DNA from: Bacilli bacterium
Lineage (GTDB): Bacteria > Bacillota_I > Bacilli_A > RF39 > UBA660
Direction of reading: 5' to 3'
NCBI GenBank assembly: GCA_017433415.1
Contig: JAFRHI010000019.1
Location: 4,327-68,326 of the forward strand
Length of the DNA: 64,000 nt
The position numbers and the translations under genes are program-made. Below the pieces are notes generated by a model. It was given only the letters and a program-made list of their open reading frames with translations. It ran no database searches and was not told the origin of the DNA. How positions within the stretch are numbered: position 1 is the stretch's first letter; each line of letters begins with the position of its first letter. Shown piece after piece: positions 1 to 64,000 of the stretch.

Positions 1-456
1 CATTTTAGAAAGTTTTTCATGCGTAAATTCATTTTTCGCAACTAACATTAATCCGCTTGTATCTTTATCTAATCTATGAACAATACCAGGTCGCTCTTTT
101 GAACCACTAGTAATATCATATTTGTAAAGTAATGCATTAACAAGTGTTCTAGTATAATGACCTGGTGCTGGATGAACAACCATCCCACTTTTTTTATTTA
201 TAATTAATAAATCATCATCTTCATAAACTATATCTAATTCTATATCTTCAGGAACTACATCTACTTCATAATCTAATTGATCATTAACTTCAATCTCATC
301 ATTAACCTTAACCTGATAACTTGCTGATACTTCTCGCCCATTAACTAAGATTTTTCCGCTTTTCACAAGTTTTTGAATTTTACTACGTGATACATCCATT
401 ACTTTAGCTAAATAAGAATCTAATCTTTCACTTACATCTTCATTTACTACTATCAT
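1..456 (-). CDS. RluD/RluA-family pseudouridine synthase, N-terminal 152 aa only (gene continues past the window start)
   Basis: Own translation of the minus strand gives MIVVNEDVSERLDSYLAKV...GREV (S4-like) and ...ERPGIVHRLDKDTSGLMLVAKN (HRLDxxTSG catalytic motif). GGAGG lies upstream of the ATG at 456. Confidence 0.75.
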   Translation of the reverse strand, partial: MIVVNEDVSERLDSYLAKVMDVSRSKIQKLVKSGKILVNGREVSASYQVKVNDEIEVNDQLDYEVDVVPEDIELDIVYEDDDLLIINKKSGMVVHPAPGHYTRTLVNALLYKYDITSGSKERPGIVHRLDKDTSGLMLVAKNEFTHEKLSKM

Positions 457-531
457 AGGCAACCTCCAATCAATACACTCATATTTTATCATATAATTAA
501 AAATAAACCATCTTTTTTGATGGTTTATTAA

Positions 532-951
532 TTAATCACTAATTTCAATATATTTCTTTTCTGCTTCTTTTTTCTTTTCATCAACTTTAGGTATCTCTAA
601 ACTTAAAATACCATTTTTAAATGAAGCTTTAATTTCATCTTGTTTAACATCATCACCTACATAGAAGCTACGAGAGCATTCCCCAATAAATCTTTCACGT
701 CTAACATATTTACCTTTTTCTTTATCATTTACTTCATTACTAGTTTTAGCATTAATAGTTAAATAGCCATTAGTAACATCAATCTTAATATCTTCTTTAT
801 TATATCCTGGAAGATCAACATCAACTATAAAACTATTTTCACCTTCTCTTATATCTGTTTTCATTAGACTATTTTTTTCTTTTCCATTGAAAAAATCATC
901 TCTAAAAAAGTCATCAAATAAATCAAAATCTCTTCTTGGCATTAACATCAT
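532..951 (-). CDS. Hsp20/alpha-crystallin small heat-shock protein
   Basis: ORF track 532..960. The ATG at 951 sits 9 nt after GAAAGGAAG, so it is preferred over the TTG at 960. Typical sHSP layout (DIREGENSFIVDVDLPGY...GILSLEIPK). Confidence 0.85.
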   Translation of the reverse strand: MMLMPRRDFDLFDDFFRDDFFNGKEKNSLMKTDIREGENSFIVDVDLPGYNKEDIKIDVTNGYLTINAKTSNEVNDKEKGKYVRRERFIGECSRSFYVGDDVKQDEIKASFKNGILSLEIPKVDEKKKEAEKKYIEISD

Positions 952-1055
952 ATAAATCAACTTCCTTTCATATTTGTGTTATCAAATGAATGGTAGCACA
1001 TTAATCAATTAATACCTGTAGTATTTCTTACTACAATTTAATACTAGCACTATTT

Positions 1056-1082
1056 TTAGCACTTGTCAATAGTGAGTGCCAA
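1056..1082. promoter_or_regulatory. CIRCE-like HrcA operator upstream of hsp20
   Basis: TTAGCACTT-N9-GAGTGCCAA compared with the consensus TTAGCACTC-N9-GAGTGCTAA (two mismatches). Located in the hsp20 upstream region. Confidence 0.7.
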
Positions 1083-1140
1083 AAATATTTAAAAATTAAT
1101 GTCATATTTCTATGACACTAATATTATATACAAAACTTTA

Positions 1141-2034
1141 TTAATTATTCTTAATAAACTCTAAAATATCTTTAAATACAGTTTTACTATTATCCATAAA
1201 TATAGCATGCTTCAAACCTGGATATAATTTAAAATCGATGTTTTTATAACCAAGGTTTTCCATAAAATCTATACTTTTAAGCCACATTTTTTCACTTTTA
1301 ATTACCTTATCACTACTACCCGCAATAAAATAAATTGGTAATTTTTTATTCTTAAGAGTCCATCCTTTTTTAGAATAAACATCTATCATCAACTGCATTA
1401 AATTAATAAATCCATTAGTTGTGAATATAAATGAACAATATTTATCTTTATGATATTTTTTTACATAATCTTTATTAATAGATAACCAACTACCAGTAGG
1501 ATCATTTGGTAATACTAATTTATTTAATGTCTTACTCCTGTAATGATCACCTCTTATTAATTTAGTTACTTTACAAATGAATTTTCCACAACGAGACACT
1601 TTATTAATACTAGGTGAACCACATACTATTAACTTATTAATATCTTTATCATATTTTTTAAGATATTTTCTAACTATTAATGATCCCATACTATGTCCAA
1701 ATAAATAAACTGGTAAATCCTTATACTTATCTTTTACATATTTAGTAATTTGATGTAAGTCCTCTACAACATAAGCACCTTTTTCTTCATAAAAGAATCC
1801 TAAATCTTTATCATTCTTAACTGATTTACCATGTCCTCTATGGTCATTAATAACACAAACATATCCCTTATCACATAAGTATTCCATTAAATCATAGTAA
1901 TAGATTTGATGTTCAACCATCCCATGTGAAATTTGAAAAATCCCCTTTTTAGTTTTCTTTTCTGGTTCAAATATTGTGACATAAATATCTAATCCATCAC
2001 AATCTGACTTAAGATAAAAACTACTCTTTTTCAT
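1141..2034 (-). CDS. alpha/beta hydrolase (monoacylglycerol lipase / lysophospholipase-like)
   Basis: GHSMGS nucleophile elbow, HGMVEH oxyanion region, 297 aa. RBS is TAGGAGAT. Confidence 0.75.
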   Translation of the reverse strand: MKKSSFYLKSDCDGLDIYVTIFEPEKKTKKGIFQISHGMVEHQIYYYDLMEYLCDKGYVCVINDHRGHGKSVKNDKDLGFFYEEKGAYVVEDLHQITKYVKDKYKDLPVYLFGHSMGSLIVRKYLKKYDKDINKLIVCGSPSINKVSRCGKFICKVTKLIRGDHYRSKTLNKLVLPNDPTGSWLSINKDYVKKYHKDKYCSFIFTTNGFINLMQLMIDVYSKKGWTLKNKKLPIYFIAGSSDKVIKSEKMWLKSIDFMENLGYKNIDFKLYPGLKHAIFMDNSKTVFKDILEFIKNN

Positions 2035-2147
2035 AAAATATCTCCTATATCTATATTATAAAATATAAATTAAAAAAGTAAAACAAATTATGCGTCTTAT
2101 TGCAGAAAATCACAAACTATGCTAATTTAATATTAAGGTGATAGTTC

Positions 2148-3293
2148 ATGGATAATTATATTGATTTTTACTATGATGAAAACGATAATTTTATAGCTGA
2201 TATTTTTAGTAACGGAAAACTAAAAAGAGTTAGAAATCCTAAAAATATTGATAAACTAATTTCTATTGCAGAAAAGTATAATTATGTAATTGAAGATGAA
2301 GGAAGAATTACTAAAAGAGTTACTCCTATCATTAATGAATTTGGAAAATACATGTTAGAGAAAAAAAGAAAAAGAGATCGAAAAATAAACATCTATAATA
2401 CTATTACAAGTAGTATGAAATTAAGCCGAAAAGATCCTACTTTAGGCAAAAAAATTGGTACTGGTCTCCTTGCTTTTACTATTTTAGCTACTGGCATTGG
2501 AGCTTATAAACATCATTCTGAAAAAAGATCTAAAGAACCAGTAGAAACCAGTGATCAATTAATGGAAGACAATTCTTCTCCATTTAATGATAGTTTTGAA
2601 ATAATAGAAGATCATCGTGATATGGATACTATGTTCCAAGATAATTCTTTTCACTTTTCCTATGAAGAAAGAACAAAAACAAATAACATTGAAAGAGCTA
2701 AAGAATACATTGATCTATTTGAAAAATATGGTAACATGTATGGTGTTGATCCTCATATCTTACTAGCTATAGCAGCGCAAGAAAGTGGTGGTAATCACTA
2801 TGATAACTTAAAAGATGAACTTCCTGCATCTGGCATTATGCAAATAGAAAAATCTGTCCATACTGGAGAAAGCATTTCAGCTTATAACTTTGAAACTAAT
2901 AAAATAGATAATCTTTTAATTACCGAAGAAAATTTAAAAGATTTAGAAACTAATATTCAAATTGCTACTATTCTTTTTAAAAATTGTCTAAAAGAAAACA
3001 ACTATAATATTCCATTAGCAATCCAAGCTTATAACTATGGTTATGGAAACATTTATTATCTACTAGCAAGTTGTAGTAAATCAGAAAATATTACTATTGA
3101 TGAAATAAAGAACAATCCTACTATTAATTGTTGGTTAAACTATCGTAAAAATATAAGTGTTGGAGATCCTGAATATGTAGAACATGTTCTAAGCTATTTA
3201 GATACTGGCTCCCTAACAGTTAGAACCTCAACAGGAGATATAGTAACAGTAAACCTAAAAAATGATTATCAAAAAAGTGTTCAATACAATTAA
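2148..3293 (+). CDS. membrane-anchored lytic transglycosylase (SLT domain) protein
   Basis: AAQESGGN (catalytic E-S), SGIMQIE and AYNYGYGN motifs in the C-terminal half, with a central TM segment. Confidence 0.7.
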   Translation: MDNYIDFYYDENDNFIADIFSNGKLKRVRNPKNIDKLISIAEKYNYVIEDEGRITKRVTPIINEFGKYMLEKKRKRDRKINIYNTITSSMKLSRKDPTLGKKIGTGLLAFTILATGIGAYKHHSEKRSKEPVETSDQLMEDNSSPFNDSFEIIEDHRDMDTMFQDNSFHFSYEERTKTNNIERAKEYIDLFEKYGNMYGVDPHILLAIAAQESGGNHYDNLKDELPASGIMQIEKSVHTGESISAYNFETNKIDNLLITEENLKDLETNIQIATILFKNCLKENNYNIPLAIQAYNYGYGNIYYLLASCSKSENITIDEIKNNPTINCWLNYRKNISVGDPEYVEHVLSYLDTGSLTVRTSTGDIVTVNLKNDYQKSVQYN

Positions 3294-3316
3294 AAAAAGG
3301 CCTTGGCCTTTTTTAT
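3294..3316. terminator. bidirectional rho-independent terminator between convergent genes
   Basis: AAAAAGGCC-TT-GGCCTTTTTT hairpin flanked by A and T runs. Confidence 0.7.
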
Positions 3317-3880
3317 TTATGAAAATGAATTAGCTAATCTTTTACTAGTTTTTTTACTAGGGCTTCCTAAAGATAAAACGTACTCTTTAGATCCAACTAC
3401 ATGTTCTTGTAAAATAGAAATATCTTCCTTATCACCTCTAAAGAAATGTCCTGGTACTAAAACATACTTCTTTTCAACAAGTCGTGGTAAAATTCCTTCA
3501 TTAACATCCACCTTATAATGCTTTTCATATAATTCAGATTCTAATAAAGAATCATAATCAGTTTTAATATTTAAATCTTCAAGTTCCCCTACCAATTTTT
3601 TTAGTCTTTTACTAGCTGTCATTTGATATACATCTTCACCATATATTTTATAAAAAATTGCATCTGTTAAAACATCTCCAGCAGATATAAGACCAAATCC
3701 TACAACAGATGCTTGTGAAGCAATACTAAGATCACCACCATATAAAGCCGAAAAACCTATCGCAAACGGAATAAATTTTATATTACTTGGTAAATTATTA
3801 AAAAAAGATTTAGAAAGAGTAAAATTATCTCTTGCATTATAAACTTCTTTTATAAAATCATAATTAATAATTAATTTCAC
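3317..3880 (-). CDS. hypothetical protein
   Basis: ORF track 3317..3913. The GTG at 3880 lies 5 nt after GGGGGGAT and is the more likely start. No recognisable motifs. Confidence 0.5.
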   Translation of the reverse strand: MKLIINYDFIKEVYNARDNFTLSKSFFNNLPSNIKFIPFAIGFSALYGGDLSIASQASVVGFGLISAGDVLTDAIFYKIYGEDVYQMTASKRLKKLVGELEDLNIKTDYDSLLESELYEKHYKVDVNEGILPRLVEKKYVLVPGHFFRGDKEDISILQEHVVGSKEYVLSLGSPSKKTSKRLANSFS

Positions 3881-3934
3881 AGCTATCCCCCCAAAGCAGA
3901 AATATAGTATCACTTAATAAATAAAAAAGCAATA

Positions 3935-4459
3935 TTAATCACTAATAATGCTTTTTATCCTATTAAATTCATCTATTGAATATGCACATAATATAACATT
4001 AATATCATATTCATATTTCAAATTAAATTCATTATAAGCTTTTAAACACTCTTCAGCAGATACTATTGCTGGATTATCCAAATTACCACCATAGATTCCT
4101 GAACTAATTAGTGGAAAAGAAATAGAATGTAGATTATTATCTTTCAAAACAACTAGTGAATTATAATACGCTCTAAATAAATCATCAAGTTTAGCTGAAC
4201 TATTATTAAAATCTGGACCTACTGCATGAATAATATATTTGGCATTAGTAATATTAAAAGCCTCCGTAATAACAGCATCTCCATCATCAAGAGGTGTTTT
4301 TATTTTACTACAAGCCAAATTTAATTTTTCATAACCCGCTCTTCTAAATATTTCTCCACATACTCCACCACCCGATGCTAAATATTTATTTGCTGCGTTA
4401 ACTACTGCATCAACATCTTGTAAAACACAAGAACCATGTATTATCTTAAAACTACTCAT
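3935..4459 (-). CDS. macro-domain protein (ADP-ribose binding / O-acetyl-ADP-ribose deacetylase-like)
   Basis: VNAANKYLASGGGVCGEI and PLISSGIYGG motifs typical of the MacroD/YmdB type. Confidence 0.8.
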   Translation of the reverse strand: MSSFKIIHGSCVLQDVDAVVNAANKYLASGGGVCGEIFRRAGYEKLNLACSKIKTPLDDGDAVITEAFNITNAKYIIHAVGPDFNNSSAKLDDLFRAYYNSLVVLKDNNLHSISFPLISSGIYGGNLDNPAIVSAEECLKAYNEFNLKYEYDINVILCAYSIDEFNRIKSIISD

Positions 4460-4545
4460 TCTTCATCATCTTCTTCATCACTATCATCATCATCATCATC
4501 TAATTGACCTGTAACATATAAATACTCTAAGAAATCCTCATCCAT
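4456..4545 (-). CDS. 29-aa poly-acidic micro-ORF translationally coupled to the macro-domain gene
   Basis: Own translation: MDEDFLEYLYVTGQLDDDDDDSDEEDDEE. Strong SD (TAGGAGGTG) and an ATGA stop/start overlap with the macro gene. Confidence 0.45.
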   Translation of the reverse strand: MDEDFLEYLYVTGQLDDDDDDSDEEDDEE

Positions 4546-4556
4546 TTTTACACCTC

Positions 4557-5186
4557 CTATTTAAAATATAAATATTTAAAACCTAAAGTTTTATAAATAC
4601 TTGGAGCACTAGGTAAATTAAATAAACTAGTAAATATTAAATTATATATTTCATCAAATAAAACTAAAGAACAAAAAACAATACTAATAATAAATATAAC
4701 ATTTAAGTATTTACTATTAACAAGTTTTATTAATATTGGTATTATGACATACATAAGTAATAAACCAGAAAAACCAAATACCAATACACTTCTTAAACAC
4801 ACATAACCATTAATATTTCCAAAATTTAATATCTCTTGATTATAATCCCAACATCTTATCCAACCCAATTTACCATATAATATATAGCCAGATAAATATT
4901 CAAGTATCCCTGTTGAAATCACACTAATCAAGAATACTTGGAGCGGATGTTTTCTTACTTTACAAGTTAAAAATAATATTAAAAAAGCCCCATATGCATA
5001 AATATTAATCCAAGGAAGAAAATTACCTCCTCGCATATAAAATACTTTCATTCCACTATTAAAATAATAAAATATAAATTCATATAACCAACCAAATATT
5101 CCCGATATAACTATTATTAAAAGAATAATACTAATTATTTGTTTTTTACTTAATAAAACATTATCATTAAAATACTTACTAAACAT
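4557..5186 (-). CDS. polytopic membrane protein (about 6 TM), function unknown
   Basis: Hydrophobic segments throughout. Resembles the DUF1113 'putative ABC-transporter type IV' family from memory only. Confidence 0.5.
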   Translation of the reverse strand: MFSKYFNDNVLLSKKQIISIILLIIVISGIFGWLYEFIFYYFNSGMKVFYMRGGNFLPWINIYAYGAFLILFLTCKVRKHPLQVFLISVISTGILEYLSGYILYGKLGWIRCWDYNQEILNFGNINGYVCLRSVLVFGFSGLLLMYVIIPILIKLVNSKYLNVIFIISIVFCSLVLFDEIYNLIFTSLFNLPSAPSIYKTLGFKYLYFK

Positions 5187-5228
5187 AATAACTCCACTAC
5201 AATTTATTATATTATAACATATTATATC

Positions 5229-6011
5229 CTAATATAATCGCCATTCAGCTAATTTCTCAAAACCCCCTAAATTATTAATATATTTCCGGGCAATTTCCAC
5301 AATATCAGAATAAGGTTTTCCATCAACATATTCATCGCCTATTGCACAACTAATCTCAACAATCTTGCCACTTTCTTGCGCTTTTAAAAAAGCATAAATA
5401 TTAATAGAAACATCTGCTTTAGATAAATCTTTACCATGTAGTCCACCACCAGTAACAGACTCTGCCATATCAGACCCTAGTTTTCTATTTACTGCTCCAC
5501 TATCAGTATTAATACCACCTATCCAATCACCTAATGGATTAATTACTGCAAAAGGGTATTCTTTTTTTAATTTAGAACTATCAACATTACTTTGACAAAT
5601 AATTAATTTATCATTATCTAAAATATATTTACCATCATATGGATATTTTAAATAAATATCTCTAGCAATCTTACTTAACTCTTTATCAATACTTCTTAAT
5701 GGTACTCCTCTAAATATTCCATTATCACCACATCTAATCTTATCTTTTTGATTATTAGCCAAGTATTTATCTTGCGTAACTACTAATAAATCAACTTTAA
5801 CTTCTCCTACTATTCTAAAAACTATTTTTTCAACAGCTTTCTGTGTAAAACTCTCACTACTTTCTATAATAATATGACATATTCCATGTCCTAATAAAAC
5901 TTCTACCGCAATTTTTGGGTTATTATTCTTTTTATATGCTAAATCAACTAATGCTCCTGCTACTCTATCCGCTAATTTATCAGGATGAGCAGGATTTACT
6001 TTTTCAATCAT
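5229..6011 (-). CDS. metK: compact S-adenosylmethionine synthetase (MetK) homologue, 260 aa
   Basis: AHPDKLADRVAGA (cf. GHPDKIADQISDA), CGDNGIF (cf. GAGDQGLMFG), INPLGDWIGG...GAVNRKLG...GGGLHGKDLSKAD (cf. INPTGRFVIGGP..GLTGRKII..GGGAFSGKDPSKVD). Sits downstream of a SAM-I riboswitch. Confidence 0.65.
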   Translation of the reverse strand: MIEKVNPAHPDKLADRVAGALVDLAYKKNNNPKIAVEVLLGHGICHIIIESSESFTQKAVEKIVFRIVGEVKVDLLVVTQDKYLANNQKDKIRCGDNGIFRGVPLRSIDKELSKIARDIYLKYPYDGKYILDNDKLIICQSNVDSSKLKKEYPFAVINPLGDWIGGINTDSGAVNRKLGSDMAESVTGGGLHGKDLSKADVSINIYAFLKAQESGKIVEISCAIGDEYVDGKPYSDIVEIARKYINNLGGFEKLAEWRLY

Positions 6012-6013
6012 TT

Positions 6014-6238
6014 CTATTCTCCTCTCAATTTTTTTCTAAGTTTCGTATAAAAATATTTAGCTTGAATAATAATAGGTGTCTTCATTAGTAACGAAAACTC
6101 ATCATCATTTAAACTATCTATCCAACTAATAACTTCTTCTGGTCTACTATTACCAAAAGGTAAAACCATCACTTCATCATCTGGTGTCTTAACTACTTCA
6201 TGTAATCTATGAAGCATCATCTTAACATCTCTATCCAT
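6014..6238 (-). CDS. hypothetical 74-aa protein, first gene after the SAM riboswitch
   Basis: GAAAGGAGAG RBS. No recognisable motifs. Confidence 0.5.
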   Translation of the reverse strand: MDRDVKMMLHRLHEVVKTPDDEVMVLPFGNSRPEEVISWIDSLNDDEFSLLMKTPIIIQAKYFYTKLRKKLRGE

Positions 6239-6265
6239 ATACTCTCCTTTCTACATCTTGCTAGA

Positions 6266-6392
6266 TACAAAAAAGACTCAAGATAACTTGAGTCTTTAAA
6301 AGTTATCTTATAGATCTAGCATTACCACCTAACTTAATAGGTTGGTGTGACTTCTTAGGGCTAGTCCCTCCATCACTCTTTATAAGATGTAA
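6266..6392 (-). promoter_or_regulatory. SAM-I (S-box) riboswitch with terminator/antiterminator expression platform
   Basis: Minus-strand RNA: UCUUAUAAAGAGUGAUGGAGGGACUAGCCCUAAGAAGUCACACCAACC..UUAGGUGGUAAUGCUAGAUCUAUAAGA. This is followed by GACUCAAGUUAUCUUGAGUC plus a U-run. AAGAUAACUU can pair with AAGUUAUCUU as an antiterminator. Confidence 0.85.
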
Positions 6393-6451
6393 ATACATTA
6401 TATCATATAATTAATAAAATATGCACAAAAATAATTGTCAACAAAAAAAGG

Positions 6452-6480
6452 TTGACATATTTTTTAAATTATGCTATAGT
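6452..6480 (+). promoter_or_regulatory. sigma-A type promoter for the leader peptide / ABC exporter
   Basis: TTGACA, 17-nt spacer, TATAGT. Confidence 0.6.
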
Positions 6481-6509
6481 CTTATTGATTTGAAGAAAGG
6501 AGTGAGAAC

Positions 6510-6602
6510 ATGGTTTTATTAACTATATTGACAATTTATATTAGAGGAAAACTATATAGTAGACACAGGAGTGATAATCAAATCTCACTCCTAAACGATT
6601 AG
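6510..6602 (+). CDS. 30-aa candidate leader peptide
   Basis: AAGGAGTGAGAAC then ATG. Peptide is MVLLTILTIYIRGKLYSRHRSDNQISLLND. Its SD and 3' end are involved in alternative pairings (GGAGTGAGA, AGGAGTGA and TCTCACTCCT). Confidence 0.45.
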   Translation: MVLLTILTIYIRGKLYSRHRSDNQISLLND

Positions 6603-6630
6603 AAACTACTATAAGTAGTTTTTTCTTTTG
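6603..6630 (+). terminator. intrinsic terminator (attenuator) between leader ORF and ABC gene
   Basis: AAACTACT-ATA-AGTAGTTT followed by TTTTCTTTT. Confidence 0.6.
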
Positions 6631-6648
6631 GAAAAAAGAGGTGAATTT

Positions 6649-8382
6649 ATGAAAGAGAAAAATAAATATTTCAAAATTATTTGGAAATATTTAAAAGAAG
6701 ACAAACTCAAAGTATTCATCTATCTCATATTAGTTTTACTTTCTTATTTTCCAGCACTATTCGCTGCCTATTTCTGGGGAAAAGCTTTAGAATATTTAAT
6801 AATTAAAAATCTAAAAGTCTTTTCAATATATTTACTGTCTTGGGTTGGAATATATATATTCTGTTATTCAATCCTCCAAATACCTAGAGATAAGCTTTAT
6901 AACTATTTTGAAATTAAATTTATGAAAAATGTTTCCCATGATTTATATCAAAAAATTGATAATCTTCCTGCAATAGCATTTGAAGATATAGGGGTTGGTG
7001 AGTTTATTAATAGACTTTATACTGATACAGATCGTGTTATGGAACTATTAAATAAATTAATTAGATTAATCTGTAAATCTTTCGTTGTCCTTGTTGTTAT
7101 TGGATTAACTTTCTATATTTCTTGGATCATTGGAACAGAGGTATTAGTCTTCTCTGTTGTTATGGGATTTATTTCTTGTAAATTCTTCCCTAAGATTAAA
7201 AAGACCCAAGAAAGAATCAAAAAAGAATCTGATAATTATGTAAAAGTCGCAACAGAAAACATTACAGGTATTCGTGAAATAAAAGCACTTGGAATTAAGA
7301 AAAACATCGAAAATAATATTTTTGAAAATCTTGATAGATTATTTCTTCATGAAAAAGAAATACGTAATTATCAAGTTTGGTATTATTCAATTAATAACTT
7401 TATTTATTTCATTTTACAACTTCTAATTCTTTTCTCAGCTGGATATTATTTTATCCAAGGAAAAATAGTTTATGGTCTATTCATAATGCTAGAATCATAT
7501 ATTTGGAGAATTGATGAAGTAGTTGAAAGTATTTCTGATTTTGGAGTTAGTTATAATAAAGTAACTGTCTCTTTAAAAAGAATTGATGAAATTATTCATA
7601 ATAAATTATATAATGATGAAAAATATGGAAAGAAACAACTAAAAGATGTTAAAGGTAATATTGAATTTAAAAATGTAACTTTTAAATATCGTGAAGATGA
7701 AGATAATACTTTGAATAATTTTAATTTAAAAATTAAACCAAATCAAAAAGTAGCAGTTGTTGGTCGTTCTGGTAATGGTAAATCTACTCTATTTAATCTT
7801 TTACTTCGTTACTTTGATACAAGTAAAGGAAAAATATTAATTGATGGAGAAAATATTAAAGACTTAACAGAAGAATCTTTAAGAAATACTATTTCTATTA
7901 TTAGACAAGCACCATTCCTATTCAATTTATCTATTCTAGATAACTTTAAATATGTAAAAGAAGATGTTACTTTAGATGAAGTTCGAGAAGTATGTAAAAA
8001 AGCATATATTGATGATTATATTATGAGTCTGCCTAATAAATATGATACTATTATTGGTGAAGGTGGAGTAAACTTATCAGGAGGACAAAAGCAAAGATTA
8101 GCTATTGCGAGAACCTTACTTAGAGATACTAAAATCATCCTTTTTGATGAAGCAACTAGTGCCTTAGACAATGAATCACAAGAATACATAAAAAGAACTA
8201 TTGATGATTTAGTAAGTACTCATACTATAATTATAGTCGCTCACAGATTATCAACAATTATTGATGCTGATGTCATAAATGTTGTTGACAAAGGTATGTT
8301 AGCAGCTTCTGGAACACATGAAGAACTATTAAAATCATGTGAAGTATATAAAGGATTATATACACAAGAATCTTCAAATTAA
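6649..8382 (+). CDS. ABC exporter, fused permease/ATPase half-transporter (MsbA / multidrug type)
   Basis: N-terminal 6-TM domain. Walker A GRSGNGKST, signature LSGGQKQR, Walker B ILFDEATSALD. The ATG at 6649 follows AAGAGGTGA; the track start at 6628 falls inside the terminator. Confidence 0.85.
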   Translation: MKEKNKYFKIIWKYLKEDKLKVFIYLILVLLSYFPALFAAYFWGKALEYLIIKNLKVFSIYLLSWVGIYIFCYSILQIPRDKLYNYFEIKFMKNVSHDLYQKIDNLPAIAFEDIGVGEFINRLYTDTDRVMELLNKLIRLICKSFVVLVVIGLTFYISWIIGTEVLVFSVVMGFISCKFFPKIKKTQERIKKESDNYVKVATENITGIREIKALGIKKNIENNIFENLDRLFLHEKEIRNYQVWYYSINNFIYFILQLLILFSAGYYFIQGKIVYGLFIMLESYIWRIDEVVESISDFGVSYNKVTVSLKRIDEIIHNKLYNDEKYGKKQLKDVKGNIEFKNVTFKYREDEDNTLNNFNLKIKPNQKVAVVGRSGNGKSTLFNLLLRYFDTSKGKILIDGENIKDLTEESLRNTISIIRQAPFLFNLSILDNFKYVKEDVTLDEVREVCKKAYIDDYIMSLPNKYDTIIGEGGVNLSGGQKQRLAIARTLLRDTKIILFDEATSALDNESQEYIKRTIDDLVSTHTIIIVAHRLSTIIDADVINVVDKGMLAASGTHEELLKSCEVYKGLYTQESSN

Positions 8383-8412
8383 AAAAAAGAAGGAATATTC
8401 CTTCTTTTTATT
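8383..8412. terminator. bidirectional terminator (ABC gene / nrdG)
   Basis: AAGAAGGAATATTCCTTCTT palindrome flanked by A and T runs. Confidence 0.7.
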
Positions 8413-8413
8413 T

Positions 8414-8983
8414 TTATACATACATTGGTACTTTCTTAAATTTATCTACTTCATTATATTCGTTTTCATCTAGTAATACTACATTACCAGTTTCTAAACT
8501 CTTTTTAACATCAATAAGTCGTTGATTTCTAGAACCTCTAAATAATAGACCTAAATCTCTCTCTTTTAAGATAAATTTACCATCTACTAAAATATCTATT
8601 TTTTCTAAAAATTCTCTATATACAGGTTTCTTTTTTGCCATTTTCATTATTTCCTCAAAAGTAAAACCTGTATAGCACCAAATATTTAGACCTTTTTTAA
8701 TAGCATATTCGGCAATTTTATTGCAAGCATCAACTTGAAGCATCGGATCTCCCCCACTAAAAGTTAAACCATTTTGTCCTTCTAATTCATCAATAGCTTC
8801 ATATACAGCCGATAATGGAATTAATCCACCACCTTCAAAATCCCAAGTTTGTGGATTTTGACAACCCTTGCAATGATGTGAACATCCTTGTGTCCACAAA
8901 ACTGCTCTTAAACCAGGTCCATCAACAATACTATCACTTTGTAAATCTGCAGCTAATCTAATGTAATCACTAGTTTGTTCCAT
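8414..8983 (-). CDS. nrdG: anaerobic ribonucleotide reductase activating protein (radical SAM)
   Basis: CSHHCKGCQNP (CX3CX2C) cluster motif. Position immediately after nrdD. Confidence 0.85.
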   Translation of the reverse strand: MEQTSDYIRLAADLQSDSIVDGPGLRAVLWTQGCSHHCKGCQNPQTWDFEGGGLIPLSAVYEAIDELEGQNGLTFSGGDPMLQVDACNKIAEYAIKKGLNIWCYTGFTFEEIMKMAKKKPVYREFLEKIDILVDGKFILKERDLGLLFRGSRNQRLIDVKKSLETGNVVLLDENEYNEVDKFKKVPMYV

Positions 8984-9122
8984 GAGTTACTCTATCAGAT
9001 ACTTCTTCTTTTTTAGCATTGTTGAAACGATCTAAAGTACCAACTAAATATCCGGTAATTCTTCTAATTCTTTCGAACTTTACTCCTTCTCCAACAACTT
9101 TACTTTTCTTTGCGTTATCCAT
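8970..9122 (-). CDS. 50-aa stand-alone NrdD C-terminal glycyl-radical segment
   Basis: Own translation: MDNAKKSKVVGEGVKFERIRRITGYLVGTLDRFNNAKKEEVSDRVTHGTN. It carries the RRITGYL glycyl-radical motif. Own SD is AAGGGAGGAGAA. Its 3' end overlaps the nrdG start by 14 nt. Confidence 0.7.
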   Translation of the reverse strand: MDNAKKSKVVGEGVKFERIRRITGYLVGTLDRFNNAKKEEVSDRVTHGTN

Positions 9123-9149
9123 TTTCTATTCTCCTCCCTTATATATTCA

Positions 9150-11417
9150 TTAACAACTGCAACAGTCGTATGAATTAATTTTTTCCATCGCTACGCCTTC
9201 ATTTTCGTGGCGACCACATCTTGGGCAAACATCTTTAATTACTCCCACATATCCACAAACAGGATCTCTATCTACAGGATGGTTAATTGCCCCATAACCA
9301 ATATCATTATCATGCATTATTCTAACTACTTTTTCAAATGCATCAACATTATTAACTGTATCTCCATCCAATTCAACATATGAAATATGTCCAGCATTAG
9401 TAAATTTATGATATACCCCTTCAACTTCCATTTTATGCTTTACAGTAGTTCTATAATAAACTGGCACATGGAATGAATTAGTATAATAATCACGATCAGT
9501 TATTCCTTTTAATTTTCCATAGATTGATTTATCAATTCCAACAAATCTTCCTGATAATCCTTCAGCTGGAGTTGCCAAACAAGTGAAGTTTAGATTGTAT
9601 TCTTGACAATACATATCACATCTTTCACGCATATGTTTAATAATTTCAATTCCAAGTTTTTGAGCTTTTTCACTCTCTCCATGATGTTCACCAATTAAAG
9701 CTTTAAGCGTTTCAGCTAAACCTATAAAACCAATTGATAAAGTACCATGTTTTAAAACAGTTCTAAGTTTACTATTTCCAAGCTTTTCACTATTAATCCA
9801 AACATGTGAACCAATTAAGAATTTGAAATTAGCTCTAGTCTTAGAACATTGACATTCAAATCTTTGTAATAATTGATTCTTAACTAAATCCATTGTTGCA
9901 TCCAACTCTTCATAAAAGCCCTTCATATCGGCTTTCTTTCTTTCACCAAGAGCAATACCATGTTTAATACCAATTCTTGGAAGATTGATTGAAGTAAAAC
10001 TTAAATTTCCTCTTCCAGGAGTAACTGAAGGTCCACAAACATTAGCAAGTACTCTTGTACGACATCCCATATATCCAACTTCAGTAGTATAATCACCATC
10101 TACTAAGAATTGTTTGTTAAAACTTGAATCTAAGAATGAAAAGTTAGGGAATAATCTTTTAGCAGAAACTCTACAAGCTAATCTAAATAAATCATAACTT
10201 GGATCTCCAGGATTATAATTAATACCTTCTTTTACCTTAAAGATTGATATAGGGAATATTGGAGTTTCTCCATGCCCTAATCCACTATCAGTTGCAAGTA
10301 AGAAATTCTTAATAACCATTCTTCCTTCAGGTGAAGTATCAGTTCCAAAATTAACTGATGAAAATGGTACTTGTGCCCCAGCTCTAGAGTGCATTGTATT
10401 TAAATTATGAATAAATGCTTCCATTGCTTGGAATGTTTGTCTATCGGTCTTATTAAGAGCATTAGTATAAGCTACATTAAATATCTCTTTAACTTTCTCA
10501 CTCTTCATAAATTCAGAAAACACTTCTAAATCAAATTCAATAGTATTTAATTTATCAATAACTTCAATTACATTATCAAAATTAATATATTCATCAAAGC
10601 CCTCAAATTTAAGTAAATTAGATAATTCTTGCTTAAATTCCTTTTTAAATGTCTTTAAAACACCAGGAGCCATATAATAATCAAATGCTGGAATACTTTG
10701 ACCACCATGTTGTTCATTTTGATTTGACTGTATTGCTATAGCAGCAAGTGCTGTATATGAAGCAATAGAGTTTGGTGTTCTTAAAAATCCATGTCCAGTT
10801 GAAAAACCATTCTTAAACAATTTATTTAAATCAATTTGTGTACATGTTGTTGTACCCATTGCCCAGAAATCCAAGTCATGAATATGAATTAATCCTTCAT
10901 CATGAGCTCTAGCATACTTATTATCCATTAAATAGGCTTTAGCAAATTCCTTTGATACTGTAGAACCAAAATGTAACATTGTTCCCATTGGTCCATCACC
11001 ATCAACATTAGCATTTTCTCTTTTAGAGTTCTCCTCAGATGCACTTTTTAATCCTAAAGATTCAATTGCTTTAACGAATTTATGCTGTTGCTTAACAACA
11101 AATGCTTCACGTGATGCTGTTCTTCTATCACGATATCCTTTATATGATTCATATACTTCCTCATATTTTTGCTTTTTCAAAATATCTTCAATAATATCTT
11201 GAACATCTTCAACACCAATAGTCTTACGATCTTGATAATTCTTAGCAATATAGTCTATTACTTTTTCCTTTACTTTATTAACATTTTTTTCATCATAATC
11301 TTCATATACACTATCGAACCCCTTTTTTATAGCAAGAGCAACTTTAGTCTCATTAAAAGCAACTCTTTGTCCACTTCTTTTTACAACCACAAGGTCATTT
11401 AACACATCTTTTTCCAT
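9150..11417 (-). CDS. nrdD: anaerobic ribonucleoside-triphosphate reductase large chain lacking the glycyl-radical tail
   Basis: N-terminal ATP-cone (VVKRSGQRVAFNETK). Class III RNR core. C-terminal Zn site is DPVCGY...CPRCG, then ...MEKINSYDCCSC and a stop, with no G-radical motif in this frame. Confidence 0.85.
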   Translation of the reverse strand: MEKDVLNDLVVVKRSGQRVAFNETKVALAIKKGFDSVYEDYDEKNVNKVKEKVIDYIAKNYQDRKTIGVEDVQDIIEDILKKQKYEEVYESYKGYRDRRTASREAFVVKQQHKFVKAIESLGLKSASEENSKRENANVDGDGPMGTMLHFGSTVSKEFAKAYLMDNKYARAHDEGLIHIHDLDFWAMGTTTCTQIDLNKLFKNGFSTGHGFLRTPNSIASYTALAAIAIQSNQNEQHGGQSIPAFDYYMAPGVLKTFKKEFKQELSNLLKFEGFDEYINFDNVIEVIDKLNTIEFDLEVFSEFMKSEKVKEIFNVAYTNALNKTDRQTFQAMEAFIHNLNTMHSRAGAQVPFSSVNFGTDTSPEGRMVIKNFLLATDSGLGHGETPIFPISIFKVKEGINYNPGDPSYDLFRLACRVSAKRLFPNFSFLDSSFNKQFLVDGDYTTEVGYMGCRTRVLANVCGPSVTPGRGNLSFTSINLPRIGIKHGIALGERKKADMKGFYEELDATMDLVKNQLLQRFECQCSKTRANFKFLIGSHVWINSEKLGNSKLRTVLKHGTLSIGFIGLAETLKALIGEHHGESEKAQKLGIEIIKHMRERCDMYCQEYNLNFTCLATPAEGLSGRFVGIDKSIYGKLKGITDRDYYTNSFHVPVYYRTTVKHKMEVEGVYHKFTNAGHISYVELDGDTVNNVDAFEKVVRIMHDNDIGYGAINHPVDRDPVCGYVGVIKDVCPRCGRHENEGVAMEKINSYDCCSC

Positions 11418-11692
11418 ATATTACCTCCATGTATTTTTGATCTTTTATAACCAAATTTATCTTACTATATCCAGAATAAATACGCAATATTTTTTTTATC
11501 TATTTTTTTAATTTTATCTTTTTAATGTAAATATCATTTTTAAAAAAACAGTAAAAAAAAACATAAGTCGTTATATATCAACAAATAAGAATTTTAACCC
11601 CCTATTTTTTATTAACATTTAATTTGTACATAAAACTTATCCCTAGCAAATTTATTAAATTATATAAAAAAAGGAAGTATCTCTACTTCCTT

Positions 11693-11887
11693 TTATTTAA
11701 CAATATGTCCTTCATTATCAAGTTGTTCATTTGCCTTTATTTCTTCAAAATCACTGTAGAACATTTCATCAAGAGCTGCTTTTTCTTCTTCTCCATAAAT
11801 AAGATCTCTAGCCATTTCTTCCCCAACTTCTTGTGGAACACCACCTACTACTTGTTCTAAATCCTCTTCAAATATCTCATCTCTCAT
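11693..11887 (-). CDS. 64-aa acidic peptide with double-glycine-type leader
   Basis: MRDEIFEEDLEQVVGG / VPQEV... Hydrophobic residues at -4, -7 and -12 and an acidic residue at -8 fit the GG-leader pattern. A terminator hairpin lies at about 11668-11697. Confidence 0.4.
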   Translation of the reverse strand: MRDEIFEEDLEQVVGGVPQEVGEEMARDLIYGEEEKAALDEMFYSDFEEIKANEQLDNEGHIVK

Positions 11888-11912
11888 AAACAGTTCTCCT
11901 TTAATAATATTA

Positions 11913-12158
11913 TTATATCATATGTGCTGTAATAATAGTATAACTATACGAATTTATTGTGATTATAATACTGTCTACTTCACAATACCAATTTTTACCA
12001 ATCTTATAAATATAGCAACTATTATCTAAAATTTTATTCCTACAATAACTAACCACATCACCATTTAATTTAAGATTCTTTTTTATTCTCTTAGCACCTA
12101 ACTCCGTAGTATGTAGTTTATCTATATTTAACAATAATCCATTCATATAAACTACCAA
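11913..12158 (-). CDS. DUF3781-like small protein
   Basis: LHTTELGAKRIKKNL ... GKNWY ... YTIITAH pattern recalled for DUF3781. The start could instead be the internal MNGLL. Confidence 0.55.
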   Translation of the reverse strand: MVVYMNGLLLNIDKLHTTELGAKRIKKNLKLNGDVVSYCRNKILDNSCYIYKIGKNWYCEVDSIIITINSYSYTIITAHMI

Positions 12159-12820
12159 ATATACGGAATCAATCGATACTTAACCTTATTTTCATATTCG
12201 CTATACCCTTTTAATTCTTTTTCTAATATGATTTCTTCATTCTTAATCCTCTTAATAATAATAAAAGGATACATAAGAAATATAAAAAATGAAATAATTG
12301 AACCAAGTATTAAAGGTATCATCAAAAATAAAATAATAGTAATCATATACATCGGATGTCTAACTATTCCATATAAACCTGTATCAATAACTTTTTGATT
12401 ATTTCTAACACCAATAGTCCTAGACAAAAATGAATTTTCCCTTAATACTTCGCCATATAAAATATAAGATACAATAAATATAATAGAAGCAATTATTACA
12501 ATACTCCTAGGAAGAATAATTAAGCTATAACGATAGTTTAATCCTGCCACTACAAAACCACTAATAAACATTAAACTACTATATAGTAAAACTTCCTTTT
12601 GTTCAGATTCTTTTTCCCTAACATCTAATCTACTTTTAAGTAAATCAGGATTTTTAAAATATAAAATTAATCCTACAAAAAACATAGGTATAAATAATAA
12701 TCCCATAAATAACCAAGCATTAGTATAGTTAAATGTACCTGGTATAAATAATAATAAACCAACAAGTATCAATCCCATTAAAAATTTAATTATGGCTTGT
12801 ATTAATAATTTACTATCCAT
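12152..12820 (-). CDS. isoprenylcysteine carboxyl / phospholipid methyltransferase-family membrane protein
   Basis: Multi-TM protein. GLYGIVRHPMY motif. Confidence 0.7.
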   Translation of the reverse strand: MDSKLLIQAIIKFLMGLILVGLLLFIPGTFNYTNAWLFMGLLFIPMFFVGLILYFKNPDLLKSRLDVREKESEQKEVLLYSSLMFISGFVVAGLNYRYSLIILPRSIVIIASIIFIVSYILYGEVLRENSFLSRTIGVRNNQKVIDTGLYGIVRHPMYMITIILFLMIPLILGSIISFFIFLMYPFIIIKRIKNEEIILEKELKGYSEYENKVKYRLIPYIW

Positions 12821-12827
12821 AATTCAC

Positions 12828-13571
12828 CTACTTTAATAATTTTTCAAAACTATTAGCATTTAAAATAGTATTAGATAGAAATTTTCCTTTATAAAAATTA
12901 GCCCAATTATTAATAATACAAGGAGCATTCTTTGCTTTCTCTAAGGAATCTATTTTAACAAAATTTAATTTAATGTTCTTACTATTAGCATAGTCACTTA
13001 ATTCTTTTACTTCATATTCTACATAAGGACATTCATTAGAATAGTAAATTGTAAAGTCAACACTATCTATTTCCATACGTCTAGCACTATCACTAAATTT
13101 AGGAGTATCACTATTATCAAACTGTAAAGCTAATAATTCATAGTCATCAATAGTATCCACTACTTTAAAACCAAAATGTTCAAAGAACTTTTTATCACCA
13201 ATAAATGGTTTCTTTTTCTTAGTAACTAAAGTACATATACCACTCATTTTCTTACTCTTAGCATCATTAATAGCATACTCTAACAACTCTTTAGCAATAC
13301 CTTTTCCTTTAAAACTACCAGCTACCCATAAACAATAAATATATTCATAATTTTTACCAATAACCGGTACCCAAGCAGTCTCAATTGGTTCATATTCAAT
13401 AAATATCTTTCCTCTAGCATTTAATTTTCGAAATACATGACCATCACTAAACTTACTCTTAATCCATTCTTTTTTCTTATCAACACCAGCTTGATGCTTA
13501 GGATCACCTATAGCGCAGCAAATATGTTCATCTAAAATATTATTCACATCTAAATTAATATATTCATTCAT
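12828..13571 (-). CDS. GNAT N-acetyltransferase with a C-terminal extra domain (YoaP-like)
   Basis: WVAGSFKGKGIAKELLEYAI acetyl-CoA motif. The ATG at 13571 lies 7 nt after AAGGAG; the track start at 13598 overlaps the upstream gene. Confidence 0.65.
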   Translation of the reverse strand: MNEYINLDVNNILDEHICCAIGDPKHQAGVDKKKEWIKSKFSDGHVFRKLNARGKIFIEYEPIETAWVPVIGKNYEYIYCLWVAGSFKGKGIAKELLEYAINDAKSKKMSGICTLVTKKKKPFIGDKKFFEHFGFKVVDTIDDYELLALQFDNSDTPKFSDSARRMEIDSVDFTIYYSNECPYVEYEVKELSDYANSKNIKLNFVKIDSLEKAKNAPCIINNWANFYKGKFLSNTILNANSFEKLLK

Positions 13572-13575
13572 AAAA

Positions 13576-14199
13576 TTACTCCTTATTTTTTTTCGCAATC
13601 ATAGCTTCTAAAGCAGGTTCCCATGATGAATAATTTAAACAAGGGTTATAATCTTCTCTTCTATCATCATACAAGTCCTGCTCTTTAACTTTTTCTAATA
13701 GGTATGGATAAAACTCTTCATAGATTCTCTTATCAACACACAAACTATTTCCAAATCCCATATCAACGTAAATATATTTTTCGGAATACTTATCATCCAC
13801 AAAGTACTTTTTTAATGCCTCTTCCCATTTAGGAAATTGATCTAAAAATTCACCATAAGAAATATCCTTATCTGATTTATTATTTAAACACCAACCACCA
13901 ACTCTATATTTTATAAAATTACCATCTTTTTCTATAACAAATGTTGAGCCATCAATATCTCCCATTCTCCCAGGATTAGTTACAAAAAATAAATCATCTT
14001 CTTTTAGTTTTAAAAAATCTTTTTTTGATATTTCTTTTGTCTCCAAAGTACAACCCATTATATCACCCATCGTAATTATATCATAACTTTTATATTTACT
14101 TGTTCTTTTCATAGTATTTTTTCTTAACACTAAAATAAAAGAAGCACCTAACTCAACATTGAGATAGGTGCAAACCAAAAACTTTTGGGTAACACTCAA
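13576..14199 (-). CDS. hypothetical protein (true start probably internal, about 14070-14110)
   Basis: The N-terminal about 30-45 codons of the track ORF run into promoter/repeat sequence. Candidate starts are MKRTSKY or MGCTLE. No recognisable motifs. Confidence 0.45.
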   Translation of the reverse strand: MSVTQKFLVCTYLNVELGASFILVLRKNTMKRTSKYKSYDIITMGDIMGCTLETKEISKKDFLKLKEDDLFFVTNPGRMGDIDGSTFVIEKDGNFIKYRVGGWCLNNKSDKDISYGEFLDQFPKWEEALKKYFVDDKYSEKYIYVDMGFGNSLCVDKRIYEEFYPYLLEKVKEQDLYDDRREDYNPCLNYSSWEPALEAMIAKKNKE

Positions 14200-14215
14200 T
14201 CTCTGAAAATTAAGT

Positions 14216-14369
14216 GTTCCTTTTTTATTTTATGAAGTTTCCTTCATCTGTATACATAATATTATACTTTTATATCTTTGTCAAAATTACATAAACGTAT
14301 ACAAGCTGAAATAAACAATTAAAAATATCAAGTTTTTCGAATTTTTGGTATCTGTATGGTATCTAGAAA
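14216..14369. repeat. 154-bp direct repeat, copy 1
   Basis: About 98 percent identical to 14632..14786 (three differences seen). Carries a minus-strand TTGACA-17-TATTAT promoter facing the 13576 gene. Confidence 0.9.
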
Positions 14370-14469
14370 TATATATTGACGTAGAACATATATTTGATAT
14401 ACTAATCTTAGGAACATTTAGTTGTTGAGTGTCTACCTCCAATCCAACATAGAGAGGAGATTTGAGAGA

Positions 14470-14562
14470 ATGAAAAAACGTAAATACAACATAAAGTTGC
14501 TTCGCTACATATCACTCATTTTACTACTCTTAACCTTACTGGTTTTAGTAATAAAAAAATGA
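14470..14562 (+). CDS. 30-aa basic/hydrophobic membrane peptide, candidate type I toxin
   Basis: MKKRKYNIKLLRYISLILLLLTLLVLVIKK. Own promoter is TTGACG-16-TATACT (14376-14403). SD is AGAGGAGA. Plus-strand terminator is at 14606-14650. Confidence 0.5.
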   Translation: MKKRKYNIKLLRYISLILLLLTLLVLVIKK

Positions 14563-14665
14563 CACTTAAGTCTATGACTTAAATGTCTAACAAAGAAATT
14601 TGGGTAGACATTCAACATGCAAAAACTGAATGTTCCCTTTTTTATTTTATGAAGTTTCCTTCATC
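14550..14665 (-). ncRNA. candidate antisense RNA convergent with the small peptide gene
   Basis: Minus-strand promoter TTGACA (14701-14696), 17-nt spacer, TATTAT (14678-14673) inside repeat copy 2. Minus-strand terminator is GACATTTAAGTC-ATA-GACTTAAGTGTC plus a T7 run (14587-14551), overlapping the peptide stop codon. Confidence 0.4.
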
Positions 14666-14786
14666 TGTATACATAATATCATACTTTTATATCTTTGTCA
14701 AAATTACATAAACGTATACAAACTGAAATAAACAATTAAAAATATCAAGTTTTTCGAATTTTTGGTATCTGTATGGTATCTAGAAA
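14632..14786. repeat. 154-bp direct repeat, copy 2
   Basis: See copy 1. Confidence 0.9.
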
Positions 14787-14811
14787 AAAACCAAAACTTC
14801 TAAAGCCCTTA

Positions 14812-14910
14812 TAAAATAAAGTGACACTGTCTCACGACAGTGTCTTCAGGGGGTTCGGTTGAATATACTCTCACAAAATGTGAGAGATATCGGCGTGACA
14901 TACATCACGC
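14812..14910 (-). ncRNA. candidate ~100-nt structured small RNA with its own promoter and terminator
   Basis: TTGACA (14945-14940), 17-nt spacer, TATGAT (14922-14917). Three GC-rich hairpins (GCGTGA..TCACGC, CTCTCAC..GTGAGAG, GACACTGTC..GACAGTGTC plus a U-run). Single-stranded AACCGAACCCCCUGAAG. No ORF. Confidence 0.45.
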
Positions 14911-14965
14911 ATCTTAATCATAAGGTATAATTTATGAATTGTCAATTGGCTTTTATAAAAAAAAT

Positions 14966-14995
14966 TATCTTTACAGAGAATACTCTGTAAAGATA
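14966..14995 (-). terminator. recG terminator
   Basis: ATCTTTACAGAG-TATT-CTCTGTAAAGAT followed by AATTTTTTTT on the minus strand. Confidence 0.75.
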
Positions 14996-14996
14996 T

Positions 14997-16991
14997 TTAG
15001 CCATTCGTTATTGAATTTATTAATAAATTCTTTATTTCATCACTATCTGAGTCTTTATTTAATAAATATTCTTTTGAATCTTTCTTTGCTTGTAAAAGAA
15101 TTTTATAATCATTTTTGATACTTGCAATCTTAAATGTCATATCACCACTTTGCTTAGTACCAAATAAATCTCCATGTCCACGTAGTTTAAAATCCTCTTC
15201 CGCAATAACAAACCCATCATCTTCTCTTTCCATTATCTTAAGGCGCTCTGCATCGCTATCACTGATTAAAATACATTGACTCTTTGATGTACCTCTACCT
15301 ACTCTACCACGTAATTGATGAAGTGTAGAAAGACCAAATCTATCAGCATCAAAAATAACCATCGTCGTAGCATTAGGAACATCTACTCCTACTTCCACAA
15401 CTGTTGTGGAAATAAGTATTTGTACTTCATTATTTTTAAATTGTTCCATTATTAAGTCTTTAGCTCCACTAGCCATTTTACCATGAACAATATCAATCTT
15501 ATATTTATCTTTAAAAGCTAATTTCATCTGATCTTTTAATTCATTAACTGTTGTTAAATCAGAGTTTTCACTTTCTTCAATAAGTGGTGCAATTACATAT
15601 ATTTGATGTTTCTTTTTTAATTCTTCATACATCATTTTTAAAACATCAGTAATTTCACTATTCTTTTTAACAAATGTATCTATTTTTTGTCTACCCTTAG
15701 GTCTTTCTTTAATAGTAGAAACATCCATATCACCAAAAATAGTCAAAGCATAAGTTCTAGGGATTGGAGTTGCACTCATATATAAAACATCTGGTTTTAT
15801 TCCCTTATTCTTTAAATTAGCTCTTTGATGAACACCAAATCGATGTTGTTCATCAGTAATAACAAGTCCTAAATTATTATAAATAACTTCATCTTGAATT
15901 AAAGCATGAGTACCAATAACCATATTAATAGTACCCGTCATTAAGCCTTTATAAATCTCATTTTTTTCTTTCTTTGAAGTTGATCCTGTAAGTAGAGCAA
16001 CTTTTACCCTACTCCCCTTTAAAAACTTCTCTAAATTAAGATAATGTTGAGTAGCTAAAATCTCAGTAGGGGCCATTAAAGCACTTTGATATCCACATAA
16101 GTAATTAGCATACATTGCCGTAAAAGCAACTACAGTTTTACCACTACCAACATCACCTTGTAATAATCTATTCATCCTACTAGGTGCTTCTAAATCAGTA
16201 ATAATCTCATCTATTGCTAGTTTTTGATCATTAGTAAGTTCAAAAGGAATCTTACCAATAAACTTATCTAATTTATCACGATCAATATTTCTAACTAAAC
16301 CATTTTTTTCTTTTTTATTTTGAATCTTCAAATAATTTATTTTAAACATAAATTGAAATAATTCTTCATACTTTAATCTAATTGTAACTTCTTTTAATTT
16401 TTCTGCTGTACTAGGATTATGAATAATATTTAAAGCTGTCTTCTTATTAACAAAATTATATCTATCTCTATATTCATCAGGAATATAATCCATTACATCA
16501 CGACCATACATAAGTAATGCCATATTTATATAAGTAGACATATTCTTACTAGTTAATCCACTTGTACAATGATATACAGGTTCTATTTTAACACTATTTG
16601 TAAGTGTCCCCATCTTTAAATCATTCGCTGTAATTACATTCTTACTCTTATCAAGTTTTCCAATCACAATAACATCTGTTCCGACTAACAATTTACTTTT
16701 TAAAAAAGCTCTATTAAAAATTGAAACACCAACTACTCCACTAGCTGTTACAAGTCGAAAATTCATTTTATTTAAGCCTGCTTTAAAGCGCATCAAAATT
16801 GGGACACTTTCAACTTTACCATCAATAATGATCTTTTCGCCATCTTCTATCTCAGCTAAATTATCTCTTTTTAAAACATCATATCTAAAAGGATAATGGG
16901 TAACTAAATCTTCAATTGTATTTATACCTATTTTATTTAATAAAGAAAGACTCTTAGGACCAATTCCCTTAACATCTTTAAGTTCTGCCAT
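14997..16991 (-). CDS. recG: ATP-dependent DNA helicase RecG
   Basis: N-terminal wedge/OB region. GDVGSGKT, DEQHRFG, SATPIPRT, QLRGRVGRG motifs. Confidence 0.9.
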   Translation of the reverse strand: MAELKDVKGIGPKSLSLLNKIGINTIEDLVTHYPFRYDVLKRDNLAEIEDGEKIIIDGKVESVPILMRFKAGLNKMNFRLVTASGVVGVSIFNRAFLKSKLLVGTDVIVIGKLDKSKNVITANDLKMGTLTNSVKIEPVYHCTSGLTSKNMSTYINMALLMYGRDVMDYIPDEYRDRYNFVNKKTALNIIHNPSTAEKLKEVTIRLKYEELFQFMFKINYLKIQNKKEKNGLVRNIDRDKLDKFIGKIPFELTNDQKLAIDEIITDLEAPSRMNRLLQGDVGSGKTVVAFTAMYANYLCGYQSALMAPTEILATQHYLNLEKFLKGSRVKVALLTGSTSKKEKNEIYKGLMTGTINMVIGTHALIQDEVIYNNLGLVITDEQHRFGVHQRANLKNKGIKPDVLYMSATPIPRTYALTIFGDMDVSTIKERPKGRQKIDTFVKKNSEITDVLKMMYEELKKKHQIYVIAPLIEESENSDLTTVNELKDQMKLAFKDKYKIDIVHGKMASGAKDLIMEQFKNNEVQILISTTVVEVGVDVPNATTMVIFDADRFGLSTLHQLRGRVGRGTSKSQCILISDSDAERLKIMEREDDGFVIAEEDFKLRGHGDLFGTKQSGDMTFKIASIKNDYKILLQAKKDSKEYLLNKDSDSDEIKNLLINSITNG

Positions 16992-17224
16992 ACCACCACT
17001 TCCTTCTTGGCATATTGTATCATATTTTCATTTTTTTTTAAAGAAAAATCTACTTTATTTTTATTATTTATTAATTATTAAAAATCCTTTGTATTATAAG
17101 TTTTTCTTATATAAACAAGTGCTAAATATAAACACTTATTTTAACTAAAAAAGACTTAAAAAAAAAATTAATTTTTTTTGCATTTTTTGTTGACAAATAT
17201 AACCTTTTCGATTAGTATAAGAAC

Positions 17225-17360
17225 TACCAATTCGGAATTAGGCGAATTGGTCGCTAGTATCACACTAGCCAACCCCTTTTTATTCTTTTTGGAAGCTGGC
17301 CTCAGGGGGACAGCTTCTTAGATTAAAAACTAAAAAAGACGTGGCCGACGTCTTTTTTTG
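17225..17360 (+). ncRNA. candidate small RNA (promoter, hairpins, C-rich tract, terminator)
   Basis: TTGACA (17190-17195), 17-nt spacer, TAGTAT. Hairpins ACCAATTCG..CGAATTGGT, GCTAGT..ACTAGC and GAAGCTG..CAGCTTC. AACCCCUUUUU tract. AGACGT-GGCCG-ACGTCT terminator plus T-run, shared with the convergent gene. Confidence 0.3.
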
Positions 17361-17369
17361 TTATATAAA

Positions 17370-17690
17370 TTAATTATTTGTAGTTAACCAATCTAGACAG
17401 CACATAAATAAATATCCAAATCCAAAAGCTACTGCTAAACCAATTAAAAATAATAGTGCTTTTCCTATTTTTAAAGTAATAATAAAGTAGATAAATAATA
17501 TAATGGCAATTACCATACCTATTCTAATAAACCATGTTGAAATAAAAGCCAAAATATCAATCCACGTTTTATCATTTTTCTTCTTAACAACTACCTTTGT
17601 AGTAGTATCATCATAATCTTCATATTCTTCATGATCATCAACTTCATAGTAGTCATCATAATATTCTTCATAATCTTCTTTTCTTGCCAT
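17370..17690 (-). CDS. small membrane protein with acidic Tyr/Asp/Glu-rich N-terminus
   Basis: The ATG at 17690 lies 7 nt after GAAGGGGAA. Peptide begins MARKEDYEEYYDDYYEVDDHEEYEDYDD and is followed by two TM segments. Confidence 0.55.
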   Translation of the reverse strand: MARKEDYEEYYDDYYEVDDHEEYEDYDDTTTKVVVKKKNDKTWIDILAFISTWFIRIGMVIAIILFIYFIITLKIGKALLFLIGLAVAFGFGYLFMCCLDWLTTNN

Positions 17691-17770
17691 AATACCATTC
17701 CCCTTCAAATTACTAAGATTATACCACAAAATGCTTAAAAAATAAAGAAAAATATGCTTTTTAAGCATAT

Positions 17771-20700
17771 TTATTCTTCTACACTACTTTCAAGTGACTT
17801 GTAATATTCATACGTCTCTTCTGCTTCTTTTTTATTTTTATCAAGTAATTGATTAGCATTTTTATTAAGTTTCTTTAATGAATTATACCTATCTTCTCCT
17901 AGTAAGAATTCATCAAACTTAGAAAAATCAGCTTTACTATCAACCTTAAATTCATTATTCTCAGGATTATAATGGAATAATGGGAAGTATCCTGCCTCAG
18001 TTGCTGCTTTTTCTTCATTTATACTATTCTTCATTCCTTTAATAATTCCTTGCGCAATACATGGTGCATAAGCAATTATGATTGAAGGTCCATTATATGC
18101 TTCGGCTTCTCTCATAACTTTTATAGCCTGCATTGGATTAGCACCTAAAGAAATAGTACCAACATAAACATGTGGATAAGCTAAGGCCATTTTAGCTAAA
18201 TTCTTTTTAGAACCATCTTTTCCACTAGCTGCGAATTTCGCAACTGCACCACTTCTCGTAGATTTAGAAGCTTGTCCTCCAGTATTTGAATATACTTCTG
18301 TATCAAGTACTAGGATATTGACATTTTCCTTGTTAGCTAAGACATGATCAATTCCATTATAACCAATATCATATGCCCAACCATCTCCACCAATCATCCA
18401 TACTGATTTAGGACTAACAAAGTCTTTTAATTTTAATAATCTATCTATCTTCGTATCATCAATAACACTAAGTAATTTATCGGCAGTTTCTTCCGTTATT
18501 TCTTTACAATAAGCTTTATAAATGTCTGCCTCACTCTTCTTAACTAAATTCATATTATTTTCAATTAAAGCTACTATTTGATTTTTCATTGTTTTATCAG
18601 CTATTCGCATACCAAAACCAAATTCAGCATTATCTTCAAATAATGAGTTAGCCCATGGAATACTATATGGCATAGATGGCATACTAGCTCCATAAATAGA
18701 TGAGCATCCCGTCGCATTAGCAACAATCATCCTCTCACCAAATAACTGTGTTAATAATTTAAGATAAGGTGTTTCTCCACAACCAGCACAAGCTCCAGGA
18801 AATTCAAATTTAGGTTTAACAAATTGACTTCCCTTAACTGTATTAACTGGCATGACATCTTTCTTCTCTTTTACTTCATCAAATAAATATTTGTATTCCT
18901 CATCTCTCTTATCTTCAAGCAGTTCATGTTTCATCTTCATGACTAGCGCTTTAGCACCTGCCTTACCTGGACAAACTTCACTACAAAGTCCACATCCTGT
19001 ACAGTCAGGCAAACTAACACCTATAGTAAACTTATAATCTTTATCCTTTATATTGGCATCAAGTAAATGTCTAGTAACAGCTTCATTTGCATCAAGCACT
19101 TCCTTCTCATCTAACAAGAAAGGTCTAATAACTCCATGTGGACAAACTAAACTACACATATTACATGAAATACAATTTTCTGGATTGTAGCAAGGAGCCA
19201 TATCACTACTATCACGTTTATCAAGTTTTGATGTACCAGCTTCATATTGACCATTAGGCATTTTAATAAAACTACTAACTGGTAGACTATCACCTTCCAT
19301 AGAATCAATAACTTCAAATAAACTCTTCTTTGGATTTATTTCTTTATCAAAATCTACATAAGGAACTTTAACTGGTATTAAACATTCAAGTGCTGAATCA
19401 ATTGCCTTAATATTTTTCTCAACTAATCCCCCACCCTTATTAGCAAACTTAGTAGTTAAGTTTTCTTTTATCTTTTGAATGGCAAACTCAAAATCAACAA
19501 TCTTACCAAGTTTAAAAATAATTGTCTCCATTATCGTACTAATCTTACCAGGAAGACCGGCATCAAATGCTATCTTACTAGCATCAACTATAAACATTTT
19601 AACTTTCTTATTTTGTAAGATCTTTTTATCATGATTACTCATACTAGCTAAAACTTCATCAGGACTCTTATTCGTATTTAGAATAAATACTCCTTTTTCA
19701 TCAATTTTTTCTAGCATTTTCAATCTTTTTAAATATGCATCTTTAGTACAAACAACAATATTTGCTTTTTCAACATAATAAGTAGATGTAATTGGCTTCT
19801 TACCAAATCTTAAATTAGAAATAGTAACTCCACCACTCTTCTTAGAATCATATTGAAAATATCCTTGAACATAAGCATTAGTATAAGTACCAGTAATTTT
19901 CATTAAATCTTTTGATGCTGATACCATACCATCACTACCATAACCATAAATTAAGAATTCAACAGCACTATTAGGTACCATAAATTTAGGATCATATGGA
20001 ACACTTAAATTAGTAATGTCATCTTCTATACCTACCGTAAAGTTATTATGAACTTCCCTTGTATCTAAAAAGTCAAATATACCTTTAATCATTGCTGGAG
20101 TAGTATTCTTACTAGATAAACCATATCTACCCCCATAAACACTTACTCTAGCATCTACTTCTTTAATTGTTTTAATAACATCTAAATATAATGGTTCTCC
20201 ACTAGCACCAGCTTCTTTAGTACGATCAAGTACTGCAATCTTCTTAACTGTTTTAGGTAACTCGTTTAAGAAATATTTTGAACTAAATGGTCGATATAGA
20301 TGTACCTCCATTAAACCAATATTTTCATTTTTCTCTTTTACCAAATATTCAACAGTTTCCCTAATTGTTTCACAGACAGACCCCATAGCAACTATTACTT
20401 TATTAGCAGTTTTACTTCCATAATAGTTAAATGGTTTATAATTTCTTCCTGTTAATTTATTAATATCTTCCATATAATCTGCAACAATATCTGGTAATTT
20501 ATTATAATACTCATTTCTAACTTCTGTAGCTTGGAAATAAATATCTTCATTTTGGGCTGTACCTCTAATTGTTGGTCTATTAGGATTCATAGCTCTTTCT
20601 CTAAATTTATCAAGAGCTTTTTCATCTATTAATTTCTTTAATTTTTCAGTATCGATTAATTCTACTTTTTGCAACTCATGACTAGTTCTAAATCCATCAA

Positions 20701-21202
20701 AGAAATTCATAAATGGTAAACTTGACTTGATTGCTGACAAATGAGCAACTCCTGTCAAATCCATTACTTGTTGTACAGAACTTGATGCAAGCATCGCAAA
20801 ACCAGTTGCTCTTGCTGCATATACATCTTGATGATCTCCAAAAATAGATAATGCGTGTGTAGCTAAACTTCTTGCTGCAACATTTATTACACAAGGAAGC
20901 ATCTCTCCAGCAATCTTATACATATTTGGAATCATTAATAATAATCCTTGACTTGCAGTATAAGTAGTTGTCAAAGCCCCTGCTTGAAGTGAACCATGAA
21001 CCATACCAGCTGCTCCTGCTTCACTCTCCATTTCAACTACTTTTACTGGAGTTCCAAAATAGTTAAGTTTATTTTCACTAGCCCATTTATCAGTTAATTC
21101 TGCCATTGGACTAGCTGGTGTAATTGGATATATTCCAGCTACTTCTGTAAAATTATATGATACATAAGCAGCAGCTTCATTTCCATCCATTATTTTCATC
21201 AT
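17771..21202 (-). CDS. nifJ: pyruvate:ferredoxin (flavodoxin) oxidoreductase
   Basis: 1143 aa. Two 4Fe-4S motifs (CISCNMCSLVCPHG, CTGCGLCSEVCPG). TPP-binding GGDGWAYDIGYNG. Confidence 0.9.
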   Translation of the reverse strand: MMKIMDGNEAAAYVSYNFTEVAGIYPITPASPMAELTDKWASENKLNYFGTPVKVVEMESEAGAAGMVHGSLQAGALTTTYTASQGLLLMIPNMYKIAGEMLPCVINVAARSLATHALSIFGDHQDVYAARATGFAMLASSSVQQVMDLTGVAHLSAIKSSLPFMNFFDGFRTSHELQKVELIDTEKLKKLIDEKALDKFRERAMNPNRPTIRGTAQNEDIYFQATEVRNEYYNKLPDIVADYMEDINKLTGRNYKPFNYYGSKTANKVIVAMGSVCETIRETVEYLVKEKNENIGLMEVHLYRPFSSKYFLNELPKTVKKIAVLDRTKEAGASGEPLYLDVIKTIKEVDARVSVYGGRYGLSSKNTTPAMIKGIFDFLDTREVHNNFTVGIEDDITNLSVPYDPKFMVPNSAVEFLIYGYGSDGMVSASKDLMKITGTYTNAYVQGYFQYDSKKSGGVTISNLRFGKKPITSTYYVEKANIVVCTKDAYLKRLKMLEKIDEKGVFILNTNKSPDEVLASMSNHDKKILQNKKVKMFIVDASKIAFDAGLPGKISTIMETIIFKLGKIVDFEFAIQKIKENLTTKFANKGGGLVEKNIKAIDSALECLIPVKVPYVDFDKEINPKKSLFEVIDSMEGDSLPVSSFIKMPNGQYEAGTSKLDKRDSSDMAPCYNPENCISCNMCSLVCPHGVIRPFLLDEKEVLDANEAVTRHLLDANIKDKDYKFTIGVSLPDCTGCGLCSEVCPGKAGAKALVMKMKHELLEDKRDEEYKYLFDEVKEKKDVMPVNTVKGSQFVKPKFEFPGACAGCGETPYLKLLTQLFGERMIVANATGCSSIYGASMPSMPYSIPWANSLFEDNAEFGFGMRIADKTMKNQIVALIENNMNLVKKSEADIYKAYCKEITEETADKLLSVIDDTKIDRLLKLKDFVSPKSVWMIGGDGWAYDIGYNGIDHVLANKENVNILVLDTEVYSNTGGQASKSTRSGAVAKFAASGKDGSKKNLAKMALAYPHVYVGTISLGANPMQAIKVMREAEAYNGPSIIIAYAPCIAQGIIKGMKNSINEEKAATEAGYFPLFHYNPENNEFKVDSKADFSKFDEFLLGEDRYNSLKKLNKNANQLLDKNKKEAEETYEYYKSLESSVEE

Positions 21203-21236
21203 AAATAACCTCCCATATTATATTAATTATAACACA

Positions 21237-22808
21237 TTAGCCCCTAACATTTTCACAAGAAATATCTTCCTTCTTAATAGTAGCTAAAATACTCTTTCTC
21301 TTCTTATCTCTAGTATTAGCGGCATGCTTAATAATTGTTTTTTCATATACATTTCTAACAAATCGAGCATTACCAAAATTCTTATTATCTTTGTTTTCTC
21401 TAATAATTTTTCTAAGTTCTAAATAAGCATCTTCTTCAACAGTAAATCCTGCCTTTTTCATCATACCATCAAATATTTTAACAAGTTCATCTTCAGTATA
21501 ATCATCAAACTCTAAAGTATAACCAATTCTAGAAACAATTCCTGAATTAGAATCTAAGAAAGCCTGCATCTCTTTTGTATACCCCGCAAAAATAACTACT
21601 AAATCATCTCGATAATCTTCCATTGCTTTAATAAGTGTCGCAATAGCTTCAGCATTATAAGAGTTTTGTCCAGTATCATTTGCTAAAGCATATGCTTCAT
21701 CAATAAACAAAACACCTCCCTTTGCCCGTTCTACGACACTCATTGTCTTAGGAGCAGTCTGTCCAACATATTCTGCCACTAAATCTTTACTAGATACCTC
21801 TATTAATTTATTTTGTTTAATGTATTTCAAATTATATAAAATATCAACTATAATCCTCGCAACTGTCGTTTTACCAGTACCTGGATTGCCTAAAAATACC
21901 ATATGTAAATTAATATTATTTAGTTTTAAATCAGTACTCTTCTTTTGTAAATTCATATAGTCAACTAATTCATGTAATGTCTTCTTTACTTTCTCAAGTC
22001 CGACTAATTCATTTAATTTTTCAAATATCTCATCAAGAGTTTTTTCACTTTCAACCTTAGGAACTTCATGATTTAATGCTATCTCTCGACATAAATTATC
22101 CCTATAATTAACATAATCTATATCTTTTTTAGGATAAGTATCAGAAATATAGTCTAATACTTTTAATGAGAATTCATCCTCTTCACTTAATTTAGTAATA
22201 CCTAAAACCTCATGATAAACATCCAAGACATCAGGATCTTTACCAATTAATATAAATGGAAATTTATTACTTCGAAGCAAAGAATCATATTCAAATAAAT
22301 AATCTATTTCCTCTTTAACACCCTCAATAATAATCATCTTATTCTCTAAATTTTCCCTTAATAAATGGAAGAAACTCTTCTTAAAACTATCATCTCTTAA
22401 TTCAAAACCTTTTATATCTTTAAGAATAATAATCTTACTATTAAATACTTCTCTAATTTTATCTAAAGTGTCATTATCATAAAAAGAACATTTACTACTT
22501 TTATCACCATCTAAATATTTATATTTAGAAATAACAGTTTTTAAAATATCCTCTATTTTCTTTATCACTTCTTTATTATCACTTTGAATAATAAAATTAA
22601 AATCTAGATAATTATTATCTTTCTTTTCAACATGATCTTTAATATAAGTAATTACTTTCTTTAATAAATCTTTAGATTCCTCTTCTATTAATAAAGAATC
22701 AATTTCATCAATGTCAAAATCTTCTTTTATTTCTTCCTCTTTTTCCGGAGCAAGAGCACCTTCTCCAAAAAAATCTTTATAAACATCTGCTAAATAATCT
22801 TTATTCAT
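21237..22808 (-). CDS. AAA+ ATPase, SpoVK/CbbX/EccA-like, with unknown ~290-aa N-terminal region
   Basis: Walker A GNPGTGKTTVA, Walker B VLFIDEAYAL. The ATG at 22808 follows GAGGTGAT. Confidence 0.75.
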   Translation of the reverse strand: MNKDYLADVYKDFFGEGALAPEKEEEIKEDFDIDEIDSLLIEEESKDLLKKVITYIKDHVEKKDNNYLDFNFIIQSDNKEVIKKIEDILKTVISKYKYLDGDKSSKCSFYDNDTLDKIREVFNSKIIILKDIKGFELRDDSFKKSFFHLLRENLENKMIIIEGVKEEIDYLFEYDSLLRSNKFPFILIGKDPDVLDVYHEVLGITKLSEEDEFSLKVLDYISDTYPKKDIDYVNYRDNLCREIALNHEVPKVESEKTLDEIFEKLNELVGLEKVKKTLHELVDYMNLQKKSTDLKLNNINLHMVFLGNPGTGKTTVARIIVDILYNLKYIKQNKLIEVSSKDLVAEYVGQTAPKTMSVVERAKGGVLFIDEAYALANDTGQNSYNAEAIATLIKAMEDYRDDLVVIFAGYTKEMQAFLDSNSGIVSRIGYTLEFDDYTEDELVKIFDGMMKKAGFTVEEDAYLELRKIIRENKDNKNFGNARFVRNVYEKTIIKHAANTRDKKRKSILATIKKEDISCENVRG

Positions 22809-22850
22809 AAATATCACCTCAAAAATAAGCCGACGAATATCGGCGACTTA

Positions 22851-23996
22851 TTATTTCATATTAATTTCTAACATTTTTGCCTTAAGTTCTTTTTCAATTT
22901 CTTGAAGTTCTTTCTCAGCAGCTTGTCTTTGAACACGTCCATTTTTATGAATTTCAATAACTGCATCTAAAGTCTCGATAATATCAGCATTAGTTTTCTT
23001 AAGTGTTTCAATATCAATAATTGCTCTTTCAGATTCTTTAGCAATATCAATTGATCCTTGTTTTAATGTTTCACTATTTTTCTTTAACATTTCATTAGTT
23101 AAATTAGAAACAGCTTGTTGATTTTTTAATGCTCTTTTAGCATTAGAAATACCTAAAGCCAATACCATTTGATTTTTCCATAATGGAATTGTATTAGTAA
23201 TAGAACTTTGAATTTTTTCTACAAGTTCAGCTTCATTATTTTGTAATAATCTAATTTGTGGAGCCATTTGAATAGAAATAATTCTAGTAGTTTTTAAATC
23301 ATATATTTTTTTCTCAAAACGATTAATTGTATTTTCCATATCATTAACCTTTTGAGCATCTATTTGTTCACCAGACTCTTCAGCCTTCTTTTTTAATTCT
23401 GGTAATACTTTTTCCCTTAATTCTTCAAGTTTTTTCTCACCAGCAATAATGTATAATGATATTTCTTTAAAGTAAGTAAGATTTTTTTCATACATTGTAT
23501 CAAATGTTGCGATATCTTTTAACATTTGAATCTTATCTTTTTCAAGTCCACCTTCAATTGTATCAATATTTTTTTCAATCTTAGTATATTTAGCGATTAG
23601 TTTATCAACTTCTTTTTTAGCATTAGAAAATAATTTAGCTAATCCTTTTTTATCAGCAGTAACATCTCCATCAAATGATTTAATTTGCGCAACTAAATCA
23701 GCAAGTAATTCACCAGCAGCCCCTGTATTTTTAGTTTTTACATCTTCTAATACTTCATCTGAAAATTCAGAAATTTTATTTTGTGATGCTGCACCAAATT
23801 GTAATACTTGTGTTGAATCAAAGACATCAATCTTTTCAACAAATTCATCAATAGCTTTTTTCTCTTCAGCACTTAATAAATCATAGTTTAATGATTCTTC
23901 AATCTTTTCTTCTGTTACTTCTTCACTACTAGTAACTAACCCCTCAACATTCTTTTCTGCTTTAGCACTTTCTAATTTTAGTTCTAACTCATTCAT
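22851..23996 (-). CDS. telA: TelA/KlaA-family toxic anion resistance protein
   Basis: Coiled-coil-rich ~380-aa protein of TelA/YaaN layout. The ATG at 23996 lies 7 nt after GGAGAA. Confidence 0.75.
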   Translation of the reverse strand: MNELELKLESAKAEKNVEGLVTSSEEVTEEKIEESLNYDLLSAEEKKAIDEFVEKIDVFDSTQVLQFGAASQNKISEFSDEVLEDVKTKNTGAAGELLADLVAQIKSFDGDVTADKKGLAKLFSNAKKEVDKLIAKYTKIEKNIDTIEGGLEKDKIQMLKDIATFDTMYEKNLTYFKEISLYIIAGEKKLEELREKVLPELKKKAEESGEQIDAQKVNDMENTINRFEKKIYDLKTTRIISIQMAPQIRLLQNNEAELVEKIQSSITNTIPLWKNQMVLALGISNAKRALKNQQAVSNLTNEMLKKNSETLKQGSIDIAKESERAIIDIETLKKTNADIIETLDAVIEIHKNGRVQRQAAEKELQEIEKELKAKMLEINMK

Positions 23997-24000
23997 ACTT

Positions 24001-25200
24001 TTATTCTCCATTCTTTAAATATTCTATTAATTCATTATAAGTATCCATTTTTAAACTAGATACGGTACTTGTTATAGTCTGTGGTACCCCAATACCAATT
24101 GATGATACATCATATTCACCACCAGTAATACCAGTACGGAATCCATAACGCTCCCAAGCAATTTGCTGAATTTCTTTATCATCAAATGCCTTATATAGTT
24201 TTTCACCATTATCAGTGAAATAAGCAAAACAATGCGAATTCCAAATCGTTGGTGATGGATACAAAATTCTTATTTGATCTTTCACTGTTTCAAAATCATC
24301 AGGACTTGAATTTGCAAAATCTATAATACTTTTTTCATAATCCACAATCATTGGTTGTCCACCCATACCAACTTTCAAATATCTATCAAATAAATCAGCT
24401 GGAGTATTATTCATATACCCAGATTTAATATAGAATTGTTTCAATTTTGGTAAATTGTCATTGATATTATCAACTGTTACTTGTCCTTCACTCAACACAG
24501 AAAGTAAAAGACCATAATATGTTGCTCCAGGACTTGATGTAACAGGATCAGTTGAAGCAATATTAAGATTACCATACAAACCATTAATACCAATATCCGA
24601 CCATTTTTTACCTTCTAGGATATAATTCATTAGTTTAGTCATATCACTTATATAGTAAACTCCATCTGTTTCTGTAACTATTCCCTCATTCATCAAAGCA
24701 TCTACAACTTCTTTCCAACTATATATTACGATTGGCGTATTTAAAGTTAGATTACCACCTTTTACACTATAGCGATCAGCTTCACCTTTCTCTTTATCAG
24801 GATATAACTTATAGTAGTCATAAAATCTTTGATCCGAAGTAAATAATGCATCATATGTAGAAACACCATCAGAATGAATAGTATAACTACTACTTCCACT
24901 AGATAATGCATTAGCAATATCACTATTACCTAACCCAACAGATTCTCTTATAAGTGGCAATTGAACAGTTTTACCATTACTCCAATTATCGAAAACAACA
25001 TTTAATTTGTATTTTTTTCGAAGTATTTTAATAACATCTTCATCTGCTAAAAAATCTTCTTTTCCGCCTCCAGTAGCAACATAAACAGTAGTTAAGCCAT
25101 TAACACTGCCTTCACCATTTAATCCAAAAAACTTAATACCAATAATAGCAAGCACCAACACTACAAAAATTACTATTCCTATAATTTTCTTACTTTTCAT
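24001..25200 (-). CDS. membrane-anchored extracellular binding-protein-like protein
   Basis: N-terminal TM. TDPVTSSPGATYYGLL is paralogous to NPVTTNSGASAYLGIL in the N-terminal half of the 25827 vWA protein. Confidence 0.5.
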   Translation of the reverse strand: MKSKKIIGIVIFVVLVLAIIGIKFFGLNGEGSVNGLTTVYVATGGGKEDFLADEDVIKILRKKYKLNVVFDNWSNGKTVQLPLIRESVGLGNSDIANALSSGSSSYTIHSDGVSTYDALFTSDQRFYDYYKLYPDKEKGEADRYSVKGGNLTLNTPIVIYSWKEVVDALMNEGIVTETDGVYYISDMTKLMNYILEGKKWSDIGINGLYGNLNIASTDPVTSSPGATYYGLLLSVLSEGQVTVDNINDNLPKLKQFYIKSGYMNNTPADLFDRYLKVGMGGQPMIVDYEKSIIDFANSSPDDFETVKDQIRILYPSPTIWNSHCFAYFTDNGEKLYKAFDDKEIQQIAWERYGFRTGITGGEYDVSSIGIGVPQTITSTVSSLKMDTYNELIEYLKNGE

Positions 25201-25819
25201 GTTCTTCCTCCTTCTTAACTTTCAAATCTGAACTATCGATACCATCCGCTTTTAATAATGAATCAAAAACCTTCATTTCAACATCCATATCTAAAATATC
25301 TTTTCGATATAATTCCGATAATATTTTTCTATATGCTGAATTTATTTCACTAACCATTTTATTAGTTGATTTTAAAAACTTGGCACTTTCTGATGAAGAA
25401 AGCTTTTGATTTTCAATCTCATCATAGCGATCAATTAATTTAATAGTAATTGGTAAATAGTAGTCAAAAAAGTTATTTGCTTGCTTTACCTTTTCCGGAT
25501 TTTTTGAAATTGTATTAATTATTTTAGATACCGAATCATGTATCTCATTTAACTCTTTCTTTATACTTTCATCTTCTATATTAGGAATCATTTCCAAAAT
25601 ATGCTTATTTTGTCTTTTTGAATATTCCAATGTTTCATATAAATTTCTATTTGTATCTTTAAGTGTCAACTTGTTTTCACCTAAAACTAATTGTCCGGCA
25701 CCAAAAGCTGCTGCCCCTATTACTAACGAAGGCAATAAAGGTGCCGATAAAGCAAGATAAGGTATTGCAAAAAAAGCTCCACCTATTGCTGCCGAAAATA
25801 TTTCCTTATTCTTCATCAT
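25190..25819 (-). CDS. XpaC-like (5-bromo-4-chloroindolyl phosphate hydrolysis protein family) membrane protein
   Basis: Two N-terminal TM helices plus a helical C-terminal domain. Adjacent to telA, as with B. subtilis xpaC-yaaN. Confidence 0.55.
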   Translation of the reverse strand: MMKNKEIFSAAIGGAFFAIPYLALSAPLLPSLVIGAAAFGAGQLVLGENKLTLKDTNRNLYETLEYSKRQNKHILEMIPNIEDESIKKELNEIHDSVSKIINTISKNPEKVKQANNFFDYYLPITIKLIDRYDEIENQKLSSSESAKFLKSTNKMVSEINSAYRKILSELYRKDILDMDVEMKVFDSLLKADGIDSSDLKVKKEEEHEK

Positions 25820-25826
25820 GCACCTC

Positions 25827-27434
25827 CTAGTTGTATCCTCTTACTTCCATGAACGCTTCCACCAAACTAGTAGTACCATCAAAGACTTTTCCATTTGATA
25901 ATAATTGTAAATTTTGTAATTGTCGTTCATCTGCTGCCCCAAATTTAATTGAATAAATTGGAATACTTAACTTTCTTTCTTTATAATACTTTTCTAATGA
26001 TTCAAAAGTACCAACATTTCCTTGGCCATCAGTCATCACTATAACAGAAATATTAAACTTGTTTTTATCTTCATCATCTAAAAGTTCTAATGCACGCTTT
26101 GTAGCAGGATAAAGTGCTGTTTCACCACCAGGTGATCTACTTTTAATTTTCGCAAGCAACTCTTCATTTGATCCTTCCCAAACATCTTCCGCCTCCGAAG
26201 AAAATGGAATAATCTCAACTATATCCTCTTCTGAAAATTGTAACAAATCTGCTTCTGCCCGATCAGTTAATATATAGTCCATTGCATCAATCAAATTATC
26301 ATATCTACTATCACGTAGCATACTACCAGAGTAATCTAAACAAAATACAACATGTACTGGCTTTCTAAGAGCATTTTGATATAAATATAATGCCTCTTTT
26401 ATTACTGAAGTTGCTGGATATTTAAGTGGTGAAATATACTTAGTAGTATCAATTCCCCAATCTGGATTAAACACTTTTTTATCAGCAGTATTAGTAACTC
26501 CTCCAAACCAAGTTCTCCTACCATATTTAGCAAGTAACTTTTTACCGTCTTTTCCCACTAAGTATCCCACTAGTTTTTCATATTCTTCTTTCTTTTTTTC
26601 ACTACCATGATCAATATACCCAATTGGGCTATCAGAAATAGATACCCCATCTATAGGATATAAAGCATATAATGGTTCTTTACCTTTTTTATTAAGCTCT
26701 TTATTAATATTAATAATAGCTGATTCATAAGTAAATACGGCTTCATAATCTCCATTTAAGAAAAGCTCTTCTAAAGAATCCTCATCTCCAATAGATCTTT
26801 CAACTCCCAAAAAGAAACTTTTAAGCTTATCTTTTAATTCCGGATCATTAATCATTTCTGAAGTTAACACTTCTGGATTACCAGCTAAAGTAGTCAAAAT
26901 TCCCAAATAAGCACTAGCACCACTATTAGTAGTAACAGGATTAGATATACTAAATTTTAATCTTCCATCACTAGCAGCATTAACAATATCTTGTGTATAA
27001 ATATCCTTATCTATAAATCCTAATTCTTCAGCTTTAGATTTACGAATTGCTAAAACAATAGGATTAATACTAGTTGATTTTGTATCAGTTACTTTCACTT
27101 TGCTAGAATCAAGCGAATACATCCAAATCGAATTAGATAACCAAACAGCATCAAATTCTTCTGAAGCATTTAATCTTTTTGTAATCTTTAATGTATCATC
27201 ATATTCAATTTGAATATCAAATCCATTATCTTTAGCAAATTTTTTTAATTCTGAATCAAACACTTTATTCTCTGAACTTGACAATAAAGAAAATGTTTTA
27301 TTCGAATATGTATAGTCATCAACTGTACCAAAAAAACTAGTTATACTAGAAACAATATTACCTACAATATAAATAGTTACAAAAACTACAATAACCCATA
27401 TTAGATTTTTATTATTACCATTTTTCTTAGCCAA
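25827..27434 (-). CDS. membrane-anchored binding-protein-like domain fused to a von Willebrand A domain
   Basis: MIDAS motif VVFCLDYSGSM, VIVMTDGQGN. TTG start after GGTGG. Confidence 0.7.
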   Translation of the reverse strand: MAKKNGNNKNLIWVIVVFVTIYIVGNIVSSITSFFGTVDDYTYSNKTFSLLSSSENKVFDSELKKFAKDNGFDIQIEYDDTLKITKRLNASEEFDAVWLSNSIWMYSLDSSKVKVTDTKSTSINPIVLAIRKSKAEELGFIDKDIYTQDIVNAASDGRLKFSISNPVTTNSGASAYLGILTTLAGNPEVLTSEMINDPELKDKLKSFFLGVERSIGDEDSLEELFLNGDYEAVFTYESAIININKELNKKGKEPLYALYPIDGVSISDSPIGYIDHGSEKKKEEYEKLVGYLVGKDGKKLLAKYGRRTWFGGVTNTADKKVFNPDWGIDTTKYISPLKYPATSVIKEALYLYQNALRKPVHVVFCLDYSGSMLRDSRYDNLIDAMDYILTDRAEADLLQFSEEDIVEIIPFSSEAEDVWEGSNEELLAKIKSRSPGGETALYPATKRALELLDDEDKNKFNISVIVMTDGQGNVGTFESLEKYYKERKLSIPIYSIKFGAADERQLQNLQLLSNGKVFDGTTSLVEAFMEVRGYN

Positions 27435-27512
27435 AATACCACCTACTCTAGAATCATTTTATCATTTTTTTTAATATAAAACAATAAAAGTAAAAAGAAA
27501 AAGTAGGAATTC

Positions 27513-28586
27513 CTACTTATAATCATTTTTGTTAGGTGCCTGAGCTGGTTTACCTTCTTTATTAGTAATAATCCAAGCATTAGAAACTGTTCTACCACCA
27601 TATTCAGCCCCAGCACTAGGTCTATTCCAAAGCTTACCTTCTACACTCATTGTACTTGAAGCTCCACCATCTAAATTAGCTGCATTATAGGCTTTATATT
27701 TAAGTAAAATATCAATGACATCATTCATAGTTGCCCCAACACTATAACCAGGTAATCTACCTTCTATTATTAGGAACAAAACCACTCCATCTTTTCTTTG
27801 GGCTATAACACTTCTAGGTGCTGTACCCCAACCACCATCACCATGTATTTTACTAACTTTACCATTGACAATTAAATTAGGTCCAAACTCTATTGCATCC
27901 ATCATACCATCGGCAATAGCTTCTTGCGGTTTTTTATCCGTTAAATACATTTTATGATCCTTTGTAAAACCAATTAATCCACCACTACCACCAGCATGTT
28001 GCCAAATTAATTGTCCATCTTTTATGATTGCTCCATATGGTATAGAACCATTACCCCAACCATCTAAATCTTCAAAACCACCACCATTAATACCTACAAG
28101 ACCCTCATTATTTTTTACAAGAGTATTAACAGAGCGACCTGCTTTACCAAGTTTATCAGAAACAGCCAAACTAACATCACTAGGATCATATATAACTGTT
28201 AAATATCCTTTATATTTAGTTTCATTAATACGAATAATTTTATATACTTCATTATTTTCCATTCTAGTAAATAATTCTTGTTCATATTTAGAACTATAAT
28301 GTTTTTTCTCTTTATTATCACCTATTATAATATCATCAAGATTAATTTCTTCACTATTTTTTTCAATATAGTTTTCACTCATAACTTTATTAACAGTTTC
28401 CTCATCATATAAAGTATAAGCCAAATACTTATGAGACATTGTCGTCATTGCCGTAGGTATCCAAAAAGCTTTAAATTTTTCACTTTTAATCACAAACAAC
28501 CCATCTATAACAATTAAATCAAGTAAAAAGACAAGAATTGTAAATTTACCAATTTTTAATCTAATTTTCTTCTTTTTTTTCTTCAT
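27513..28586 (-). CDS. phosphodiester glycosidase (DUF2233 / NAGPA-like) family protein, paralogue 1
   Basis: N-terminal Lys-rich TM anchor. GPNLIVNGK...APRSVIAQRKDG...AANLDGGASS. Paralogous to 31004..32044. Start moved to MKKKKKK at 28586. Confidence 0.65.
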   Translation of the reverse strand: MKKKKKKIRLKIGKFTILVFLLDLIVIDGLFVIKSEKFKAFWIPTAMTTMSHKYLAYTLYDEETVNKVMSENYIEKNSEEINLDDIIIGDNKEKKHYSSKYEQELFTRMENNEVYKIIRINETKYKGYLTVIYDPSDVSLAVSDKLGKAGRSVNTLVKNNEGLVGINGGGFEDLDGWGNGSIPYGAIIKDGQLIWQHAGGSGGLIGFTKDHKMYLTDKKPQEAIADGMMDAIEFGPNLIVNGKVSKIHGDGGWGTAPRSVIAQRKDGVVLFLIIEGRLPGYSVGATMNDVIDILLKYKAYNAANLDGGASSTMSVEGKLWNRPSAGAEYGGRTVSNAWIITNKEGKPAQAPNKNDYK

Positions 28587-28590
28587 TTTA

Positions 28591-29922
28591 TCACTCCAAA
28601 ATATATGGATCATCAATAGTACCACTACCTTTAACAATCCTCTTACTATCAACTGTTATAACAGGTATAATTCTTTTTATATCCTTAACATCAGCCTCTT
28701 CTAAGAAACCATTAGAACGACCTATATATTGCATTCCACTACTACCTGCTCTTGTATTCATATAAAAATAATCATCCAATGAACCAGTCAAATTATAATC
28801 AAAAATATTAAGTAACCCAACTTTACAAACTGTAAAATTCGTATAAACATTAAAGAAATCATAGTCAGTTTCATCACTAATTTCACCAGTATAATAATAA
28901 TCATCTATAAGTAAATCTTTATAACTTAAACTATTAAGATAAGCTGTATTCAAATAATAAGCAATATTATCCTTATCATTTATATCAAAATAATTATCCC
29001 TATCACTATAATTTCTCAAAAGATCAACATTCTGAACAGCAAACATCTTCAGTAATCCCGAATTATCTTCAAAAACTTTCCAAGTTTCATCCCCAAGTTT
29101 AACATATTGATTAATATAATTCTTCTCTTCTTTTAAACTAATCACATATGGATTATTAGAAGTACCATCACCACTACTAATTTCGACATTTGCTTTCAAA
29201 GTTAATACAGCTCTTATACCATATCCATCTATATTATCAATGTTCTGAAGGACACCATCTTCATCAATATATAAGTTTGCATCTTCCTCATTATGGCCCA
29301 ACAAATAATATACTTTACCATTATTAAAATAACTTTCTTTTCCACCCGCTAACGTATAATCATATATAGTAGGAATAGTAATAAAATCTTTCTCCTTTTT
29401 TTCACCACGTTTTATTTCTTTTTCTTTTAAAGTATCTTCACTCCAAGTGGTTTTACTTATAAACTTACTTGGTAAAGTTTTATAATAAATACCTGAAAGA
29501 TTATTATCTGTTTTTGTCAACCATCCTCTTAAATTAGAATCTTTATAATTATTTTTATTTCCCCACATAAAAGAAGCAACATTATCTTCACTTACAATCT
29601 TAATTGTATTGTTTTCATTAACTCTTATAACTCTAAAAAGCCTATTCGCAAACAATACATAATTGTTTTCAACTTTACCTTTAAAATAAAAACCCTCTTC
29701 GTCATGATGAAGACCATCACCATCAGTAACAACTTCATAAGAAGTAATAAATCCATTCAAAGTATTAGCTTCTTCTTTTATCTTCATATTTTGCTTACTA
29801 TAATAGTATAAACTTCTATAACCGAAATAAACACCAACAGCTATAACAAGTACTAAACTTATAAAATTAAAGATAAACTCACCTTTTGAAAATTGATGTC
29901 TCTTTTTCCTTTTTTTTGCCAT
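28591..29922 (-). CDS. membrane-anchored extracellular protein, unknown function
   Basis: N-terminal TM. Two GxGTxxxPY(V/I) motifs (SGDGTSNNPYVI, GSGTIDDPYIL). Confidence 0.5.
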   Translation of the reverse strand: MAKKRKKRHQFSKGEFIFNFISLVLVIAVGVYFGYRSLYYYSKQNMKIKEEANTLNGFITSYEVVTDGDGLHHDEEGFYFKGKVENNYVLFANRLFRVIRVNENNTIKIVSEDNVASFMWGNKNNYKDSNLRGWLTKTDNNLSGIYYKTLPSKFISKTTWSEDTLKEKEIKRGEKKEKDFITIPTIYDYTLAGGKESYFNNGKVYYLLGHNEEDANLYIDEDGVLQNIDNIDGYGIRAVLTLKANVEISSGDGTSNNPYVISLKEEKNYINQYVKLGDETWKVFEDNSGLLKMFAVQNVDLLRNYSDRDNYFDINDKDNIAYYLNTAYLNSLSYKDLLIDDYYYTGEISDETDYDFFNVYTNFTVCKVGLLNIFDYNLTGSLDDYFYMNTRAGSSGMQYIGRSNGFLEEADVKDIKRIIPVITVDSKRIVKGSGTIDDPYILE

Positions 29923-29978
29923 ACTTCATATTCTCCATCCTATGAAATTATAACAAATTAAAAGCGTAAGTACAACCC

Positions 29979-30962
29979 TTACACTTTACTTTTTATATAA
30001 TTATATATTTTTAAAGTAGTATCTTGATCATAATGCAATCCATCAACTGTTTTATATCCTTTGCTTTTTATATAAACATCTGTATCAATCCAACCAACTT
30101 TATTCGACAGCAAACTTTTTAATGTAGTATTAAAATTATCAATATTTGAATTTAAAGATGCGTAACTACCATCACAAGGAGTAACAGCCGAAAAATAGAT
30201 TTTACTACCATTAGCTGTCCAACTATCAACATTACTATTAATATAATTTGCATATGTTTGGGCAATATTTGTAGTTGAAACATCATTAACTCCTAACATA
30301 ATTACAACTGCTTTTCCACTAGTAAAATATCCTTGAGCAGCCGGAATTCCACTTTGTTTTAACCAATTTATACCTTTTCCACCCTCTGCCACAAAAACAG
30401 TTGAATCAGAAGTATGAACTCCACCACCAGAATAGTTAGCTTGATTGCCCCAATCATTACTCAAATATTCATATGTTTGAACAGCTCTAGAATCACCAAT
30501 TAAAATCATCTCACCACTTCCTGAAGAAGTTTGATTAGAAGTACCACTTTCACTACTTCCATCACTTTTACTTTCACCATTTTGATATTTATTAGGATCA
30601 ATTAGTGGTGAAGTTTTATCTTTATCATGTTTATCAATATATCTATCACTAGCTTTAACAACATCAGAAGCATTATTCCAACAACTACTAAAATTAGTAT
30701 TTTCACCAATCAACCCCATTGTTGCATTAACAATAACCGGCACAAAAAACATAATTAATAATGCTAACACTCTATTAACTATACTTTTCGTTATTTTTTT
30801 ATCATCAGGATTAAATTCACCCTTAATAAAAATAAGAACTAAGCTAATAATACAAAGTATTGGTCCAAATATTTGCAACAAAGTTAATAATGTCTTAACT
30901 ATTGTCAAAAAGCCAGCTAATGCAACATCATCACAAGTAGCAACATCAAGTATAAAAAACAT
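29979..30962 (-). CDS. membrane-anchored SGNH/GDSL hydrolase
   Basis: LIGDSRA (block I), GVND (block III), DGLHY (block V). N-terminal TM helices and a Ser-rich linker. Confidence 0.65.
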   Translation of the reverse strand: MFFILDVATCDDVALAGFLTIVKTLLTLLQIFGPILCIISLVLIFIKGEFNPDDKKITKSIVNRVLALLIMFFVPVIVNATMGLIGENTNFSSCWNNASDVVKASDRYIDKHDKDKTSPLIDPNKYQNGESKSDGSSESGTSNQTSSGSGEMILIGDSRAVQTYEYLSNDWGNQANYSGGGVHTSDSTVFVAEGGKGINWLKQSGIPAAQGYFTSGKAVVIMLGVNDVSTTNIAQTYANYINSNVDSWTANGSKIYFSAVTPCDGSYASLNSNIDNFNTTLKSLLSNKVGWIDTDVYIKSKGYKTVDGLHYDQDTTLKIYNYIKSKV

Positions 30963-31003
30963 TTTATCACCTCGCTAACTAACTCATTATAGCAACAATC
31001 TAA

Positions 31004-32044
31004 TTACTTAACAACCCAAAATGTTGGCATATTTCTTAAACCATGTTCACCACCAGCTACTGGAGTGTTGATTATTTTATTATTAATAACAAGCTCAGAA
31101 GAAGACCCACCATCCAAATTTGCTGCATTATACGCACCATAGTTTTCCATAACATCACATAAATCAATCATATCAGCACCTATACTATTAGCTATTCTAC
31201 CATTAATAACTAAAAATAAAACAATTCCATCTTGTCTTTGACCAATAGCACTACGTGGAGCAATACCCCAACCACCATTTCCTTTTATAAAACTTCTTTT
31301 ACCATTAATTATTAAATATGGGCCAAATTCTATTGCATCTCGATATCCTAAAGAAACTGCTTCATTCTTTGACATTTTACCAAGAATCAATTTATCCTCA
31401 TTATTAAAGCCAATAAATCCTCCAGCCATACCAGCATCATCATAATCACTAACAACTTTACCATGAGAAATCACGGTTCCATGTGGAAGAGCACCATTAC
31501 TATTCCAATCTGGGTCATAATATCCCCCGGCATTCATTGCTATTATTGCATCTTCTCTCTTACTAACAGTAAGTATAGATTCCCCTCGCTTACCTAAATA
31601 AGCAGTTGTAGCAATATGAATCCTAGATGGATCATATATTGCAACTAAAAATCCTTGATAACCATTTCCTGAAATATTAATGACCTTATACAAATCATTT
31701 CCCTCATCTTTTGTAAGTATTTCTTTTTCGTATTGATTTCTATATATCGTAGTTGTATATTTCTTCATCTTTATTAAACTAGAATCAGTAATTTCAGAAA
31801 CTTCTATTATACTATTACTTTCCAAAATCTTTTGAATATAATCATCACTAAAAAACCACTTAGCTAAATACTGATGATTCATAGTAGTCATAGCACTAGT
31901 AATCCAAAAGTTTCTAAAACCCGACCAAGGTCCATAAAAATGAAATAAAAAAGAAGAGAAAAAAACAATATAAGAGCAACAAAGAATAGCAAGAATTTTT
32001 CGTTTTAAAGGCCACTTATATCCTTTCTTTTTTTTCTTCTTCAT
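31004..32044 (-). CDS. phosphodiester glycosidase (DUF2233 / NAGPA-like) family protein, paralogue 2
   Basis: GPYLIINGK...APRSAIGQRQDG...AANLDGGSSS. Confidence 0.65.
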   Translation of the reverse strand: MKKKKKKGYKWPLKRKILAILCCSYIVFFSSFLFHFYGPWSGFRNFWITSAMTTMNHQYLAKWFFSDDYIQKILESNSIIEVSEITDSSLIKMKKYTTTIYRNQYEKEILTKDEGNDLYKVINISGNGYQGFLVAIYDPSRIHIATTAYLGKRGESILTVSKREDAIIAMNAGGYYDPDWNSNGALPHGTVISHGKVVSDYDDAGMAGGFIGFNNEDKLILGKMSKNEAVSLGYRDAIEFGPYLIINGKRSFIKGNGGWGIAPRSAIGQRQDGIVLFLVINGRIANSIGADMIDLCDVMENYGAYNAANLDGGSSSELVINNKIINTPVAGGEHGLRNMPTFWVVK

Positions 32045-32046
32045 AA

Positions 32047-32613
32047 CTAATCCTCTTTACCAGCAAAATCTCCATCACCATCATAATCAATATATTCTTT
32101 TTTACTATTATATTTCTTAAGTAGCAAATTCGGATCAATAGCCTTTTGATACTCATTATATTTTGTTATATTTTTATTATATTCATTAATATCAGCAACA
32201 AAATAATTTATAACTTGTTCATAAATTGTTTTATAATTACTACACTTACTATTAGCACTACTATCTGGATAATATACATCAGTACATAACTTATCTAATT
32301 TTTTAACATTCTTAACCAATTCATCTACTAAGTTTTCATAATTAGATAATTTATTCTTAGTAGCAATATCATCTTGATACATTGTTTCCAAATAAAGATT
32401 ATTAAGCACATTTTCATGCAATTCATCACGAAATTCTTCAAATACAGATGTATTTGCACTAAATACTTCAAATTCATCATTAACCAAATTAATTCTATTA
32501 TATGTTCTTTCCTTATCAGCATGTAATTCATTAACAAAACTAGATACTCCTCCAGAAATTATCATTATAAAACTCATAGTCATTAATATATAAGCTATAT
32601 TCTTAATATTCAT
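32047..32613 (-). CDS. hypothetical membrane-anchored protein
   Basis: N-terminal TM. No recognisable motifs. Confidence 0.5.
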   Translation of the reverse strand: MNIKNIAYILMTMSFIMIISGGVSSFVNELHADKERTYNRINLVNDEFEVFSANTSVFEEFRDELHENVLNNLYLETMYQDDIATKNKLSNYENLVDELVKNVKKLDKLCTDVYYPDSSANSKCSNYKTIYEQVINYFVADINEYNKNITKYNEYQKAIDPNLLLKKYNSKKEYIDYDGDGDFAGKED

Positions 32614-32676
32614 ATCATCACCTAGTATAATTCTATCAAAAATAATTATATTTGTACAGACAAAAGAAAAAGAGAA

Positions 32677-33237
32677 TTACTTCTCTATTACTGCATCAAT
32701 AGCACCACAATAATTAGGAATAACACCATTAATATATTGCAGCATCTTCTCTTTAGAAGAATCTACAACAACATTAGATATTCCTCCAACAATTTCTCCT
32801 TTTCCTTTAGATAAATCTACACCACTAGTTAATTTTACACCATTAAATCCTTTATTACCTTTTAGCTCTTCAAATAATACTCCTGAAAACTCAAAAGTTT
32901 CAATTTTAGTAGATGCATCATAATTACTTTTATAAACAACAAATGATTTAGTTACTGAATATTCCCCACCATTAGGTGGACTAGAAAAATCATCAGAATT
33001 AAAAGCATTAAGGAGTATTACCACACAATTATTATGAGTTGGTCTTTTTATCTTATTTGGTTTCGATTTTGCTAAATATTCTGCCTGAGCTACCATAGTA
33101 CTAGCATCATTAATATATACTTTATTACGACTTCTTTCAATAGTTCTAAGTAATGTAGAAACAGTTAATGATGTAAGTATTCCCAAAATAACAATCGTAG
33201 CCAATAACTCAACAAATGTGAAACCTTTTCTATTCAT
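32677..33237 (-). CDS. prepilin-type N-terminal cleavage/methylation domain protein (pseudopilin-like)
   Basis: MNRKG/FTFVELLATIVILGIL, the class III signal with Glu at +5. Confidence 0.7.
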   Translation of the reverse strand: MNRKGFTFVELLATIVILGILTSLTVSTLLRTIERSRNKVYINDASTMVAQAEYLAKSKPNKIKRPTHNNCVVILLNAFNSDDFSSPPNGGEYSVTKSFVVYKSNYDASTKIETFEFSGVLFEELKGNKGFNGVKLTSGVDLSKGKGEIVGGISNVVVDSSKEKMLQYINGVIPNYCGAIDAVIEK

Positions 33238-34128
33238 TTAATCAACCTCTTTCTTTCTAAAAATAAACAATTTACTAAAAACATAATTAATAATAATTAC
33301 AAAAATATTAGCAATAATCTTAGATACCATTTCATTAGCACTTAATACATCAATTAATAAATACATAATTCCCATATCAAATAGTAACGATACTAACCTA
33401 AATGCTATAAATGAAACACACTCCTTTAAAGACTTTTTAAAGCCACCTTCTTTACTTTCAAAAACAAATAATTTATTAGTAAAAAAAGCGAAGAAAACAG
33501 CTACTAACCAAGCAATTCCATTACTAACATAAACTTCTATTTTTAATAGTCTCAATAACCAAAAAATCACTATATTTATTAAAGTAGTACAGCCCCCAAA
33601 AAATAAATATAACAAACCCTCTTTATACTTATTATACCAAGATACATTATCTGTCTCTTCAATATAATCTTCTACTATCTTAATAAAATTATCAGTATTA
33701 CTTTTAAATTTTTTTGGCTTGAAACTTTTAGCTTTTTCAATCATTTTACCCAATTTATTAAAATCTTTTAATTCTAAAATATAACCTGCATCAGAAAACT
33801 CTTTTACTATTTGCTTTTGATGATCATTAGTATGTTCCTTATATTTTTTTAATCTTGCAGCTGCTATTACTTTTTTATTATTTTTAATCGCTGTAAGAAT
33901 ACTACCAACACCACCATGAGTAATTATCAAATCACTCTTTTCAATACATTTATCAAATTCATCTGCAGGCATCAAATCAAAAATCTTCATATTTTTTGAT
34001 TCATATTCCGTAAGGCCAGCTTGAACTATAACTTCATCCTTAATATTACCATTTTCTATTTCTTTATCAATTGCCTCTAAAAGTCGCTTAAAACTTTTAT
34101 CCTGAGTTCCTAAAGTTACAAAAATCAT
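33238..34128 (-). CDS. Alg13/PssE-like glycosyltransferase C-terminal half fused to a GtrA-like membrane domain
   Basis: MIFVTLGTQ...ITHGGVGS (Alg13/Cps14G type), then four TM helices of GtrA type. ATG overlaps the upstream stop (TAATG). Confidence 0.6.
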   Translation of the reverse strand: MIFVTLGTQDKSFKRLLEAIDKEIENGNIKDEVIVQAGLTEYESKNMKIFDLMPADEFDKCIEKSDLIITHGGVGSILTAIKNNKKVIAAARLKKYKEHTNDHQKQIVKEFSDAGYILELKDFNKLGKMIEKAKSFKPKKFKSNTDNFIKIVEDYIEETDNVSWYNKYKEGLLYLFFGGCTTLINIVIFWLLRLLKIEVYVSNGIAWLVAVFFAFFTNKLFVFESKEGGFKKSLKECVSFIAFRLVSLLFDMGIMYLLIDVLSANEMVSKIIANIFVIIINYVFSKLFIFRKKEVD

Positions 34129-34601
34129 TAGAAAATCCACCCCCCATAAGTTGCATCGGGGTATAGTTTAAGCATACTCTCCCACTGAACAATAAATAAA
34201 TCACTTAAAGGATATAACAATTTACCAGTAATTGTCTTTGTACTAATATTAGCAAAAGTCTCAATATAAATAATTTTAGCCCCAAATATCTTCGCAATAC
34301 AACACATCGGACCAGCTGTATGCACACCAGTAGTTACTACATAATCAGGATGAATTTTAAAAAATAACCATAAGCTTTTAAAACAATTTGCCAATAATTT
34401 AAACGGATATGTAAGTATATGATCTTTAGTACCATAAATCAAAAAATGCACTCTGTCTTTATATTTATCCTTAAGATATAAATTAGATTTAGTCTTCTCA
34501 GTAATCAAACTATAATCATACTTATCAAAAATTTTTACCAATTGCATCAACTCTTTTAAATGCCCACCAGTAGAAGCAATAAATAACACTCTTTTACTCA
34601 T
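34128..34601 (-). CDS. Alg14/PssD-like glycosyltransferase partner subunit
   Basis: VLFIASTGGHLKEL motif. Size and position next to the Alg13-like gene. Confidence 0.6.
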   Translation of the reverse strand: MSKRVLFIASTGGHLKELMQLVKIFDKYDYSLITEKTKSNLYLKDKYKDRVHFLIYGTKDHILTYPFKLLANCFKSLWLFFKIHPDYVVTTGVHTAGPMCCIAKIFGAKIIYIETFANISTKTITGKLLYPLSDLFIVQWESMLKLYPDATYGGWIF

Positions 34602-35742
34602 AAATATCACTCTCTTCAATAAGGGTTAACCATTCTTCACCCACTATATCGCTAGCATATTTTTTTACACTTTCACGCGCTTGCTTGCCTAATTTTATTC
34701 TTTCTTTTTCACTCTTTATTAAATCTTCAATTTTCATAATCATAGCTTCACTATTTCGATTTTTAATAAGATAACCATTATATCCACTATTAATTATTTC
34801 TCTAGCCCCTTCTGCTGAATCATATGCAATACATGGTACCCCATGGCTCATTGCCTCAATTAAAACTATTCCAAAAGACTCTGTTAAAGAAGTCATTAAA
34901 TAAATTGAAGAATTATGTAACAAATTATCAATATAATCTTTTCCCCTAAACCCATGAAGTTTAACACAGTCATCCAAATTATTTTTAGAAATATATTTTT
35001 CAAGTTTTTCTCTTTCTACCCCATCACCAACTATATCTAGTGTCCAATCAGGATGTTTTTTATGAAAAATATTATAAATCTTTAATAAATCTATATATCC
35101 TTTTTCAGGAGACAACCTACCAACAGATATTAGTTTTTTATTTTTTAATTCTGCACGTTTCTCAGGCATCTTATCAATAGAATTAGGAATATAAACACAC
35201 ATACAACTACTATTCCGTAATTGTTCAGCATAAAATTTTTGTAATTCAGAAGAAACTAAAACCAAATAATCTAAGTTTCTAGCACTTCTAGAAACATTAT
35301 TAGCATATTTAAGATTTTCATGAAAATGATTATGTTCCCAACCAATTTTTATAACTCCATCATGACCATAACCACTTAACCAGTAATTAAATAAATCTCT
35401 AGTTGAAATAATAACATCACTATCACAGTTTTGAATATAATTAATCATTTTCTTTCTTCTATAATATAAAACCTTAATAGAATATAAAGCTTCTTTCATA
35501 ACCCTATACACATTTTTACTACTAATTGCACTTTTAAAAGAATTACGATTTGGTTTCAAATCAGTATTAAGATACTTTACTTTAACCTTCTTATTCAAGT
35601 CATAAACACAATCATCATATAATTTATAAACACTAGCAATTTCAACCTCATAATTTAATGCCAAAGTGTTAGCCAAAGTTGCAATAGATTTTTCAATACC
35701 ACCATATCCCAAATGTAAAGCCAAAATTGAAATCTTTTTCAT
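34594..35742 (-). CDS. GT4-family glycosyltransferase
   Basis: ESFGIVLIEAMSHGVPCIA (EX7E motif), GYGGIEK N-terminus. Confidence 0.8.
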   Translation of the reverse strand: MKKISILALHLGYGGIEKSIATLANTLALNYEVEIASVYKLYDDCVYDLNKKVKVKYLNTDLKPNRNSFKSAISSKNVYRVMKEALYSIKVLYYRRKKMINYIQNCDSDVIISTRDLFNYWLSGYGHDGVIKIGWEHNHFHENLKYANNVSRSARNLDYLVLVSSELQKFYAEQLRNSSCMCVYIPNSIDKMPEKRAELKNKKLISVGRLSPEKGYIDLLKIYNIFHKKHPDWTLDIVGDGVEREKLEKYISKNNLDDCVKLHGFRGKDYIDNLLHNSSIYLMTSLTESFGIVLIEAMSHGVPCIAYDSAEGAREIINSGYNGYLIKNRNSEAMIMKIEDLIKSEKERIKLGKQARESVKKYASDIVGEEWLTLIEESDIYE

Positions 35743-35826
35743 AAGATCACCTTAATTTAATTATAACACCAAAATAAATCAGGACAAAGAAAAAAAGCAT
35801 TTAATGCTTTTAACTTTTAATCTAAA

Positions 35827-36768
35827 TTATTGAACATTAGGTGTAACAGGTACAGTAGGTTGTTGTGGAGCAACTGGTGTTACTTGTACCGGACTAACTG
35901 GAGCTACTTGTGGAACAACTGGTGTTGGTTCTACTACAGGTGGTACTGCCCCAACAACTGGTGTAACAACAGGTTCTACAACCGGTGGAGTAACAGCTGG
36001 TGTTTCAACCTTTGGCATTGGTTGAGTATTAAACAATGGATCTGCCCCACCATATATTTGATGATTATTATTATCTTGATTCAAATTAATATCTGTAACT
36101 GCAGGATTAGCACCACCATAAATTACTGGTGCTGGCTCAACTACAGGAGCTGGCTCAACAACTGGTGTAATTGGTGCTGGTTCAGCAACTGGTGTAACTA
36201 CCACTGGTTCTGGTTGAACGATTGGTGTTGGTTCAACAGCAACTGGTGTAACAGGTGCTGGTTCAACTGCAGGAGTAACTGGTGCTACAGGTGTTGGTTC
36301 AACAACTGGACTAGTTTCTACTGGAGCAATTGGTGTAACTGCCACTGGCTCAACTACAGGTGCCACTGGTTCTGGTTGAACAGGTGTTACCTCAACTGGC
36401 TCTGGTTGAACTACTGGTGTTGGTTCAACAACTGGTGTAACTGCCACAGGTTCTGGTTGAACAGGTGTAACAGCAACCGGTTCTGGCTGAACTACTGGTG
36501 ATACCATTACTGGATCCGTAGGTGCTGCTCCAGCATTAGGATCAACCATAACTGGTTGGTCTGCTGGTTGTACAGTACCCATTTCTGGTGCAGCCATTGT
36601 TGGTGCACTATCTGCTGACTGCTCAGCTTCTTCTAAAGCCTTCTTCTCCTTCTTTGATTTTTTGTTACTAACTAATAAAAGAATTAGCGCTATTACTAAT
36701 AAAACAACTCCCCCAGTAATAAATAATCCTGGTATGGTTGTAAACCACGATATATCAAAGTTTTTCAT
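35827..36768 (-). CDS. membrane-anchored Pro/Val/Thr/Glu-rich repeat protein
   Basis: The ATG at 36768 follows AAGGGAG. One TM, then about 240 aa of (V/T)P(V/E)xPxPV repeats, interrupted by two IYGGA(N/D)P motifs. Confidence 0.7.
   Translation of the reverse strand: MKNFDISWFTTIPGLFITGGVVLLVIALILLLVSNKKSKKEKKALEEAEQSADSAPTMAAPEMGTVQPADQPVMVDPNAGAAPTDPVMVSPVVQPEPVAVTPVQPEPVAVTPVVEPTPVVQPEPVEVTPVQPEPVAPVVEPVAVTPIAPVETSPVVEPTPVAPVTPAVEPAPVTPVAVEPTPIVQPEPVVVTPVAEPAPITPVVEPAPVVEPAPVIYGGANPAVTDINLNQDNNNHQIYGGADPLFNTQPMPKVETPAVTPPVVEPVVTPVVGAVPPVVEPTPVVPQVAPVSPVQVTPVAPQQPTVPVTPNVQ
35840..36620. repeat. degenerate in-frame tandem coding repeats (Pro-rich), locally GC-enriched
   Basis: Reiterated GGTTCAAC(A/T)ACTGGTGT / CCAGAACC-type units. 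The antisense W/C/N-rich ORF is an artefact of this repeat. Confidence 0.8.
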
Positions 36769-36856
36769 AAAATCTACTCCCTTTATTCTATACTCTATTA
36801 TTATGATAACAAAAAACATTCGCGATTGCAAACATTTTATTTTCTATACATTTTAT

Positions 36857-37516
36857 TTACAGTGTAAATATTGTCCAATAGTCTTTTTTCTCCGGATAAA
36901 CACAAAATGATAAGCATTTTTTTGTAACCGGATGAACAAACTCTAACTTATAAGCAAACAAAGCAATTTGCATATTATCCTGAACACCATATCTTTGATC
37001 ACCTAATAAATAATGCCCCCTACTAGCAAACTGTATCCTTATCTGATGATGCCTACCTGTCTTTAAGTCAATAGATACTAAACTACAATCATTTTCTTTA
37101 TCATAATTCAAAACTTCATATTCCAAAATAGCTTCTTTTCCATTTTCGCTAATAAATGCATTACCATCACTATCTTTTCCAATATTATCAACAAATTTCC
37201 CCTTACTATTCATTTTCCCATGCACAATAGCTAAATATTGTTTTTTTATTTCATGCCTGTTAAAGCTTGCACAAAGTCTAGAAGCTGCCTTACTAGTTTT
37301 AGCAAAAACCATTACACCACCAACTGGTCTATCTAGTCTATGAACAAGTCCCAAATAAACATTACCAGGTTTATTATATTTTTTCTTTAAATAATCTTTA
37401 ACCATATCCATTATTGATATATCTTTCGTACTATCACCTTGACTTAAGACATTATATGGCTTAACTACAACAATAATATGATTATCCTCATATAAAACAT
37501 TTAACTTATTCATCAT
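36857..37516 (-). CDS. RluA-family pseudouridine synthase (no S4 domain)
   Basis: LGLVHRLDRPVGGVMVFAKT and GRHHQIR motifs. Confidence 0.8.
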   Translation of the reverse strand: MMNKLNVLYEDNHIIVVVKPYNVLSQGDSTKDISIMDMVKDYLKKKYNKPGNVYLGLVHRLDRPVGGVMVFAKTSKAASRLCASFNRHEIKKQYLAIVHGKMNSKGKFVDNIGKDSDGNAFISENGKEAILEYEVLNYDKENDCSLVSIDLKTGRHHQIRIQFASRGHYLLGDQRYGVQDNMQIALFAYKLEFVHPVTKKCLSFCVYPEKKDYWTIFTL

Positions 37517-38378
37517 TTTCCCATCTTCCATATATACCACATGGTAATACTAAACCACTATTTTTTATTGGTAAACCGACTTCACCATAACTAATTTTTC
37601 CCTTAAATTTATTATTAATATTTAACTCGAGTAAATTAGAAAGAACTGTAGAAGATAATCCCGTAGTATAAGAATTAATCAAAAAAAACAACGGCTCATC
37701 AGATAAAATTTCTGAACATATCTTAATTAAATAGTTAAGGTTCTTTTCAATATCCCACACTTCACCATTAGCTCCTCTTCCATAACTAGGAGGATCCATA
37801 ACAATCGCATCATACTTGTTACCTCTTCTAATCTCACGTTGTACAAACTTTACAACATCATCTACTAAATATCTAACTGGATAATCTTGAAAGCCACTAC
37901 TCTTAACATTTTCTTTACACCAATCAACCATACCTCGTGAAGAATCTACATGAGTAACTTCTGCACCAGCTGACAAACAAGCAACTGTTGCGCCACCAGT
38001 ATAAGCAAATAAATTTAAAACCTTAATAGTACGTTTAGCATTCTTTATCTTAGAAATCATAAATTCCCAATTAACTGCTTGCTCTGGAAAAAGACCCGTA
38101 TGCTTAAAACCCATTTGCTTTATATTAAAGCATAAGTTATTATACTTAATTTGCCAAGTAGCCGGAATATTATTTATATTTTCCCAACTACCGCCACCTT
38201 TATTGCTCCTATGATAAACTGCATCTATTTTACCATGATATTTTTCCAACAAATCCCCATTATCCCAAATAACTTGTGGATCTGGTCTTAATAAATATAT
38301 ATTGCCCCATCTTTCATATTTTTCTCCTTTAGAAGCATCTAAAAGTTCATAATCAGTCCATTTATCACTAAGTAACAT
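37506..38378 (-). CDS. class I SAM-dependent (rRNA large-subunit type) methyltransferase
   Basis: LNLFAYTGGATVA (motif I), VMDPPSYG (motif IV). Confidence 0.75.
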   Translation of the reverse strand: MLLSDKWTDYELLDASKGEKYERWGNIYLLRPDPQVIWDNGDLLEKYHGKIDAVYHRSNKGGGSWENINNIPATWQIKYNNLCFNIKQMGFKHTGLFPEQAVNWEFMISKIKNAKRTIKVLNLFAYTGGATVACLSAGAEVTHVDSSRGMVDWCKENVKSSGFQDYPVRYLVDDVVKFVQREIRRGNKYDAIVMDPPSYGRGANGEVWDIEKNLNYLIKICSEILSDEPLFFLINSYTTGLSSTVLSNLLELNINNKFKGKISYGEVGLPIKNSGLVLPCGIYGRWENDE

Positions 38379-38446
38379 ATAACCACCTCAATTTCTGCTT
38401 ATTATAACATATATTCACAAAAAAGAAAAAGCCAGTTTCTGGCTTC

Positions 38447-39277
38447 TCAAGAAGCAACAGAAAATATTTGGCCATAATCAGTGATTAACATACTACCATT
38501 ATAAGATATTATTATATCTTTATATTTTTCATATATTGGTTCTTCTTTTAATTCATATTTACAATCAACATCAGCATACTTATTACATTCTTCCAAATTA
38601 GTTATTTGCATTCTATATAACTTATTTTCACTTAATATAAATGTACTTAAATTATTTCCTGCAAAATTGTAATCTATAATTTGTCCATATTGACTACTAC
38701 TATAAGCAGTTACTATTTCTTTTATAGCGAGCGGTGAATTATAGTCATCTTTAGCTATCACATAAGAATAAACATTACCATCAGTTTTTAATACATAATA
38801 TAACCCACTACTACTGTCAACAGTTGTAACTTTAATAATATCTGTATCACTTAATAATAAATTATATAATTCATATGAATTATCTAACTCTGTAACCTCA
38901 GTATAAACAGGTGTATTATTCTGTGCCACTAAATAATAATATTTTCCATCAGTACCTTTGACAATATTAGAATCAAACATAGCTTGTACAGTTATATCTC
39001 CACCAGCTTCTTTACAGTTATCATTATTAGCAAACTTCTGTGTTAATGATAATTCATATATTTTACCTTCCTTAGTTATAATATGATTACCAGTCATATA
39101 TCTTATTTTTTCATAACTTGTATCATTTTTATCACTAGGAAGAAATTTACTACATGAAAACTCTCCCGTCATACCAAATCCAGCATGTCTAATCTCTCTA
39201 TTAATATCTCCTTTACATGCTGTACAAAAAATCACAACTAAAAAAATCAAAAAGAAAAATCTAGCTAACTTCTTCAT
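38447..39277 (-). CDS. putative lipoprotein / secreted beta-propeller-like protein
   Basis: Signal peptide MKKLARFFFLIFLVVIFCTAC. Repeated GxxYxL strands. Confidence 0.5.
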   Translation of the reverse strand: MKKLARFFFLIFLVVIFCTACKGDINREIRHAGFGMTGEFSCSKFLPSDKNDTSYEKIRYMTGNHIITKEGKIYELSLTQKFANNDNCKEAGGDITVQAMFDSNIVKGTDGKYYYLVAQNNTPVYTEVTELDNSYELYNLLLSDTDIIKVTTVDSSSGLYYVLKTDGNVYSYVIAKDDYNSPLAIKEIVTAYSSSQYGQIIDYNFAGNNLSTFILSENKLYRMQITNLEECNKYADVDCKYELKEEPIYEKYKDIIISYNGSMLITDYGQIFSVAS

Positions 39278-39330
39278 ATTAATATCCCTACCTTTAATAA
39301 GAATATAACATATTTTGAAGATAATTAAAA

Positions 39331-40170
39331 CTAGATTTTCTTTATAATGTCAAATATATATTTTAAATATTCATAATCATTTTTATTATAACTCTTAAGT
39401 ACCTCATAACATTTGTTTTTAGATTTTCCAGTATATAACTTTTCAATCCTTTTATGAACTATTTCAATACTTTCGCTATCAGTAATAAACTTACCACTTT
39501 CAACTTGCATTATCCCAAGTTTACGCTTATTACCATTAAGTCTAAACATAAAATAATCATATCGTCTAAGTAATTTACTTCTCTTACTATTTTCAAATAT
39601 CATAATAGTATACATCAAATTATCAATATCTTTCTTACTATAATTACAAATATCATGATATTTATACTTTAATTTAGCATAACTAACTACAACACTATTA
39701 CTACTCATAAATTTTTCTCTATTGAAAGTAACATTTGAAAAAATACTCTTCTCTTTAAAAAAACTATACATGAATATAAATACAAAAGACCAAAGTATAA
39801 TTCTTAAATCTTCTCCAGTTAAAAATACTAAATTAACTTGATTTATAAATTCTTGATTAATAATAAATCCAATAATTACCAATATAATATAATATTTAAT
39901 ATTTTGCTCATTTTTATCAAAAAAATCTCTTTCTATAAAATAACTATTATAAATAATATCAATAATCATTAAAAAGATAAAAGCTAAAAATATATCACTA
40001 GTATAATTAATACCTATTCTAAAACAAAAACCACTTACCACCAACATCAATATTAATGACATTATCAATTTTTGTATTTTTGTAATCTCATATTTCTTTT
40101 CAATAAAGCTTAAAACAATAAAATAAATTATTCCAAGTATAATATAAAATATCCAACCTATAAACCCCAT
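39331..40170 (-). CDS. polytopic membrane protein with C-terminal soluble domain (possible SLT-like E-S / GIMQV motifs)
   Basis: About 5 TM helices. FENSKR...LGIMQVE. Confidence 0.35.
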   Translation of the reverse strand: MGFIGWIFYIILGIIYFIVLSFIEKKYEITKIQKLIMSLILMLVVSGFCFRIGINYTSDIFLAFIFLMIIDIIYNSYFIERDFFDKNEQNIKYYIILVIIGFIINQEFINQVNLVFLTGEDLRIILWSFVFIFMYSFFKEKSIFSNVTFNREKFMSSNSVVVSYAKLKYKYHDICNYSKKDIDNLMYTIMIFENSKRSKLLRRYDYFMFRLNGNKRKLGIMQVESGKFITDSESIEIVHKRIEKLYTGKSKNKCYEVLKSYNKNDYEYLKYIFDIIKKI

Positions 40171-40262
40171 AAGCCACCTCTTAAGGAAATATTATATTCT
40201 TAAATTAAAAATTTGTAAATTATTTTAACACAAACTTAGATATCATAATTTTTTAAATTTTT

Positions 40263-40559
40263 TCATTTGTTTGTATACTTCTTTAATCTTTGTTTTATTA
40301 AAAATACCAAATCCATTGGTCCATTCATCTTATTAAGTACCAATAATGCATCCTGTAATTTTACTCTTTCACTAACTGTATCTTTAACCATAAGAGCTTC
40401 TTCTTCATAATTAAAATTATCAATAGGATTTATTTCAATAAAATCTCTTATATAATTTTCTATATCTTTTAAAATATATTCTTTCAAAGGATAATCGTCC
40501 ATTAAAGATACTCCATAGTAACCACCAACCAAATAACGAAATTGATTTTCAAGTTCCAT
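40263..40559 (-). CDS. hypothetical 98-aa protein
   Basis: ORF only. Confidence 0.4.
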   Translation of the reverse strand: MELENQFRYLVGGYYGVSLMDDYPLKEYILKDIENYIRDFIEINPIDNFNYEEEALMVKDTVSERVKLQDALLVLNKMNGPMDLVFLIKQRLKKYTNK

Positions 40560-40648
40560 AATATCACCATAATTATCTTATCAAATAATTATCATAAAAC
40601 GCTACTAAAAATAATTTAATTATGTTAAAATTATACTAGGTGAAGTAT

Positions 40649-41242
40649 ATGAAAAGAAAAAATGATTTATTTTTCATTATTATCTTTATAGTAGTAGTTA
40701 TGCTGTCGCTTACCTATTTAGCTAGATCATCTTATTCAAAATACAGAAAACGAGTAACAGGTAATGTAAATGCTCAAATAGCCAGTTGGAAAATTAAAAT
40801 AAATAATGAAACTGTACAAAATAGTGGTGAATTATCCAACGATATCACCCCAACTCTTGATAGTGATATCTATACTAAAGAAGGCGTTCTAGCACCAGGA
40901 GGAACTGGTTATTTTGATGTTGTTATAAATGCTACTGATGTTGATGTTGATTTCACTTATGAAATGACTGCTGAAGTAAATGAATTAACTCCTCTAACTG
41001 ACTTAGAAATAATAAAATATAAAATTGGCGATGTTGAAACAAATTATTCCATTAACAACAAAATAACTGGAGATATCGCTAAAAACACTGGCGATACAAG
41101 TATAAGAGTCTTCTTCAAATGGAATGATGATTCCCAAACTGAAACAATGGATAATGAAGATGATACTATATATGCAGCCAGAAGTACTAATGCAAATACT
41201 AAAATAAAAGTAACCTTTAAATTCACCCAAAAACAATCTTAA
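40649..41242 (+). CDS. TasA/camelysin-like secreted protein with SipW-type signal anchor
   Basis: TM then SYSKYRK. ASWKIKIN...LAPGGTGYFDVVINATDVDVDFTYEM. The ATG at 40649 follows GGTGA. Confidence 0.55.
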   Translation: MKRKNDLFFIIIFIVVVMLSLTYLARSSYSKYRKRVTGNVNAQIASWKIKINNETVQNSGELSNDITPTLDSDIYTKEGVLAPGGTGYFDVVINATDVDVDFTYEMTAEVNELTPLTDLEIIKYKIGDVETNYSINNKITGDIAKNTGDTSIRVFFKWNDDSQTETMDNEDDTIYAARSTNANTKIKVTFKFTQKQS

Positions 41243-41308
41243 TTTTTGATATTAATATAGAAAAAGACATAATCTAAAGATTATATCTTTTTTATTATAT
41301 AATTAAAA

Positions 41309-42760
41309 TCATCTTAAAAACTCATTCTCACATGTTAAATTTATTTTTAAATCCTTAAGAGCTTTCTTATCACTATCAGTAACAATATATGTAGCGTGAG
41401 CATCAACACCATTTAACTTGGTTAATTGTGATAATGCTTTAGCTGCTAGTGGATTAGTAACCGAACAAATACTAAGAGCCGTTAAAACCTCTTGTAAAGT
41501 AAGCCTATCACCCGTACCCATTTCTTTCTTTAATTTTAATATTGGCTCTAAAATAGTTGGAGCTAATAAATATATATCATCCGGTATTTTACTTAAATGC
41601 TTAATAGCATTTAAAACAACACTACCAGCTGGTGTAAGTAAATCAGTCTGTTTTCCCGTAATAATCTTTTTACCCACTTTCAAAGCAATAACTGGTAAGT
41701 TTTCTTTTTTACTTTTTTCAAGCGCTGGCTTTACTACATCTAAATATGATTCATCTATTTTCAATTCATTCATCAAAAGTTTAATCTTCTTATAAGTATT
41801 TTCATCACAAAGACCAATCTTATAATTGTTCATTTCATTATAATAACGTCTAACAATTTCCTTTTTACAAGCATCTTCAACAACTTTATCATTGGTAATA
41901 CAAAAACCAACCATATTAACACCCATATCCGTAGGTGAATTATAAATGTCTTTTTTAGAAACTTTACCTAAAATATTTTTTAAAATAGGAAAAGTCTCAA
42001 TATCACGATTATAATTAATAGCTGTCTTTTTATACTTTTCCAAATGAAATGGATCGATCATATTAACATCTTCTAAATCAGCAGTAGCTGCTTCATATGC
42101 CAAATTAACAGGGTGTTTAAGAGCTAAATTCCAAACTGGAAAAGTTTCAAATTTTGCATATCCAGCATTAACTCCTCGTAAATTTTCATGATAAATTTGC
42201 GAAAGACATGTAGCTAATTTCCCACTACCAGGGCCAGGAGCATTAACAAGAACAAGTGGTTTAGTTGTCTCAATATAGGGATTAGCTCCATACCCTTCCT
42301 CACTAACTATAGTATCAACATCCGTAGGATACCCTTTAGTAAAAGTATGAATATAAGTCTTTATTCCATTACGATTTAACTTTTTAATAAAAGTATCAAC
42401 ACTTGCTTGATTCTTATATAAAGTAATTACAACACTATTTACTAAAAAACCCCTCTTTTTTGACTCATTAATTAATCTTTCAACTTCTACATCATATGTA
42501 ATACCATACTCGCCACGAGTTTTATTTTTTTCAATATCACCAGCATTAATACAAAAAATAATTTCTAGGTCATCCTTAAGCTCTTGAAACATACTTATTT
42601 TAACATCACTTTTAAATCCTGGTAATATTCTAGCAGCATGAGAATCATCGAAAAGTTTTCCACCAACTTCTAGATACAATTTATCAAAAAGTTTAAATCT
42701 CTCTCTAATTTTTTTACTTTGAATTTTTACATATTTTTTATTATCAAAACCTTTTCTCAT
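41309..42760 (-). CDS. DUF1846 (UPF0371) family protein
   Basis: MRKGFDNKKYVKIQS...LYLEVGGKLFDDSHAARILPGF matches the conserved UPF0371 N-terminus as recalled. The track start at 42850 is an upstream extension. Confidence 0.65.
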   Translation of the reverse strand: MRKGFDNKKYVKIQSKKIRERFKLFDKLYLEVGGKLFDDSHAARILPGFKSDVKISMFQELKDDLEIIFCINAGDIEKNKTRGEYGITYDVEVERLINESKKRGFLVNSVVITLYKNQASVDTFIKKLNRNGIKTYIHTFTKGYPTDVDTIVSEEGYGANPYIETTKPLVLVNAPGPGSGKLATCLSQIYHENLRGVNAGYAKFETFPVWNLALKHPVNLAYEAATADLEDVNMIDPFHLEKYKKTAINYNRDIETFPILKNILGKVSKKDIYNSPTDMGVNMVGFCITNDKVVEDACKKEIVRRYYNEMNNYKIGLCDENTYKKIKLLMNELKIDESYLDVVKPALEKSKKENLPVIALKVGKKIITGKQTDLLTPAGSVVLNAIKHLSKIPDDIYLLAPTILEPILKLKKEMGTGDRLTLQEVLTALSICSVTNPLAAKALSQLTKLNGVDAHATYIVTDSDKKALKDLKINLTCENEFLR

Positions 42761-42846
42761 AACATCACCACTCTTATTAATCATACACCAAAAACAACTG
42801 TTTTGTCTTCTTTTTAAGAATAATTTAAAAAAAAGATAGTTCCCTA

Positions 42847-43581
42847 TCAATTTTCTTGTTCAACACTTACATTCATTTCTATAACCAAACAGGGAAGATT
42901 AGTACTCTTTTCATAAATACCGCATTGTGTCCCAAAATAAGTATCCGCATCATCCTTTGCCAAATAAAGTTCATTCTTTAAATTATTATATGCTGTATCA
43001 TTCGCAACATTTACTAAAGAATAAGTATCATTATTTAATAAATAATATTCAAAAGATGAGTCATACTGATATACATCTAACACTTTAAAATAAACAGGAT
43101 TTACACTATCAAAATCCCAACTTACTGCCGTAGTAAACTCTGCTACATCATTAACATTTAATCTCATCTTATTAGCACTAATATCAATAACAAATGGATA
43201 AGCTGTCTTTAAATAATTAATTTTATCCGTTATTCCACTTAGGTTAACTGTATTACCAAACATTGTGACATTAGTAATTTCATAATTTAAAACTGCCGTA
43301 ACATCACTATGATTATAAATTGTAATAACTTTTGAAAAATCATCCATCCCTGGTTTCATTGAAACATCAATAACAAAGTTTCGTGAAGAAACACCATTAC
43401 TATCTTTAAAATCAACATCCCAAGAAGCAACAGTACCATCTATTTCTAAACCTGCATTAGCTGAAAAAGCAAACCACGCAAAAATATTAACGCCAAACGT
43501 AAATAGCGCTAAAAGCAAAGCTACATACTTTTTTCTAAGTAATGCTTTACGCCAATTTTTGCCTTTCTTTTTCTTTTTCAT
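42847..43581 (-). CDS. TasA/camelysin-like secreted protein
   Basis: Lys-rich N-terminus plus TM. VASWDVDFKD...MKPGMDDFSKVITIYNHSDVTAVLNYEI. Confidence 0.55.
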   Translation of the reverse strand: MKKKKKGKNWRKALLRKKYVALLLALFTFGVNIFAWFAFSANAGLEIDGTVASWDVDFKDSNGVSSRNFVIDVSMKPGMDDFSKVITIYNHSDVTAVLNYEITNVTMFGNTVNLSGITDKINYLKTAYPFVIDISANKMRLNVNDVAEFTTAVSWDFDSVNPVYFKVLDVYQYDSSFEYYLLNNDTYSLVNVANDTAYNNLKNELYLAKDDADTYFGTQCGIYEKSTNLPCLVIEMNVSVEQEN

Positions 43582-43592
43582 CTAACCATCCC

Positions 43593-44192
43593 TTAAAGAA
43601 TTTCTATATCATCATCTTTTTTCTTTTTTTCTATTTTTCTAATCTCATTTTTTTCTACTTTTAATTCAATAACTGTTTCTGTAACCTCTAAAGCAATAAC
43701 TAAAACTAATGGACAAAACACCAATAAGAAAAATCCCACTTGACTCTTAACTGCATGATTTAGCCAGGTAACAACCGGTACTATTCCAGTTACTTTACCA
43801 AGAATTTGATTAGGAGTAATGCTAGGATCTTCTACATCTGACTTTACACCTTTAGTCGTAAAAATACGACCAGATCCTTCATCTTCAATACGAATAATCC
43901 TATGTGTAATTAATTTACCTTCCAAGGATCCATCACCTTGATATGCAACATCATCCCCAACTTTTAACTTATCAGTATCATAATCAGCAACTAATATTAC
44001 ATCATTAATATCATAAACACCAGCCATTGACCCAGTCGCAACAGTAAATACTCTATATCCAAAAATACTCTTATTACCGGTAATTCGCTGAATCAAAATA
44101 AAACTTAAATATAAAATAATTATTGTGAGAAAAGAATATTTAATTACTCCATATCCTATTTTAAAAAATTTATTATCTAATATTTTTTTCAT
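43593..44192 (-). CDS. sipW: SipW-type (archaeal/ER-type, S26B) signal peptidase I
   Basis: FGYRVFTVATGSMAGV (catalytic Ser), LITHRIIRI (catalytic His), FTTKGVKSDVEDP. Compared with B. subtilis SipW FGYRMYSVLSGSMEP / VTHRIV / TKGDNN. Confidence 0.8.
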   Translation of the reverse strand: MKKILDNKFFKIGYGVIKYSFLTIIILYLSFILIQRITGNKSIFGYRVFTVATGSMAGVYDINDVILVADYDTDKLKVGDDVAYQGDGSLEGKLITHRIIRIEDEGSGRIFTTKGVKSDVEDPSITPNQILGKVTGIVPVVTWLNHAVKSQVGFFLLVFCPLVLVIALEVTETVIELKVEKNEIRKIEKKKKDDDIEIL

Positions 44193-45323
44193 TTAACCAT
44201 CTCTTCTTAATTTAGTCAAAATATCTTCAAGATGCTTATTTTCTCTATCTAATCGATTATCAATAATCTTAAAAATATTTTTAGATTTTTTAATATTTTG
44301 TTCCTTTATACTAACTAATTGCTTATTAAACAATTCCTTTAATTTATCTTCAGTTAATTCACTATCAGTATCTAACAGATTATCAACCAATCTCTTAAAC
44401 ATTAAATTAATAATCTCAGTCTCACTACCAGACCTACTACTACTAATGAAGTTCTTATTCGCAATATATGCCATAAGAAAAGCTTGATCATATTCATTCT
44501 TTAAAACTCCCCGATCAAAATAATCTCTCTTATCTCTTTCTCTTTTATCCTTACTTTCAAAAGATTGAATATAATTCCATAACTCTTCAGCTTTCCTAAA
44601 GTTTGGATTTTTTAAAATTACATTTGTCTTTTTTATTGGACTTCTAACTGGAGGTACATGTAATTTAGCTAGAATTGTCATTAACTCTGTCCCAAAAAAT
44701 CCATCTATTTGCGTCTTAATCATCTTAAGACGATCTTCCAAAGAAACATTACCTTTCCAGCCTAAATGTTCCTTTACTTCTTTCGAACTATCAAGTAAAT
44801 CAACAGATATTTTCAAGTCTTCTCCATGTACTTTAGTATTAGCCTCATATTGCAAAACATTCTTATCTAAACAATATGACTCTCCACTAGATTCTTCTAA
44901 TCTTTGCTCAAAAAACAATCTCAAATTATTTAATAAAGTAAAAATAAATCTATTTTCATAAGTATCTAAACTTTCCTCTTTATTAATATTTAAAATCTTT
45001 GAAGGTTTAACATCACCATTATCTTCAATTTTTTGAATCAAATTAGTATGTTGTGTCAAATGAATAACAGACTCAACCGTAACTTTTCTTGATAATTCAA
45101 CTTTAACTATCTCTTCTTCATTAATAATGAAACGTTTAGGATTACGTAAAATATTATCAATATATGGTAATACATCTTCTATTTTATCTACCCATTCATA
45201 GTCAAGGAACTTTAAATCATAATCCCTTTTTATGAACAAAGTAGAATTAAGATTATTTAAGAATAAATCTTCATCATCTAATTCTTCATCTTCTTCTAAC
45301 TTTTCAAGTTCCTCTTCTTCCAT
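44193..45323 (-). CDS. McrC-N-terminal/DUF2357-like protein without recognisable nuclease domain
   Basis: Acidic N-terminus. LDTYENRFIFTLLNNL helix resembles the TYENRF(V/L)K signature recalled for DUF2357 partners of McrB-type NTPases. The C-terminus is all-helical with no D..(D/E)xK motif seen. Confidence 0.4.
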   Translation of the reverse strand: MEEEELEKLEEDEELDDEDLFLNNLNSTLFIKRDYDLKFLDYEWVDKIEDVLPYIDNILRNPKRFIINEEEIVKVELSRKVTVESVIHLTQHTNLIQKIEDNGDVKPSKILNINKEESLDTYENRFIFTLLNNLRLFFEQRLEESSGESYCLDKNVLQYEANTKVHGEDLKISVDLLDSSKEVKEHLGWKGNVSLEDRLKMIKTQIDGFFGTELMTILAKLHVPPVRSPIKKTNVILKNPNFRKAEELWNYIQSFESKDKRERDKRDYFDRGVLKNEYDQAFLMAYIANKNFISSSRSGSETEIINLMFKRLVDNLLDTDSELTEDKLKELFNKQLVSIKEQNIKKSKNIFKIIDNRLDRENKHLEDILTKLRRDG

Positions 45324-45336
45324 AAAGGCCTCCTAA

Positions 45337-46863
45337 CTAAACCATTTTCTTAAGTCTTAATAAATATTCTTTACATTCATTAAAGTTTTCTTTACCAAAA
45401 CTCTTATCCAAAAACTCAATAAATGGATCAATTTCATCACGAATATAAGCTAAGTTCAATTGTTCAAACTTTCTTAAAATCTTTCTTGCTATATAATAGT
45501 CAACTCCATCAACTTCACTACCACCACATGCAACATATGTCGCAACAAAATCTCGCATCTGCTTAACAATACGGTTACCAAAAGCTATTCGGAAATGTTT
45601 AATTACATAATCATCCATTTCCTCAATCTTCTTCTCCATCTCACTAGATAATGGATATTTACTTTTAGCTTCTGCAAATAAACCTTCTAGATATGAACTA
45701 TTAATATTCATTGCTTCAGTATCAACAGGTTCAAACACTTGACCCTTATCATTAATATCAATTGGCATAGCACGGTCATATACTTTATCAGTAACTGCGA
45801 ATGTTGAATCATCGTTATTGATTGTTCCAATATACCACATATTACCAGGTATTTTTAATTTACCAGAATCTAATCTAACTGGATCACTTTCCCAAGTACT
45901 AGGTACAAGTTCAATTATCCACTCATCTCTTGAAGGCATTTCAAGAATAGATAACATTTCGGCAAAGTAATACTCAACACGTGCAATGTTCATTTCATCT
46001 AGTACTGTTACATAAACATCATCAGTATAACCAGCTAAATACATTCCCTTTAATACTTCTGTTTCATTAAATTTCTTTGTAAATTCATTAAAATAACCAA
46101 AAAGTTCAGTTCTATCACGCCAAGATGGCTGAACAGAAGCAATTATTGCATCATTCTTTATAAATTTACCCCAAGCATAAGCAAGCGAAGTTTTACCTGT
46201 ACCAGAAATACCTTGTAAAATTACTAACTTAGTAGCAGATAATCCCGAAATAAATAATCTAATCATATTAGTCGTATAATAAAGATGTAATTTAGAAGCC
46301 GCAAAGTTTCTAAATAATTCAACTAATTCTTCTAATGTAAAATGATTATCATAATTCTGAATCTTATAATCTTTAAATTCTAAATCAATAGCATGTAACT
46401 TAGAGAATCTAAAGTCTCCCTCTTCTAATACTTCTTCATCCTTAACATCTGCCTCTTCAACAGTATCTTCCTCTCCTGGTTTTAATCCAAGTTGTGATAC
46501 TTTCATTGCTAAAATTTTCTCTTTTTCTTGTACTAAAGAAGCCACTTCTTTATTAAGTTCTCCAACTTCTTCTAATAATGATTCTTGTTCAACTAGTGTC
46601 TTTCTAAACTTAAGATACTTTTTAACTAAGAAAACAATTAGAAGTATAAATAATCCTAATAAGACTAATATCACTATAATAGCTAAAATGACTAAAACCC
46701 ATTCTCCACCAGAAAAGTCTTTTCGGTAAAACTCAATAGTATACAAATATTCACTAATATTAAACATTTGCACAACACCTTTAACTACTCCACCTAATAT
46801 AAGACCAATACCTTTAAAGAATACTGACATAAATTCGAATAGAAATCTTATAAATGTATCCAT
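45337..46863 (-). CDS. membrane-anchored, coiled-coil McrB-like AAA+/GTPase
   Basis: Two N-terminal TM helices, then a coiled coil. Walker A GISGTGKTS, SVQPSWRDRTELFGYF, Walker B VLDEMNIARVEYYFAEMLSILE, GTINNDDSTF (NxxD position). The ATG at 46863 follows GAGGAGGAG. Confidence 0.65.
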   Translation of the reverse strand: MDTFIRFLFEFMSVFFKGIGLILGGVVKGVVQMFNISEYLYTIEFYRKDFSGGEWVLVILAIIVILVLLGLFILLIVFLVKKYLKFRKTLVEQESLLEEVGELNKEVASLVQEKEKILAMKVSQLGLKPGEEDTVEEADVKDEEVLEEGDFRFSKLHAIDLEFKDYKIQNYDNHFTLEELVELFRNFAASKLHLYYTTNMIRLFISGLSATKLVILQGISGTGKTSLAYAWGKFIKNDAIIASVQPSWRDRTELFGYFNEFTKKFNETEVLKGMYLAGYTDDVYVTVLDEMNIARVEYYFAEMLSILEMPSRDEWIIELVPSTWESDPVRLDSGKLKIPGNMWYIGTINNDDSTFAVTDKVYDRAMPIDINDKGQVFEPVDTEAMNINSSYLEGLFAEAKSKYPLSSEMEKKIEEMDDYVIKHFRIAFGNRIVKQMRDFVATYVACGGSEVDGVDYYIARKILRKFEQLNLAYIRDEIDPFIEFLDKSFGKENFNECKEYLLRLKKMV

Positions 46864-46864
46864 C

Positions 46865-47911
46865 CTACTCCTCCTCAAAAACTAACAACTTTAATCCCTC
46901 TGCTTCATAATTAACAAAATAATCACGTTCTCGATCACGATATTTTAAAACTAATAAATAATTAAATATTCCTTCTTTATAAATATCTTCAACCTTCTTA
47001 TAAATATCATTAATATGTGAAAAATCCTGAATACAAGCAAACTGAAAATCCTCAGAAAAAGCATCCTTATGAGCTAAATAATTAGTATAATTAACACCCA
47101 TTATTACATATTTACGAAATAGAGGATTATCAATTAATAAATATATTTCTCGACTTATTATCCCCCTACTAATACTACTATCATATAAATCAATAAATAT
47201 TGGTTTTATTTCTTCCTTATTAAGAACTTTTTTAAGGAGATATAAAGATACCTTTTGAATTAAACATTTAAGTTTTTTTACCTCAAACTTCTTATCATTA
47301 AATATTCTATTAATCATAACTCTCTTATAATTATCTAAAATACGTATATCCCATTTTAAAGAAATATATTCTATCTCACTACTAATAAATTTCTTCTTCT
47401 CTAATGAATAAAACTCATCTTCATAGTTTAATAATTTATTAGAATTAGTATTTGTCTCCTTAACAAGAGTAACTAATTTACTTAATCTATTACCTATCAA
47501 ATCATTAAGAATAGAGCTTTCATTAACTATAGTTGAAACCCTACTCTCTAAATCTTCTCTATCCGTACTATTTAAATCATCTAATTTAATTATTTCAAAA
47601 GAAACATCACGAAGATCTCTAATAATTTTCATATTTTCTGCAAATTCTGCATTACTAACTCTTAATTCATAATTTCTGTAATCATCCATCATATCAGACA
47701 TTACACCATTAAGTTCAACTTGTAATGTTTCTAAACTATATGTATCAGTATCAACCGTATTAAAAATACCATAATAATAATTATCAATATAAGTATCAAA
47801 ATACCCTTTGAAGACTTCACGAATAAACTTAGAATCTTCATAAATTAAAGTACCATACTCTATAAGTCTATCAACTTTATAGTTCATATAAATTGTTATT
47901 AAGTTATTCAT
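46865..47911 (-). CDS. hypothetical cytoplasmic 348-aa protein, first gene of the McrB-like module
   Basis: No TM and no recognisable motifs. Its stop is 1 nt from the next start. Confidence 0.5.
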   Translation of the reverse strand: MNNLITIYMNYKVDRLIEYGTLIYEDSKFIREVFKGYFDTYIDNYYYGIFNTVDTDTYSLETLQVELNGVMSDMMDDYRNYELRVSNAEFAENMKIIRDLRDVSFEIIKLDDLNSTDREDLESRVSTIVNESSILNDLIGNRLSKLVTLVKETNTNSNKLLNYEDEFYSLEKKKFISSEIEYISLKWDIRILDNYKRVMINRIFNDKKFEVKKLKCLIQKVSLYLLKKVLNKEEIKPIFIDLYDSSISRGIISREIYLLIDNPLFRKYVIMGVNYTNYLAHKDAFSEDFQFACIQDFSHINDIYKKVEDIYKEGIFNYLLVLKYRDRERDYFVNYEAEGLKLLVFEEE

Positions 47912-47943
47912 GAAATCACTACCTTATCTCAAATTATATCATA

Positions 47944-48876
47944 TTAACTAGCTTTCTGAACAGTAACATTAATAATAGACGTATTATTAACAATTGGATA
48001 TGTATAATCCTCACTCATATCATCTTTATAAAAAATAATCGAACTACTAGAACTAGGATTAACCTTAAAAGAAAATTTCTTAACATATGTAAATCCATTT
48101 ATTTGTTCTGTATCATAATTAGTACTAAGTCTATGTAAATATAAATCATTTGTCATATCAACAAACAAATCATGGGGATCATATTCTACTGTTACAATTG
48201 CTGAAAAGCACTTATCCTTATCACTAGCACTAAGTTCACCATAATCTGCTAAACTAATATGATCTCCTACACTATAACTACCGAATGCCTCACTAACTTC
48301 ATAATAAGCAATAGAATTAATAAAGTTAATAGTCATGTATTTAGCACCAGCACTATCCTTTATATTATAAGAGAAATCACTATTTAAAACCTCAATAGTA
48401 TAAGTAGCACTCATACTCTTTCTATAAGGAGCAGAAGAAGTAACCGAAGTCTGAACAACAACACTATCCCCTTCATAAAAGTTTCTCTGTGGAGTAACCG
48501 TAATCTGATAAGTATCCGTACCATCTTCTGGTCTAATAACACCACTTGTCTTATTTAATGTACAAATAACATCACTAGAACATTCTACATCAATACTATA
48601 ACTAATATCTGTAGTCGTATATCTAGTAGAATTCTTACGATTATTCAAATCAATAGTAAGAGTATATGAGTTAACTCCATCCCAGTTACTAATAGACATT
48701 CTTTTATCATTAACCTTTAAAATACTACTATTAAAATAAAATGCCTTAGTTTCTAATATATAATTATTAACAATATTTTTTATATATCTACCAAAAGTAA
48801 ATTCAATTAATAAAACTACAATCAAAACACTCATAATAGATATACTAATAACTTTATGTTCCCTAATAAACTTCAT
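47944..48876 (-). CDS. secreted protein with SipW-type signal anchor (TasA-operon paralogue, larger)
   Basis: TM then FTFGRYIK. Beta-rich Ser/Thr-rich sequence. Confidence 0.45.
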   Translation of the reverse strand: MKFIREHKVISISIMSVLIVVLLIEFTFGRYIKNIVNNYILETKAFYFNSSILKVNDKRMSISNWDGVNSYTLTIDLNNRKNSTRYTTTDISYSIDVECSSDVICTLNKTSGVIRPEDGTDTYQITVTPQRNFYEGDSVVVQTSVTSSAPYRKSMSATYTIEVLNSDFSYNIKDSAGAKYMTINFINSIAYYEVSEAFGSYSVGDHISLADYGELSASDKDKCFSAIVTVEYDPHDLFVDMTNDLYLHRLSTNYDTEQINGFTYVKKFSFKVNPSSSSSIIFYKDDMSEDYTYPIVNNTSIINVTVQKAS

Positions 48877-48884
48877 AGCTCCTC

Positions 48885-49487
48885 CTATATCATCTGTTCT
48901 GAATGTAGATTTACTTCTATATTTTCAATACTATTAGCATAAGTAATATCATTAGCATAATTAAGAGGAAATTCAATAACTAATGAATAAACATCAGTAG
49001 TTTGACTACTATAATCAAGTTCATACTCCCCATCTACATTATAAATCTTATACCAAGCACCATCTTCATCATTAGCTGTCCTAGCTCCTTGAATTAGATT
49101 AGTACAATTACTAATATCACTACAATTACGATAAAGTTCCACAGTAATAGGTAAATTAGTAGTAGTAATAACTTTTAAATTATAAAGAAGATCAACATCA
49201 CTAGTCTTACTCTCATTAAAATTAGCCACAGAAAATCTATAAGTATATTTACCATTCTTTGGAATAATACCCTCTGGATCTAAATTAAAACTCATATCTC
49301 CGGCTTCAAAAATATATAAAGCTTGATCAATATCAGAATAAATACTAGCTTGTACTTCATATCTAGCATAAGCAATTCTAAGTAAATAAACAGCTAAAAC
49401 AAGTATTAAAAATAATCCAGCACCAAAAATGAGAAACCTTTTTTTCTCATCAAAATAAGAAATATTTTTAATACTAATATTCTTCAT
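48885..49487 (-). CDS. TasA/camelysin-like secreted protein
   Basis: TM then AYARYEV. IIPKNGKYTYRFSVANFNESKTSDVDLLYNLKV. Confidence 0.55.
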   Translation of the reverse strand: MKNISIKNISYFDEKKRFLIFGAGLFLILVLAVYLLRIAYARYEVQASIYSDIDQALYIFEAGDMSFNLDPEGIIPKNGKYTYRFSVANFNESKTSDVDLLYNLKVITTTNLPITVELYRNCSDISNCTNLIQGARTANDEDGAWYKIYNVDGEYELDYSSQTTDVYSLVIEFPLNYANDITYANSIENIEVNLHSEQMI

Positions 49488-49491
49488 TAAA

Positions 49492-50100
49492 TCACTCCGT
49501 ATAAGGAACTAATGTTTCTCCTCTATATTGAACTGCATGAAAATGAATTTCAAATAAATCTTCAAAAGAAGGACTTTCATAATCATCAGTAATCACAATA
49601 TCATTTAAATAATCAAATATAAAATCAGCACTTATATTAACCTTTTCCCCATCTTCTATATCATCCATTGTAACAATACCACTATAAGTGTCTCTTGCCG
49701 TTCTAACAATACCACTATCAGCTGTAATATTATTAAAAGTTAAAACCTTATCATCATCAATTCTTTTATCAATAAATTGAAAACTATACATTACAGCTAC
49801 ATCAGACTGCGTAGGATCAAGTTCCAAATAAACAGTTCCATAACTACCAGGAGATATTTTACCATCTCTAGTATGCGTAGAAGTCCAAGTAACATTATTT
49901 ATTATAATTTGATCAGAAAGTGTCCCATCACCAGTAACACTAATCCCATTAATATACAACTTAAATTTAGCAGTTGGTACCTTAGAATTACCTTCTACCA
50001 AGGATTCATAAGCAGTATAAGTAGTACTAGCACCTAAATATAAAAAACAAACTATCAATAAAACAATAAAAACAATTGTAAATTTCTTATTATCTTTCAT
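49492..50100 (-). CDS. TasA/camelysin-like secreted protein
   Basis: The ATG at 50100 follows GGAGTAGG. TM then TTYTAYES. ISPGSYGTVYLELDPTQSDVAVMYSFQF. Confidence 0.55.
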   Translation of the reverse strand: MKDNKKFTIVFIVLLIVCFLYLGASTTYTAYESLVEGNSKVPTAKFKLYINGISVTGDGTLSDQIIINNVTWTSTHTRDGKISPGSYGTVYLELDPTQSDVAVMYSFQFIDKRIDDDKVLTFNNITADSGIVRTARDTYSGIVTMDDIEDGEKVNISADFIFDYLNDIVITDDYESPSFEDLFEIHFHAVQYRGETLVPYTE

Positions 50101-50166
50101 ACCTACTCCTACTCTAACATTATAACAAATAAACAAAAGAAAATAAACACTTCATATGTTTATATT

Positions 50167-51057
50167 TTATATTAAAAAATATTCTCTTGCCATGATCCTT
50201 GAATCAGAACAATATTTTATTACATACTTATTATCATATTTACAAATAATTATCCCTATAGTCTTATCGTGATTAATATTTCTTAAACTTTCATCTATAT
50301 AATTCATATATATTTGTATCTGACCTACATATTCTTTCTTAATCTCAGTCACTTTAAGTTCTATTACTACAAAACAATTAAACTTATAATTAAATAGTAA
50401 TAAGTCAATATAATTATACCTATCACCAATTTTAATTTTATATTCACTACCTATAAAACTAAATGAATCACCAAGTTCTCTCATAAATGATTCAATATCT
50501 TCTAATATTAATTGATGTAATACTTTCTCTGTTATTACCTCTATATTATTCTTATTTCTAATTAAAATAGGATTAGGTACCAAATCTTTTACTTCAATTT
50601 TTTCTTTAGATATTAATTTATCCTTAGTTTCATTAGGCAATCTTTCATACTCCCTATTTTTAATTATCTCTTCTAATTGTCTTTTAGAAAGATTTCTTTT
50701 TTCTATTTGCTTAATATAATAATAGATTGTTGCAGTATCTTTTAATGGAATAAGAATTAAATAATGTGACCATGTCAATTGTGTCACCAGTGGTGACACT
50801 TTTTCATCATTAAACAAATTATATAATTGCTTCATCCTAAACAAAGTTCTTTTATTATATTTTTTACCAACTTCAACAACCAACTTCTTAGAATATTCCC
50901 CTATTATATTATCTCCATATTTTCCACCAGCTTCATTAAGTAATTTACCTATTTCAAAGTATGTAATAACCCTATTTCTTTCTTTAGAATAGTCTTTTAC
51001 TTTTGAATATATCTCATTATCAATTAATTTTTCTTTTATCTCTTCATAGTAATTCAT
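50167..51057 (-). CDS. DUF1016 / YhcG-like PD-(D/E)xK nuclease family protein
   Basis: LTWSHYLILIPL ... YIDLLLFNYKFNCFVVIELKV (D..ExK core). The ATG at 51057 follows GAGGAGAG. Confidence 0.7.
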   Translation of the reverse strand: MNYYEEIKEKLIDNEIYSKVKDYSKERNRVITYFEIGKLLNEAGGKYGDNIIGEYSKKLVVEVGKKYNKRTLFRMKQLYNLFNDEKVSPLVTQLTWSHYLILIPLKDTATIYYYIKQIEKRNLSKRQLEEIIKNREYERLPNETKDKLISKEKIEVKDLVPNPILIRNKNNIEVITEKVLHQLILEDIESFMRELGDSFSFIGSEYKIKIGDRYNYIDLLLFNYKFNCFVVIELKVTEIKKEYVGQIQIYMNYIDESLRNINHDKTIGIIICKYDNKYVIKYCSDSRIMAREYFLI

Positions 51058-51091
51058 ATCTTCTCTCCTCAATTTATTATTCAAAAGAAAA

Positions 51092-51130
51092 AAATATTTA
51101 TCCAACAAAAAAGTAGGATTTCTCCTACTT
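51092..51130 (-). terminator. terminator hairpin, copy A of a near-identical ~38-nt repeat
   Basis: Minus strand: AAGTAGGAGAAATCCTACTT then TTTTGTTGGATAAATATT. Matches 57429..57466 apart from one mismatch/indel. Confidence 0.7.
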
Positions 51131-51311
51131 TTAAATTCTAAAGCTATTATTCAAAACAATAATTTAGCCACTAAAAAATCATATCCTGTTTATTTCAATA
51201 TATACTTTCTTATGATAATTATCTCATCTGAACAATATTCAATTAAGATTATCTTTAGCTTGACAACTTTTATGCGTAGTAAGTTACTAACTTATCCTTA
51301 ATTTATTCTTG

Positions 51312-51875
51312 CTACCTACTTTTTAATTTTTTCTTTAAATCATTTATCGCTAATGATCTTGCGCTTATATTATTCTTTTCATCAGAAGAAAGTTCAGCCA
51401 ATGTTAATCCACTTGGCAATTCAAATATTTCATCAAATCCAAACCCATTACTTCCCCTACATTCTTTAGAAATAAAACCATTTAATATTCCTTGACCAAC
51501 TACTTCTTGCTCTCCATCATAGTAAACTAAACAACATATCACCTGAGCACTTCTGTCTTCATGTTTATTTACTTCATTGATTAAATACTCATTTCTCATT
51601 CTATCTGTAGCATCATCACCTAAAAATCTGTGTGTCATAACACCAGGAAATCCATTTAAAGAATTAATACACAAACCAGAATCATCAGCAATAATCTCCT
51701 CATGAGAAACCTCATATATTTCTTTAGCTTTCTTCATTGCATTTCCTAAAAATGAATCTCTATCTTCTTCAACATCTACATTTATATTTTTATCTTTTAA
51801 AGAATATATTTCATAATCTGTTAATATTTTTCTAATTTCTTCCAATTTACCTTTATTATTAGTTGCTAAAATCAT
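51312..51875 (-). CDS. rdgB: non-canonical purine NTP pyrophosphatase (RdgB/HAM1)
   Basis: ATNNKGKLEE, DDSGL, GFGFDEIF motifs. Confidence 0.85.
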   Translation of the reverse strand: MILATNNKGKLEEIRKILTDYEIYSLKDKNINVDVEEDRDSFLGNAMKKAKEIYEVSHEEIIADDSGLCINSLNGFPGVMTHRFLGDDATDRMRNEYLINEVNKHEDRSAQVICCLVYYDGEQEVVGQGILNGFISKECRGSNGFGFDEIFELPSGLTLAELSSDEKNNISARSLAINDLKKKLKSR

Positions 51876-51911
51876 AATTACGCACCTCTTATTAATATTA
51901 TTTTTAGTTTT

Positions 51912-53132
51912 TTACATTAAAATTCTTTTTAATTTTTTACCTTTAGGAGAATCCAATATTTTAACTATTAAATTTTCATCTTGAATAAACGGTTCACTTA
52001 ATATTTCAATATCTTGAAATCTACTCTCCACAATCCTAAAAAAATCAATTAATCTTTCAGTTTTATTTTTGCTTATTATATCTTGTTTATCAACTACTTT
52101 ATCATATACTTCTTTTGTTTGTTCATAACCTGAATCATCAGATGTAAGTCTACCTTCACTAATTGCTTTTTCAAGTATAGCCATTTTTTGTTTATATACA
52201 TTACTCCTACTTATATGATAATCATAATCAAATAATTGTAATAATGGAACTTTAATATCATATATTCCATTTTCTCTTAATATTTTAATAAAAAATTCAA
52301 GAGCTAAAATATACTCATAATTGTATCTTATTTGTTTTTTTATATCTATCAAGGAATCAGCAATTTTTCTATCACTAGGCCAAATTGTGTATTTAGTTGC
52401 TTGAATTGCATAGATATAACAAATTTTCTTACCATCCTCGTTAATTATTTCAAAATAAATTTGTGGAAGAGGGAATCTTATTTTTATAAAAGAATCATTT
52501 TCAACATCGTCTTGAATAAAAATTGACACTTTTCTATTACTTTCACAAAAAGCACCTGCTGAGTCAAAACGATAACAAACATAGTAATTATTTAAATCAC
52601 ATAAATATGTTTCTTCATTATATTCTTTTTCAAAATATCTAGGTACATGAAAATATTTACTTTCGTTAAATGATATTTGACGCTCTAAAAATTTATAAAC
52701 ATTATCAAAATCTCCAGCTGACATTCTAATCCAAATACCATTTAAAATTGGAAAAATATAATTATCACCAAATTCTTCTTTTAATGAATCATTTAGCCCA
52801 TTTAATAAATCATTAAATCTAACAATATCATCTATATAAATATAATATGTATTATCATCTTTATTATATAAATATTCATCTCTATTTCTTTTTAAAACAG
52901 AAAGTACATATTCTACATCATCATTATATATGAAATAACCTTTTTTATTATTAATTTCTAGAATGTTATTTTTTACTTTTCTTTTAATTAAGTATTCAAT
53001 TAAATTAATATCCTCTAAGCTAAAAACAAATTTTAAATTTTTAGGGAATTCAAAATAATCGCGATTTTTAATAGCAACACTTATAAATATAAAATACAAT
53101 AATAAATCTACATTTTTATCCTTCATTTTCAT
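51912..53132 (-). CDS. hypothetical 406-aa protein
   Basis: ORF with GAGGGGTGG RBS. No recognisable motifs. Confidence 0.5.
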   Translation of the reverse strand: MKMKDKNVDLLLYFIFISVAIKNRDYFEFPKNLKFVFSLEDINLIEYLIKRKVKNNILEINNKKGYFIYNDDVEYVLSVLKRNRDEYLYNKDDNTYYIYIDDIVRFNDLLNGLNDSLKEEFGDNYIFPILNGIWIRMSAGDFDNVYKFLERQISFNESKYFHVPRYFEKEYNEETYLCDLNNYYVCYRFDSAGAFCESNRKVSIFIQDDVENDSFIKIRFPLPQIYFEIINEDGKKICYIYAIQATKYTIWPSDRKIADSLIDIKKQIRYNYEYILALEFFIKILRENGIYDIKVPLLQLFDYDYHISRSNVYKQKMAILEKAISEGRLTSDDSGYEQTKEVYDKVVDKQDIISKNKTERLIDFFRIVESRFQDIEILSEPFIQDENLIVKILDSPKGKKLKRILM

Positions 53133-53223
53133 AGCAACCCACCCCTCAAAGTTAGGCTATATTCTATCATATTTTTTAATAAATTACTAATAAATTTTCA
53201 ATTAATGATACTATCTGATATTT

Positions 53224-53937
53224 TTATATCCACAAATCTCCTTTTAAAGGTTTAAATTTATACCTTTGACTCGGCCTATAGCCATTTTTTTCACTATTAG
53301 AAGAGGCAACTTTCTCACAATATTTAATAATTTTTTTTCTAAAATTCGACTTATCCACACTGCAATCTTTTATTAATTCATATACAATTCTTACGTCTTC
53401 TAAAGTAAAACTAGCACCCATAAATTTAAATATAATATCGGTACTATCAATATTATTTCTAATACGCTTATAGCTTATTAATAAATTCATTAATGTTCTC
53501 TTAATTTGCTCATCTTTAATTTTTATATCATGTATATATTCAATGTTATTGTTATCTTCTAATTCAATAGTTTTATATTGATACTCTTTATTATCTAGAA
53601 TAATTAAGCTATTACTTTTAATTTCAAAATCTACAAGTTTATAATCTTTTTTTAGTCTACTAATATTATCAATATTTGTTACACCTAGATAAATAATATC
53701 TATATCACTTTTATAATCCATTGTGTAGACTTGTTCTAAGTGAAAAATATTACTACCTATAATACTAGAAATATTATTTCTAACTTGTTTTTTTATCTCA
53801 TTACCCTTAATACTAATTGTAGGCAGTTCATTATTGTTATTGACTAATACTTTTAATTTTTTTACATCATTTTTTCTAATATTATCATTCTTTTCACTGT
53901 CTAATACGAATAGACAACTTACTAGATTTATTTGCAT
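53224..53937 (-). CDS. NrtR-like regulator (degenerate Nudix-like N-domain plus winged-helix C-domain)
   Basis: C-terminal FTLEDVRIVYELIKDCSVDKSNFRKKI...GYRPSQRYKFKP matches the NrtR wHTH signature (..NFRRK...RPaxlYrF). No Nudix box in the N-terminal half. Confidence 0.55.
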   Translation of the reverse strand: MQINLVSCLFVLDSEKNDNIRKNDVKKLKVLVNNNNELPTISIKGNEIKKQVRNNISSIIGSNIFHLEQVYTMDYKSDIDIIYLGVTNIDNISRLKKDYKLVDFEIKSNSLIILDNKEYQYKTIELEDNNNIEYIHDIKIKDEQIKRTLMNLLISYKRIRNNIDSTDIIFKFMGASFTLEDVRIVYELIKDCSVDKSNFRKKIIKYCEKVASSNSEKNGYRPSQRYKFKPLKGDLWI

Positions 53938-54475
53938 ATTCAAGCAACTCCTTACTAATAGTATCTGAAACTTCTAAAAGAAAAGAAGCAAAATTATCAA
54001 AATTTAAATATTTAGTATTTCCTTCTTTTTTTTGCTTTAGACATTCTATATTGTATTTTAACTTTTCTTCCAAAATTTTGCAATCATACTGACTTAATAT
54101 ATTTTCTAATTTACCAATATTTAATTTAAATCTATTAACAAGTAAAAAATTTAAATAATCATAATCTTTGTAAATAGCACCATCTAAAAATATATTTATA
54201 TTTGGATATAAATATTCTAAATAGTCATTTAAATAATGCTTATCTAAAAGCAAGTGCGTAAAGTAACCAATATTTAAATCATTACTAAAATCAAGGTTTT
54301 GTAAAAAGTATTCTATATCAGGTACCATATAAACACCACTTTGCACTTTTTGGTGACTATCTTCCATATCTATAATATCAGGAAGTAGATTTCCCTTAAT
54401 AAATTCATCACTATTTAAATTTAACCTTTTAGCAACTTCCTTAGCAATTATCATATGTGCACTTATATTAGGCAT
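53894..54475 (-). CDS. putative metal-dependent hydrolase (zinc-dependent phospholipase C-like fold?)
   Basis: MPNISAHMIIAKEV...GNLLPDI...SH...FTHLLLDKH His/Asp pattern. Weak assignment. Confidence 0.3.
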   Translation of the reverse strand: MPNISAHMIIAKEVAKRLNLNSDEFIKGNLLPDIIDMEDSHQKVQSGVYMVPDIEYFLQNLDFSNDLNIGYFTHLLLDKHYLNDYLEYLYPNINIFLDGAIYKDYDYLNFLLVNRFKLNIGKLENILSQYDCKILEEKLKYNIECLKQKKEGNTKYLNFDNFASFLLEVSDTISKELLEYANKSSKLSIRIRQ

Positions 54476-54497
54476 ATTATCTACTTCCCTTCACAAA

Positions 54498-54908
54498 TTA
54501 TTTTATATTATCAATTATCTCCTTTACTTTCATTGTTTCTTCTTCTAATGATAAGCCAGTGCAATCTACCATAAACAACTTATCACCCAAAAAATTTTTT
54601 TGTTTCATATATAAATATGTTTCTAAATATAAAAGATTATATAGATAAGCATATTTATCATATTCATCAACTGTCTCGCGTAATTGTATTCTTCTTTCCA
54701 ATTCAGCTCTATCATTATTAATTAAAAATATTACATAGTTTTTATTTGTATCTAAGTACTTTTTAAGTTTATTTGCTCTATCTACTAGTGATACATTAAA
54801 GTCAAATAACTTACATATATTTTTATCACGATCAAGTAATTCATAATCACTTAAATTATTTATTACACTTGTTTTACCAACTGCATCTGTTCCTTCTAAT
54901 ATTATCAT
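54498..54908 (-). CDS. small P-loop nucleoside/nucleotide kinase-like protein (136 aa)
   Basis: MIILEGTDAVGKTS resembles the EGxDGxGKT(T/S) motif of dTMP / deoxynucleoside kinases. Confidence 0.5.
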   Translation of the reverse strand: MIILEGTDAVGKTSVINNLSDYELLDRDKNICKLFDFNVSLVDRANKLKKYLDTNKNYVIFLINNDRAELERRIQLRETVDEYDKYAYLYNLLYLETYLYMKQKNFLGDKLFMVDCTGLSLEEETMKVKEIIDNIK

Positions 54909-54921
54909 ATATTATCCTCTT

Positions 54922-56208
54922 TTAAAGTTTTATTAAATCTTTATCTTTCCTACCAATTCCTATAAAAGCAATTTTTTCTTTTGTTTCTTTTTCAATGTAA
55001 TTAATATATTCTTTTAATTCTTTTGGAATATTATTTTTATTAATATTATCAATATTCCCCCATCCTTTAAATTCAATATAATGAGGTTTTAATTTTTTTA
55101 ATTCTTCAACATCATCTGGCATAACATATATTTTTTCATTCATATCATTTAGATAATAATCACACACTTTTACAACTTCTAAATCTTGCATAATATCCAA
55201 TTTATTTAATATTAATTTAGCATTTTTATGTCCTATTAATGATTTTTTTAATGTTGGCAAATCAAACCATCCTAGTCTTCTTTTCATATTTTCAGCATCG
55301 TCTACTTCTGAATTATACTTATATAACTTATTTGCATCTTTTTCATCCATTTCAGTTAGAAATGGTCTTTTATTCAAGCAACAAAAATATCCAGTAATTA
55401 TAACATACATTTCATTTAAATAGTAAGGACTAATATTTGCACCATTTAATAAAGAATTTATACTAGTTGAAGCACTAGTTGTAAATGGATTAAGTCCATG
55501 TAAATTATCTAACATAATTCCGTTACAACCTTCTATAAGAACATTTGCACTAGACTCTATATTATATAAGAAATTACTATAATCTTTACAAAAACTACCT
55601 ATCATCTTTTCTATTTGAATAAAATCTTCAATAAGACTTTCAGCCTCAAGTTTAAAATAATCATCTTTTTTATCTTGATAAAATGATTTATCTAATTCAT
55701 AACAAGATTCTTTTATTTTTCCAACCAACATATCAAACGAAATATTATTATTTATAACATTTTTTATATCAATTAGTTTAACTGAATGTCTAGCATCTCT
55801 TGCGATTACTGCATTTCCTGTTCCTTGATTTGTACTACCATATTTTTTTGAATGATTTTGACTCTTATTTCTATCAATATAAGGATTTATAAGTAAACTT
55901 ATACTTGATGCTATTGTTATATTATTATATATTTTATATAAATCGTTCCTGCTTTCTAATTCCAATCTTAATGCATGTAAGTTTAACACTGCACCAGGAG
56001 CAACAACAAACTTAATATTTTCTTTACCAAATACTGATGGCAATTGTTTTGTTACAAAACTTTTTCCATCTTCTAATACTACAGTATGTGAAGCATTAGT
56101 AGATGCATTAACTCTAAAAATATAATCATAATTTTTACCTAAATTAGAAACAATTTTTCCTTTTCCTTCATCACCATATAATCCACCAACTATTACATCA
56201 ACTCTCAT
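54922..56208 (-). CDS. highly divergent adenylosuccinate synthetase (PurA)-family ligase
   Basis: GGLYGDEGKGKIV (cf. GTQWGDEGKGK), NASHTV (cf. NAGHT), GSTNQGTGNA (cf. GTTGRGIGPA), IEGCNGIMLDNLHG (cf. FEGAQGTLLDIDHG), KRRLGWFD (cf. RRRTGWLD). The TTGR and STRVG motifs are not conserved. Confidence 0.65.
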   Translation of the reverse strand: MRVDVIVGGLYGDEGKGKIVSNLGKNYDYIFRVNASTNASHTVVLEDGKSFVTKQLPSVFGKENIKFVVAPGAVLNLHALRLELESRNDLYKIYNNITIASSISLLINPYIDRNKSQNHSKKYGSTNQGTGNAVIARDARHSVKLIDIKNVINNNISFDMLVGKIKESCYELDKSFYQDKKDDYFKLEAESLIEDFIQIEKMIGSFCKDYSNFLYNIESSANVLIEGCNGIMLDNLHGLNPFTTSASTSINSLLNGANISPYYLNEMYVIITGYFCCLNKRPFLTEMDEKDANKLYKYNSEVDDAENMKRRLGWFDLPTLKKSLIGHKNAKLILNKLDIMQDLEVVKVCDYYLNDMNEKIYVMPDDVEELKKLKPHYIEFKGWGNIDNINKNNIPKELKEYINYIEKETKEKIAFIGIGRKDKDLIKL

Positions 56209-56719
56209 ATTTTTTCTCCTTTAATTCATTAATATAATCAATTATTTCTTCTTCATTATTTACAAATTTAATTTCTATATTTTTATTTAATTGTTTACAA
56301 GTTAGAATTGGAAACCAGTATTCTCCTTCAACTTCGTAACTTGTTACTTTTGGATCACAAAATATAACTATTTTCTTTTGCTTAAAAGCAGCATATATTA
56401 TTTCTGTTACTGAAGCTATTGCTGAATTTTTTGTTAAATTAGCAACAACTAGATCACACCTATCTATTTGTTTTAATTCTTCACTTACTACATTTTCACA
56501 AACCGTTTTATTAACATCTTGCTTTTCATAATAAAACCCTCCAACATACATAACATTTTTATTCTTTTCAATAATTACACCATCAGAAGCATAAACTGTA
56601 TCTTTAACACTTCCAACAATTTTACTTCGCATATCATCTTTCAACATTTCTAATACATTTTCTTCATTAATCATTTCATGCCTAACTTTGTATGTTCCTG
56701 AATAAAATAATTTAATCAT
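56198..56719 (-). CDS. nucleoside 2-deoxyribosyltransferase-like (NDT/SLOG fold) protein
   Basis: YVGGFYYE ... DLVVANLTKNSAIASVTEIIYAAFKQKKIVIF resembles the NDT GTxxE(I/L)GYA helix. Confidence 0.45.
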   Translation of the reverse strand: MIKLFYSGTYKVRHEMINEENVLEMLKDDMRSKIVGSVKDTVYASDGVIIEKNKNVMYVGGFYYEKQDVNKTVCENVVSEELKQIDRCDLVVANLTKNSAIASVTEIIYAAFKQKKIVIFCDPKVTSYEVEGEYWFPILTCKQLNKNIEIKFVNNEEEIIDYINELKEKKYES

Positions 56720-56720
56720 A

Positions 56721-57275
56721 TCATTTTTGTCCTTTCATAATTTTATTCCAGTTTATATAAGATACAACAGCCATAAATGTCCAAATAATATTTAATGCGA
56801 ATAAATATAATGCTTGATCAGGAAGAATAAAATATTCTACTGCATAAAAAATATTATTAATAAACCAAATTATCCAAGTATCAATTTTCTTTTTCATCAT
56901 ATAATAAGTAGCAATTAAACTAGATATTGTTGTAAATGAATCAAGTAATGGTAATGGATCATCTGTATTTTTAAGAACAATACTTAAAATAATTGTTCCT
57001 AAAGTAATTAACAAAATATAAATTATTTTTTCCTTTGTACTTGCTTTAGTTATTTTACTTGATTCTTTTCTATCATTCCAAAGTATAAATCCTACTATAC
57101 CCATAGCAAAATAAATACTATTATTAGCTATGTCACCATATAAATGATTTATAGCTGAAAATAATAACAAGAATAACATCTGCAAAATATAGAATATCCA
57201 ATTACTCCTTTTATTAAGCATTACTAATACTCCTTGTATTAAGCCAAATACTGTGGCTCCTATTTCAAAAATCAT
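56721..57275 (-). CDS. pnuC: PnuC-family nucleoside (nicotinamide riboside-type) transporter
   Basis: About 7 TM in 184 aa. WIIWFINNIFY motif. Promoter is TTGACA, 15-nt spacer, TGgTATAAT at about 57300-57330. Confidence 0.7.
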   Translation of the reverse strand: MIFEIGATVFGLIQGVLVMLNKRSNWIFYILQMLFLLLFSAINHLYGDIANNSIYFAMGIVGFILWNDRKESSKITKASTKEKIIYILLITLGTIILSIVLKNTDDPLPLLDSFTTISSLIATYYMMKKKIDTWIIWFINNIFYAVEYFILPDQALYLFALNIIWTFMAVVSYINWNKIMKGQK

Positions 57276-57428
57276 CTAAATCATCTCCTTACATATAGTA
57301 TATTATACCATAAGTAATTAACTGTCAATATATTTATGGTTATTTTTACTATAAGTTATAATTTTATATCAAATACATCGGATTTATCAGTAATCTGATA
57401 CATAATCATAATAATCTTTTAACAAAGA

Positions 57429-57466
57429 AATATTTATCCAAAAAAAAGTAGGATTTCTCCTACTTA
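57429..57466 (-). terminator. terminator hairpin, copy B of the ~38-nt repeat
   Basis: Minus strand: AAGTAGGAGAAATCCTACTT then TTTTTTTGGATAAATATT. Overlaps the stop codon of the 57464 gene. Confidence 0.7.
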
Positions 57467-58204
57467 TAATATTTCTATTTCTTCCTCTTCTTTCTTATTG
57501 TCAGACTCTAGAGATTCAACTTCTTCTTTAACAGGATTATCATCAAATTCTTCTACAACCTTTTCAATAACTGGCTCTTCTGCTTTTTCTGGTTCTTCTT
57601 GTTTAATATAGTTAGATGTAGTTTTTTTCAAATCATAAAGTTTTTTATCGCTACCATCATCTTCATCATCTTCAACTTTTTCATAACGAAGAATAATAAC
57701 GAACTCATAGATTTGATAAATAAATACTATAATGATTGGTAAAAGTACCAAGAATAAGAAACCAATTCTACTTTCTAAAACAGTAAGTACACTACCCCAT
57801 TTAGGATAAACTGATGAATATTTTCCTAATACCTTATTTGAAGAAACAGTTAAATTACTACCATCATCAACAGTATACAAAGCTGTCAAATCTTCTTTTT
57901 TAACATCAAGAACTACATCACTTTTAATAAGATAATTTTCATCAAAAACTGCATAATAATAAATTAAATCGCCCTTATTAATATCATTAGAATTCTTAAC
58001 TATTAATAAATCTCCCTTTTTAACATTATCAATATTAGTTTCCCCTATTAAACTAACATTATAAAATGTATAATCTCCAAATTGTGTATAGCCATATTTA
58101 TTCCTACTTAAAATAAACGAAGTAAGAATAATTGCATAAATAATAATAATTACTTCTACAAATGACCAAATAAAACGTAAAACCTTTTTCACTAGTATCA
58201 CCAT
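57464..58204 (-). CDS. SipW-like signal-peptidase homologue that appears to lack the catalytic Ser and His, with acidic C-terminal tail
   Basis: Colinear with SipW (FGDYTFYNVSLIGETN...KKGDLLIVK...INKGDLI...LIKSDVV...TVDDGSN...VLGKY). SGSM is replaced by VSLIG and THRI by IKSD. A TM lies after the domain, as in SipW. Confidence 0.55.
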   Translation of the reverse strand: MVILVKKVLRFIWSFVEVIIIIYAIILTSFILSRNKYGYTQFGDYTFYNVSLIGETNIDNVKKGDLLIVKNSNDINKGDLIYYYAVFDENYLIKSDVVLDVKKEDLTALYTVDDGSNLTVSSNKVLGKYSSVYPKWGSVLTVLESRIGFLFLVLLPIIIVFIYQIYEFVIILRYEKVEDDEDDGSDKKLYDLKKTTSNYIKQEEPEKAEEPVIEKVVEEFDDNPVKEEVESLESDNKKEEEEIEIL

Positions 58205-58240
58205 CCTAATTTTACCATAAAAGACTTTAATTTAAAATAA

Positions 58241-61200
58241 CTATTCTACAATTTTTTTAACAATCACATATTTGACATCATCATCAATCACTTGATTATT
58301 ATCATATAACTTAAAGACAATCTTATAAGTACCACTAGTTAAATTATCAATCAAAGTAAACCTAACATTTCCCGTATTGGAATTACCAATATTAATATAT
58401 TTTTCATTTCCACTAGCAGTAGTTAATCTCTCTTTAAATAAGTGGTCAAAAGGAATAGATTCATATTCTGTAGAATTAATATCATCTATTTTTCTTTTAA
58501 ATACTTCAACCCTTAAATTTGGATTATTAAGTTCTGATTCATATGTAACAGTATAAGTATTAACAGTACTTTCATTTAAGTTAAGACCAGTCTCACCAAT
58601 AACTACTTTTTCTAAGTCTTCACTACTAACAACAATAGCATTATCACTACCAACCACATATACCGTAAATTCACTAGTAACAGAATTTTCATAAATTGAA
58701 TTATGAAGACCATCACTAGAAGCAAACAATGTACAACGTAAAGTATATTCACCAACCGGTAAATCTTTAGTAGCAGTTATTTTTGGTCTAATACTTAAGT
58801 TCGTAACTTTATCTGCAAGTTTTATTCTAAATATTCCATCCCCATCAGCAAAGTACTCTTGACCATTAATATTAATACTTGTACCAATAAGTAAACTTGA
58901 ACTAACAGGGTCACCATTTCTATCAAGAATAGATATATTAATACCCATATTACTAGATTCATAATTAGTATCAATAACTGGTTGTCTATTTTCTGTTTCA
59001 TTATATTGAACAAGAGTTGAATAATCATAATTATGATCAATACCATAATAAATATATGGTTCTCCAAAATTAATAACTTGCTGTAAAACAACGTTACTAC
59101 TTTCAAAAGTATTATAAACCATTAAACTTTGTCTAATACCCAAAACATTATAAACTGTTCGATCCTCATTATTACGCATCTCAAAAAGAATTGTATTATC
59201 AGGATGATTTCCTGTAACAGTTGTCTCTTTAAAATCAAATATAAACAAGAACTCTTCATCAACTATACCTATATCAGAATCATAATAAGCTAAATTAGCT
59301 GCTTGATCATCATAAGTATTATTAGTACTTGTACTATCCATTTTAATAAAATTACTAAGTCGATAACTAACTTCATGATCGTTTTGTAACTGAATTAAAG
59401 AAGCATTATAAACACTATTAGTTACTTCAAAATAATAATATTCCGGTCGACTACTATTTTGTGTATTATCAATCATTGTAATAAGAGTTCCAACAGGTAA
59501 TGGATTATTACTAGTTAAAACACGATAATTACTATTATTATGACCATAAAATTCTTCAAAGTCATTAGTACTAGCAACCATTGAAAAATAAGCAGTAAAT
59601 TGACTTTGATTAGTAATATTTACTAATGTTGATGAAGGCATTTCATACTTCTTATCATAAGTAATAGAAGCATCATAACTATCAGCATCATTATATCTTT
59701 TTGCAACTAAATCAATAGTTATAGTTATATATTTAATATCATACTCAATAGCATTTTTTGGAATTTCTGCTCGTAAAGTAACAATTACAGTTCCTAATGG
59801 ACCTTGAGCATCTATATTTTTAGTATGATATAAATAAAACATTAATGAAGGTGGTAATTGCCTTGTATCTGTCATATAGTCTAATGTTCCTGAATAACGT
59901 GGACTACTACTAGAATATTTTGTTGTACCATGTCCCGTCCACTCTTGAGTCTCAGCTTTCATCGCAAGACCAAAGACACTATTTGCTTCAGCTTGCGTTG
60001 CTCCTATTCTTGGAACATTTGCTGGGTCTACAAGACTTATTCCTTGATTTAGACCACTTGCATCAAAATCCAAAACACTAAATCTTGTACTACCATCAGC
60101 AAAGTCAATAAGTTGAAGTTCATAAGTACCAAGTGATGAATATTTCGAAGCATTTAACGTAAATCCGTAGTTAATTGCCTCAAAACCGATAATCCATCTA
60201 TAACCAGTTGCACCAATCTCACTAGGATCAATATAAGCAGTTGAAACTTCCGTAAATTCATCATCTAAGAAATTAGAATAGAAACCATCTTTAGTAATAT
60301 CATGATTAACACTATGTAAACCAATTACATAACTACCACCAACAACCATCATTGAAGCAGATCCAGTATCACCATAATCAACACTTTTATCATAAAGTCC
60401 AAAATTATAGCGACCATTTTCATATTGATTGTACATTCCAAAGAAAGTCATACCCGTAACTTTACCATATGCTGTAGCAGCTTGGTTAATTGTAACATTT
60501 AAGTTTTGTCCTGGTTTCATATAAATACGATTATCAACATTTTTAGTAACAGTTTTTGTATCATCATCAATATCCACAACAGCTGGGACTAAAGTACCAT
60601 TACTATCAACACCACTATATAATTCCTTCAATAAGTTAGCATTATGCATTAAAAGTAATGTTGTATTATTTTTTATTACCATTTTATCAATCATATTAAA
60701 TGAATAAAAAATATCCGAATATTCATTAGTTCTATCTGTTGCTCCAGAAAGTTCGATAACTGAAGAATCTATTTCTAAATAATTAGCTCTTTGAATTGAG
60801 ATACTCTTGTTAGGGCTTTCAATACTACCTAAATTCTTAATATAAATATTTGATAATCCAGATGATGAAGATGCATTACCTGAACCAAAAATACTACCAT
60901 TAATAATAAAGTCTAAACTATTATCACTATAACCAGTACCATCAATATTAACATCAATTCCTTCAGTTACTGAAATAAAGTTCCAGTCGTAAGTCTCACT
61001 ACCACTAGCGTTTGACTCACCACCACCAAAGACAGTACCAGAAATTATAATGTCATCACGCGTCAAATTACTATTATTAACTGCAGCATAACCGATATTA
61101 GTATCAGTTGTACCATAAACAACTGCCATTTTTGGTCCACCATAAACATTTCCATGAACTGTACCACCAACTAAATTAACTGTTGCTTTAGAGTTATTTG

Positions 61201-64000
61201 TACTACTTCTTCCAGTTGATGCTGCATTACCAGAACCAAAAACACAACCACCATTAGGTGCTACAGAATTTGCAGTACCAATAACACTAGTACCATCAAT
61301 AGTAATAGTTGAATTTCCATAAACAACTGCACTACTACCATTACCACCAGCAAAAGCATTACCATTAATTATTCCATTATGGACATAAACATTCGTATTA
61401 CCGTTAACTACTCCTTCATTTCCACCACCATAAATATTATTAGTGATAGTTGAAGAATTAATTGTTAAATCCGTATTATTATCAACACCAGCAGCATTTC
61501 CGCCACCATAAACATTAGTTACTTGACAACTTCCAATCGTTGTTGTGGCACTTCCAGTTTGAGCTTCATTTCCACCACCATAAACAGTTCCGATTACTCC
61601 TCCAATAACATTTACAGAAGTAGAAGTAGTGTACCCTCCACTATTATTTCCACCACCAAATAAATTAATAATATTTTCACTATTTATCGTAACATGACTA
61701 TCTCCAGTAGCAGCATTATTTCCACCACCAAAGACATTAGGAATAGTAGAACTAGTAACAGTTAATGTTGCATCTTCAACTCTTCCACCTTGATTATTTC
61801 CACCATATAAAGCTGTAAGTGTAGCATTATTAACTAAAACATCACTACTATTAACATTTCCTGAAATATTAGAACCACCATAGACAGTTCCACTAGTAGT
61901 ATTTTTAACCTCAACATTAGTAGAACCTACACCGGCTTTTTTACCACCGCCATAGATATCATGAACATTAACACCATCTACATCAACATTAGATGTCGTA
62001 GTAGAAGCCTCGTTACCTCCACCATAAATGTCACCATTAATCGTACCACCAGTAACATTAACATTTGAAGTAACAGTAGTACCAGCAATATTATTACCAC
62101 CATAAATATTAGTAACAGAACCAGATGTCACAGTAACATTTGAGGTATTAATTGTACCATTTAAGTTTGAACCACCAAATAAATCACCAGTAATTGTTGA
62201 ACCTTGAAGACGAATATCAGTAGTCGTTTGACTAGCATTTCTACCTCCACCATAACAATTACCAATAGTACCAGCATTCAAGTAAACTACATCACCAGCA
62301 CTTGGACTACCAGATGCATCAAAACCACCATAAACAGCTCCAATATTACCACCATTTATATTTACTGTAATATCCCCCACTACACGTGGTGTATAATCAC
62401 TACTACCTTTTCCACCACCGAAGACATTTTCAGTTATAACACCATTATTAATGGTAACAGTTGTATCATAACTAGAACTATTTGTATTCTGATCAATAGC
62501 GTTAACCGTACCATAAGCAGAGCCACCATAGACACTACCTTTGATAGTTCCATTATTTACGATAACATTAACATCTCTTTCTACATAAGTACCATCATAT
62601 TCTTCATCAAGTCCACCTTTTCCTCCACCATAAACACTACCATTAATAGTACCACCATTAACAGTAACATTAGAATTTCCATAAATTGTTCCTTCAATGT
62701 TAGAACCACCATAAACATCGCCTTTTATTAATCCACCAGAAATATCAATAAAGGAATTAGAAGGTTTTTCATCAGTTCCTCCACCATTTCTATTTCCTCC
62801 ACCATAGACATTCCCATCAATGGTTCCACCAATTATCTTTATCTTAGTTTCACTTGAATCATTATTAGTACCAGTACCTGTAGCACCAAAGTTTCCTCCA
62901 CCATAAACATTACCTAATATATGTGCACTTCCATCAATAACAATATAAGCATTATCATTCGAACCAACAGTATCAGAAGCTAAATTACCGTGCCCATTAC
63001 CAAAAACACTACCAGCTTCCGCTTCCCAAAGAGTATTACCATCATTTACATTATCACTATCACCAACAGTAGCATTTCCACCAATATATATGTATGAATC
63101 TCCTTGTAAAAGTCCTGCATTACTAGTTTCAGCATAAGCATTAGATCCACCAAATAAACTATAATTTACCTGTCCACCAGTCATACTAATAATTCTATTA
63201 GCATATGTCGTTGTAGTACCAGCACCACCATTTACATTATCAATAGAACCACCTTTTATATATAGGAATAATTTATTTCGATTAGCATGTTCTTCTGGTT
63301 GCATTGGCCCACCAACCACGTTATAGAACCAACCACCTTCAATAGTAGTAACAGCAGGTGTATAAACACGACCATATCCTCTGGCTCCGAAATAAGCACC
63401 TGTTGCATGATCAAATTTACCTGTACCAAAAGATCCACTTTTATAAACATTATTAAATCCAGGTTTAATATCATCTGTAGAATGAACATAACCAGACCAC
63501 ATTGGTGAAAAAACAAAACCGAATATTAATTTATCATTATCATTTTTAACTCTATCTATATCAGATCCAAAAATAGTTGATTCGTCAACATAATAAACAT
63601 GCGTATCATTTCTTGGTCCCTCTACACTAGAACCAACATTATAAACACCAGACTCAATAATCATTCTATATCTTTTAGGACTAGAAGCTGATCCAGTATC
63701 GGCAAAGCCATTATTACCACCCAAGACACCTATAAATGATGTAGTTGTTGAATTTGCAGAAGTTATTCCTCTACCTAATTTTATATTATGAAAATTACCA
63801 TAAAAATAATTAGTTTCCGTGGCAGAAGTACTAGGTGTTGAACTTGAAAAACCTGAACCTGATGAAATATATATATTCTCAATTGCTACATCAGCATAAG
63901 CCTTAACATAATCATTATCATCAGAATAATCAACATCCCAACCAGCATTGTTAGTACTACGATAATTTGTACCATTATGAACACTAGTTAGCGTAAATGG
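58241..64000 (-). CDS. giant surface protein (more than 1,900 aa, N-terminus beyond the window): beta-helix GG(G/S)N repeat region plus a C-terminal beta-sandwich-like region
   Basis: The frame stays open from 63724 to 64000 (own translation ...GRGITSANSTTTSFIGVLGGNNGF). About 40 repeats of the type G(T/S)IxGxVYGGGNxxG with about 19-20-aa period. Confidence 0.75.
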   Translation of the reverse strand, partial: PFTLTSVHNGTNYRSTNNAGWDVDYSDDNDYVKAYADVAIENIYISSGSGFSSSTPSTSATETNYFYGNFHNIKLGRGITSANSTTTSFIGVLGGNNGFADTGSASSPKRYRMIIESGVYNVGSSVEGPRNDTHVYYVDESTIFGSDIDRVKNDNDKLIFGFVFSPMWSGYVHSTDDIKPGFNNVYKSGSFGTGKFDHATGAYFGARGYGRVYTPAVTTIEGGWFYNVVGGPMQPEEHANRNKLFLYIKGGSIDNVNGGAGTTTTYANRIISMTGGQVNYSLFGGSNAYAETSNAGLLQGDSYIYIGGNATVGDSDNVNDGNTLWEAEAGSVFGNGHGNLASDTVGSNDNAYIVIDGSAHILGNVYGGGNFGATGTGTNNDSSETKIKIIGGTIDGNVYGGGNRNGGGTDEKPSNSFIDISGGLIKGDVYGGSNIEGTIYGNSNVTVNGGTINGSVYGGGKGGLDEEYDGTYVERDVNVIVNNGTIKGSVYGGSAYGTVNAIDQNTNSSSYDTTVTINNGVITENVFGGGKGSSDYTPRVVGDITVNINGGNIGAVYGGFDASGSPSAGDVVYLNAGTIGNCYGGGRNASQTTTDIRLQGSTITGDLFGGSNLNGTINTSNVTVTSGSVTNIYGGNNIAGTTVTSNVNVTGGTINGDIYGGGNEASTTTSNVDVDGVNVHDIYGGGKKAGVGSTNVEVKNTTSGTVYGGSNISGNVNSSDVLVNNATLTALYGGNNQGGRVEDATLTVTSSTIPNVFGGGNNAATGDSHVTINSENIINLFGGGNNSGGYTTSTSVNVIGGVIGTVYGGGNEAQTGSATTTIGSCQVTNVYGGGNAAGVDNNTDLTINSSTITNNIYGGGNEGVVNGNTNVYVHNGIINGNAFAGGNGSSAVVYGNSTITIDGTSVIGTANSVAPNGGCVFGSGNAASTGRSSTNNSKATVNLVGGTVHGNVYGGPKMAVVYGTTDTNIGYAAVNNSNLTRDDIIISGTVFGGGESNASGSETYDWNFISVTEGIDVNIDGTGYSDNSLDFIINGSIFGSGNASSSSGLSNIYIKNLGSIESPNKSISIQRANYLEIDSSVIELSGATDRTNEYSDIFYSFNMIDKMVIKNNTTLLLMHNANLLKELYSGVDSNGTLVPAVVDIDDDTKTVTKNVDNRIYMKPGQNLNVTINQAATAYGKVTGMTFFGMYNQYENGRYNFGLYDKSVDYGDTGSASMMVVGGSYVIGLHSVNHDITKDGFYSNFLDDEFTEVSTAYIDPSEIGATGYRWIIGFEAINYGFTLNASKYSSLGTYELQLIDFADGSTRFSVLDFDASGLNQGISLVDPANVPRIGATQAEANSVFGLAMKAETQEWTGHGTTKYSSSSPRYSGTLDYMTDTRQLPPSLMFYLYHTKNIDAQGPLGTVIVTLRAEIPKNAIEYDIKYITITIDLVAKRYNDADSYDASITYDKKYEMPSSTLVNITNQSQFTAYFSMVASTNDFEEFYGHNNSNYRVLTSNNPLPVGTLITMIDNTQNSSRPEYYYFEVTNSVYNASLIQLQNDHEVSYRLSNFIKMDSTSTNNTYDDQAANLAYYDSDIGIVDEEFLFIFDFKETTVTGNHPDNTILFEMRNNEDRTVYNVLGIRQSLMVYNTFESSNVVLQQVINFGEPYIYYGIDHNYDYSTLVQYNETENRQPVIDTNYESSNMGINISILDRNGDPVSSSLLIGTSININGQEYFADGDGIFRIKLADKVTNLSIRPKITATKDLPVGEYTLRCTLFASSDGLHNSIYENSVTSEFTVYVVGSDNAIVVSSEDLEKVVIGETGLNLNESTVNTYTVTYESELNNPNLRVEVFKRKIDDINSTEYESIPFDHLFKERLTTASGNEKYINIGNSNTGNVRFTLIDNLTSGTYKIVFKLYDNNQVIDDDVKYVIVKKIVE

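What the first reader, a model, noticed from the sequence alone, without database searches (positions are those of the whole stretch)
8970..9200. Genes-in-pieces class III ribonucleotide reductase: glycyl-radical peptide encoded as a separate 50-aa ORF
**Seen in the sequence**
- The 755-aa NrdD ORF ends right after the Zn-ribbon (CPRCGRHENEGVAMEKINSYDCCSC, then a stop).
- The essential radical motif RRITGYL lies in a separate ORF, MDNAKKSKVVGEGVKFERIRRITGYLVG...
- That ORF has its own strong SD (AAGGGAGGAGAA) and overlaps nrdG.
- GAAGGCGTA before the break and GAAGGAGTA at the resumption look like a duplicated junction around an inserted segment of about 110 nt.

**Interpretation**
- Split but functional RNRs are known: Aeromonas phage Aeh1 nrdA is split by a homing endonuclease.
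- Stand-alone glycyl-radical spare parts exist for pyruvate formate-lyase (GrcA/YfiD).
- I am not aware of a two-piece NrdD.
Basis: partly seen in the sequence, partly recalled or inferred. Interest (0 to 1): 0.65.

Follow-up and report, generated by a model that had tools for sequence, protein, structure and literature searches.

The report
Two-piece anaerobic ribonucleotide reductase
In this gut bacterium the oxygen-sensitive enzyme that makes DNA building blocks is encoded in two genes, with its radical-carrying loop on a separate 50-residue protein. This layout is conserved and under selection in many anaerobes, and I found no paper describing it.

Summary
On the minus strand, a 755-aa NrdD (11417..9150) ends 13 residues after its Zn ribbon. 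A 27-nt gap carries AAGGGAGGAG. A 50-aa ORF (9122..8970) carries RIRRITG24YL and overlaps nrdG.

It is not an artefact or a pseudogene:
- Three DNA runs give identical contigs across the junction, and a metatranscriptome holds both ORFs without joints.
- All 12 same-genus genomes with this paralogue have stop, SD and ATG, at frame offset 0 or +1. That rules out readthrough or hopping.
- dN/dS of the peptide is 0.13.
- In 25 split genomes from 20 genera, none has a class I or II RNR, and in about 20 the split NrdD is the only NrdD.

The same layout occurs in Clostridia, Fibrobacter, Succinivibrio dextrinosolvens DSM 3072 and Bilophila wadsworthia ATCC 49260.

One-chain relatives with two tandem glycyl segments, and long body tails that resemble the peptide, point to tandem duplication followed by fission.

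Best reading: an obligate two-subunit class III RNR. The peptide receives the radical from NrdG and docks non-covalently. Docking is inferred, because AlphaFold did not resolve it.

A second, intact NrdD exists in this genome.

The parts
9150..11417 (-). nrdD body (large subunit), 755 aa including the TAA stop. It has an ATP-cone (aa 10-100), an NRDD barrel with the finger-loop Cys in YMGCRTRV, and a Zn ribbon. It has no glycyl-radical motif.
   Evidence: ORF. Pfam PF03477 and PF13597 positions 1-532 of 562. NF005497 scores 988 bits against a cut-off of 764. Aligns to P. copri NrdD 8P23 residues 8-706.
9216..9266 (-). Zn-ribbon of the glycyl radical domain (D718-P-V-C721 ... C731-P-R-C734). 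It stays on the body.
   Evidence: Alignment to 8P23 '...RCLDCGY...VCPKCGSH'. Invariant among relatives. dN/dS 0.07.
9192..9200 (-). Junction copy 1: GAAGGCGTA = E740-G-V742, the last residues shared with one-chain relatives.
   Evidence: One-chain relatives read ...E(D/E)GV(K/L)FERIRR.
9153..9191 (-). Body tail AMEKINSYDCCSC (13 aa). It is lineage-specific and is probably a truncated, decayed copy of the glycyl-radical segment.
   Evidence: Conserved pattern x[MVI]EK[IV]N..[DE].C.. in 12 same-genus genomes, dN/dS 0.24. Long tails in other lineages are significantly similar to their own peptide. The window's own tail is not (z 1.3).
9123..9152 (-). Stop TAA (9152..9150) plus a 27-nt spacer. 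The spacer holds in-frame TGA (9149..9147) and TAG (9128..9126) and the Shine-Dalgarno AAGGGAGGAG (9140..9131).
   Evidence: In relatives the spacer is 14-39 nt, always with GGAG/GAGG, at frame offsets 0, +1 and +2.
8970..9122 (-). Glycyl-radical peptide gene (small subunit), 50 aa. It has a Lys-rich leader, junction copy 2 G-E-G-V (GAAGGAGTA at 9089..9081), RIRRITG24YL (Gly24 at 9053..9051) and a C-terminal helix DRFNNAKKEEVSDRVTH.
   Evidence: Pfam NRDD positions 532-562 at 32.4 bits, above the 26.2 cut-off. NF005497 positions 710-745. Aligns to 8P23 residues 708-738. dN/dS 0.13 at dS 0.89. At least 7990 clusters of 28-87 aa proteins resemble it. Transcribed.
8414..8983 (-). nrdG activase (189 aa, radical SAM). 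Its start overlaps the peptide ORF by 14 nt.
   Evidence: TIGR02491 NrdG scores 142 bits against a cut-off of 126. PF13353.
8384..8409 (.). Bidirectional terminator-like hairpin that closes the three-gene operon and the convergent ABC-transporter gene.
11669..11694 (-). Terminator-like hairpin of the upstream gene. It marks the 5' boundary of the nrdD-peptide-nrdG operon region.

Best explanation
This is a working class III (anaerobic) ribonucleotide reductase built from two polypeptides, plus its activase, all from one operon.

The 755-aa body carries the ATP-cone, the catalytic barrel with the thiyl-radical cysteine, and the Zn ribbon. The 50-aa peptide carries the radical glycine (Gly24 in RIRRITGYL) and the C-terminal helix.

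The break lies inside the glycyl radical domain, between the Zn ribbon and the buried Gly loop. This corresponds to residues 706/708 of P. copri NrdD.

Inferred mechanism:
1. NrdG abstracts hydrogen from Gly24 of the peptide, either free or already bound.
2. The peptide's Gly loop inserts into the barrel next to the finger-loop cysteine, held without a covalent link.
3. Catalysis then proceeds as in one-chain NrdD.

Origin: a tandem duplication of the glycyl-radical segment, then decay of the upstream copy (now the body's tail), then gain of stop, SD and ATG.

Shown here: the gene layout, its conservation, selection on it, its transcription, and its status as the sole RNR in relatives. Inferred: non-covalent assembly, activation of the peptide by NrdG, and any advantage such as cheap replacement after O2 cleavage.
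For: - Sequence anatomy and family matches split cleanly at model position about 532 (Pfam) or 710-715 (NF005497).
- Three DNA runs have contigs identical across the junction. A bovine-gut metatranscriptome has contigs over 8565-9074 and 9133-9276 with no joints.
- All 12 same-genus genomes carrying this paralogue (66-95% identical) keep a stop, a 19-36 nt gap, an SD, an ATG and a 49-53 aa peptide.
- In an order-wide sample, 202 of 401 genomes have the peptide. Of about 150 listed matches, 136 lie in 51-96 aa open frames and 14 in about 790-aa frames.
- Ten further genera were read in detail. All three frame offsets occur, and an SD is always present.
- dN/dS is 0.13 for the peptide core and 0.07 for the Zn ribbon, at dS of about 0.9-1.0.
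- Among 25 split genomes from 20 genera, 0 of 26 genomes searched (those 25 plus this one) have PF02867 (class I/II). About 20 have no other NrdD, including the single-contig G277.
- The same layout is found in Clostridia, Fibrobacter and Succinivibrionaceae loci; in Desulfovibrio/Bilophila loci of that scan the peptide was mostly flagged without a nearby body, and the Bilophila body was found.
- It is also found in the cultured strains S. dextrinosolvens DSM 3072, B. wadsworthia ATCC 49260 and Bacterium 1XD42-1.
- The body passes the NF005497 equivalog cut-off and keeps MGCRTRV.
- Terminator-like hairpins flank the three genes, and none lies between them.
- The GRD of one-chain P. copri NrdD is a highly mobile unit (PMC11226230).
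Against: - No protein-level evidence exists. Neither the peptide, nor the complex, nor a radical on it has been observed.
- AlphaFold2 was run on the two ORFs joined through their natural in-frame spacer. The body was confident, but residues 747-798 (tail, spacer, leader and Gly loop) scored below pLDDT 50. A one-chain relative with the same alignment gave 55-77 and a beta-hairpin for that region. Docking is therefore not supported by modelling, though that single-chain test is a poor one.
- This genome also has an intact E. coli-like NrdD/NrdG pair on another contig. The split enzyme is therefore not demonstrably essential here, and only 12 of 25 same-genus genomes carry it.
- The relatives are small-genome MAGs, 90-98% complete, and might also salvage deoxynucleosides.
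Confidence: 0.82

Rival explanations
1. Decaying duplicate. Because the genome has an intact second nrdD, this copy was broken by an insertion or duplication and is on its way to loss. The small ORF would be a leftover.
For: - A second intact NrdD/NrdG pair sits on G000 contig C22.
- The split paralogue is present in only 12 of 25 same-genus genomes.
Against: - There is no other lesion in 755 + 50 + 189 codons.
- The layout is kept in every carrier, at up to 34% protein divergence within the genus and across phyla.
- dN/dS is 0.13 for the peptide.
- SD and ATG are always present.
- The split enzyme is the sole RNR in about 20 of 25 genomes of sister genera.
- Both ORFs are transcribed.
Confidence: 0.04
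2. Recoding. The ribosome reads through, frameshifts, or hops (as in T4 gene 60) from GGC-GTA to GGA-GTA, 111 nt on, to make a normal one-chain NrdD.
For: - In this genome the two ORFs are in frame.
- The junction EGV codons are duplicated 111 nt apart. A GTA-to-GTA hop would restore exactly the canonical ...NEGVKFERIRR sequence.
Against: - Three different stop codons lie between the ORFs.
- Frame offset is 0 in 7 and +1 in 5 of the same-genus genomes, and +2 elsewhere. Gap length varies from 14 to 39 nt and more.
- The take-off and landing codons do not match in several relatives: GTT/GTA, GTA/GTT, and ATT/GAA in G019.
- No stop follows the putative take-off site. The frame runs on for 13 conserved codons.
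- A strong SD and an ATG are always present.
- The metatranscriptome contigs show no joint.
Confidence: 0.02
3. The peptide is mainly a spare part or regulator for another enzyme, such as the one-chain NrdD on C22. The truncated body would not be a reductase on its own account.
For: - Free peptide genes without a body nearby are common. B. wadsworthia has 5 extra copies.
- 77 of the 80 best viral-contig loci are free peptides.
- About 10 Bacilli genomes have a free 92-123 aa frame beside a one-chain NrdD.
Against: - The peptide's sequence (RIRRITGYLVGTLDRFNN) is that of the body's own subfamily, NF005497. The C22 paralogue has RRTCGYIGSNFW.
- Body, peptide and nrdG are always adjacent and co-conserved.
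- In most sister genera there is no other NrdD to serve.
- The body keeps all catalytic hallmarks.
Confidence: 0.06
4. Assembly or sequencing artefact at 9100-9200.
For: None found. The genome is a 31-contig metagenome-type assembly.
Against: - Contigs are identical in three DNA runs from two studies, at word depth up to 29.
- The same layout appears in hundreds of independent assemblies and in isolate genomes.
Confidence: 0.005

Closest known systems
One-chain class III RNR NrdD with activase NrdG (P. copri NrdD PDB 8P23; phage T4 1H78; E. coli)
   Same: - Same fold and family, with E 5e-180 to 8P23.
- ATP-cone, finger-loop Cys, Zn ribbon and RxxGY radical motif are all present.
- The cognate NrdG is adjacent.
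- The chemistry is presumably the same.
   Different: The chain is cut inside the glycyl radical domain, so the radical glycine sits on a separate 50-aa gene product. The body carries a 13-aa extra tail and the peptide a roughly 10-aa Lys-rich leader.
GrcA/YfiD and T4 Y06I, autonomous glycyl radical cofactors ('spare parts') for pyruvate formate-lyase
   Same: It is a small stand-alone protein carrying a glycyl-radical motif that must work in trans with a large barrel protein. Andorfer et al. 2021 (PMC8683613) state that only these two are validated and that spare parts for other GREs are possible.
   Different: - GrcA is PFL-type (PF01228), about 127 aa, encoded away from pflB, and it backs up an enzyme that has its own glycine.
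- Here the peptide is NrdD-type (PF13597 C-terminus only), 50 aa, and sits in the operon.
- In this lineage it is the only source of the radical glycine.
Split class II RNR NrdJa/NrdJb (Pseudomonas aeruginosa; Crona et al. 2015, cited in PMC9669993)
   Same: It is an RNR catalytic subunit encoded as two consecutive genes, with the C-terminal Zn-finger or redox module separated from the barrel.
   Different: - It belongs to a different class (B12-dependent, no glycyl radical).
- The cut point is different.
- NrdJb is a folded domain of a few hundred residues, not a 50-aa radical carrier.
Aeromonas phage Aeh1 nrdA split by a homing endonuclease gene (from memory, not checked here)
   Same: It is a functional RNR large subunit in two pieces.
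   Different: That is a class I enzyme, split by a mobile endonuclease gene. Here no mobile gene or foreign DNA lies between the pieces, only 27 nt.

Membership tests
Class III RNR catalytic subunit NrdD (PF13597 / NF005497) | RNR/GRE ten-stranded barrel with the finger-loop cysteine | tested here: met
   PF13597 positions 1-532, E 1e-181. NF005497 scores 988 bits against a cut-off of 764. MGCRTRV aligns with 8P23.
Class III RNR catalytic subunit NrdD (PF13597 / NF005497) | C-terminal Zn ribbon preceding the radical loop | tested here: met
   D718/C721...C731/C734 align to the 8P23 ribbon. The first ligand position is Asp here and in one-chain relatives of the clade. Metal binding was not tested.
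Class III RNR catalytic subunit NrdD (PF13597 / NF005497) | Radical glycine (RxxGY) on the same polypeptide as the barrel | tested here: not met
   The body ends 13 aa after the ribbon and has no Gly motif. The motif is on the separate 50-aa ORF.
Class III RNR catalytic subunit NrdD (PF13597 / NF005497) | Adjacent cognate activase NrdG (radical SAM) | tested here: met
   TIGR02491 scores 142 bits against a cut-off of 126, and the gene overlaps the peptide ORF.
Class III RNR catalytic subunit NrdD (PF13597 / NF005497) | Glycyl radical formation and NTP reduction | not testable with these tools
   Needs anaerobic biochemistry and EPR.
Autonomous glycyl radical cofactor GrcA/YfiD (PF01228 type) | Homology to the PFL C-terminal glycyl radical domain | tested here: not met
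   The peptide hits only the NRDD C-terminus and gives no PF01228 hit.
Autonomous glycyl radical cofactor GrcA/YfiD (PF01228 type) | Stand-alone small protein that supplies a radical glycine in trans to a large GRE | tested here: inconclusive
   The gene layout fits and free copies exist on phage contigs. Trans function has not been shown.
Programmed translational bypass (T4 gene 60 type) | Matched take-off and landing codons, a stop directly after take-off, and a conserved coding gap read as one chain | tested here: not met
   Codons are unmatched in several relatives, frame and gap vary, and SD plus ATG are always present.
Intein, split intein or intron | A self-splicing element between the pieces | tested here: not met
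   Only 27 nt separate the ORFs. Tail plus leader total about 27 aa, with no intein blocks. No joints were seen in RNA contigs.

The most novel reading that the evidence does not exclude
NrdD-type glycyl-radical peptides may form an unrecognised family of exchangeable 'radical cartridges'.

In split systems like this one, the cartridge is the obligatory second subunit of class III RNR. That would make it the first glycyl radical enzyme whose radical site is on a separate, replaceable polypeptide by design.

Extra free copies sit in host genomes (5 in B. wadsworthia) and on phage contigs (77 of the 80 best IMG/VR loci). They would reload host NrdD bodies after oxygen cleavage or during infection. 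This would be the NrdD counterpart of GrcA/Y06I, which the field has only speculated about.
Probability: 0.4. Interest if true: 0.9.

Novelty: new variant of a known kind. Interest (0 to 1): 0.78.

Why it matters
All characterised glycyl radical enzymes carry the radical glycine on the catalytic chain. Only PFL has a validated trans-acting spare part, and the 2021 JBC paper (PMC8683613) leaves open whether other GREs have one.

A class III RNR whose radical loop is a separate 6-kDa subunit would change three things:
- how activation by NrdG is pictured, since a free peptide substrate would replace a domain that must flip out of the barrel;
- how oxygen damage is repaired;
- how genomes are annotated. 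Bodies without the motif look truncated, and the 50-aa gene is easily missed or left unnamed.

The layout is the only RNR in many small-genome gut and rumen Bacilli. It also occurs in cultivable organisms (Bilophila wadsworthia, Succinivibrio dextrinosolvens), so it can be tested directly.

A minimal 50-residue radical carrier would also be a convenient tool for EPR and activase studies.

Tried and rejected
- **AlphaFold2 of body and peptide as one chain.** I joined them through the natural in-frame spacer, with stops read as Gly. The body was confident, but the Gly loop, tail and leader scored below pLDDT 50. A one-chain control gave 55-77. The result is inconclusive, and no multimer tool was available.
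- **Tail cysteines (CCSC) as a fourth Zn ligand.** Rejected. One-chain relatives share the Asp-for-Cys ribbon, and some split relatives have no tail Cys (G277).
- **Tail Ser749 (INSY against ITGY) as a non-canonical seryl radical site, as in PMC11528403.** Rejected. That position is S, C, G, H or T among the closest relatives.
- **Similarity of the window's own 13-aa tail to the Gly segment.** Not significant (z 1.3). The duplication origin rests on long-tail relatives and on doubly-motifed one-chain forms.
- **NrdG differences between split and one-chain systems.** No systematic length difference was found.
- **A single origin of the split.** Not supported. The tree needs 13 changes, at least 6 of them forced by well-supported branches. 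Sampling was biased and the tree was made with FastTree, so fission and re-fusion cannot be told apart.
- **Literature.** Three full-text searches and eight papers read for 'split', 'spare part' and similar terms gave no split NrdD. Subscription-only papers were not searched.
Full report
**What is in the window**

All features lie on the minus strand.
- A 755-aa ORF (11417..9150) matches NrdD from its ATP-cone to its Zn ribbon. Pfam NRDD covers positions 1-532 of 562. NCBIfam NF005497 covers 4-715 of 746 at 988 bits, above the equivalog cut-off of 764.
- The ORF ends ...CPRCGRHENEGVAMEKINSYDCCSC-TAA.
- A 27-nt spacer follows, with AAGGGAGGAG placed 8 nt before an ATG.
- A 50-aa ORF (9122..8970) reads MDNAKKSKVVGEGVKFERIRRITGYLVGTLDRFNNAKKEEVSDRVTHGTN. 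It matches the last 31-36 positions of the same models.
- The 50-aa ORF overlaps nrdG (8983..8414; TIGR02491 at 142 bits) by 14 nt.
- GAAGGCGTA and GAAGGAGTA lie 111 nt apart. The two ORFs therefore share a frame here, but TAA, TGA and TAG lie between them.
- Terminator-like hairpins flank the three genes, and none lies inside.

Against P. copri NrdD (PDB 8P23), the body aligns to residues 8-706 and the peptide to 708-738. In that enzyme, residues 676-739 form the glycyl radical domain: a Zn site, then the buried Gly711 loop, then a C-terminal tail (PMC11226230). The cut is therefore inside that domain, between the ribbon and the loop.

**It is real**

- Logan contigs from three DNA runs in two studies cover the junction with no differences, at word depths 29, 10.6 and 4.7.
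- A bovine-gut metatranscriptome run has contigs over 8565-9074 (nrdG and most of the small ORF) and 9133-9276 (body end, stops, SD). No joints were seen.

**It is conserved and selected**

- The window's genome (1.21 Mb, 31 contigs) belongs to a genus in which 12 of 25 genomes carry this paralogue, at 66-95% identity.
- All 12 have a stop, a 19-36 nt gap, GGAGG or GAGG, an ATG, and a 49-53 aa peptide. Seven are at frame offset 0 and five at +1.
- Two outgroups, one from the same order and one from the same class, are one-chain: ...CPGCNRTEEDGVLFERIRRITGYL.
- Pairwise Nei-Gojobori dN/dS is 0.13 for the 36-codon peptide core, 0.07 for the ribbon and 0.24 for the tail, at dS of about 0.9-1.3.
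- In an even sample of 401 genomes of the order, 202 have the peptide. Of about 150 listed matches, 136 lie in 51-96 aa open frames and 14 in about 790-aa frames.
- Ten further genera were read in detail. They show all three frame offsets and a strong SD every time.
- The 50-aa query found at least 7990 clusters of 28-87 aa proteins in the 5.8-billion-protein set, with the cap reached. Some lie on contigs up to 362 kb with the same three-gene layout.

**It must work**

I searched 25 split-type genomes from 20 genera, plus this one.
- None has a class I or II large subunit (PF02867, 0 of 26). The control genomes did give hits.
- About 20 have no NrdD other than the split one, including a single-contig genome.
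- In this window's own genus, an intact E. coli-like NrdD/NrdG pair usually co-occurs. Here it sits on contig C22: 729 aa, RRTCGYIG, about 31% identical.

**Breadth**

A scan of species-representative genomes returned 80 loci.
- About 55 are split, from Bacilli, Oscillospiraceae, Ruminococcus, Acutalibacteraceae, Mogibacterium and Anaerovoracaceae, Fibrobacter, Succinivibrionaceae and one Desulfovibrio locus.
- 6 are one-chain.
- About 19 are peptides with no body close by.

Whole-genome searches gave the following.
- S. dextrinosolvens DSM 3072 has one body with an adjacent peptide, plus one extra peptide.
- B. wadsworthia ATCC 49260 has one body, a peptide 430 nt downstream, and five more copies.
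- A Fibrobacter MAG and the isolate Bacterium 1XD42-1 each have just the pair.

A FastTree of 133 body sequences needs 13 changes between split and one-chain. At least 6 of these are forced by well-supported branches. The window sits in an all-split Bacilli clade of 23 rows.

**Origin**

One-chain proteins found with the C-terminal region as query fall into three kinds.
- Forms with two complete tandem glycyl segments: P0243, P0244 and P0246.
- A C. difficile record with an exact tandem repeat: P0242.
- Forms with a tail-like insert before GEGV.FERIRR: P0245 and P0247.

In long-tail lineages the body tail resembles its own peptide beyond the shared GEGV. In Bilophila, GEGV-DIEVLRKIKGYIRDV...RLEAEDKM compares with GEGV-KFERIRRITGYLVGT...RAEVEDRV at z 5.4, with 0 of 2000 shuffles as good. 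L089 gives z 5.7 and L072 gives z 4.5. The window's own 13-aa tail is too short to show this (z 1.3).

The likely path is tandem duplication, then decay or truncation of copy 1, then fission.

**Mechanism**

What is shown is the genetic architecture and its maintenance by selection. Three steps are inferred:
1. The peptide is the substrate of NrdG.
2. Its Gly loop enters the barrel next to the MGCRTRV cysteine.
3. It stays there without a covalent link.

AlphaFold2 on the joined chain left residues 747-798 below pLDDT 50. A one-chain relative with the same alignment gave 55-77 with a beta-hairpin there. Modelling therefore neither supports nor excludes docking.

The high mobility of the GRD in P. 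copri NrdD and the GrcA precedent make trans assembly plausible.

**Rivals**

- Readthrough or hopping fails on variable frames and gaps, on unmatched junction codons, and on the ever-present SD and ATG.
- A pseudogene fails on conservation and dN/dS.
- A spare part for the other NrdD fails on subfamily match, on strict adjacency, and on the absence of any other NrdD in most sister genera.
- An artefact fails on the reads.

**Phages**

- In IMG/VR, 77 of the 80 best loci (out of at least 544) are free 47-149 aa frames with the NrdD-type motif. None has an NrdD body within 3 kb.
- Two of these contigs have the same lengths as two of the Bilophila contigs that carry free peptide copies (8311 and 17371 nt), so they are probably the same records.
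- Eggerthella phage EL753P1 has a motif-less NrdD and a downstream small ORF, which is frameshifted in the record.
- These findings agree with earlier notes of this scan, which I treated as leads and re-tested.

**Literature**

I found the split class II NrdJa/NrdJb and the PFL spare parts. I found no split NrdD, and a June 2026 GRE review does not mention one either.

**Verdict**

This is a new variant of a known enzyme kind. It is widespread and apparently undescribed, and its assembly mechanism is still inferred.

Noticed in passing
G000 contig C22, locus L001 1162-3351 and 3351-3845: A second, intact class III RNR in the same genome. NrdD is 729 aa (E. coli-like, RRTCGYIG, about 31% identical to the split one). 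Its own NrdG is 164 aa, and a dUTPase-like gene follows. This paralogue is present in nearly all genomes of the genus.
   Followed up: partly
Proteins P0243, P0244, P0246: One-chain NrdDs with two complete tandem glycyl-radical segments, each FERIRRITGYLVGT...DRVKH. Whether both glycines can be activated is unknown.
   Followed up: no
Protein P0242 (NCBI, Clostridioides difficile, 853 aa): An exact tandem repeat of the last roughly 70 residues (DLGIGYGSINHPVDRDP...AKKAEVR twice). It is either a very recent duplication or an assembly error in that record.
   Followed up: no
G812 (Bilophila wadsworthia ATCC 49260) contigs C115, C75, C33, C28, C15; L097, L141, L142: Five extra free copies of the NrdD-type glycyl-radical peptide, besides the one next to the single nrdD body. 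At least one lies beside a DNA-methyltransferase-like gene and a replication-like gene, which looks like a prophage. Two of these contigs have the same lengths (8311 and 17371 nt) as two IMG/VR viral contigs.
   Followed up: partly
IMG/VR loci L143-L222: 77 of the 80 best viral-contig matches are free 47-149 aa frames with the NrdD glycyl motif. None has an NrdD body within 3 kb, and most have no NrdG.
   Followed up: partly
L138 (Eggerthella phage EL753P1, OP172808.1 6964-7172): The phage NrdD ends ...CPQCHRKEFEAVPEEYRDMVDEIRKSGMR without a Gly motif. A downstream SD-led small ORF carries GEGVGFERIRRI, but the record has a 5-nt repeat (TGACC) that breaks the frame just before TGYL.
   Followed up: partly
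L114, L115, L124 (Ruminococcus MAGs): Free 98-aa proteins. An unmatched N-terminal region of about 50 aa is fused to FERIRRITGYLVGTLDRFNNAKRAEVEDRVKH. Pfam sees only the NRDD C-terminus.
   Followed up: partly
Genomes of family f12 (single-contig, about 1-1.5 Mb): Open frames of about 170 aa, each with one in-frame TGA and a weak match (51-60% identity) to the peptide's Gly segment. These are probably Mycoplasma-like genomes that read TGA as Trp. The identity of the protein was not examined.
   Followed up: no
G102 contig C10 17478-19298 and 21016-22845: A split NrdD and an intact E. coli-like NrdD lie within 2 kb of each other in one genome of a sister genus.
   Followed up: no
window 6628-8382 (+) and 8384-8409: A convergent ABC-transporter ATPase/permease gene (584 aa) shares one bidirectional terminator-like hairpin with the nrdD-peptide-nrdG operon.
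   Followed up: no

Follow-up and report, generated by a model that had tools for sequence, protein, structure and literature searches.

McrBC is the textbook modification-dependent restriction motor. In the Escherichia coli system, the McrB ring is plugged by the DUF2357 domain of McrC, which also stimulates its GTP hydrolysis. No NTPase takes part in the assembly of the TasA fibres known so far. The original prediction had held that an arrangement like the present one was undescribed, either as a defence module or as a motor for surface assembly. This does not stand, as Bell et al. (eLife 2024, PMC11090510, section 7) had already named exactly this arrangement CoCoPALM, in one paragraph with the analysis postponed. 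They call the transmembrane (TM) and coiled-coil region of its GTPase FtsB-like and group the clade with type IV systems of the CoCoNuT-like kind (PMC11090510). The supplement text of that paper has nothing on CoCoPALM, literature co-mentions of McrB and SipW are limited to E. coli strain genotypes, and no literature mention of PDC-M26 was found.

The window analysed here is a 64,000-nucleotide stretch of DNA from a Bacilli bacterium (contig JAFRHI010000019.1). The genes considered are the following.

46865..47911, minus strand: g11, cytoplasmic 348-aa partner; in the predicted model, a helical bundle (1-161) and a degenerate EAL-like (beta/alpha) barrel (~165-348)
45337..46863, minus strand: g10, 508 aa from its ATG; membrane-anchored McrB-like GTPase of the NxD branch
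44193..45323, minus strand: g09, 376 aa; McrC-like partner with a DUF2357 N-domain and no nuclease
43593..44192, minus strand: sipW, archaeal/ER-type signal peptidase I
42847..43581, minus strand: g07, 244-aa secreted paralogue directly downstream of sipW
47944..48876, minus strand: g12, 310-aa secreted paralogue with a signal anchor
48885..49487, minus strand: g13, 200-aa secreted paralogue
49492..50136, minus strand: g14, secreted paralogue; likely start at the ATG at 50100, giving 202 aa
40640..41242, plus strand: g05, 200-aa secreted paralogue of g14, convergent
57464..58204, minus strand: second SipW-like gene (SipW HMM E 8.6e-11)

The packing of g11, g10 and g09 with gaps of 1–13 nt, first noticed by eye, is borne out by the open reading frames and junctions, all on the minus strand. 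The g11 stop lies 1 nt from the g10 ATG, with the Shine-Dalgarno sequence GAGGAGGAG within the last g11 codons. The g10–g09 spacing is 13 nt and contains AGGAGG. The sequence TAAATG joins the g09 stop to the sipW start, so the expected 0-nt gap is real. A terminator scan of 44193-50136 gave nothing on the minus strand; the sole site on that strand lies inside g07 (43512-43487). The promoter scan was uninformative in this AT-rich DNA, giving 81 sites against 82 expected. The operon genes are tightly coupled.

The locus fits the published description of CoCoPALM. Its GTPase carries the NxD motif (NxxD one residue shorter, usually then D/E), here in the form GTINNDDS. It is fused to a TM helix and coiled coil, FtsB-like in the paper and here with FtsL/DivIC matches below threshold. 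The DUF2357 McrC homologue of CoCoPALM has a coiled coil, which in g09 would correspond to a predicted C-terminal helix (325-375), and signal-peptidase-family genes are associated, in this case SipW. Nothing contradicts membership. New here, beyond the published paragraph, are an EAL-like third partner, c-di-GMP genes, SipW fusions and core-gene behaviour in reduced-genome gut Bacilli.

Orthologues of g10 were compared in a close set of 80 species loci, taken from at least 472 species hits. The protein is laid out as a marginal hydrophobic segment (5-35), a strong TM helix (~58-82), a coiled coil (~88-125, judged only from heptad-like sequence) and an AAA+ core (~180-507). Two TM helices had been expected. 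One is firm, with a Kyte-Doolittle value of 3.7 and presence in 80/80 orthologues, while the 5-35 segment rises above the hydrophobicity threshold in only 28/80. Residues 65-116 give faint matches to FtsL (E 0.066) and DivIC (E 0.28), both below threshold. The McrB-type motifs read from the sequence hold throughout: Walker A GISGTGKTS is kept in 80/80 orthologues and GTINNDDS in 79/80, Walker B is intact, and the general form G-T-x-N-x-D-[DE]-S is present in 122/150 of the 50% representatives. Profile searches place residues 198-370 on E. coli McrB (PDB entry 6hz4, E 2.4e-5) and match NCBIfam McrB (E 5.9e-6). The scores stay below the curated cutoffs of the NCBIfam McrB equivalog (25.3 vs 637 bits) and Pfam AAA_5 (15.7 vs 22 bits). 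Judged by these profiles, g10 is homologous to McrB and is not an equivalog. It also matches the PADLOC candidate PDC-M26A (E 7e-37), mainly over residues 178-315. The N-terminus gave no match to a DNA-binding domain and holds the TM helix and coiled coil instead.

The likeness of g09 to McrC-N/DUF2357 partners, proposed from a single helix, is confirmed by Pfam DUF2357 (E 1.9e-10, 40.8 bits vs a cutoff of 23.3), and a second conserved patch covers residues 222-250. No PD-(D/E)xK motif had been seen, and among 70 orthologues no D/E is conserved after residue 133. Because no D/E is conserved in the C-terminal half across these orthologues, we regard g09 as nuclease-less. An AF2 model built from a shallow alignment (≥69% identity) has pLDDT 69, and its C-terminal helix of 50 residues (325-375) reaches pLDDT 84–88. 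Foldseek against PDB found no nuclease in this model, with matches that are mere noise, such as TolC. McrC-like partners in distant loci have DUF2357 and no recognised nuclease domain, and Pfam detected no nuclease in seven relatives. PADLOC gave no match to g09 or g11. The pair thus compares with E. coli McrBC (PDB entries 6hz4, 6ut6 and 7vsr) in the AAA+ GTPase core, which has Walker A/B motifs and an Asn/Asp signature, and in a partner with the DUF2357 N-domain, which is ring-stimulating in E. coli. It differs in having a TM helix and coiled coil in place of the DNA-binding domain, NxD rather than NxxD, and a McrC-like subunit without PD-(D/E)xK, and in its membrane location and its association with a peptidase and secreted proteins. 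This bears out the original view that a membrane-tethered McrB-like protein with a nuclease-less McrC-like partner falls outside standard type IV restriction.

The g11 protein had been called unrecognisable. By sequence this holds, and Pfam gives no match; by structure prediction it does not. The AF2 model is confident (pLDDT 92.3, pTM 0.88), and its top Foldseek matches are EAL domains (RocR and FimX) with probability 0.98–0.99, weak E values of 0.013–0.1 and TM-scores of 0.42–0.48 normalised to the target. Alignment by hhalign to EAL proteins of related clusters is colinear but weak (E 0.011, probability only 4%). The C-terminal half of the predicted model resembles a degenerate EAL domain. 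None of the EAL or DDFG catalytic residues is conserved, and since no polar residue is deeply conserved, this lineage may no longer bind c-di-GMP. The 80 close loci showed no EAL or GGDEF genes. Genuine EAL and GGDEF genes, TM-EAL and GGDEF-EAL among them, lie inside 38/80 distant clusters. Distant clusters also encode EAL proteins of the stand-alone type, in which the motif is degenerate (QSx), at a position two genes upstream of the GTPase. A functional analogy, and only that, is offered by FimX-PilZ-PilB control of type IV pili, in which a degenerate-EAL c-di-GMP receptor acts on an assembly ATPase. Here too a degenerate EAL-type gene stands beside a hexameric-type NTPase, a dedicated signal peptidase and filament-like subunits. 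However, the NTPase is of the McrB family, unrelated to PilB, the peptidase is SipW-type rather than PilD, and the c-di-GMP link is putative.

SipW scores above the TIGR02228 curated cutoff (68.6 bits vs 51.85) and falls short of the Bacillus SipW equivalog (75.6 vs 190). For the catalytic Ser/His, the motifs TGSM and THR are visible in its sequence. TM helices lie at 16-34 (N-terminal) and 152-170 (C-terminal), and the cytoplasmic tail is K/E-rich. Around it, g05, g07, g12, g13 and g14 are secreted proteins homologous to one another, each with a signal anchor at its N-terminus. In hhalign, g12 aligns with g13 at 95% probability, and g13 and g07 each align with the g14/g05 family at 96%. These neighbours had been taken for TasA-like genes. 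They do form a secreted family, and their signal peptides end in a T-[YFW]-A-x-[FY] junction that is weakly TasA-like, but homology to TasA was not found by profile. Profiles A5, A6 and A7 of these proteins match nothing in PDB, TasA included, neither members nor consensus sequences match the TasA/Peptidase_M73 models of Pfam and NCBIfam, and hhalign against verified TasA gives a probability of 0.9–4%, with alignments that cover no more than the C-terminal strand or the signal peptide. With profile searches, Pfam/NCBIfam scans and hhalign all negative, TasA homology was dropped. Because no homology to TasA or any known fibre subunit was found, the words fibre and pilus are an assumption for this locus. 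The tapA-sipW-tasA operon of B. subtilis is similar in that a SipW-type peptidase is encoded among its presumed secreted substrates, and the TasA junction GGTWA|AFND resembles the T-[YW]-A-x-[FY] junction here. It differs in that it has no NTPase and its TasA self-assembles by donor-strand exchange; for the neighbours here, homology to TasA/Peptidase_M73 or TapA was not detectable.

The gene order g07-SipW-g09-g10 is found in 80/80 close species loci (g07 in 79/80), with SipW adjoining g09 in 80/80 and g12 present in 74/80; the contigs of representatives P0146, P0161 and P0133 are mostly short. Distant relatives from other environments, with 34–48% identity to the query P0146, keep a core of SipW-McrB-like-McrC-like-SipW. 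On the proposed check for co-occurrence, the McrB-like and McrC-like genes keep their place beside SipW, in 80/80 of the close loci and 50/55 of the distant ones. In the distant set, SipW is downstream in those 50/55 testable loci and upstream in 48/67. The GTPase is the most conserved gene of the cluster, at a median identity of 70.8%, compared with 47.3% for the McrC-like protein, 40.9% for SipW and 32–45% for the secreted proteins. In 20/21 loci its conservation equals or exceeds that of the neighbouring gene g01, labelled methyltransferase-like from Pfam Methyltrans_SAM on its L083 counterpart. The flanks of the cluster are housekeeping genes, and one closed relative has a genome of 1.26 Mb. 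Two fusions connect the components, each on a single metagenomic contig. One open reading frame at L167 joins the McrC-like protein, a coiled coil, a TM helix and the SipW peptidase, with a topology consistent with SipW, and at L127 the SipW peptidase is joined to a TM helix and a g11-like domain. No full-length relatives were found on plasmids or phages, and an origin from a prophage or plasmid was rejected on that basis. The kept motifs, and open reading frames that are full length in 80 species, speak against a cluster of decaying pseudogenes, which was likewise rejected. As judged from these homologues, the McrBC relative is a fixed and slowly evolving component of the cluster in hundreds of gut Bacilli species.

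The locus probably encodes a regulator or motor, driven by NTP and possibly linked to c-di-GMP, for the SipW-dependent assembly of surface proteins rather than a defence system. Of the two alternatives raised at the outset, a motor co-opted for the SipW-dependent secreted-protein system is favoured because of the synteny with SipW, the SipW fusions, the housekeeping-like conservation and the embedded c-di-GMP genes. The GTPase is held in the membrane by its putatively FtsB/FtsL-like TM helix and coiled coil, with the AAA+ core in the cytoplasm. The McrC-like subunit has kept DUF2357 and lost the nuclease, and the peptidase would replace the nuclease as effector of this McrBC derivative. The ring and its McrC-like adaptor may dock on the cytoplasmic tails of SipW, and GTP hydrolysis could gate or power the step at which secreted subunits are cleaved, released or polymerised into a surface structure. 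Control by c-di-GMP through an EAL-type component might be ancestral. The cluster would then be a conserved, housekeeping-like cell-surface machine, neither restriction nor abortive infection.

A more specific form of this proposal has, in our estimate, somewhat less than an even chance of being right: a surface-assembly or secretion machine of monoderms, NTP-driven and of an uncharacterised kind, in which a McrBC-type ring has SipW as effector, an EAL-type component provides c-di-GMP tuning and subunits of a new family build a filament or matrix. If true, it would parallel peptidase, ATPase and pilin systems in function without sharing their ancestry, and would be a core feature in a large clade of gut Bacilli with reduced genomes. 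A McrBC derivative that drives or gates a membrane signal peptidase would be a clear exaptation of a defence NTPase for cell-surface biogenesis. It would also give the first functional handle on a cluster that hundreds of uncultured Bacilli species from human and animal guts have kept. For a class that has so far been no more than a name, concrete and testable hypotheses on interaction and regulation follow from the fusions and the EAL link.

The other original alternative, a membrane-acting anti-phage or conflict system, is unlikely. The GTPase would sense invasion, and SipW and/or the secreted proteins would act as effectors, for example through surface remodelling or abortive infection. Homology to McrBC type IV restriction and the strong PDC-M26A match point this way, as do the grouping of the clade with CoCoNuT-like type IV systems by Bell et al. 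(PMC11090510) and a cytosolic coiled-coil relative (P0182, L086) that adjoins OLD-family nuclease, MazE/PIN and Cas02710 genes. CoCoNuT/PDC-M26 systems share the NxD GTPase subfamily and coiled coils on both subunits, and often lack the McrC nuclease. However, they are cytosolic, are always paired with a HEPN or another nuclease and occur in defence islands, L086 being one example. The present locus instead has a TM anchor and no nuclease, with SipW and secreted proteins in the nuclease's place, and only the A component of PDC-M26 is matched. Neither a nuclease nor a toxin domain was found in it, and g09 is without a PADLOC match. Synteny in 80/80 loci and a GTPase evolving at least as slowly as g01 are atypical for defence genes, the flanks are housekeeping, full-length relatives are missing from plasmids and phages, and the presence of c-di-GMP genes within clusters suggests regulation of lifestyle or of the surface. 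A new defence or abortive module is thus a poor fit with this vertical, core-like inheritance.

Less probable still is a role in the cell envelope or in division, with an FtsB/FtsL-like anchor, in which case the SipW link reflects general envelope biogenesis and no dedicated fibre. The faint FtsL/DivIC similarity on the TM helix and coiled coil, FtsB-like according to Bell et al. (PMC11090510), would suit this, but the matches are far below threshold (E 0.07–0.28) and the cluster contains no division genes. Very high conservation in small genomes is also in line with such a role, and a multi-TM relative (L088) lies among ligA/gatCAB genes without SipW, its McrC-like partner fused to a GNAT domain. 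Within the TM and coiled-coil clade, however, SipW and the secreted paralogues nearly always adjoin the McrBC-like pair. Incidental adjacency, with a decaying restriction system inserted by chance in a secretion operon, could account for the lost nuclease and DNA-binding domain but is effectively refuted by the synteny, the SipW gene fusions, full-length open reading frames in 80 species, catalytic motifs all intact in 79-80/80 orthologues and an order kept in distant loci, at 34% identity across environments.

The second SipW-like gene of the window (57464..58204) may belong to this system and have been displaced from it. At L083/L084 its counterpart and a giant open reading frame directly adjoin the cluster.

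The SipW cluster of the window is a co-directional gene series on the minus strand, running from g14 to g07, with a convergent paralogue beyond it:

49492-50136, minus strand: g14, secreted paralogue
48885-49487, minus strand: g13, secreted paralogue
47944-48876, minus strand: g12, secreted paralogue
46865-47911, minus strand: g11, third partner, 348 aa
45337-46863, minus strand: g10, McrB-like GTPase, 508 aa
44193-45323, minus strand: g09, McrC-like partner, 376 aa
43593-44192, minus strand: sipW, signal peptidase
42847-43581, minus strand: g07, secreted paralogue
40640-41242, plus strand: g05, convergent paralogue

The genes are packed as tightly as the original prediction had claimed. The g10 ATG follows the g11 stop after only 1 nt, and the Shine-Dalgarno sequence of g10 is made of the final g11 codons, GAGGAGGAG. 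The 13-nt gap between g10 and g09 contains AGGAGG, and sipW starts immediately after the g09 stop (TAAATG, 0 nt). The terminator scan found no minus-strand terminator-like site in 44193-50136.

The gene order g12-g11-g10-g09-sipW-g07 is kept in relatives. When one genome per GTDB species was scanned, relatives turned up in at least 472 species, and the counts for close loci refer to the best 80 of these. They are gut and rumen MAGs labelled "Bacilli/Mollicutes/Tenericutes", with one closed 1.26-Mb chromosome among them. The predicted coupling to SipW recurs throughout: all 80 loci have sipW, g09 and g10, 79 have g07 and 74 have g12, and a g11-sized ORF occupies the same place in 77. The ORFs are full-length throughout. 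The GTPase has a median identity of 70.8% to its counterpart in the window; the McrC-like protein reaches 47.3%, SipW 40.9%, the secreted proteins 32–45% and g11 about 30%. In 20 of 21 loci the conservation of the GTPase equals or exceeds that of g01, a neighbouring methyltransferase-like gene; the g01 counterpart in one relative (L083) has Pfam Methyltrans_SAM. The cluster is flanked by housekeeping genes, and tblastn against plasmids and phages returned only partial ATPase-core matches of at most 37% identity. The cluster behaves as a vertically inherited core machine, not as a mobile defence island. At its 5′ edge in the window lies a YhcG/DUF1016 PDDEXK-nuclease gene (50167-51108, minus strand; Pfam 3e-35). 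This gene is present in only one of the 80 related loci (L001) and is therefore probably a recent insertion. A 513-aa ORF (41309-42850, minus strand), putatively DUF1846, has a 4-nt overlap with the g07 stop and is likewise found in L001 only; elsewhere convergent g05 directly follows g07. Titles of the MAG records L001, L017, L028, L046 and L051 include Muribaculaceae, Acidaminococcus fermentans, Lachnospiraceae and Oribacterium, and such titles on low-GC cluster records probably reflect mis-binned or mislabelled contigs.

Profile comparison places the 508-aa protein with McrB, as proposed. Residues 198-370 of g10 align at E 2.4e-5 with E. coli McrB over its AAA+ core (PDB entry 6hz4) and the NCBIfam McrB model matches at E 5.9e-6, both far under equivalog cutoffs, and the Pfam AAA_5 score is under the gathering score. 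The PADLOC defence candidate PDC-M26A matches at 7e-37. The McrB-type motifs hold up among orthologues, with Walker A GISGTGKTS kept in 80/80 and GTINNDDS in 79/80. The pattern G-T-x-N-x-D-[DE]-S extends across 150 representatives of 50%-identity clusters, and by its sequence the g10 signature is the NxD variant that defines a major McrB branch in Bell et al. (PMC11090510). Two TM helices had been predicted ahead of this core. In the Kyte-Doolittle scan every orthologue shows a single very strong TM, at about residues 58-82, whereas the N-terminal segment 5-35 shows marginal hydrophobicity only. KKYLKFRK follows the TM, so the AAA+ core lies on the cytoplasmic side. Matches of FtsL and DivIC to residues 65-116 are faint. 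We regard g10 as a predicted membrane-anchored GTPase with intact motifs.

The assignment of the 376-aa protein as a McrC-N/DUF2357-type partner is confirmed by a DUF2357 match above the Pfam cutoff. In an alignment of 70 orthologues (31–93% identity), conservation clusters at residues 44-133 and 222-250. Among these 70 sequences the C-terminal half contains no conserved acidic residue, which excludes a PD-(D/E)xK site, also in line with the original reading. The AF2 model of g09 is mediocre (pLDDT 69), and Foldseek with it gave no meaningful match. The McrC-like partner is thus predicted to retain the ring-plugging DUF2357 domain and to be without a nuclease.

The sipW product exceeds the curated cutoff of TIGR02228, contains two TMs and ends in a K/E-rich tail. 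Each of g05, g07, g12, g13 and g14 has an N-terminal signal anchor. They are homologous to one another (hhalign probabilities 81–96%), and these co-encoded secreted proteins form a family. Their description as TasA-like survives only in part. No profile test linked any of the five to TasA/Peptidase_M73, and the sole likeness, a weak one, is the junction past the hydrophobic core (e.g. STTYTAYES, FAWFAFS), which resembles GGTWA|AFND of TasA. A giant ORF of at least 1827 aa (58241-63724, minus strand) is immediately followed by a second SipW-like gene (57464-58204, minus strand; HMM E 8.6e-11). Some 7 kb of unrelated genes (50167-57275) lie between this pair and the cluster in the window, while in the related loci L083 and L084 the cluster has a 3025-aa ORF and a 190-aa SipW-like gene as immediate neighbours, which suggests that an insertion or rearrangement split the window arrangement.

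The family is large, with 760 representatives below 1e-30 in an exhaustive search of 50%-identity representatives. Its core is constant and its N-termini are variable: two hydrophobic segments (one strong TM) plus coiled coil, as in the window; multi-TM; secreted domain plus TM; or long cytosolic coiled coils. One cytosolic coiled-coil relative (763 aa; L086:1152-7996) is paired with a 783-aa DUF2357 protein beside OLD-family (AAA_15/TOPRIM) nuclease, Cas02710, MazE and PIN genes. Unlike the window, this setting is a defence island. Another locus (L088:8001-14009) encodes a multi-TM McrB-like protein (841 aa) and a 1158-aa McrC-like protein fused to a GNAT acetyltransferase domain, among ligA/gatCAB genes and with SipW absent nearby; it is a different membrane-bound McrBC derivative.

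Members with the window's architecture at 34–48% identity seeded a metagenome scan that gave 80 distant loci. Custom HMMs find a SipW-McrB-like-McrC-like-SipW core there, with SipW following the pair in 50/55 testable loci and preceding it in 48/67. Surrounding this core are one to four paralogous secreted proteins; they have no Pfam/NCBIfam match, and [ST]T[YF]AW[FY] closes their signal peptides. This motif is present in 61/577 ORFs lying up to 6.5 kb from the GTPase gene and in 0/47 farther off. In one locus (L167:9610-12579, plus strand) a single 989-aa ORF joins a McrC-like part with DUF2357 (McrC-like match at E 1.7e-66), an E/R/K-rich coiled coil of ~400 residues, a TM, SipW, a second TM and a K/E-rich tail. 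The SipW part has catalytic Ser and His, an HMM match of 1e-34 and Pfam S26 above cutoff; no separate downstream SipW occurs in this locus, and the layout is consistent with SipW topology. In another (L127:5095-6990, plus strand) one ORF carries a SipW-like peptidase (residues 5-156, catalytic Ser and His), a TM and a full-length g11-like domain (residues 279-610, E 1.7e-45). These fusions, each known from one contig, argue that the McrC-like protein, g11 and SipW may work as a single complex, with g11 and the McrC-like protein on the cytoplasmic face. Linkage to SipW appears obligatory and fusion occasional.

The fast-evolving g11 had been called unrecognisable, and profile library scans indeed gave no family match. 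Its AF2 model with 88 homologues is, however, confident (pLDDT 92.3, pTM 0.88), and the best Foldseek matches of its C-terminal half are EAL domains (RocR and the EAL domain of FimX), at probability 0.98–0.99 but E only 0.013–0.1. The third partner is predicted to be cytoplasmic and EAL-like. An EAL match occurs in 38/80 distant loci. Two genes upstream of the GTPase, distant clusters encode a 250–266-aa EAL protein (Pfam 4e-26 to 5e-36). The EAL motif is QS[QKAST] or QL/QT in 21/21 distinct copies, with the catalytic Glu replaced; these stand-alone degenerate EALs (QSQ, QSK, QSA, QSS and similar) include L139:5722-6522, L160:5625-6410, L154:5292-6080 and 18 more. The degenerate EALs of FimX and LapD act as receptor rather than enzyme, and by analogy the loss of the Glu suggests that the stand-alone proteins are receptors too. 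Some other distant clusters have a TM-EAL gene directly 3′ of the second SipW, and some have GGDEF-EAL and PAS-containing proteins (e.g. L129:11876-13402, L119:8774-11257). The EAL genes of distant clusters independently make the EAL-like fold of g11 plausible. Alignment of g11 with the cluster EALs by hhalign is colinear but weak (E 0.011, probability 4%), and the 80 close loci (best 80 of at least 472 species) yielded no canonical EAL.

The clade was named CoCoPALM by Bell et al. (2024, eLife, PMC11090510), with its analysis left to "a separate, forthcoming publication". We found no later literature using this name, so the window system belongs to a named but unstudied class, and we found none linking McrB to SipW. 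The original statement that no description was known is incorrect, and the novelty claim is lessened accordingly. Interest remains moderate to high, since no class member has been characterised so far, and testable components and interactions are added here. The original observations are largely borne out and their interpretation is partly supported, with assembly or export favoured over defence. In the favoured reading, the peptidase would take the place of the nuclease as output of a McrBC-type motor. GTP hydrolysis would gate or power SipW-dependent maturation or assembly of the secreted proteins, with a filament as putative product, and c-di-GMP control may be the ancestral state.

Elsewhere in the window, the N-terminus of a 186-aa ORF (32677-33237, minus strand), MNRKGFTFVELLATIVILGIL, is that of a classic type IV pilin or pseudopilin, so the genome also has type-IV-filament components apart from the SipW cluster. 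A SAM riboswitch (RF00162, 65.3 bits, E 6e-13) lies at 6305-6388 on the minus strand, upstream of a 260-aa ORF at 5229-6011.

Follow-up and report, generated by a model that had tools for sequence, protein, structure and literature searches.

The window, i.e. the whole stretch of 64,000 nucleotides that was analysed, carries six minus-strand ORFs at 53224-57275. As claimed in the first-pass annotation, they form a compact set in which neighbouring genes overlap or are separated by gaps of 1-22 nt. The PnuC gene is followed after 1 nt by an NDT-like gene, which overlaps the PurA-like gene by 11 nt. The kinase gene begins 13 nt further downstream and is separated by 22 nt from the gene for a His/Asp protein, which had been labelled a putative hydrolase. 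The latter gene overlaps that of an NrtR-like protein by 44-50 nt, with the start of the NrtR-like gene likely being the ATG at 53937, which matches the relatives. A search for terminator-like sites from 57275 to 51312 found none. The features, all on the minus strand, are:

57334..57354, minus strand: predicted NrtR-family operator 1, TTATAGTAAAAATAACCATAA on the coding strand, immediately 5′ of the -35 box
57302..57328, minus strand: promoter, TTGACA (57328-57323), 15-nt spacer including TGn, TATAAT (57307-57302)
57293..57313, minus strand: predicted operator 2, one mismatch, overlapping the transcription start and the -10 box; distance to operator 1, 41 bp
56721..57275, minus strand: PnuC-family facilitator, 184 aa (PF04973, 4e-38; TIGR01528, 75.9 bits, cut-off 42.45)
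56198..56719, minus strand: NDT-fold enzyme, 173 aa (AF2 model, Foldseek, hhalign)
54922..56208, minus strand: divergent PurA-family ligase, 428 aa (AdSS, PF00709, 6.6e-81)
54498..54908, minus strand: mini P-loop kinase, 136 aa (P-loop EGTDxxGK(T/S), DR motif, lid ELxRRxxxR)
53894..54475, minus strand: orphan all-alpha His/Asp protein, 193 aa (AF2 model, residue conservation)
53224..53937, minus strand: NrtR-family repressor (winged helix PF21906, 2.4e-11, 44 bits, cut-off 27)
51912..53132, minus strand: 406-aa ORF between the repressor gene and Ham1, no family match
51312..51875, minus strand: Ham1/RdgB (d)ITP/XTP pyrophosphatase (3e-56; TIGR00042, 162.6, cut-off 145.35)

The family assignments hold for PnuC, the PurA-like protein, the NrtR-like regulator and Ham1, while the Pfam matches of the NDT-like protein (6e-5), the kinase and the supposed Zn-PLC hydrolase (9.5e-5) stay below cut-off. 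The regulator consists of a degenerate Nudix-like N-domain and the winged helix. Its PDB profile matches are AraR (5bs6, the best with 2e-14), NadQ (7q91), 2fml and NrtR (3gz5).

The promoter reported previously is indeed present. It is the top-scoring sigma-70-like site of the region and its position is kept in the upstream alignment of relatives; a reading with a 17-nt spacer and TAATAT is equally possible. The ribosome binding site AAGGAG is at 57290-57285. Operator 1 is a 21-bp palindrome without mismatch to TTATRGT-N7-ACYATAA, and its GT-N7-AC core corresponds to the NrtR-family consensus (PMC2330246). Allowing for up to one mismatch, this pattern matches twice in the window, compared to 0.26 matches expected. 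Roughly 25 of the 30 genome loci have it 5′ of the operon, and it does not occur elsewhere in these loci; most relatives have a second copy with the identical 41-bp spacing. In two loci (L017, L033) the operator precedes purB, which is there the first gene of the operon. The TTATrGT-N7-ACyATAA palindrome is thus the predicted operator of the NrtR-family repressor. The perfect palindrome TATCAG-N4-CTGATA, which had been proposed as the binding site, does exist at 57385-57400. However, it is missing in all relatives except the two closest ones, each of which keeps one arm, and therefore it is not the operator.

More than 40 related loci in metagenome-assembled genomes from gut and rumen have the gene set, the hosts being uncultured, genome-reduced gut Bacilli and Saccharibacteria. 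As judged from this recurrence, which is beyond chance, the genes form a conserved functional unit, and the earlier reservation that it might not be conserved in any relative can be dismissed. The core comprises the PnuC-family transporter, the NDT-fold enzyme, the 136-aa P-loop kinase, the His/Asp protein, the NrtR-family repressor and Ham1, with PnuC being the first gene of the core in all cases. Parts of the unit are linked by gene fusions: the NDT-like protein, kinase and Ham1 are fused in two Saccharibacteria loci (L040, L043), the His/Asp protein and kinase in L037 and L039, and the PurA-like protein and kinase in L006. Ham1 is present in every locus examined and in most relatives directly overlaps the stop codon of the NrtR-like gene; it closes the conserved unit as its last gene. 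The rdgB gene had been described as lying just downstream. While the gene is real, the 406-aa ORF intervenes. This ORF has no match in Pfam, PADLOC or PHROG and is missing at the loci of core relatives, while L133 has it at 54% identity; it is lineage-specific and probably outside the core.

The slot between the NDT-like and kinase genes is variable. Across sister genomes it is filled by a canonical purA (L014, L019, L024, L025, L028, L031), by purA together with purB (L035), by the divergent ligase, by both ligases, or by nothing. An endonuclease V gene occurs in L020 and, like the constant presence of Ham1, fits a hypoxanthine theme. The variation of purA, purB and ligase suggests salvage of hypoxanthine-type (inosine/deoxyinosine) nucleotides and not of NAD, and the presence of canonical purA and purB in sister operons ties the operon to ordinary IMP-to-AMP chemistry. 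The initial view that a PurA-family ligase fits no known salvage route has to be revised accordingly.

The divergent ligase shares about 27% identity with the canonical PurA which fills the equivalent slot elsewhere. It reaches 240.8 bits with the NCBIfam purA model (cut-off 395.55) and 91 with that of PurZ (cut-off 300). By the purA score and its rebuilt aspartate/2′-OH pocket it is no canonical adenylosuccinate synthetase, in agreement with its description as divergent. All residues for GTP binding, catalysis and 5′-phosphate binding are retained in the ligase clade, in which contacts to aspartate and the ribose 2′-OH are invariantly replaced (R131Q, V273L, T300A, T301E, R303M). R304 is also replaced, D298, E301, K275 and R276 are new, and the base pocket is altered as well (A223C, Q224N, I230N). 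Mutation of R131, R303 and R304 in the E. coli enzyme was reportedly found by Wang et al. in 1995 to raise Km(Asp) 50-200-fold. T128S and R131Q also occur in PurZ, which like the ligase has lost R303, a residue for contact to the ribose 2′-OH and aspartate; in this one respect, the loss of R303, the analogy to PurZ drawn earlier is apt. R303 touches both O2′ and aspartate, and the residue equivalent to V273 is near C2′ in PurZ (PMC8342488). On the basis of these replacements, we place the protein in a branch of the adenylosuccinate synthetase family that is uncharacterised and has a rebuilt third-substrate pocket; its reaction is thus probably one that has yet to be described.

In at least six independent loci (L017, L018/L141, L129, L130, L138, L139) an intact canonical purA adjoins the ligase gene, in both orders. 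This argues against the ligase being simply the adenylosuccinate synthetase of the cell. The two genes show dN/dS values of about 0.05-0.2, with 0.06-0.2 for the ligase, and L017 and L018 have each kept the pair at a dS of about 1.0-1.3. These values indicate that the ligase is not redundant with purA and that both are under purifying selection. In L017 and L125, the purB gene adjoining the divergent gene carries a frameshift. Outside of the operon, the nearest relatives of the ligase occur on phage-like contigs and in clusters of the pentostatin type (HisG/SDR/PurC-like). Those in L125, L126 and L131 are 58-61% identical and have an identical active-site signature; their clusters show the PenA/PenB/PenC hallmark (HisG-like, SDR, SAICAR-synthetase-like; roles according to PMC12648386) together with FmdA and an NMP kinase. 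More distant members adjoin HisG-like and PurC-like genes (L010, L012). Recurrent partners in these contexts are Zn-PLC-like, nucleotidyltransferase and kinase genes.

Of the four PnuC residues that contact nicotinamide riboside (NR) in 4QTN, three are changed (Q124/Q196/N214/Y242 to G/T/N/W). A PnuC homologue, PnuN, is a predicted carrier of deoxynucleosides (PMC7749635). The AF2 model of the NDT-like protein (pLDDT 75, pTM 0.77) has its best Foldseek matches in the PDB to 7m5h, MilB, BcmB, DNPH1 and NDTs (E 4e-5 to 1e-3), and hhalign aligns E81 to D80 of DNPH1 and E106 to the nucleophile E104. The modelled enzyme thus resembles the DNPH1/MilB/BcmB N-glycosidases, a mix of ribo-specific (MilB, BcmB) and deoxy-specific (DNPH1) proteins. 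The kinase family has 91 clusters among 1.84 billion representatives. Its weak matches are only to thymidylate kinase and it appears remotely TMPK/dNK-like. It could be an NMP kinase instead of a nucleoside kinase; NMP kinases adjoin the ligase in L012 and L126. The His/Asp protein (AF2 model with pLDDT 91, pTM 0.88) has the conserved residues H7, D33, H41, H74 and D78 and probably binds metal. The hydrolase label could not be upheld: the Pfam Zn_dep_PLPC match covers the N-terminus only (22.8, cut-off 26.8) and no fold match was found in PDB and BFVD.

We propose, with a probability of about one half, that this is an NrtR-repressed operon for uptake and processing of a hypoxanthine-type purine nucleoside, inosine and/or 2′-deoxyinosine. 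The PnuC-family facilitator would admit the nucleoside and the small kinase would trap it as 5′-monophosphate, as expected because Pnu transporters work by facilitated diffusion and metabolic trapping, or else would phosphorylate an NMP product. The DNPH1/MilB-like enzyme, acting on nucleosides or nucleotides, may release the base from the (deoxy)ribose(-phosphate) or exchange it, and Ham1 would send (d)ITP/XTP back to the monophosphate pool. The ligase would activate the 6-oxo group with GTP, upon which a nitrogen nucleophile takes its place. By analogy to the dGMP-specific PurZ, we favour a 2′-deoxy substrate (dIMP), since R303 is lost and V273 is changed to Leu. We also favour a nucleophile which is not aspartate, or is bound differently, because T300, T301, R131 and R304 are replaced and D298, E301, K275 and R276 are gained. 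Several points count against this proposal. PnuC passes the NCBIfam cut-off for NR transporters, and the regulator family is best known from NAD metabolism. The genome of the window codes for a class III ribonucleotide reductase and is thus not dependent on import of deoxynucleosides. As the nearest outside relatives are found in pentostatin-type clusters, the nucleotide used by the ligase may not be (d)IMP at all. Given the conserved unit and the divergent ligase, an undescribed nucleoside salvage or modification pathway, as suggested at the outset, is still a fair label.

We consider it unlikely that the operon serves ordinary purine salvage, with the divergent protein being an isofunctional synthetase (IMP, Asp and GTP) which has displaced canonical purA in situ as a xenologue. 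It does fill the exact purA slot, with flanking genes being 85-94% identical between such genomes, its catalytic, GTP and 5′-phosphate residues are complete, and the new basic K275 and R276 could substitute for R131/R303 in carboxylate binding. Such a xenologue might be insensitive to a synthetase inhibitor from gut neighbours, and the relatives within pentostatin-type clusters could serve self-resistance or the supply of precursors. However, side-by-side intact genes under purifying selection at a dS of about 1 are unexpected if redundant, R131, R303 and R304 are all replaced with T301 changed to Glu, and the frameshifted purB genes also speak against it. Less probable still is import and phosphorylation of a ring-modified purine nucleoside, e.g. 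a pentostatin/coformycin-type precursor or partner, which the ligase aminates; other gut bacteria would make this compound, and its use, activation or detoxification would be the purpose. The close and distant relatives in PenABC-like and HisG/PurC-like surroundings, their recurrent partners and the changed base pocket are consistent with this, but the HisG-like, PurC-like and SDR genes are absent from the window and from the operon relatives, the equivalent slot holds canonical purA/purB, enzymes of IMP, and the gut clusters are without a known compound.

That the operon is for NAD/riboside salvage, the latter having been taken to fit the combination of PnuC, kinase and NrtR, now seems improbable. 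PnuC would import nicotinamide riboside, the kinase would make NMN and NrtR would sense ADP-ribose, with the other genes as passengers. This would fit the PF04973 and TIGR01528 matches, the NrtR-family regulator with its family-typical operator, the slot of L023, which is occupied by a cytidylyltransferase-like (NMNAT/PPAT-type) gene, and the pairs of PnuC and NadR-like proteins already known (PMC13464706). However, the altered NR-coordinating residues in PnuC argue against it, and an NMN adenylyltransferase is missing from all loci but one. In addition, purA, purB, endonuclease V and Ham1 are out of place, NrtR-family members with other effectors exist, and the best PDB match of the regulator is AraR. 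An Rfam scan of the whole window at gathering threshold detected a SAM riboswitch only and no NAD riboswitch. An anti-phage defence or mobile-element cargo module has a very low probability. NDT/TIR-like folds and nucleotide-modifying enzymes are frequent in defence systems and some members of the ligase clade are on phage-like contigs, but PADLOC gave no meaningful match for any of the eight proteins, the operon keeps a stable place in the chromosome among housekeeping genes, and control by repressor and operator is typical for metabolic operons.

The operon at 53224-57275 is best read as a salvage unit for hypoxanthine-type (deoxy)nucleosides which includes a neofunctionalised enzyme of the PurA family; this reading comes from sequence comparison, and the substrates are predicted. 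The observation behind the first-pass annotation was largely right, as the six genes, the promoter, the palindrome and the downstream Ham1 gene are all seen in the window sequence. Starting from the promoter, the genes code for a PnuC homologue, an NDT-like protein, a divergent PurA-like ligase, a small kinase, a His/Asp protein and an NrtR-like regulator.

Features of the operon (positions in the window)
57334-57354: predicted operator 1, 0 mismatches
57293-57313: predicted operator 2, 1 mismatch
53224-57275, minus strand: six-gene operon, neighbouring genes overlapping or with gaps of at most 22 nt
51312-51875: Ham1/RdgB gene, behind an inserted 406-aa ORF

Ham1 passes the equivalog threshold of TIGR00042 (162.6 versus a cut-off of 145.35) and matches PF01725 with 3e-56. 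The 406-aa ORF between the NrtR-like gene and Ham1 (51912-53132) has no match in Pfam, PADLOC or PHROG; it is missing in most relatives and has a homologue of 54% identity in the related locus L133. A scan of the window found no terminator-like site between pnuC and Ham1, and in the relatives Ham1 usually overlaps the stop codon of the regulator gene. Ham1 is a member of the conserved unit.

The co-occurrence search that the first-pass annotation had suggested retrieved the operon unit at more than 40 loci (handles L001-L141 denote the related loci compared). They were collected by look-ups of ligase relatives, a genome scan for the NDT-like family and a pattern scan of metagenomes. The genome scan contributed 30 loci, all from MAGs of gut or rumen samples, and the remaining ones are metagenome contigs (gut, rumen, other). 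The labels are Bacilli, Erysipelotrichaceae, Tenericutes or Mycoplasmatota, while three long contigs are assigned to Candidatus Saccharibacteria. According to tblastn mapping, the conserved core consists of PnuC, the NDT-like protein, the kinase, the His/Asp protein, the NrtR-like regulator and Ham1. In two of the Candidatus Saccharibacteria loci (L040:10001-11503, L043:9932-11515), the NDT-like protein, the kinase and Ham1 form a single protein of 500-527 aa, encoded directly 3′ of the PnuC homologue gene. Other fusions join the His/Asp protein to the kinase (L037, L039) or the ligase to the kinase (L006). We found nothing in the literature on this gene combination. The operon offers a testable picture of purine nucleotide supply in uncultured, genome-reduced gut Bacilli and Saccharibacteria.

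The position between the NDT-like gene and the kinase gene, which we call the slot, is variable.

Occupancy of the slot in the window and in related loci
Divergent ligase alone: window, L001, L004, L006, L026, L042, L133, L136
Canonical purA alone: L014, L019, L024, L025, L028, L031
Canonical purA and purB: L035
Both ligases side by side, in either order: L017, L018/L141, L129, L130
Both ligases side by side, in a different context: L125, L138, L139
No ligase of either kind: many loci

In L137 and L140 the divergent ligase alone is visible, and as the contig ends cut the ligase gene, an adjacent purA is possible. The canonical purA of the slot has about 27% identity to the divergent ligase and carries GGNNAGHT, IGTTKRGIGPAY, EGAQ and GTTTKRPRR. 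In L033 and L017, the operon begins with purB, 3′ of the operator. Among the loci without a ligase, some have a kinase with an extra N-terminal domain, while L020 has an endonuclease V gene and L023 a cytidylyltransferase-like gene. The products of purA, purB, Ham1 and the endonuclease V gene all handle hypoxanthine nucleotides, and this is the main reason why we favour purine salvage over NAD salvage. The first-pass annotation had proposed that the operon may serve a nucleoside pathway not described before and that its PurA is non-canonical, which was right in spirit; its view that the ligase fits no salvage logic was wrong, as the slot holds purA and purB in relatives. In the slot of L037 (1627-1905), 92 aa are left of the divergent ligase; N- and C-terminal pieces are joined and the P-loop is degraded to YEKEGKGK, which shows that this lineage lost the gene recently.

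It might be supposed that the divergent gene has simply displaced purA in situ. We give this less weight, because the two genes coexist repeatedly and in both orders, and purifying selection acts on the divergent gene (dN/dS 0.06-0.2). Both ligases are retained in each of L017 and L018 despite a divergence of these loci to a dS of about 1.0-1.3; hence the divergent ligase and the canonical PurA are not redundant. Neither a canonical purA nor purB was found within the 64-kb window. The purB gene is frameshifted in L017 (8041-9439) and in L125, at different sites, and L125 (8311-10965) has a frameshifted purA as well. All of these broken genes adjoin an intact divergent ligase, and an intact purB is seen in L035 and L033, both of which are devoid of the divergent ligase. 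The frameshifted purB hints that the ligase is independent of the lyase, on the basis of two assemblies in which gene decay or assembly error is possible.

The divergent ligase has 428 aa and is homologous to PurA over its full length (PF00709, 6.6e-81), with an identity of about 27-30%. Only the Pfam superfamily model is passed. The protein scores below every purA cut-off of NCBIfam (TIGR00184, 240.8 versus 395.55; NF002223, 238.8 versus 402) and also below that of PurZ (NF038379, 91 versus 300). Residues were compared in E. coli PurA numbering, using a reference sequence in which 20 of the 20 residues checked fit the numbering in the literature. The GTP P-loop, the catalytic residues D13/H41, the N/TKxD motif and the ligands of the IMP 5′-phosphate were all found in the ligase; GDEGKGK (with D13 and K16), N38, H41, T129, R143, T239, R305/R306 and the guanine motif NKLD are kept clade-wide. 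Invariant changes of the clade are Q34N, R131Q, I133T, A223C, Q224N, I230N, R272C, V273L, A275K, G276R, G298D, T300A, T301E and R303M/N/K. This pattern is common to the whole clade, down to members with 40% identity to the window protein. Several of the changes concern the pocket for aspartate and the 2′-OH, where R131, V273, T300, T301, R303 and R304 are Q, L, A, E, M and K in the window ligase; those at 131, 273, 300 and 301 are invariant, and position 303 is never Arg. Thus, in comparison to PurA (EC 6.3.4.4), the P-loop, the catalytic and the 5′-phosphate residues are shared while the third-substrate pocket differs, and the ligase coexists with a true purA.

In PurA, R303 touches aspartate as well as O2′ of IMP; in the dGMP-specific PurZ, the equivalent of R303 is withdrawn, that of V273 is pushed towards C2′, which excludes ribonucleotides, and the tip of the TT(V)T loop contacts aspartate (PMC8342488). 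PurZ of Z-genome phages, which converts dGMP and Asp to N6-succino-2-amino-dAMP, is likewise a member of the PurA family with a changed substrate. PurZ of Vibrio phage K300 has T128S, R131Q and the loss of R303, and thus of the 2′-OH contact, in common with the ligase clade. A further parallel is an NTP pyrophosphatase partner supplying the monophosphate, which is MazZ in the phage and is predicted to be Ham1 here. However, the phage enzyme still has EGAQG, RVGG and the TT(V)T tip that contacts aspartate, none of which is present in the clade; PurZ also carries the D13S exchange and uses ATP. The ligase instead retains D13 and the GTP motif, has its loop tip rewritten to D-x-A-E, and is encoded in a chromosomal cellular operon without DatZ or DpoZ. 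From these residues we infer that the clade would still carry out the GTP-dependent activation of a 6-oxo nucleotide, with a pocket for ribose-2′ and nucleophile that appears to be new. The enzyme is likely to act on a 2′-deoxy substrate, to use a non-canonical nitrogen donor, or both.

The conversion of IMP to AMP runs via adenylosuccinate and is catalysed by PurA and PurB; a further route is not known to us. That a member of the AdSS family has a remodelled third-substrate pocket and is kept beside a normal purA points to either a branch specific for deoxynucleotides, as a cellular counterpart of the PurZ logic of phages, or a different nitrogen donor. A far-reaching version of this idea is that the ligase represents a new purine activity, a GTP-dependent aminator whose substrate would be a 6-oxopurine nucleotide, with dIMP or IMP as the most likely ones. 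It would not use aspartate in the canonical way and might need no lyase, for example if ammonia or a different amine served directly as the donor. This activity would then have been recruited to the gut salvage operon, to pentostatin-type clusters and to phages. We consider this tentative and, taken as a whole, rather improbable.

Other genomic contexts of the ligase clade bear on its substrate. Pentostatin/coformycin-type clusters are, to our knowledge, known mainly from actinomycetes, and gene clusters of this type in low-GC gut bacteria are a by-product of our search. They occur on three gut metagenome contigs of 27-30% GC (L125:1-15299, L126:3241-8296, L131:2-4888), where relatives with 58-61% identity to the ligase are found next to an SDR, an FmdA::HisG::Tmk fusion and a SAICAR-synthetase-like gene. 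PenB, PenA and PenC (SDR, HisG-like and SAICAR-synthetase-like, respectively) are the hallmark of such clusters (PMC12648386). Beyond these genes, the sets found here comprise a formamidase, a thymidylate-kinase-like domain in fusion with HisG, ABC exporters and the divergent ligase. More distant clade members are found in L012 (HisA-HisIE-HisG-PurC-like-FmdA-PurC-like-ligase-Gmk) and in the phage-like contig L010 (6669-10606; HisG-Ham1-ligase-PurC-like-HAD). Two other phage-like contigs combine a clade ligase with endonuclease V (L008:8001-14776) or with a nucleotidyltransferase and a protein having a mini-kinase-like N-terminus (L128:4776-8281). The arrangements in L010, L008 and L128 may be phage nucleotide-pool or counter-defence modules. 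No clade member with more than 30% identity was found in GenBank phages, and none in IMG/VR with a clade-specific pattern; the alignment scan of IMG/VR was dominated by canonical PurA through the GDEGKGK pattern.

Two readings are compatible with these contexts: the ligase may supply (d)adenine nucleotides, or it may act on a ring-modified analogue of IMP. The pentostatin-type and phage-like contexts keep alive the alternative that a non-canonical nucleoside is the substrate. As for the window operon and its direct relatives, none of PenA, PenB and PenC is found in them. NAD salvage, another alternative, would be suggested by the PnuC homologue, which passes the thresholds of both PF04973 (4e-38, 131.5 versus 27.3) and TIGR01528 (75.9 versus 42.45), and by the NrtR-like regulator. 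In N. mucosa PnuC, nicotinamide riboside is coordinated by Q124, Q196, N214 and Y242 (PMC13464706). In an approximate pairwise membrane-protein alignment, these align to G, T, N and W, so that three of the four differ, which we count as being in line with purine rather than NAD salvage. A NadR-like partner gene is lacking, and a cytidylyltransferase-like gene occurs in L023 alone among the loci. For PnuN, a PnuC homologue of lactobacilli, transport of deoxynucleosides has long been predicted on the basis of genomic context (PMC7749635). From gene context, the Pnu-family facilitator beside a small kinase resembles both PnuC-NadR uptake and trapping and the predicted PnuN system; unlike in these, three of the four NR contacts differ, the kinase is from an orphan family of 136 aa and the regulator is of the NrtR family rather than NrdR or NiaR. 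Under the hypoxanthine-type salvage reading, the operon would contribute a PnuC-family transporter with a predicted role in purine metabolism.

Lactobacilli salvage deoxynucleosides via NDT and deoxynucleoside kinases; the NDT-fold protein encoded here has a fold closer to that of NMP N-glycosidases. It has 173 aa and stays below the Pfam gathering thresholds (PF15891, 23.8 versus 30; PF05014, 21.5 versus 28.8). For its AF2 model, which is of moderate quality (pLDDT 75), the top Foldseek matches are all from the NDT superfamily (probability 1.00, E 4e-5 to 1e-3, TM about 0.5-0.6), with the CMP N-glycosidases MilB/BcmB and DNPH1 ranking ahead of true NDTs. E81 and E106 are invariant in the family. 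With hhalign, they align weakly to the catalytic pair of DNPH1/Rcl, E81 to D80 and E106 to E104 (E 0.026, probability 1.9%). The family has no significant profile match to any solved member (best E against PDB 1.5). The N-terminus is extended by about 50 residues, which are modelled with lower confidence.

The P-loop of the kinase is TMPK-like, and the protein also shows a DR motif and a lid rich in Arg; its family comprises only 91 clusters among 1.84 billion representatives. It does not reach the thresholds of thymidylate or deoxynucleoside kinases, which have about 200 aa as opposed to 136 aa. Sub-threshold matches are to TIGR00041 (E 0.011, 15.5 bits versus 83.25), PDB 9wd2 (E 0.0047) and phrog_761 (9e-5). 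In loci without any purA (L015:10500-10982, and also L020, L021, L027 and L029), the kinase carries an additional N-terminal domain of 160 aa, with motifs (ExK, KRRRTY, DVDDF...EVS) that look CYTH-like by eye. An assignment of this domain in the 300-aa variants as a CYTH triphosphatase was dropped, as Pfam and PDB profiles gave nothing significant and the sole match was to phrog_6660, a family of unknown function.

The His/Asp protein (193 aa) had been annotated as a putative hydrolase. Its sub-threshold match to the zinc-dependent phospholipase C family PF00882 (22.8 versus 26.8) is confined to the N-terminal 78 residues, and the model is confidently all-alpha (pLDDT 91), with conserved H7, D33, H41, H74 and D78. 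A PLC/P1 or HD fold was rejected, since a fold search of PDB and BFVD returned no structural relative. The operon thus codes for a confidently folded protein without known structural relative in addition to an orphan kinase family.

The regulator has a C-terminal PF21906 winged helix (44 bits versus a cut-off of 27) and scores below the NrtR equivalog of NCBIfam (36.6 versus 400). A PDB profile search gave AraR, NadQ, 2fml and NrtR as best solved relatives, and the putative Nudix-like N-domain aligns weakly to those of AraR and NadQ (independent E 1.6 and 60). An alignment of upstream regions revealed a 21-bp palindrome, TTATrGT-N7-ACyATAA, as predicted operator. Two copies are present at a spacing of 41 bp, one abutting the -35 box and the other covering the -10 box. 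These are the only two matches with at most one mismatch in 64 kb, with 0.26 expected, and in about 25 of 30 genome loci the motif is found solely upstream of the operon. The 21-bp symmetry with a GT-N7-AC core is the hallmark of operators of the NrtR family (PMC2330246). Because of the match in winged helix and operator and the best solved relatives, we place the regulator in the NrtR family. The palindrome TATCAG-N4-CTGATA (57385-57400), which had been put forward as operator, does exist; it was rejected in this role, as it is not conserved in relatives. As with NrtR, AraR and NadQ, the regulator gene lies inside the operon that bears its own predicted operators. Unlike NrtR in NAD metabolism, however, the genes under predicted control are purine genes, and the effector is thus probably not ADP-ribose. 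This would be an NrtR-family repressor with a defined predicted operator outside NAD metabolism. A riboswitch 5′ of pnuC was also considered and rejected, since a SAM riboswitch (RF00162, 6305-6388, minus strand, 65 bits) is the sole Rfam match in the window.

The region is chromosomal, from an anaerobe of ~23-25% GC, with NrdD, PFOR and RecG close by. NrdD, a class III anaerobic ribonucleotide reductase with an ATP-cone domain (9150-11417, minus strand), indicates that the organism can make its own deoxynucleotides. A reading of the operon as a defence system was discarded, as the PADLOC search gave no matches. Directly 3′ of Ham1, a run of ORFs nearly devoid of Pfam matches (42847-51108) may be a defence or mobile island; among its products are a DUF2357 protein (44193-45323) and a PDDEXK nuclease of the YhcG/DUF1016 type (50167-51108). 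The window also codes for a DUF1846 protein of 513 aa (41309-42850, minus strand, 1e-161), from a widespread family without annotated function. Directly upstream of the operon (57464-63724, minus strand), a 1827-aa Gly/Asn/Thr-repeat protein and then a SipW-like signal peptidase (weak match) are encoded, which probably form a surface or pilus-like structure.
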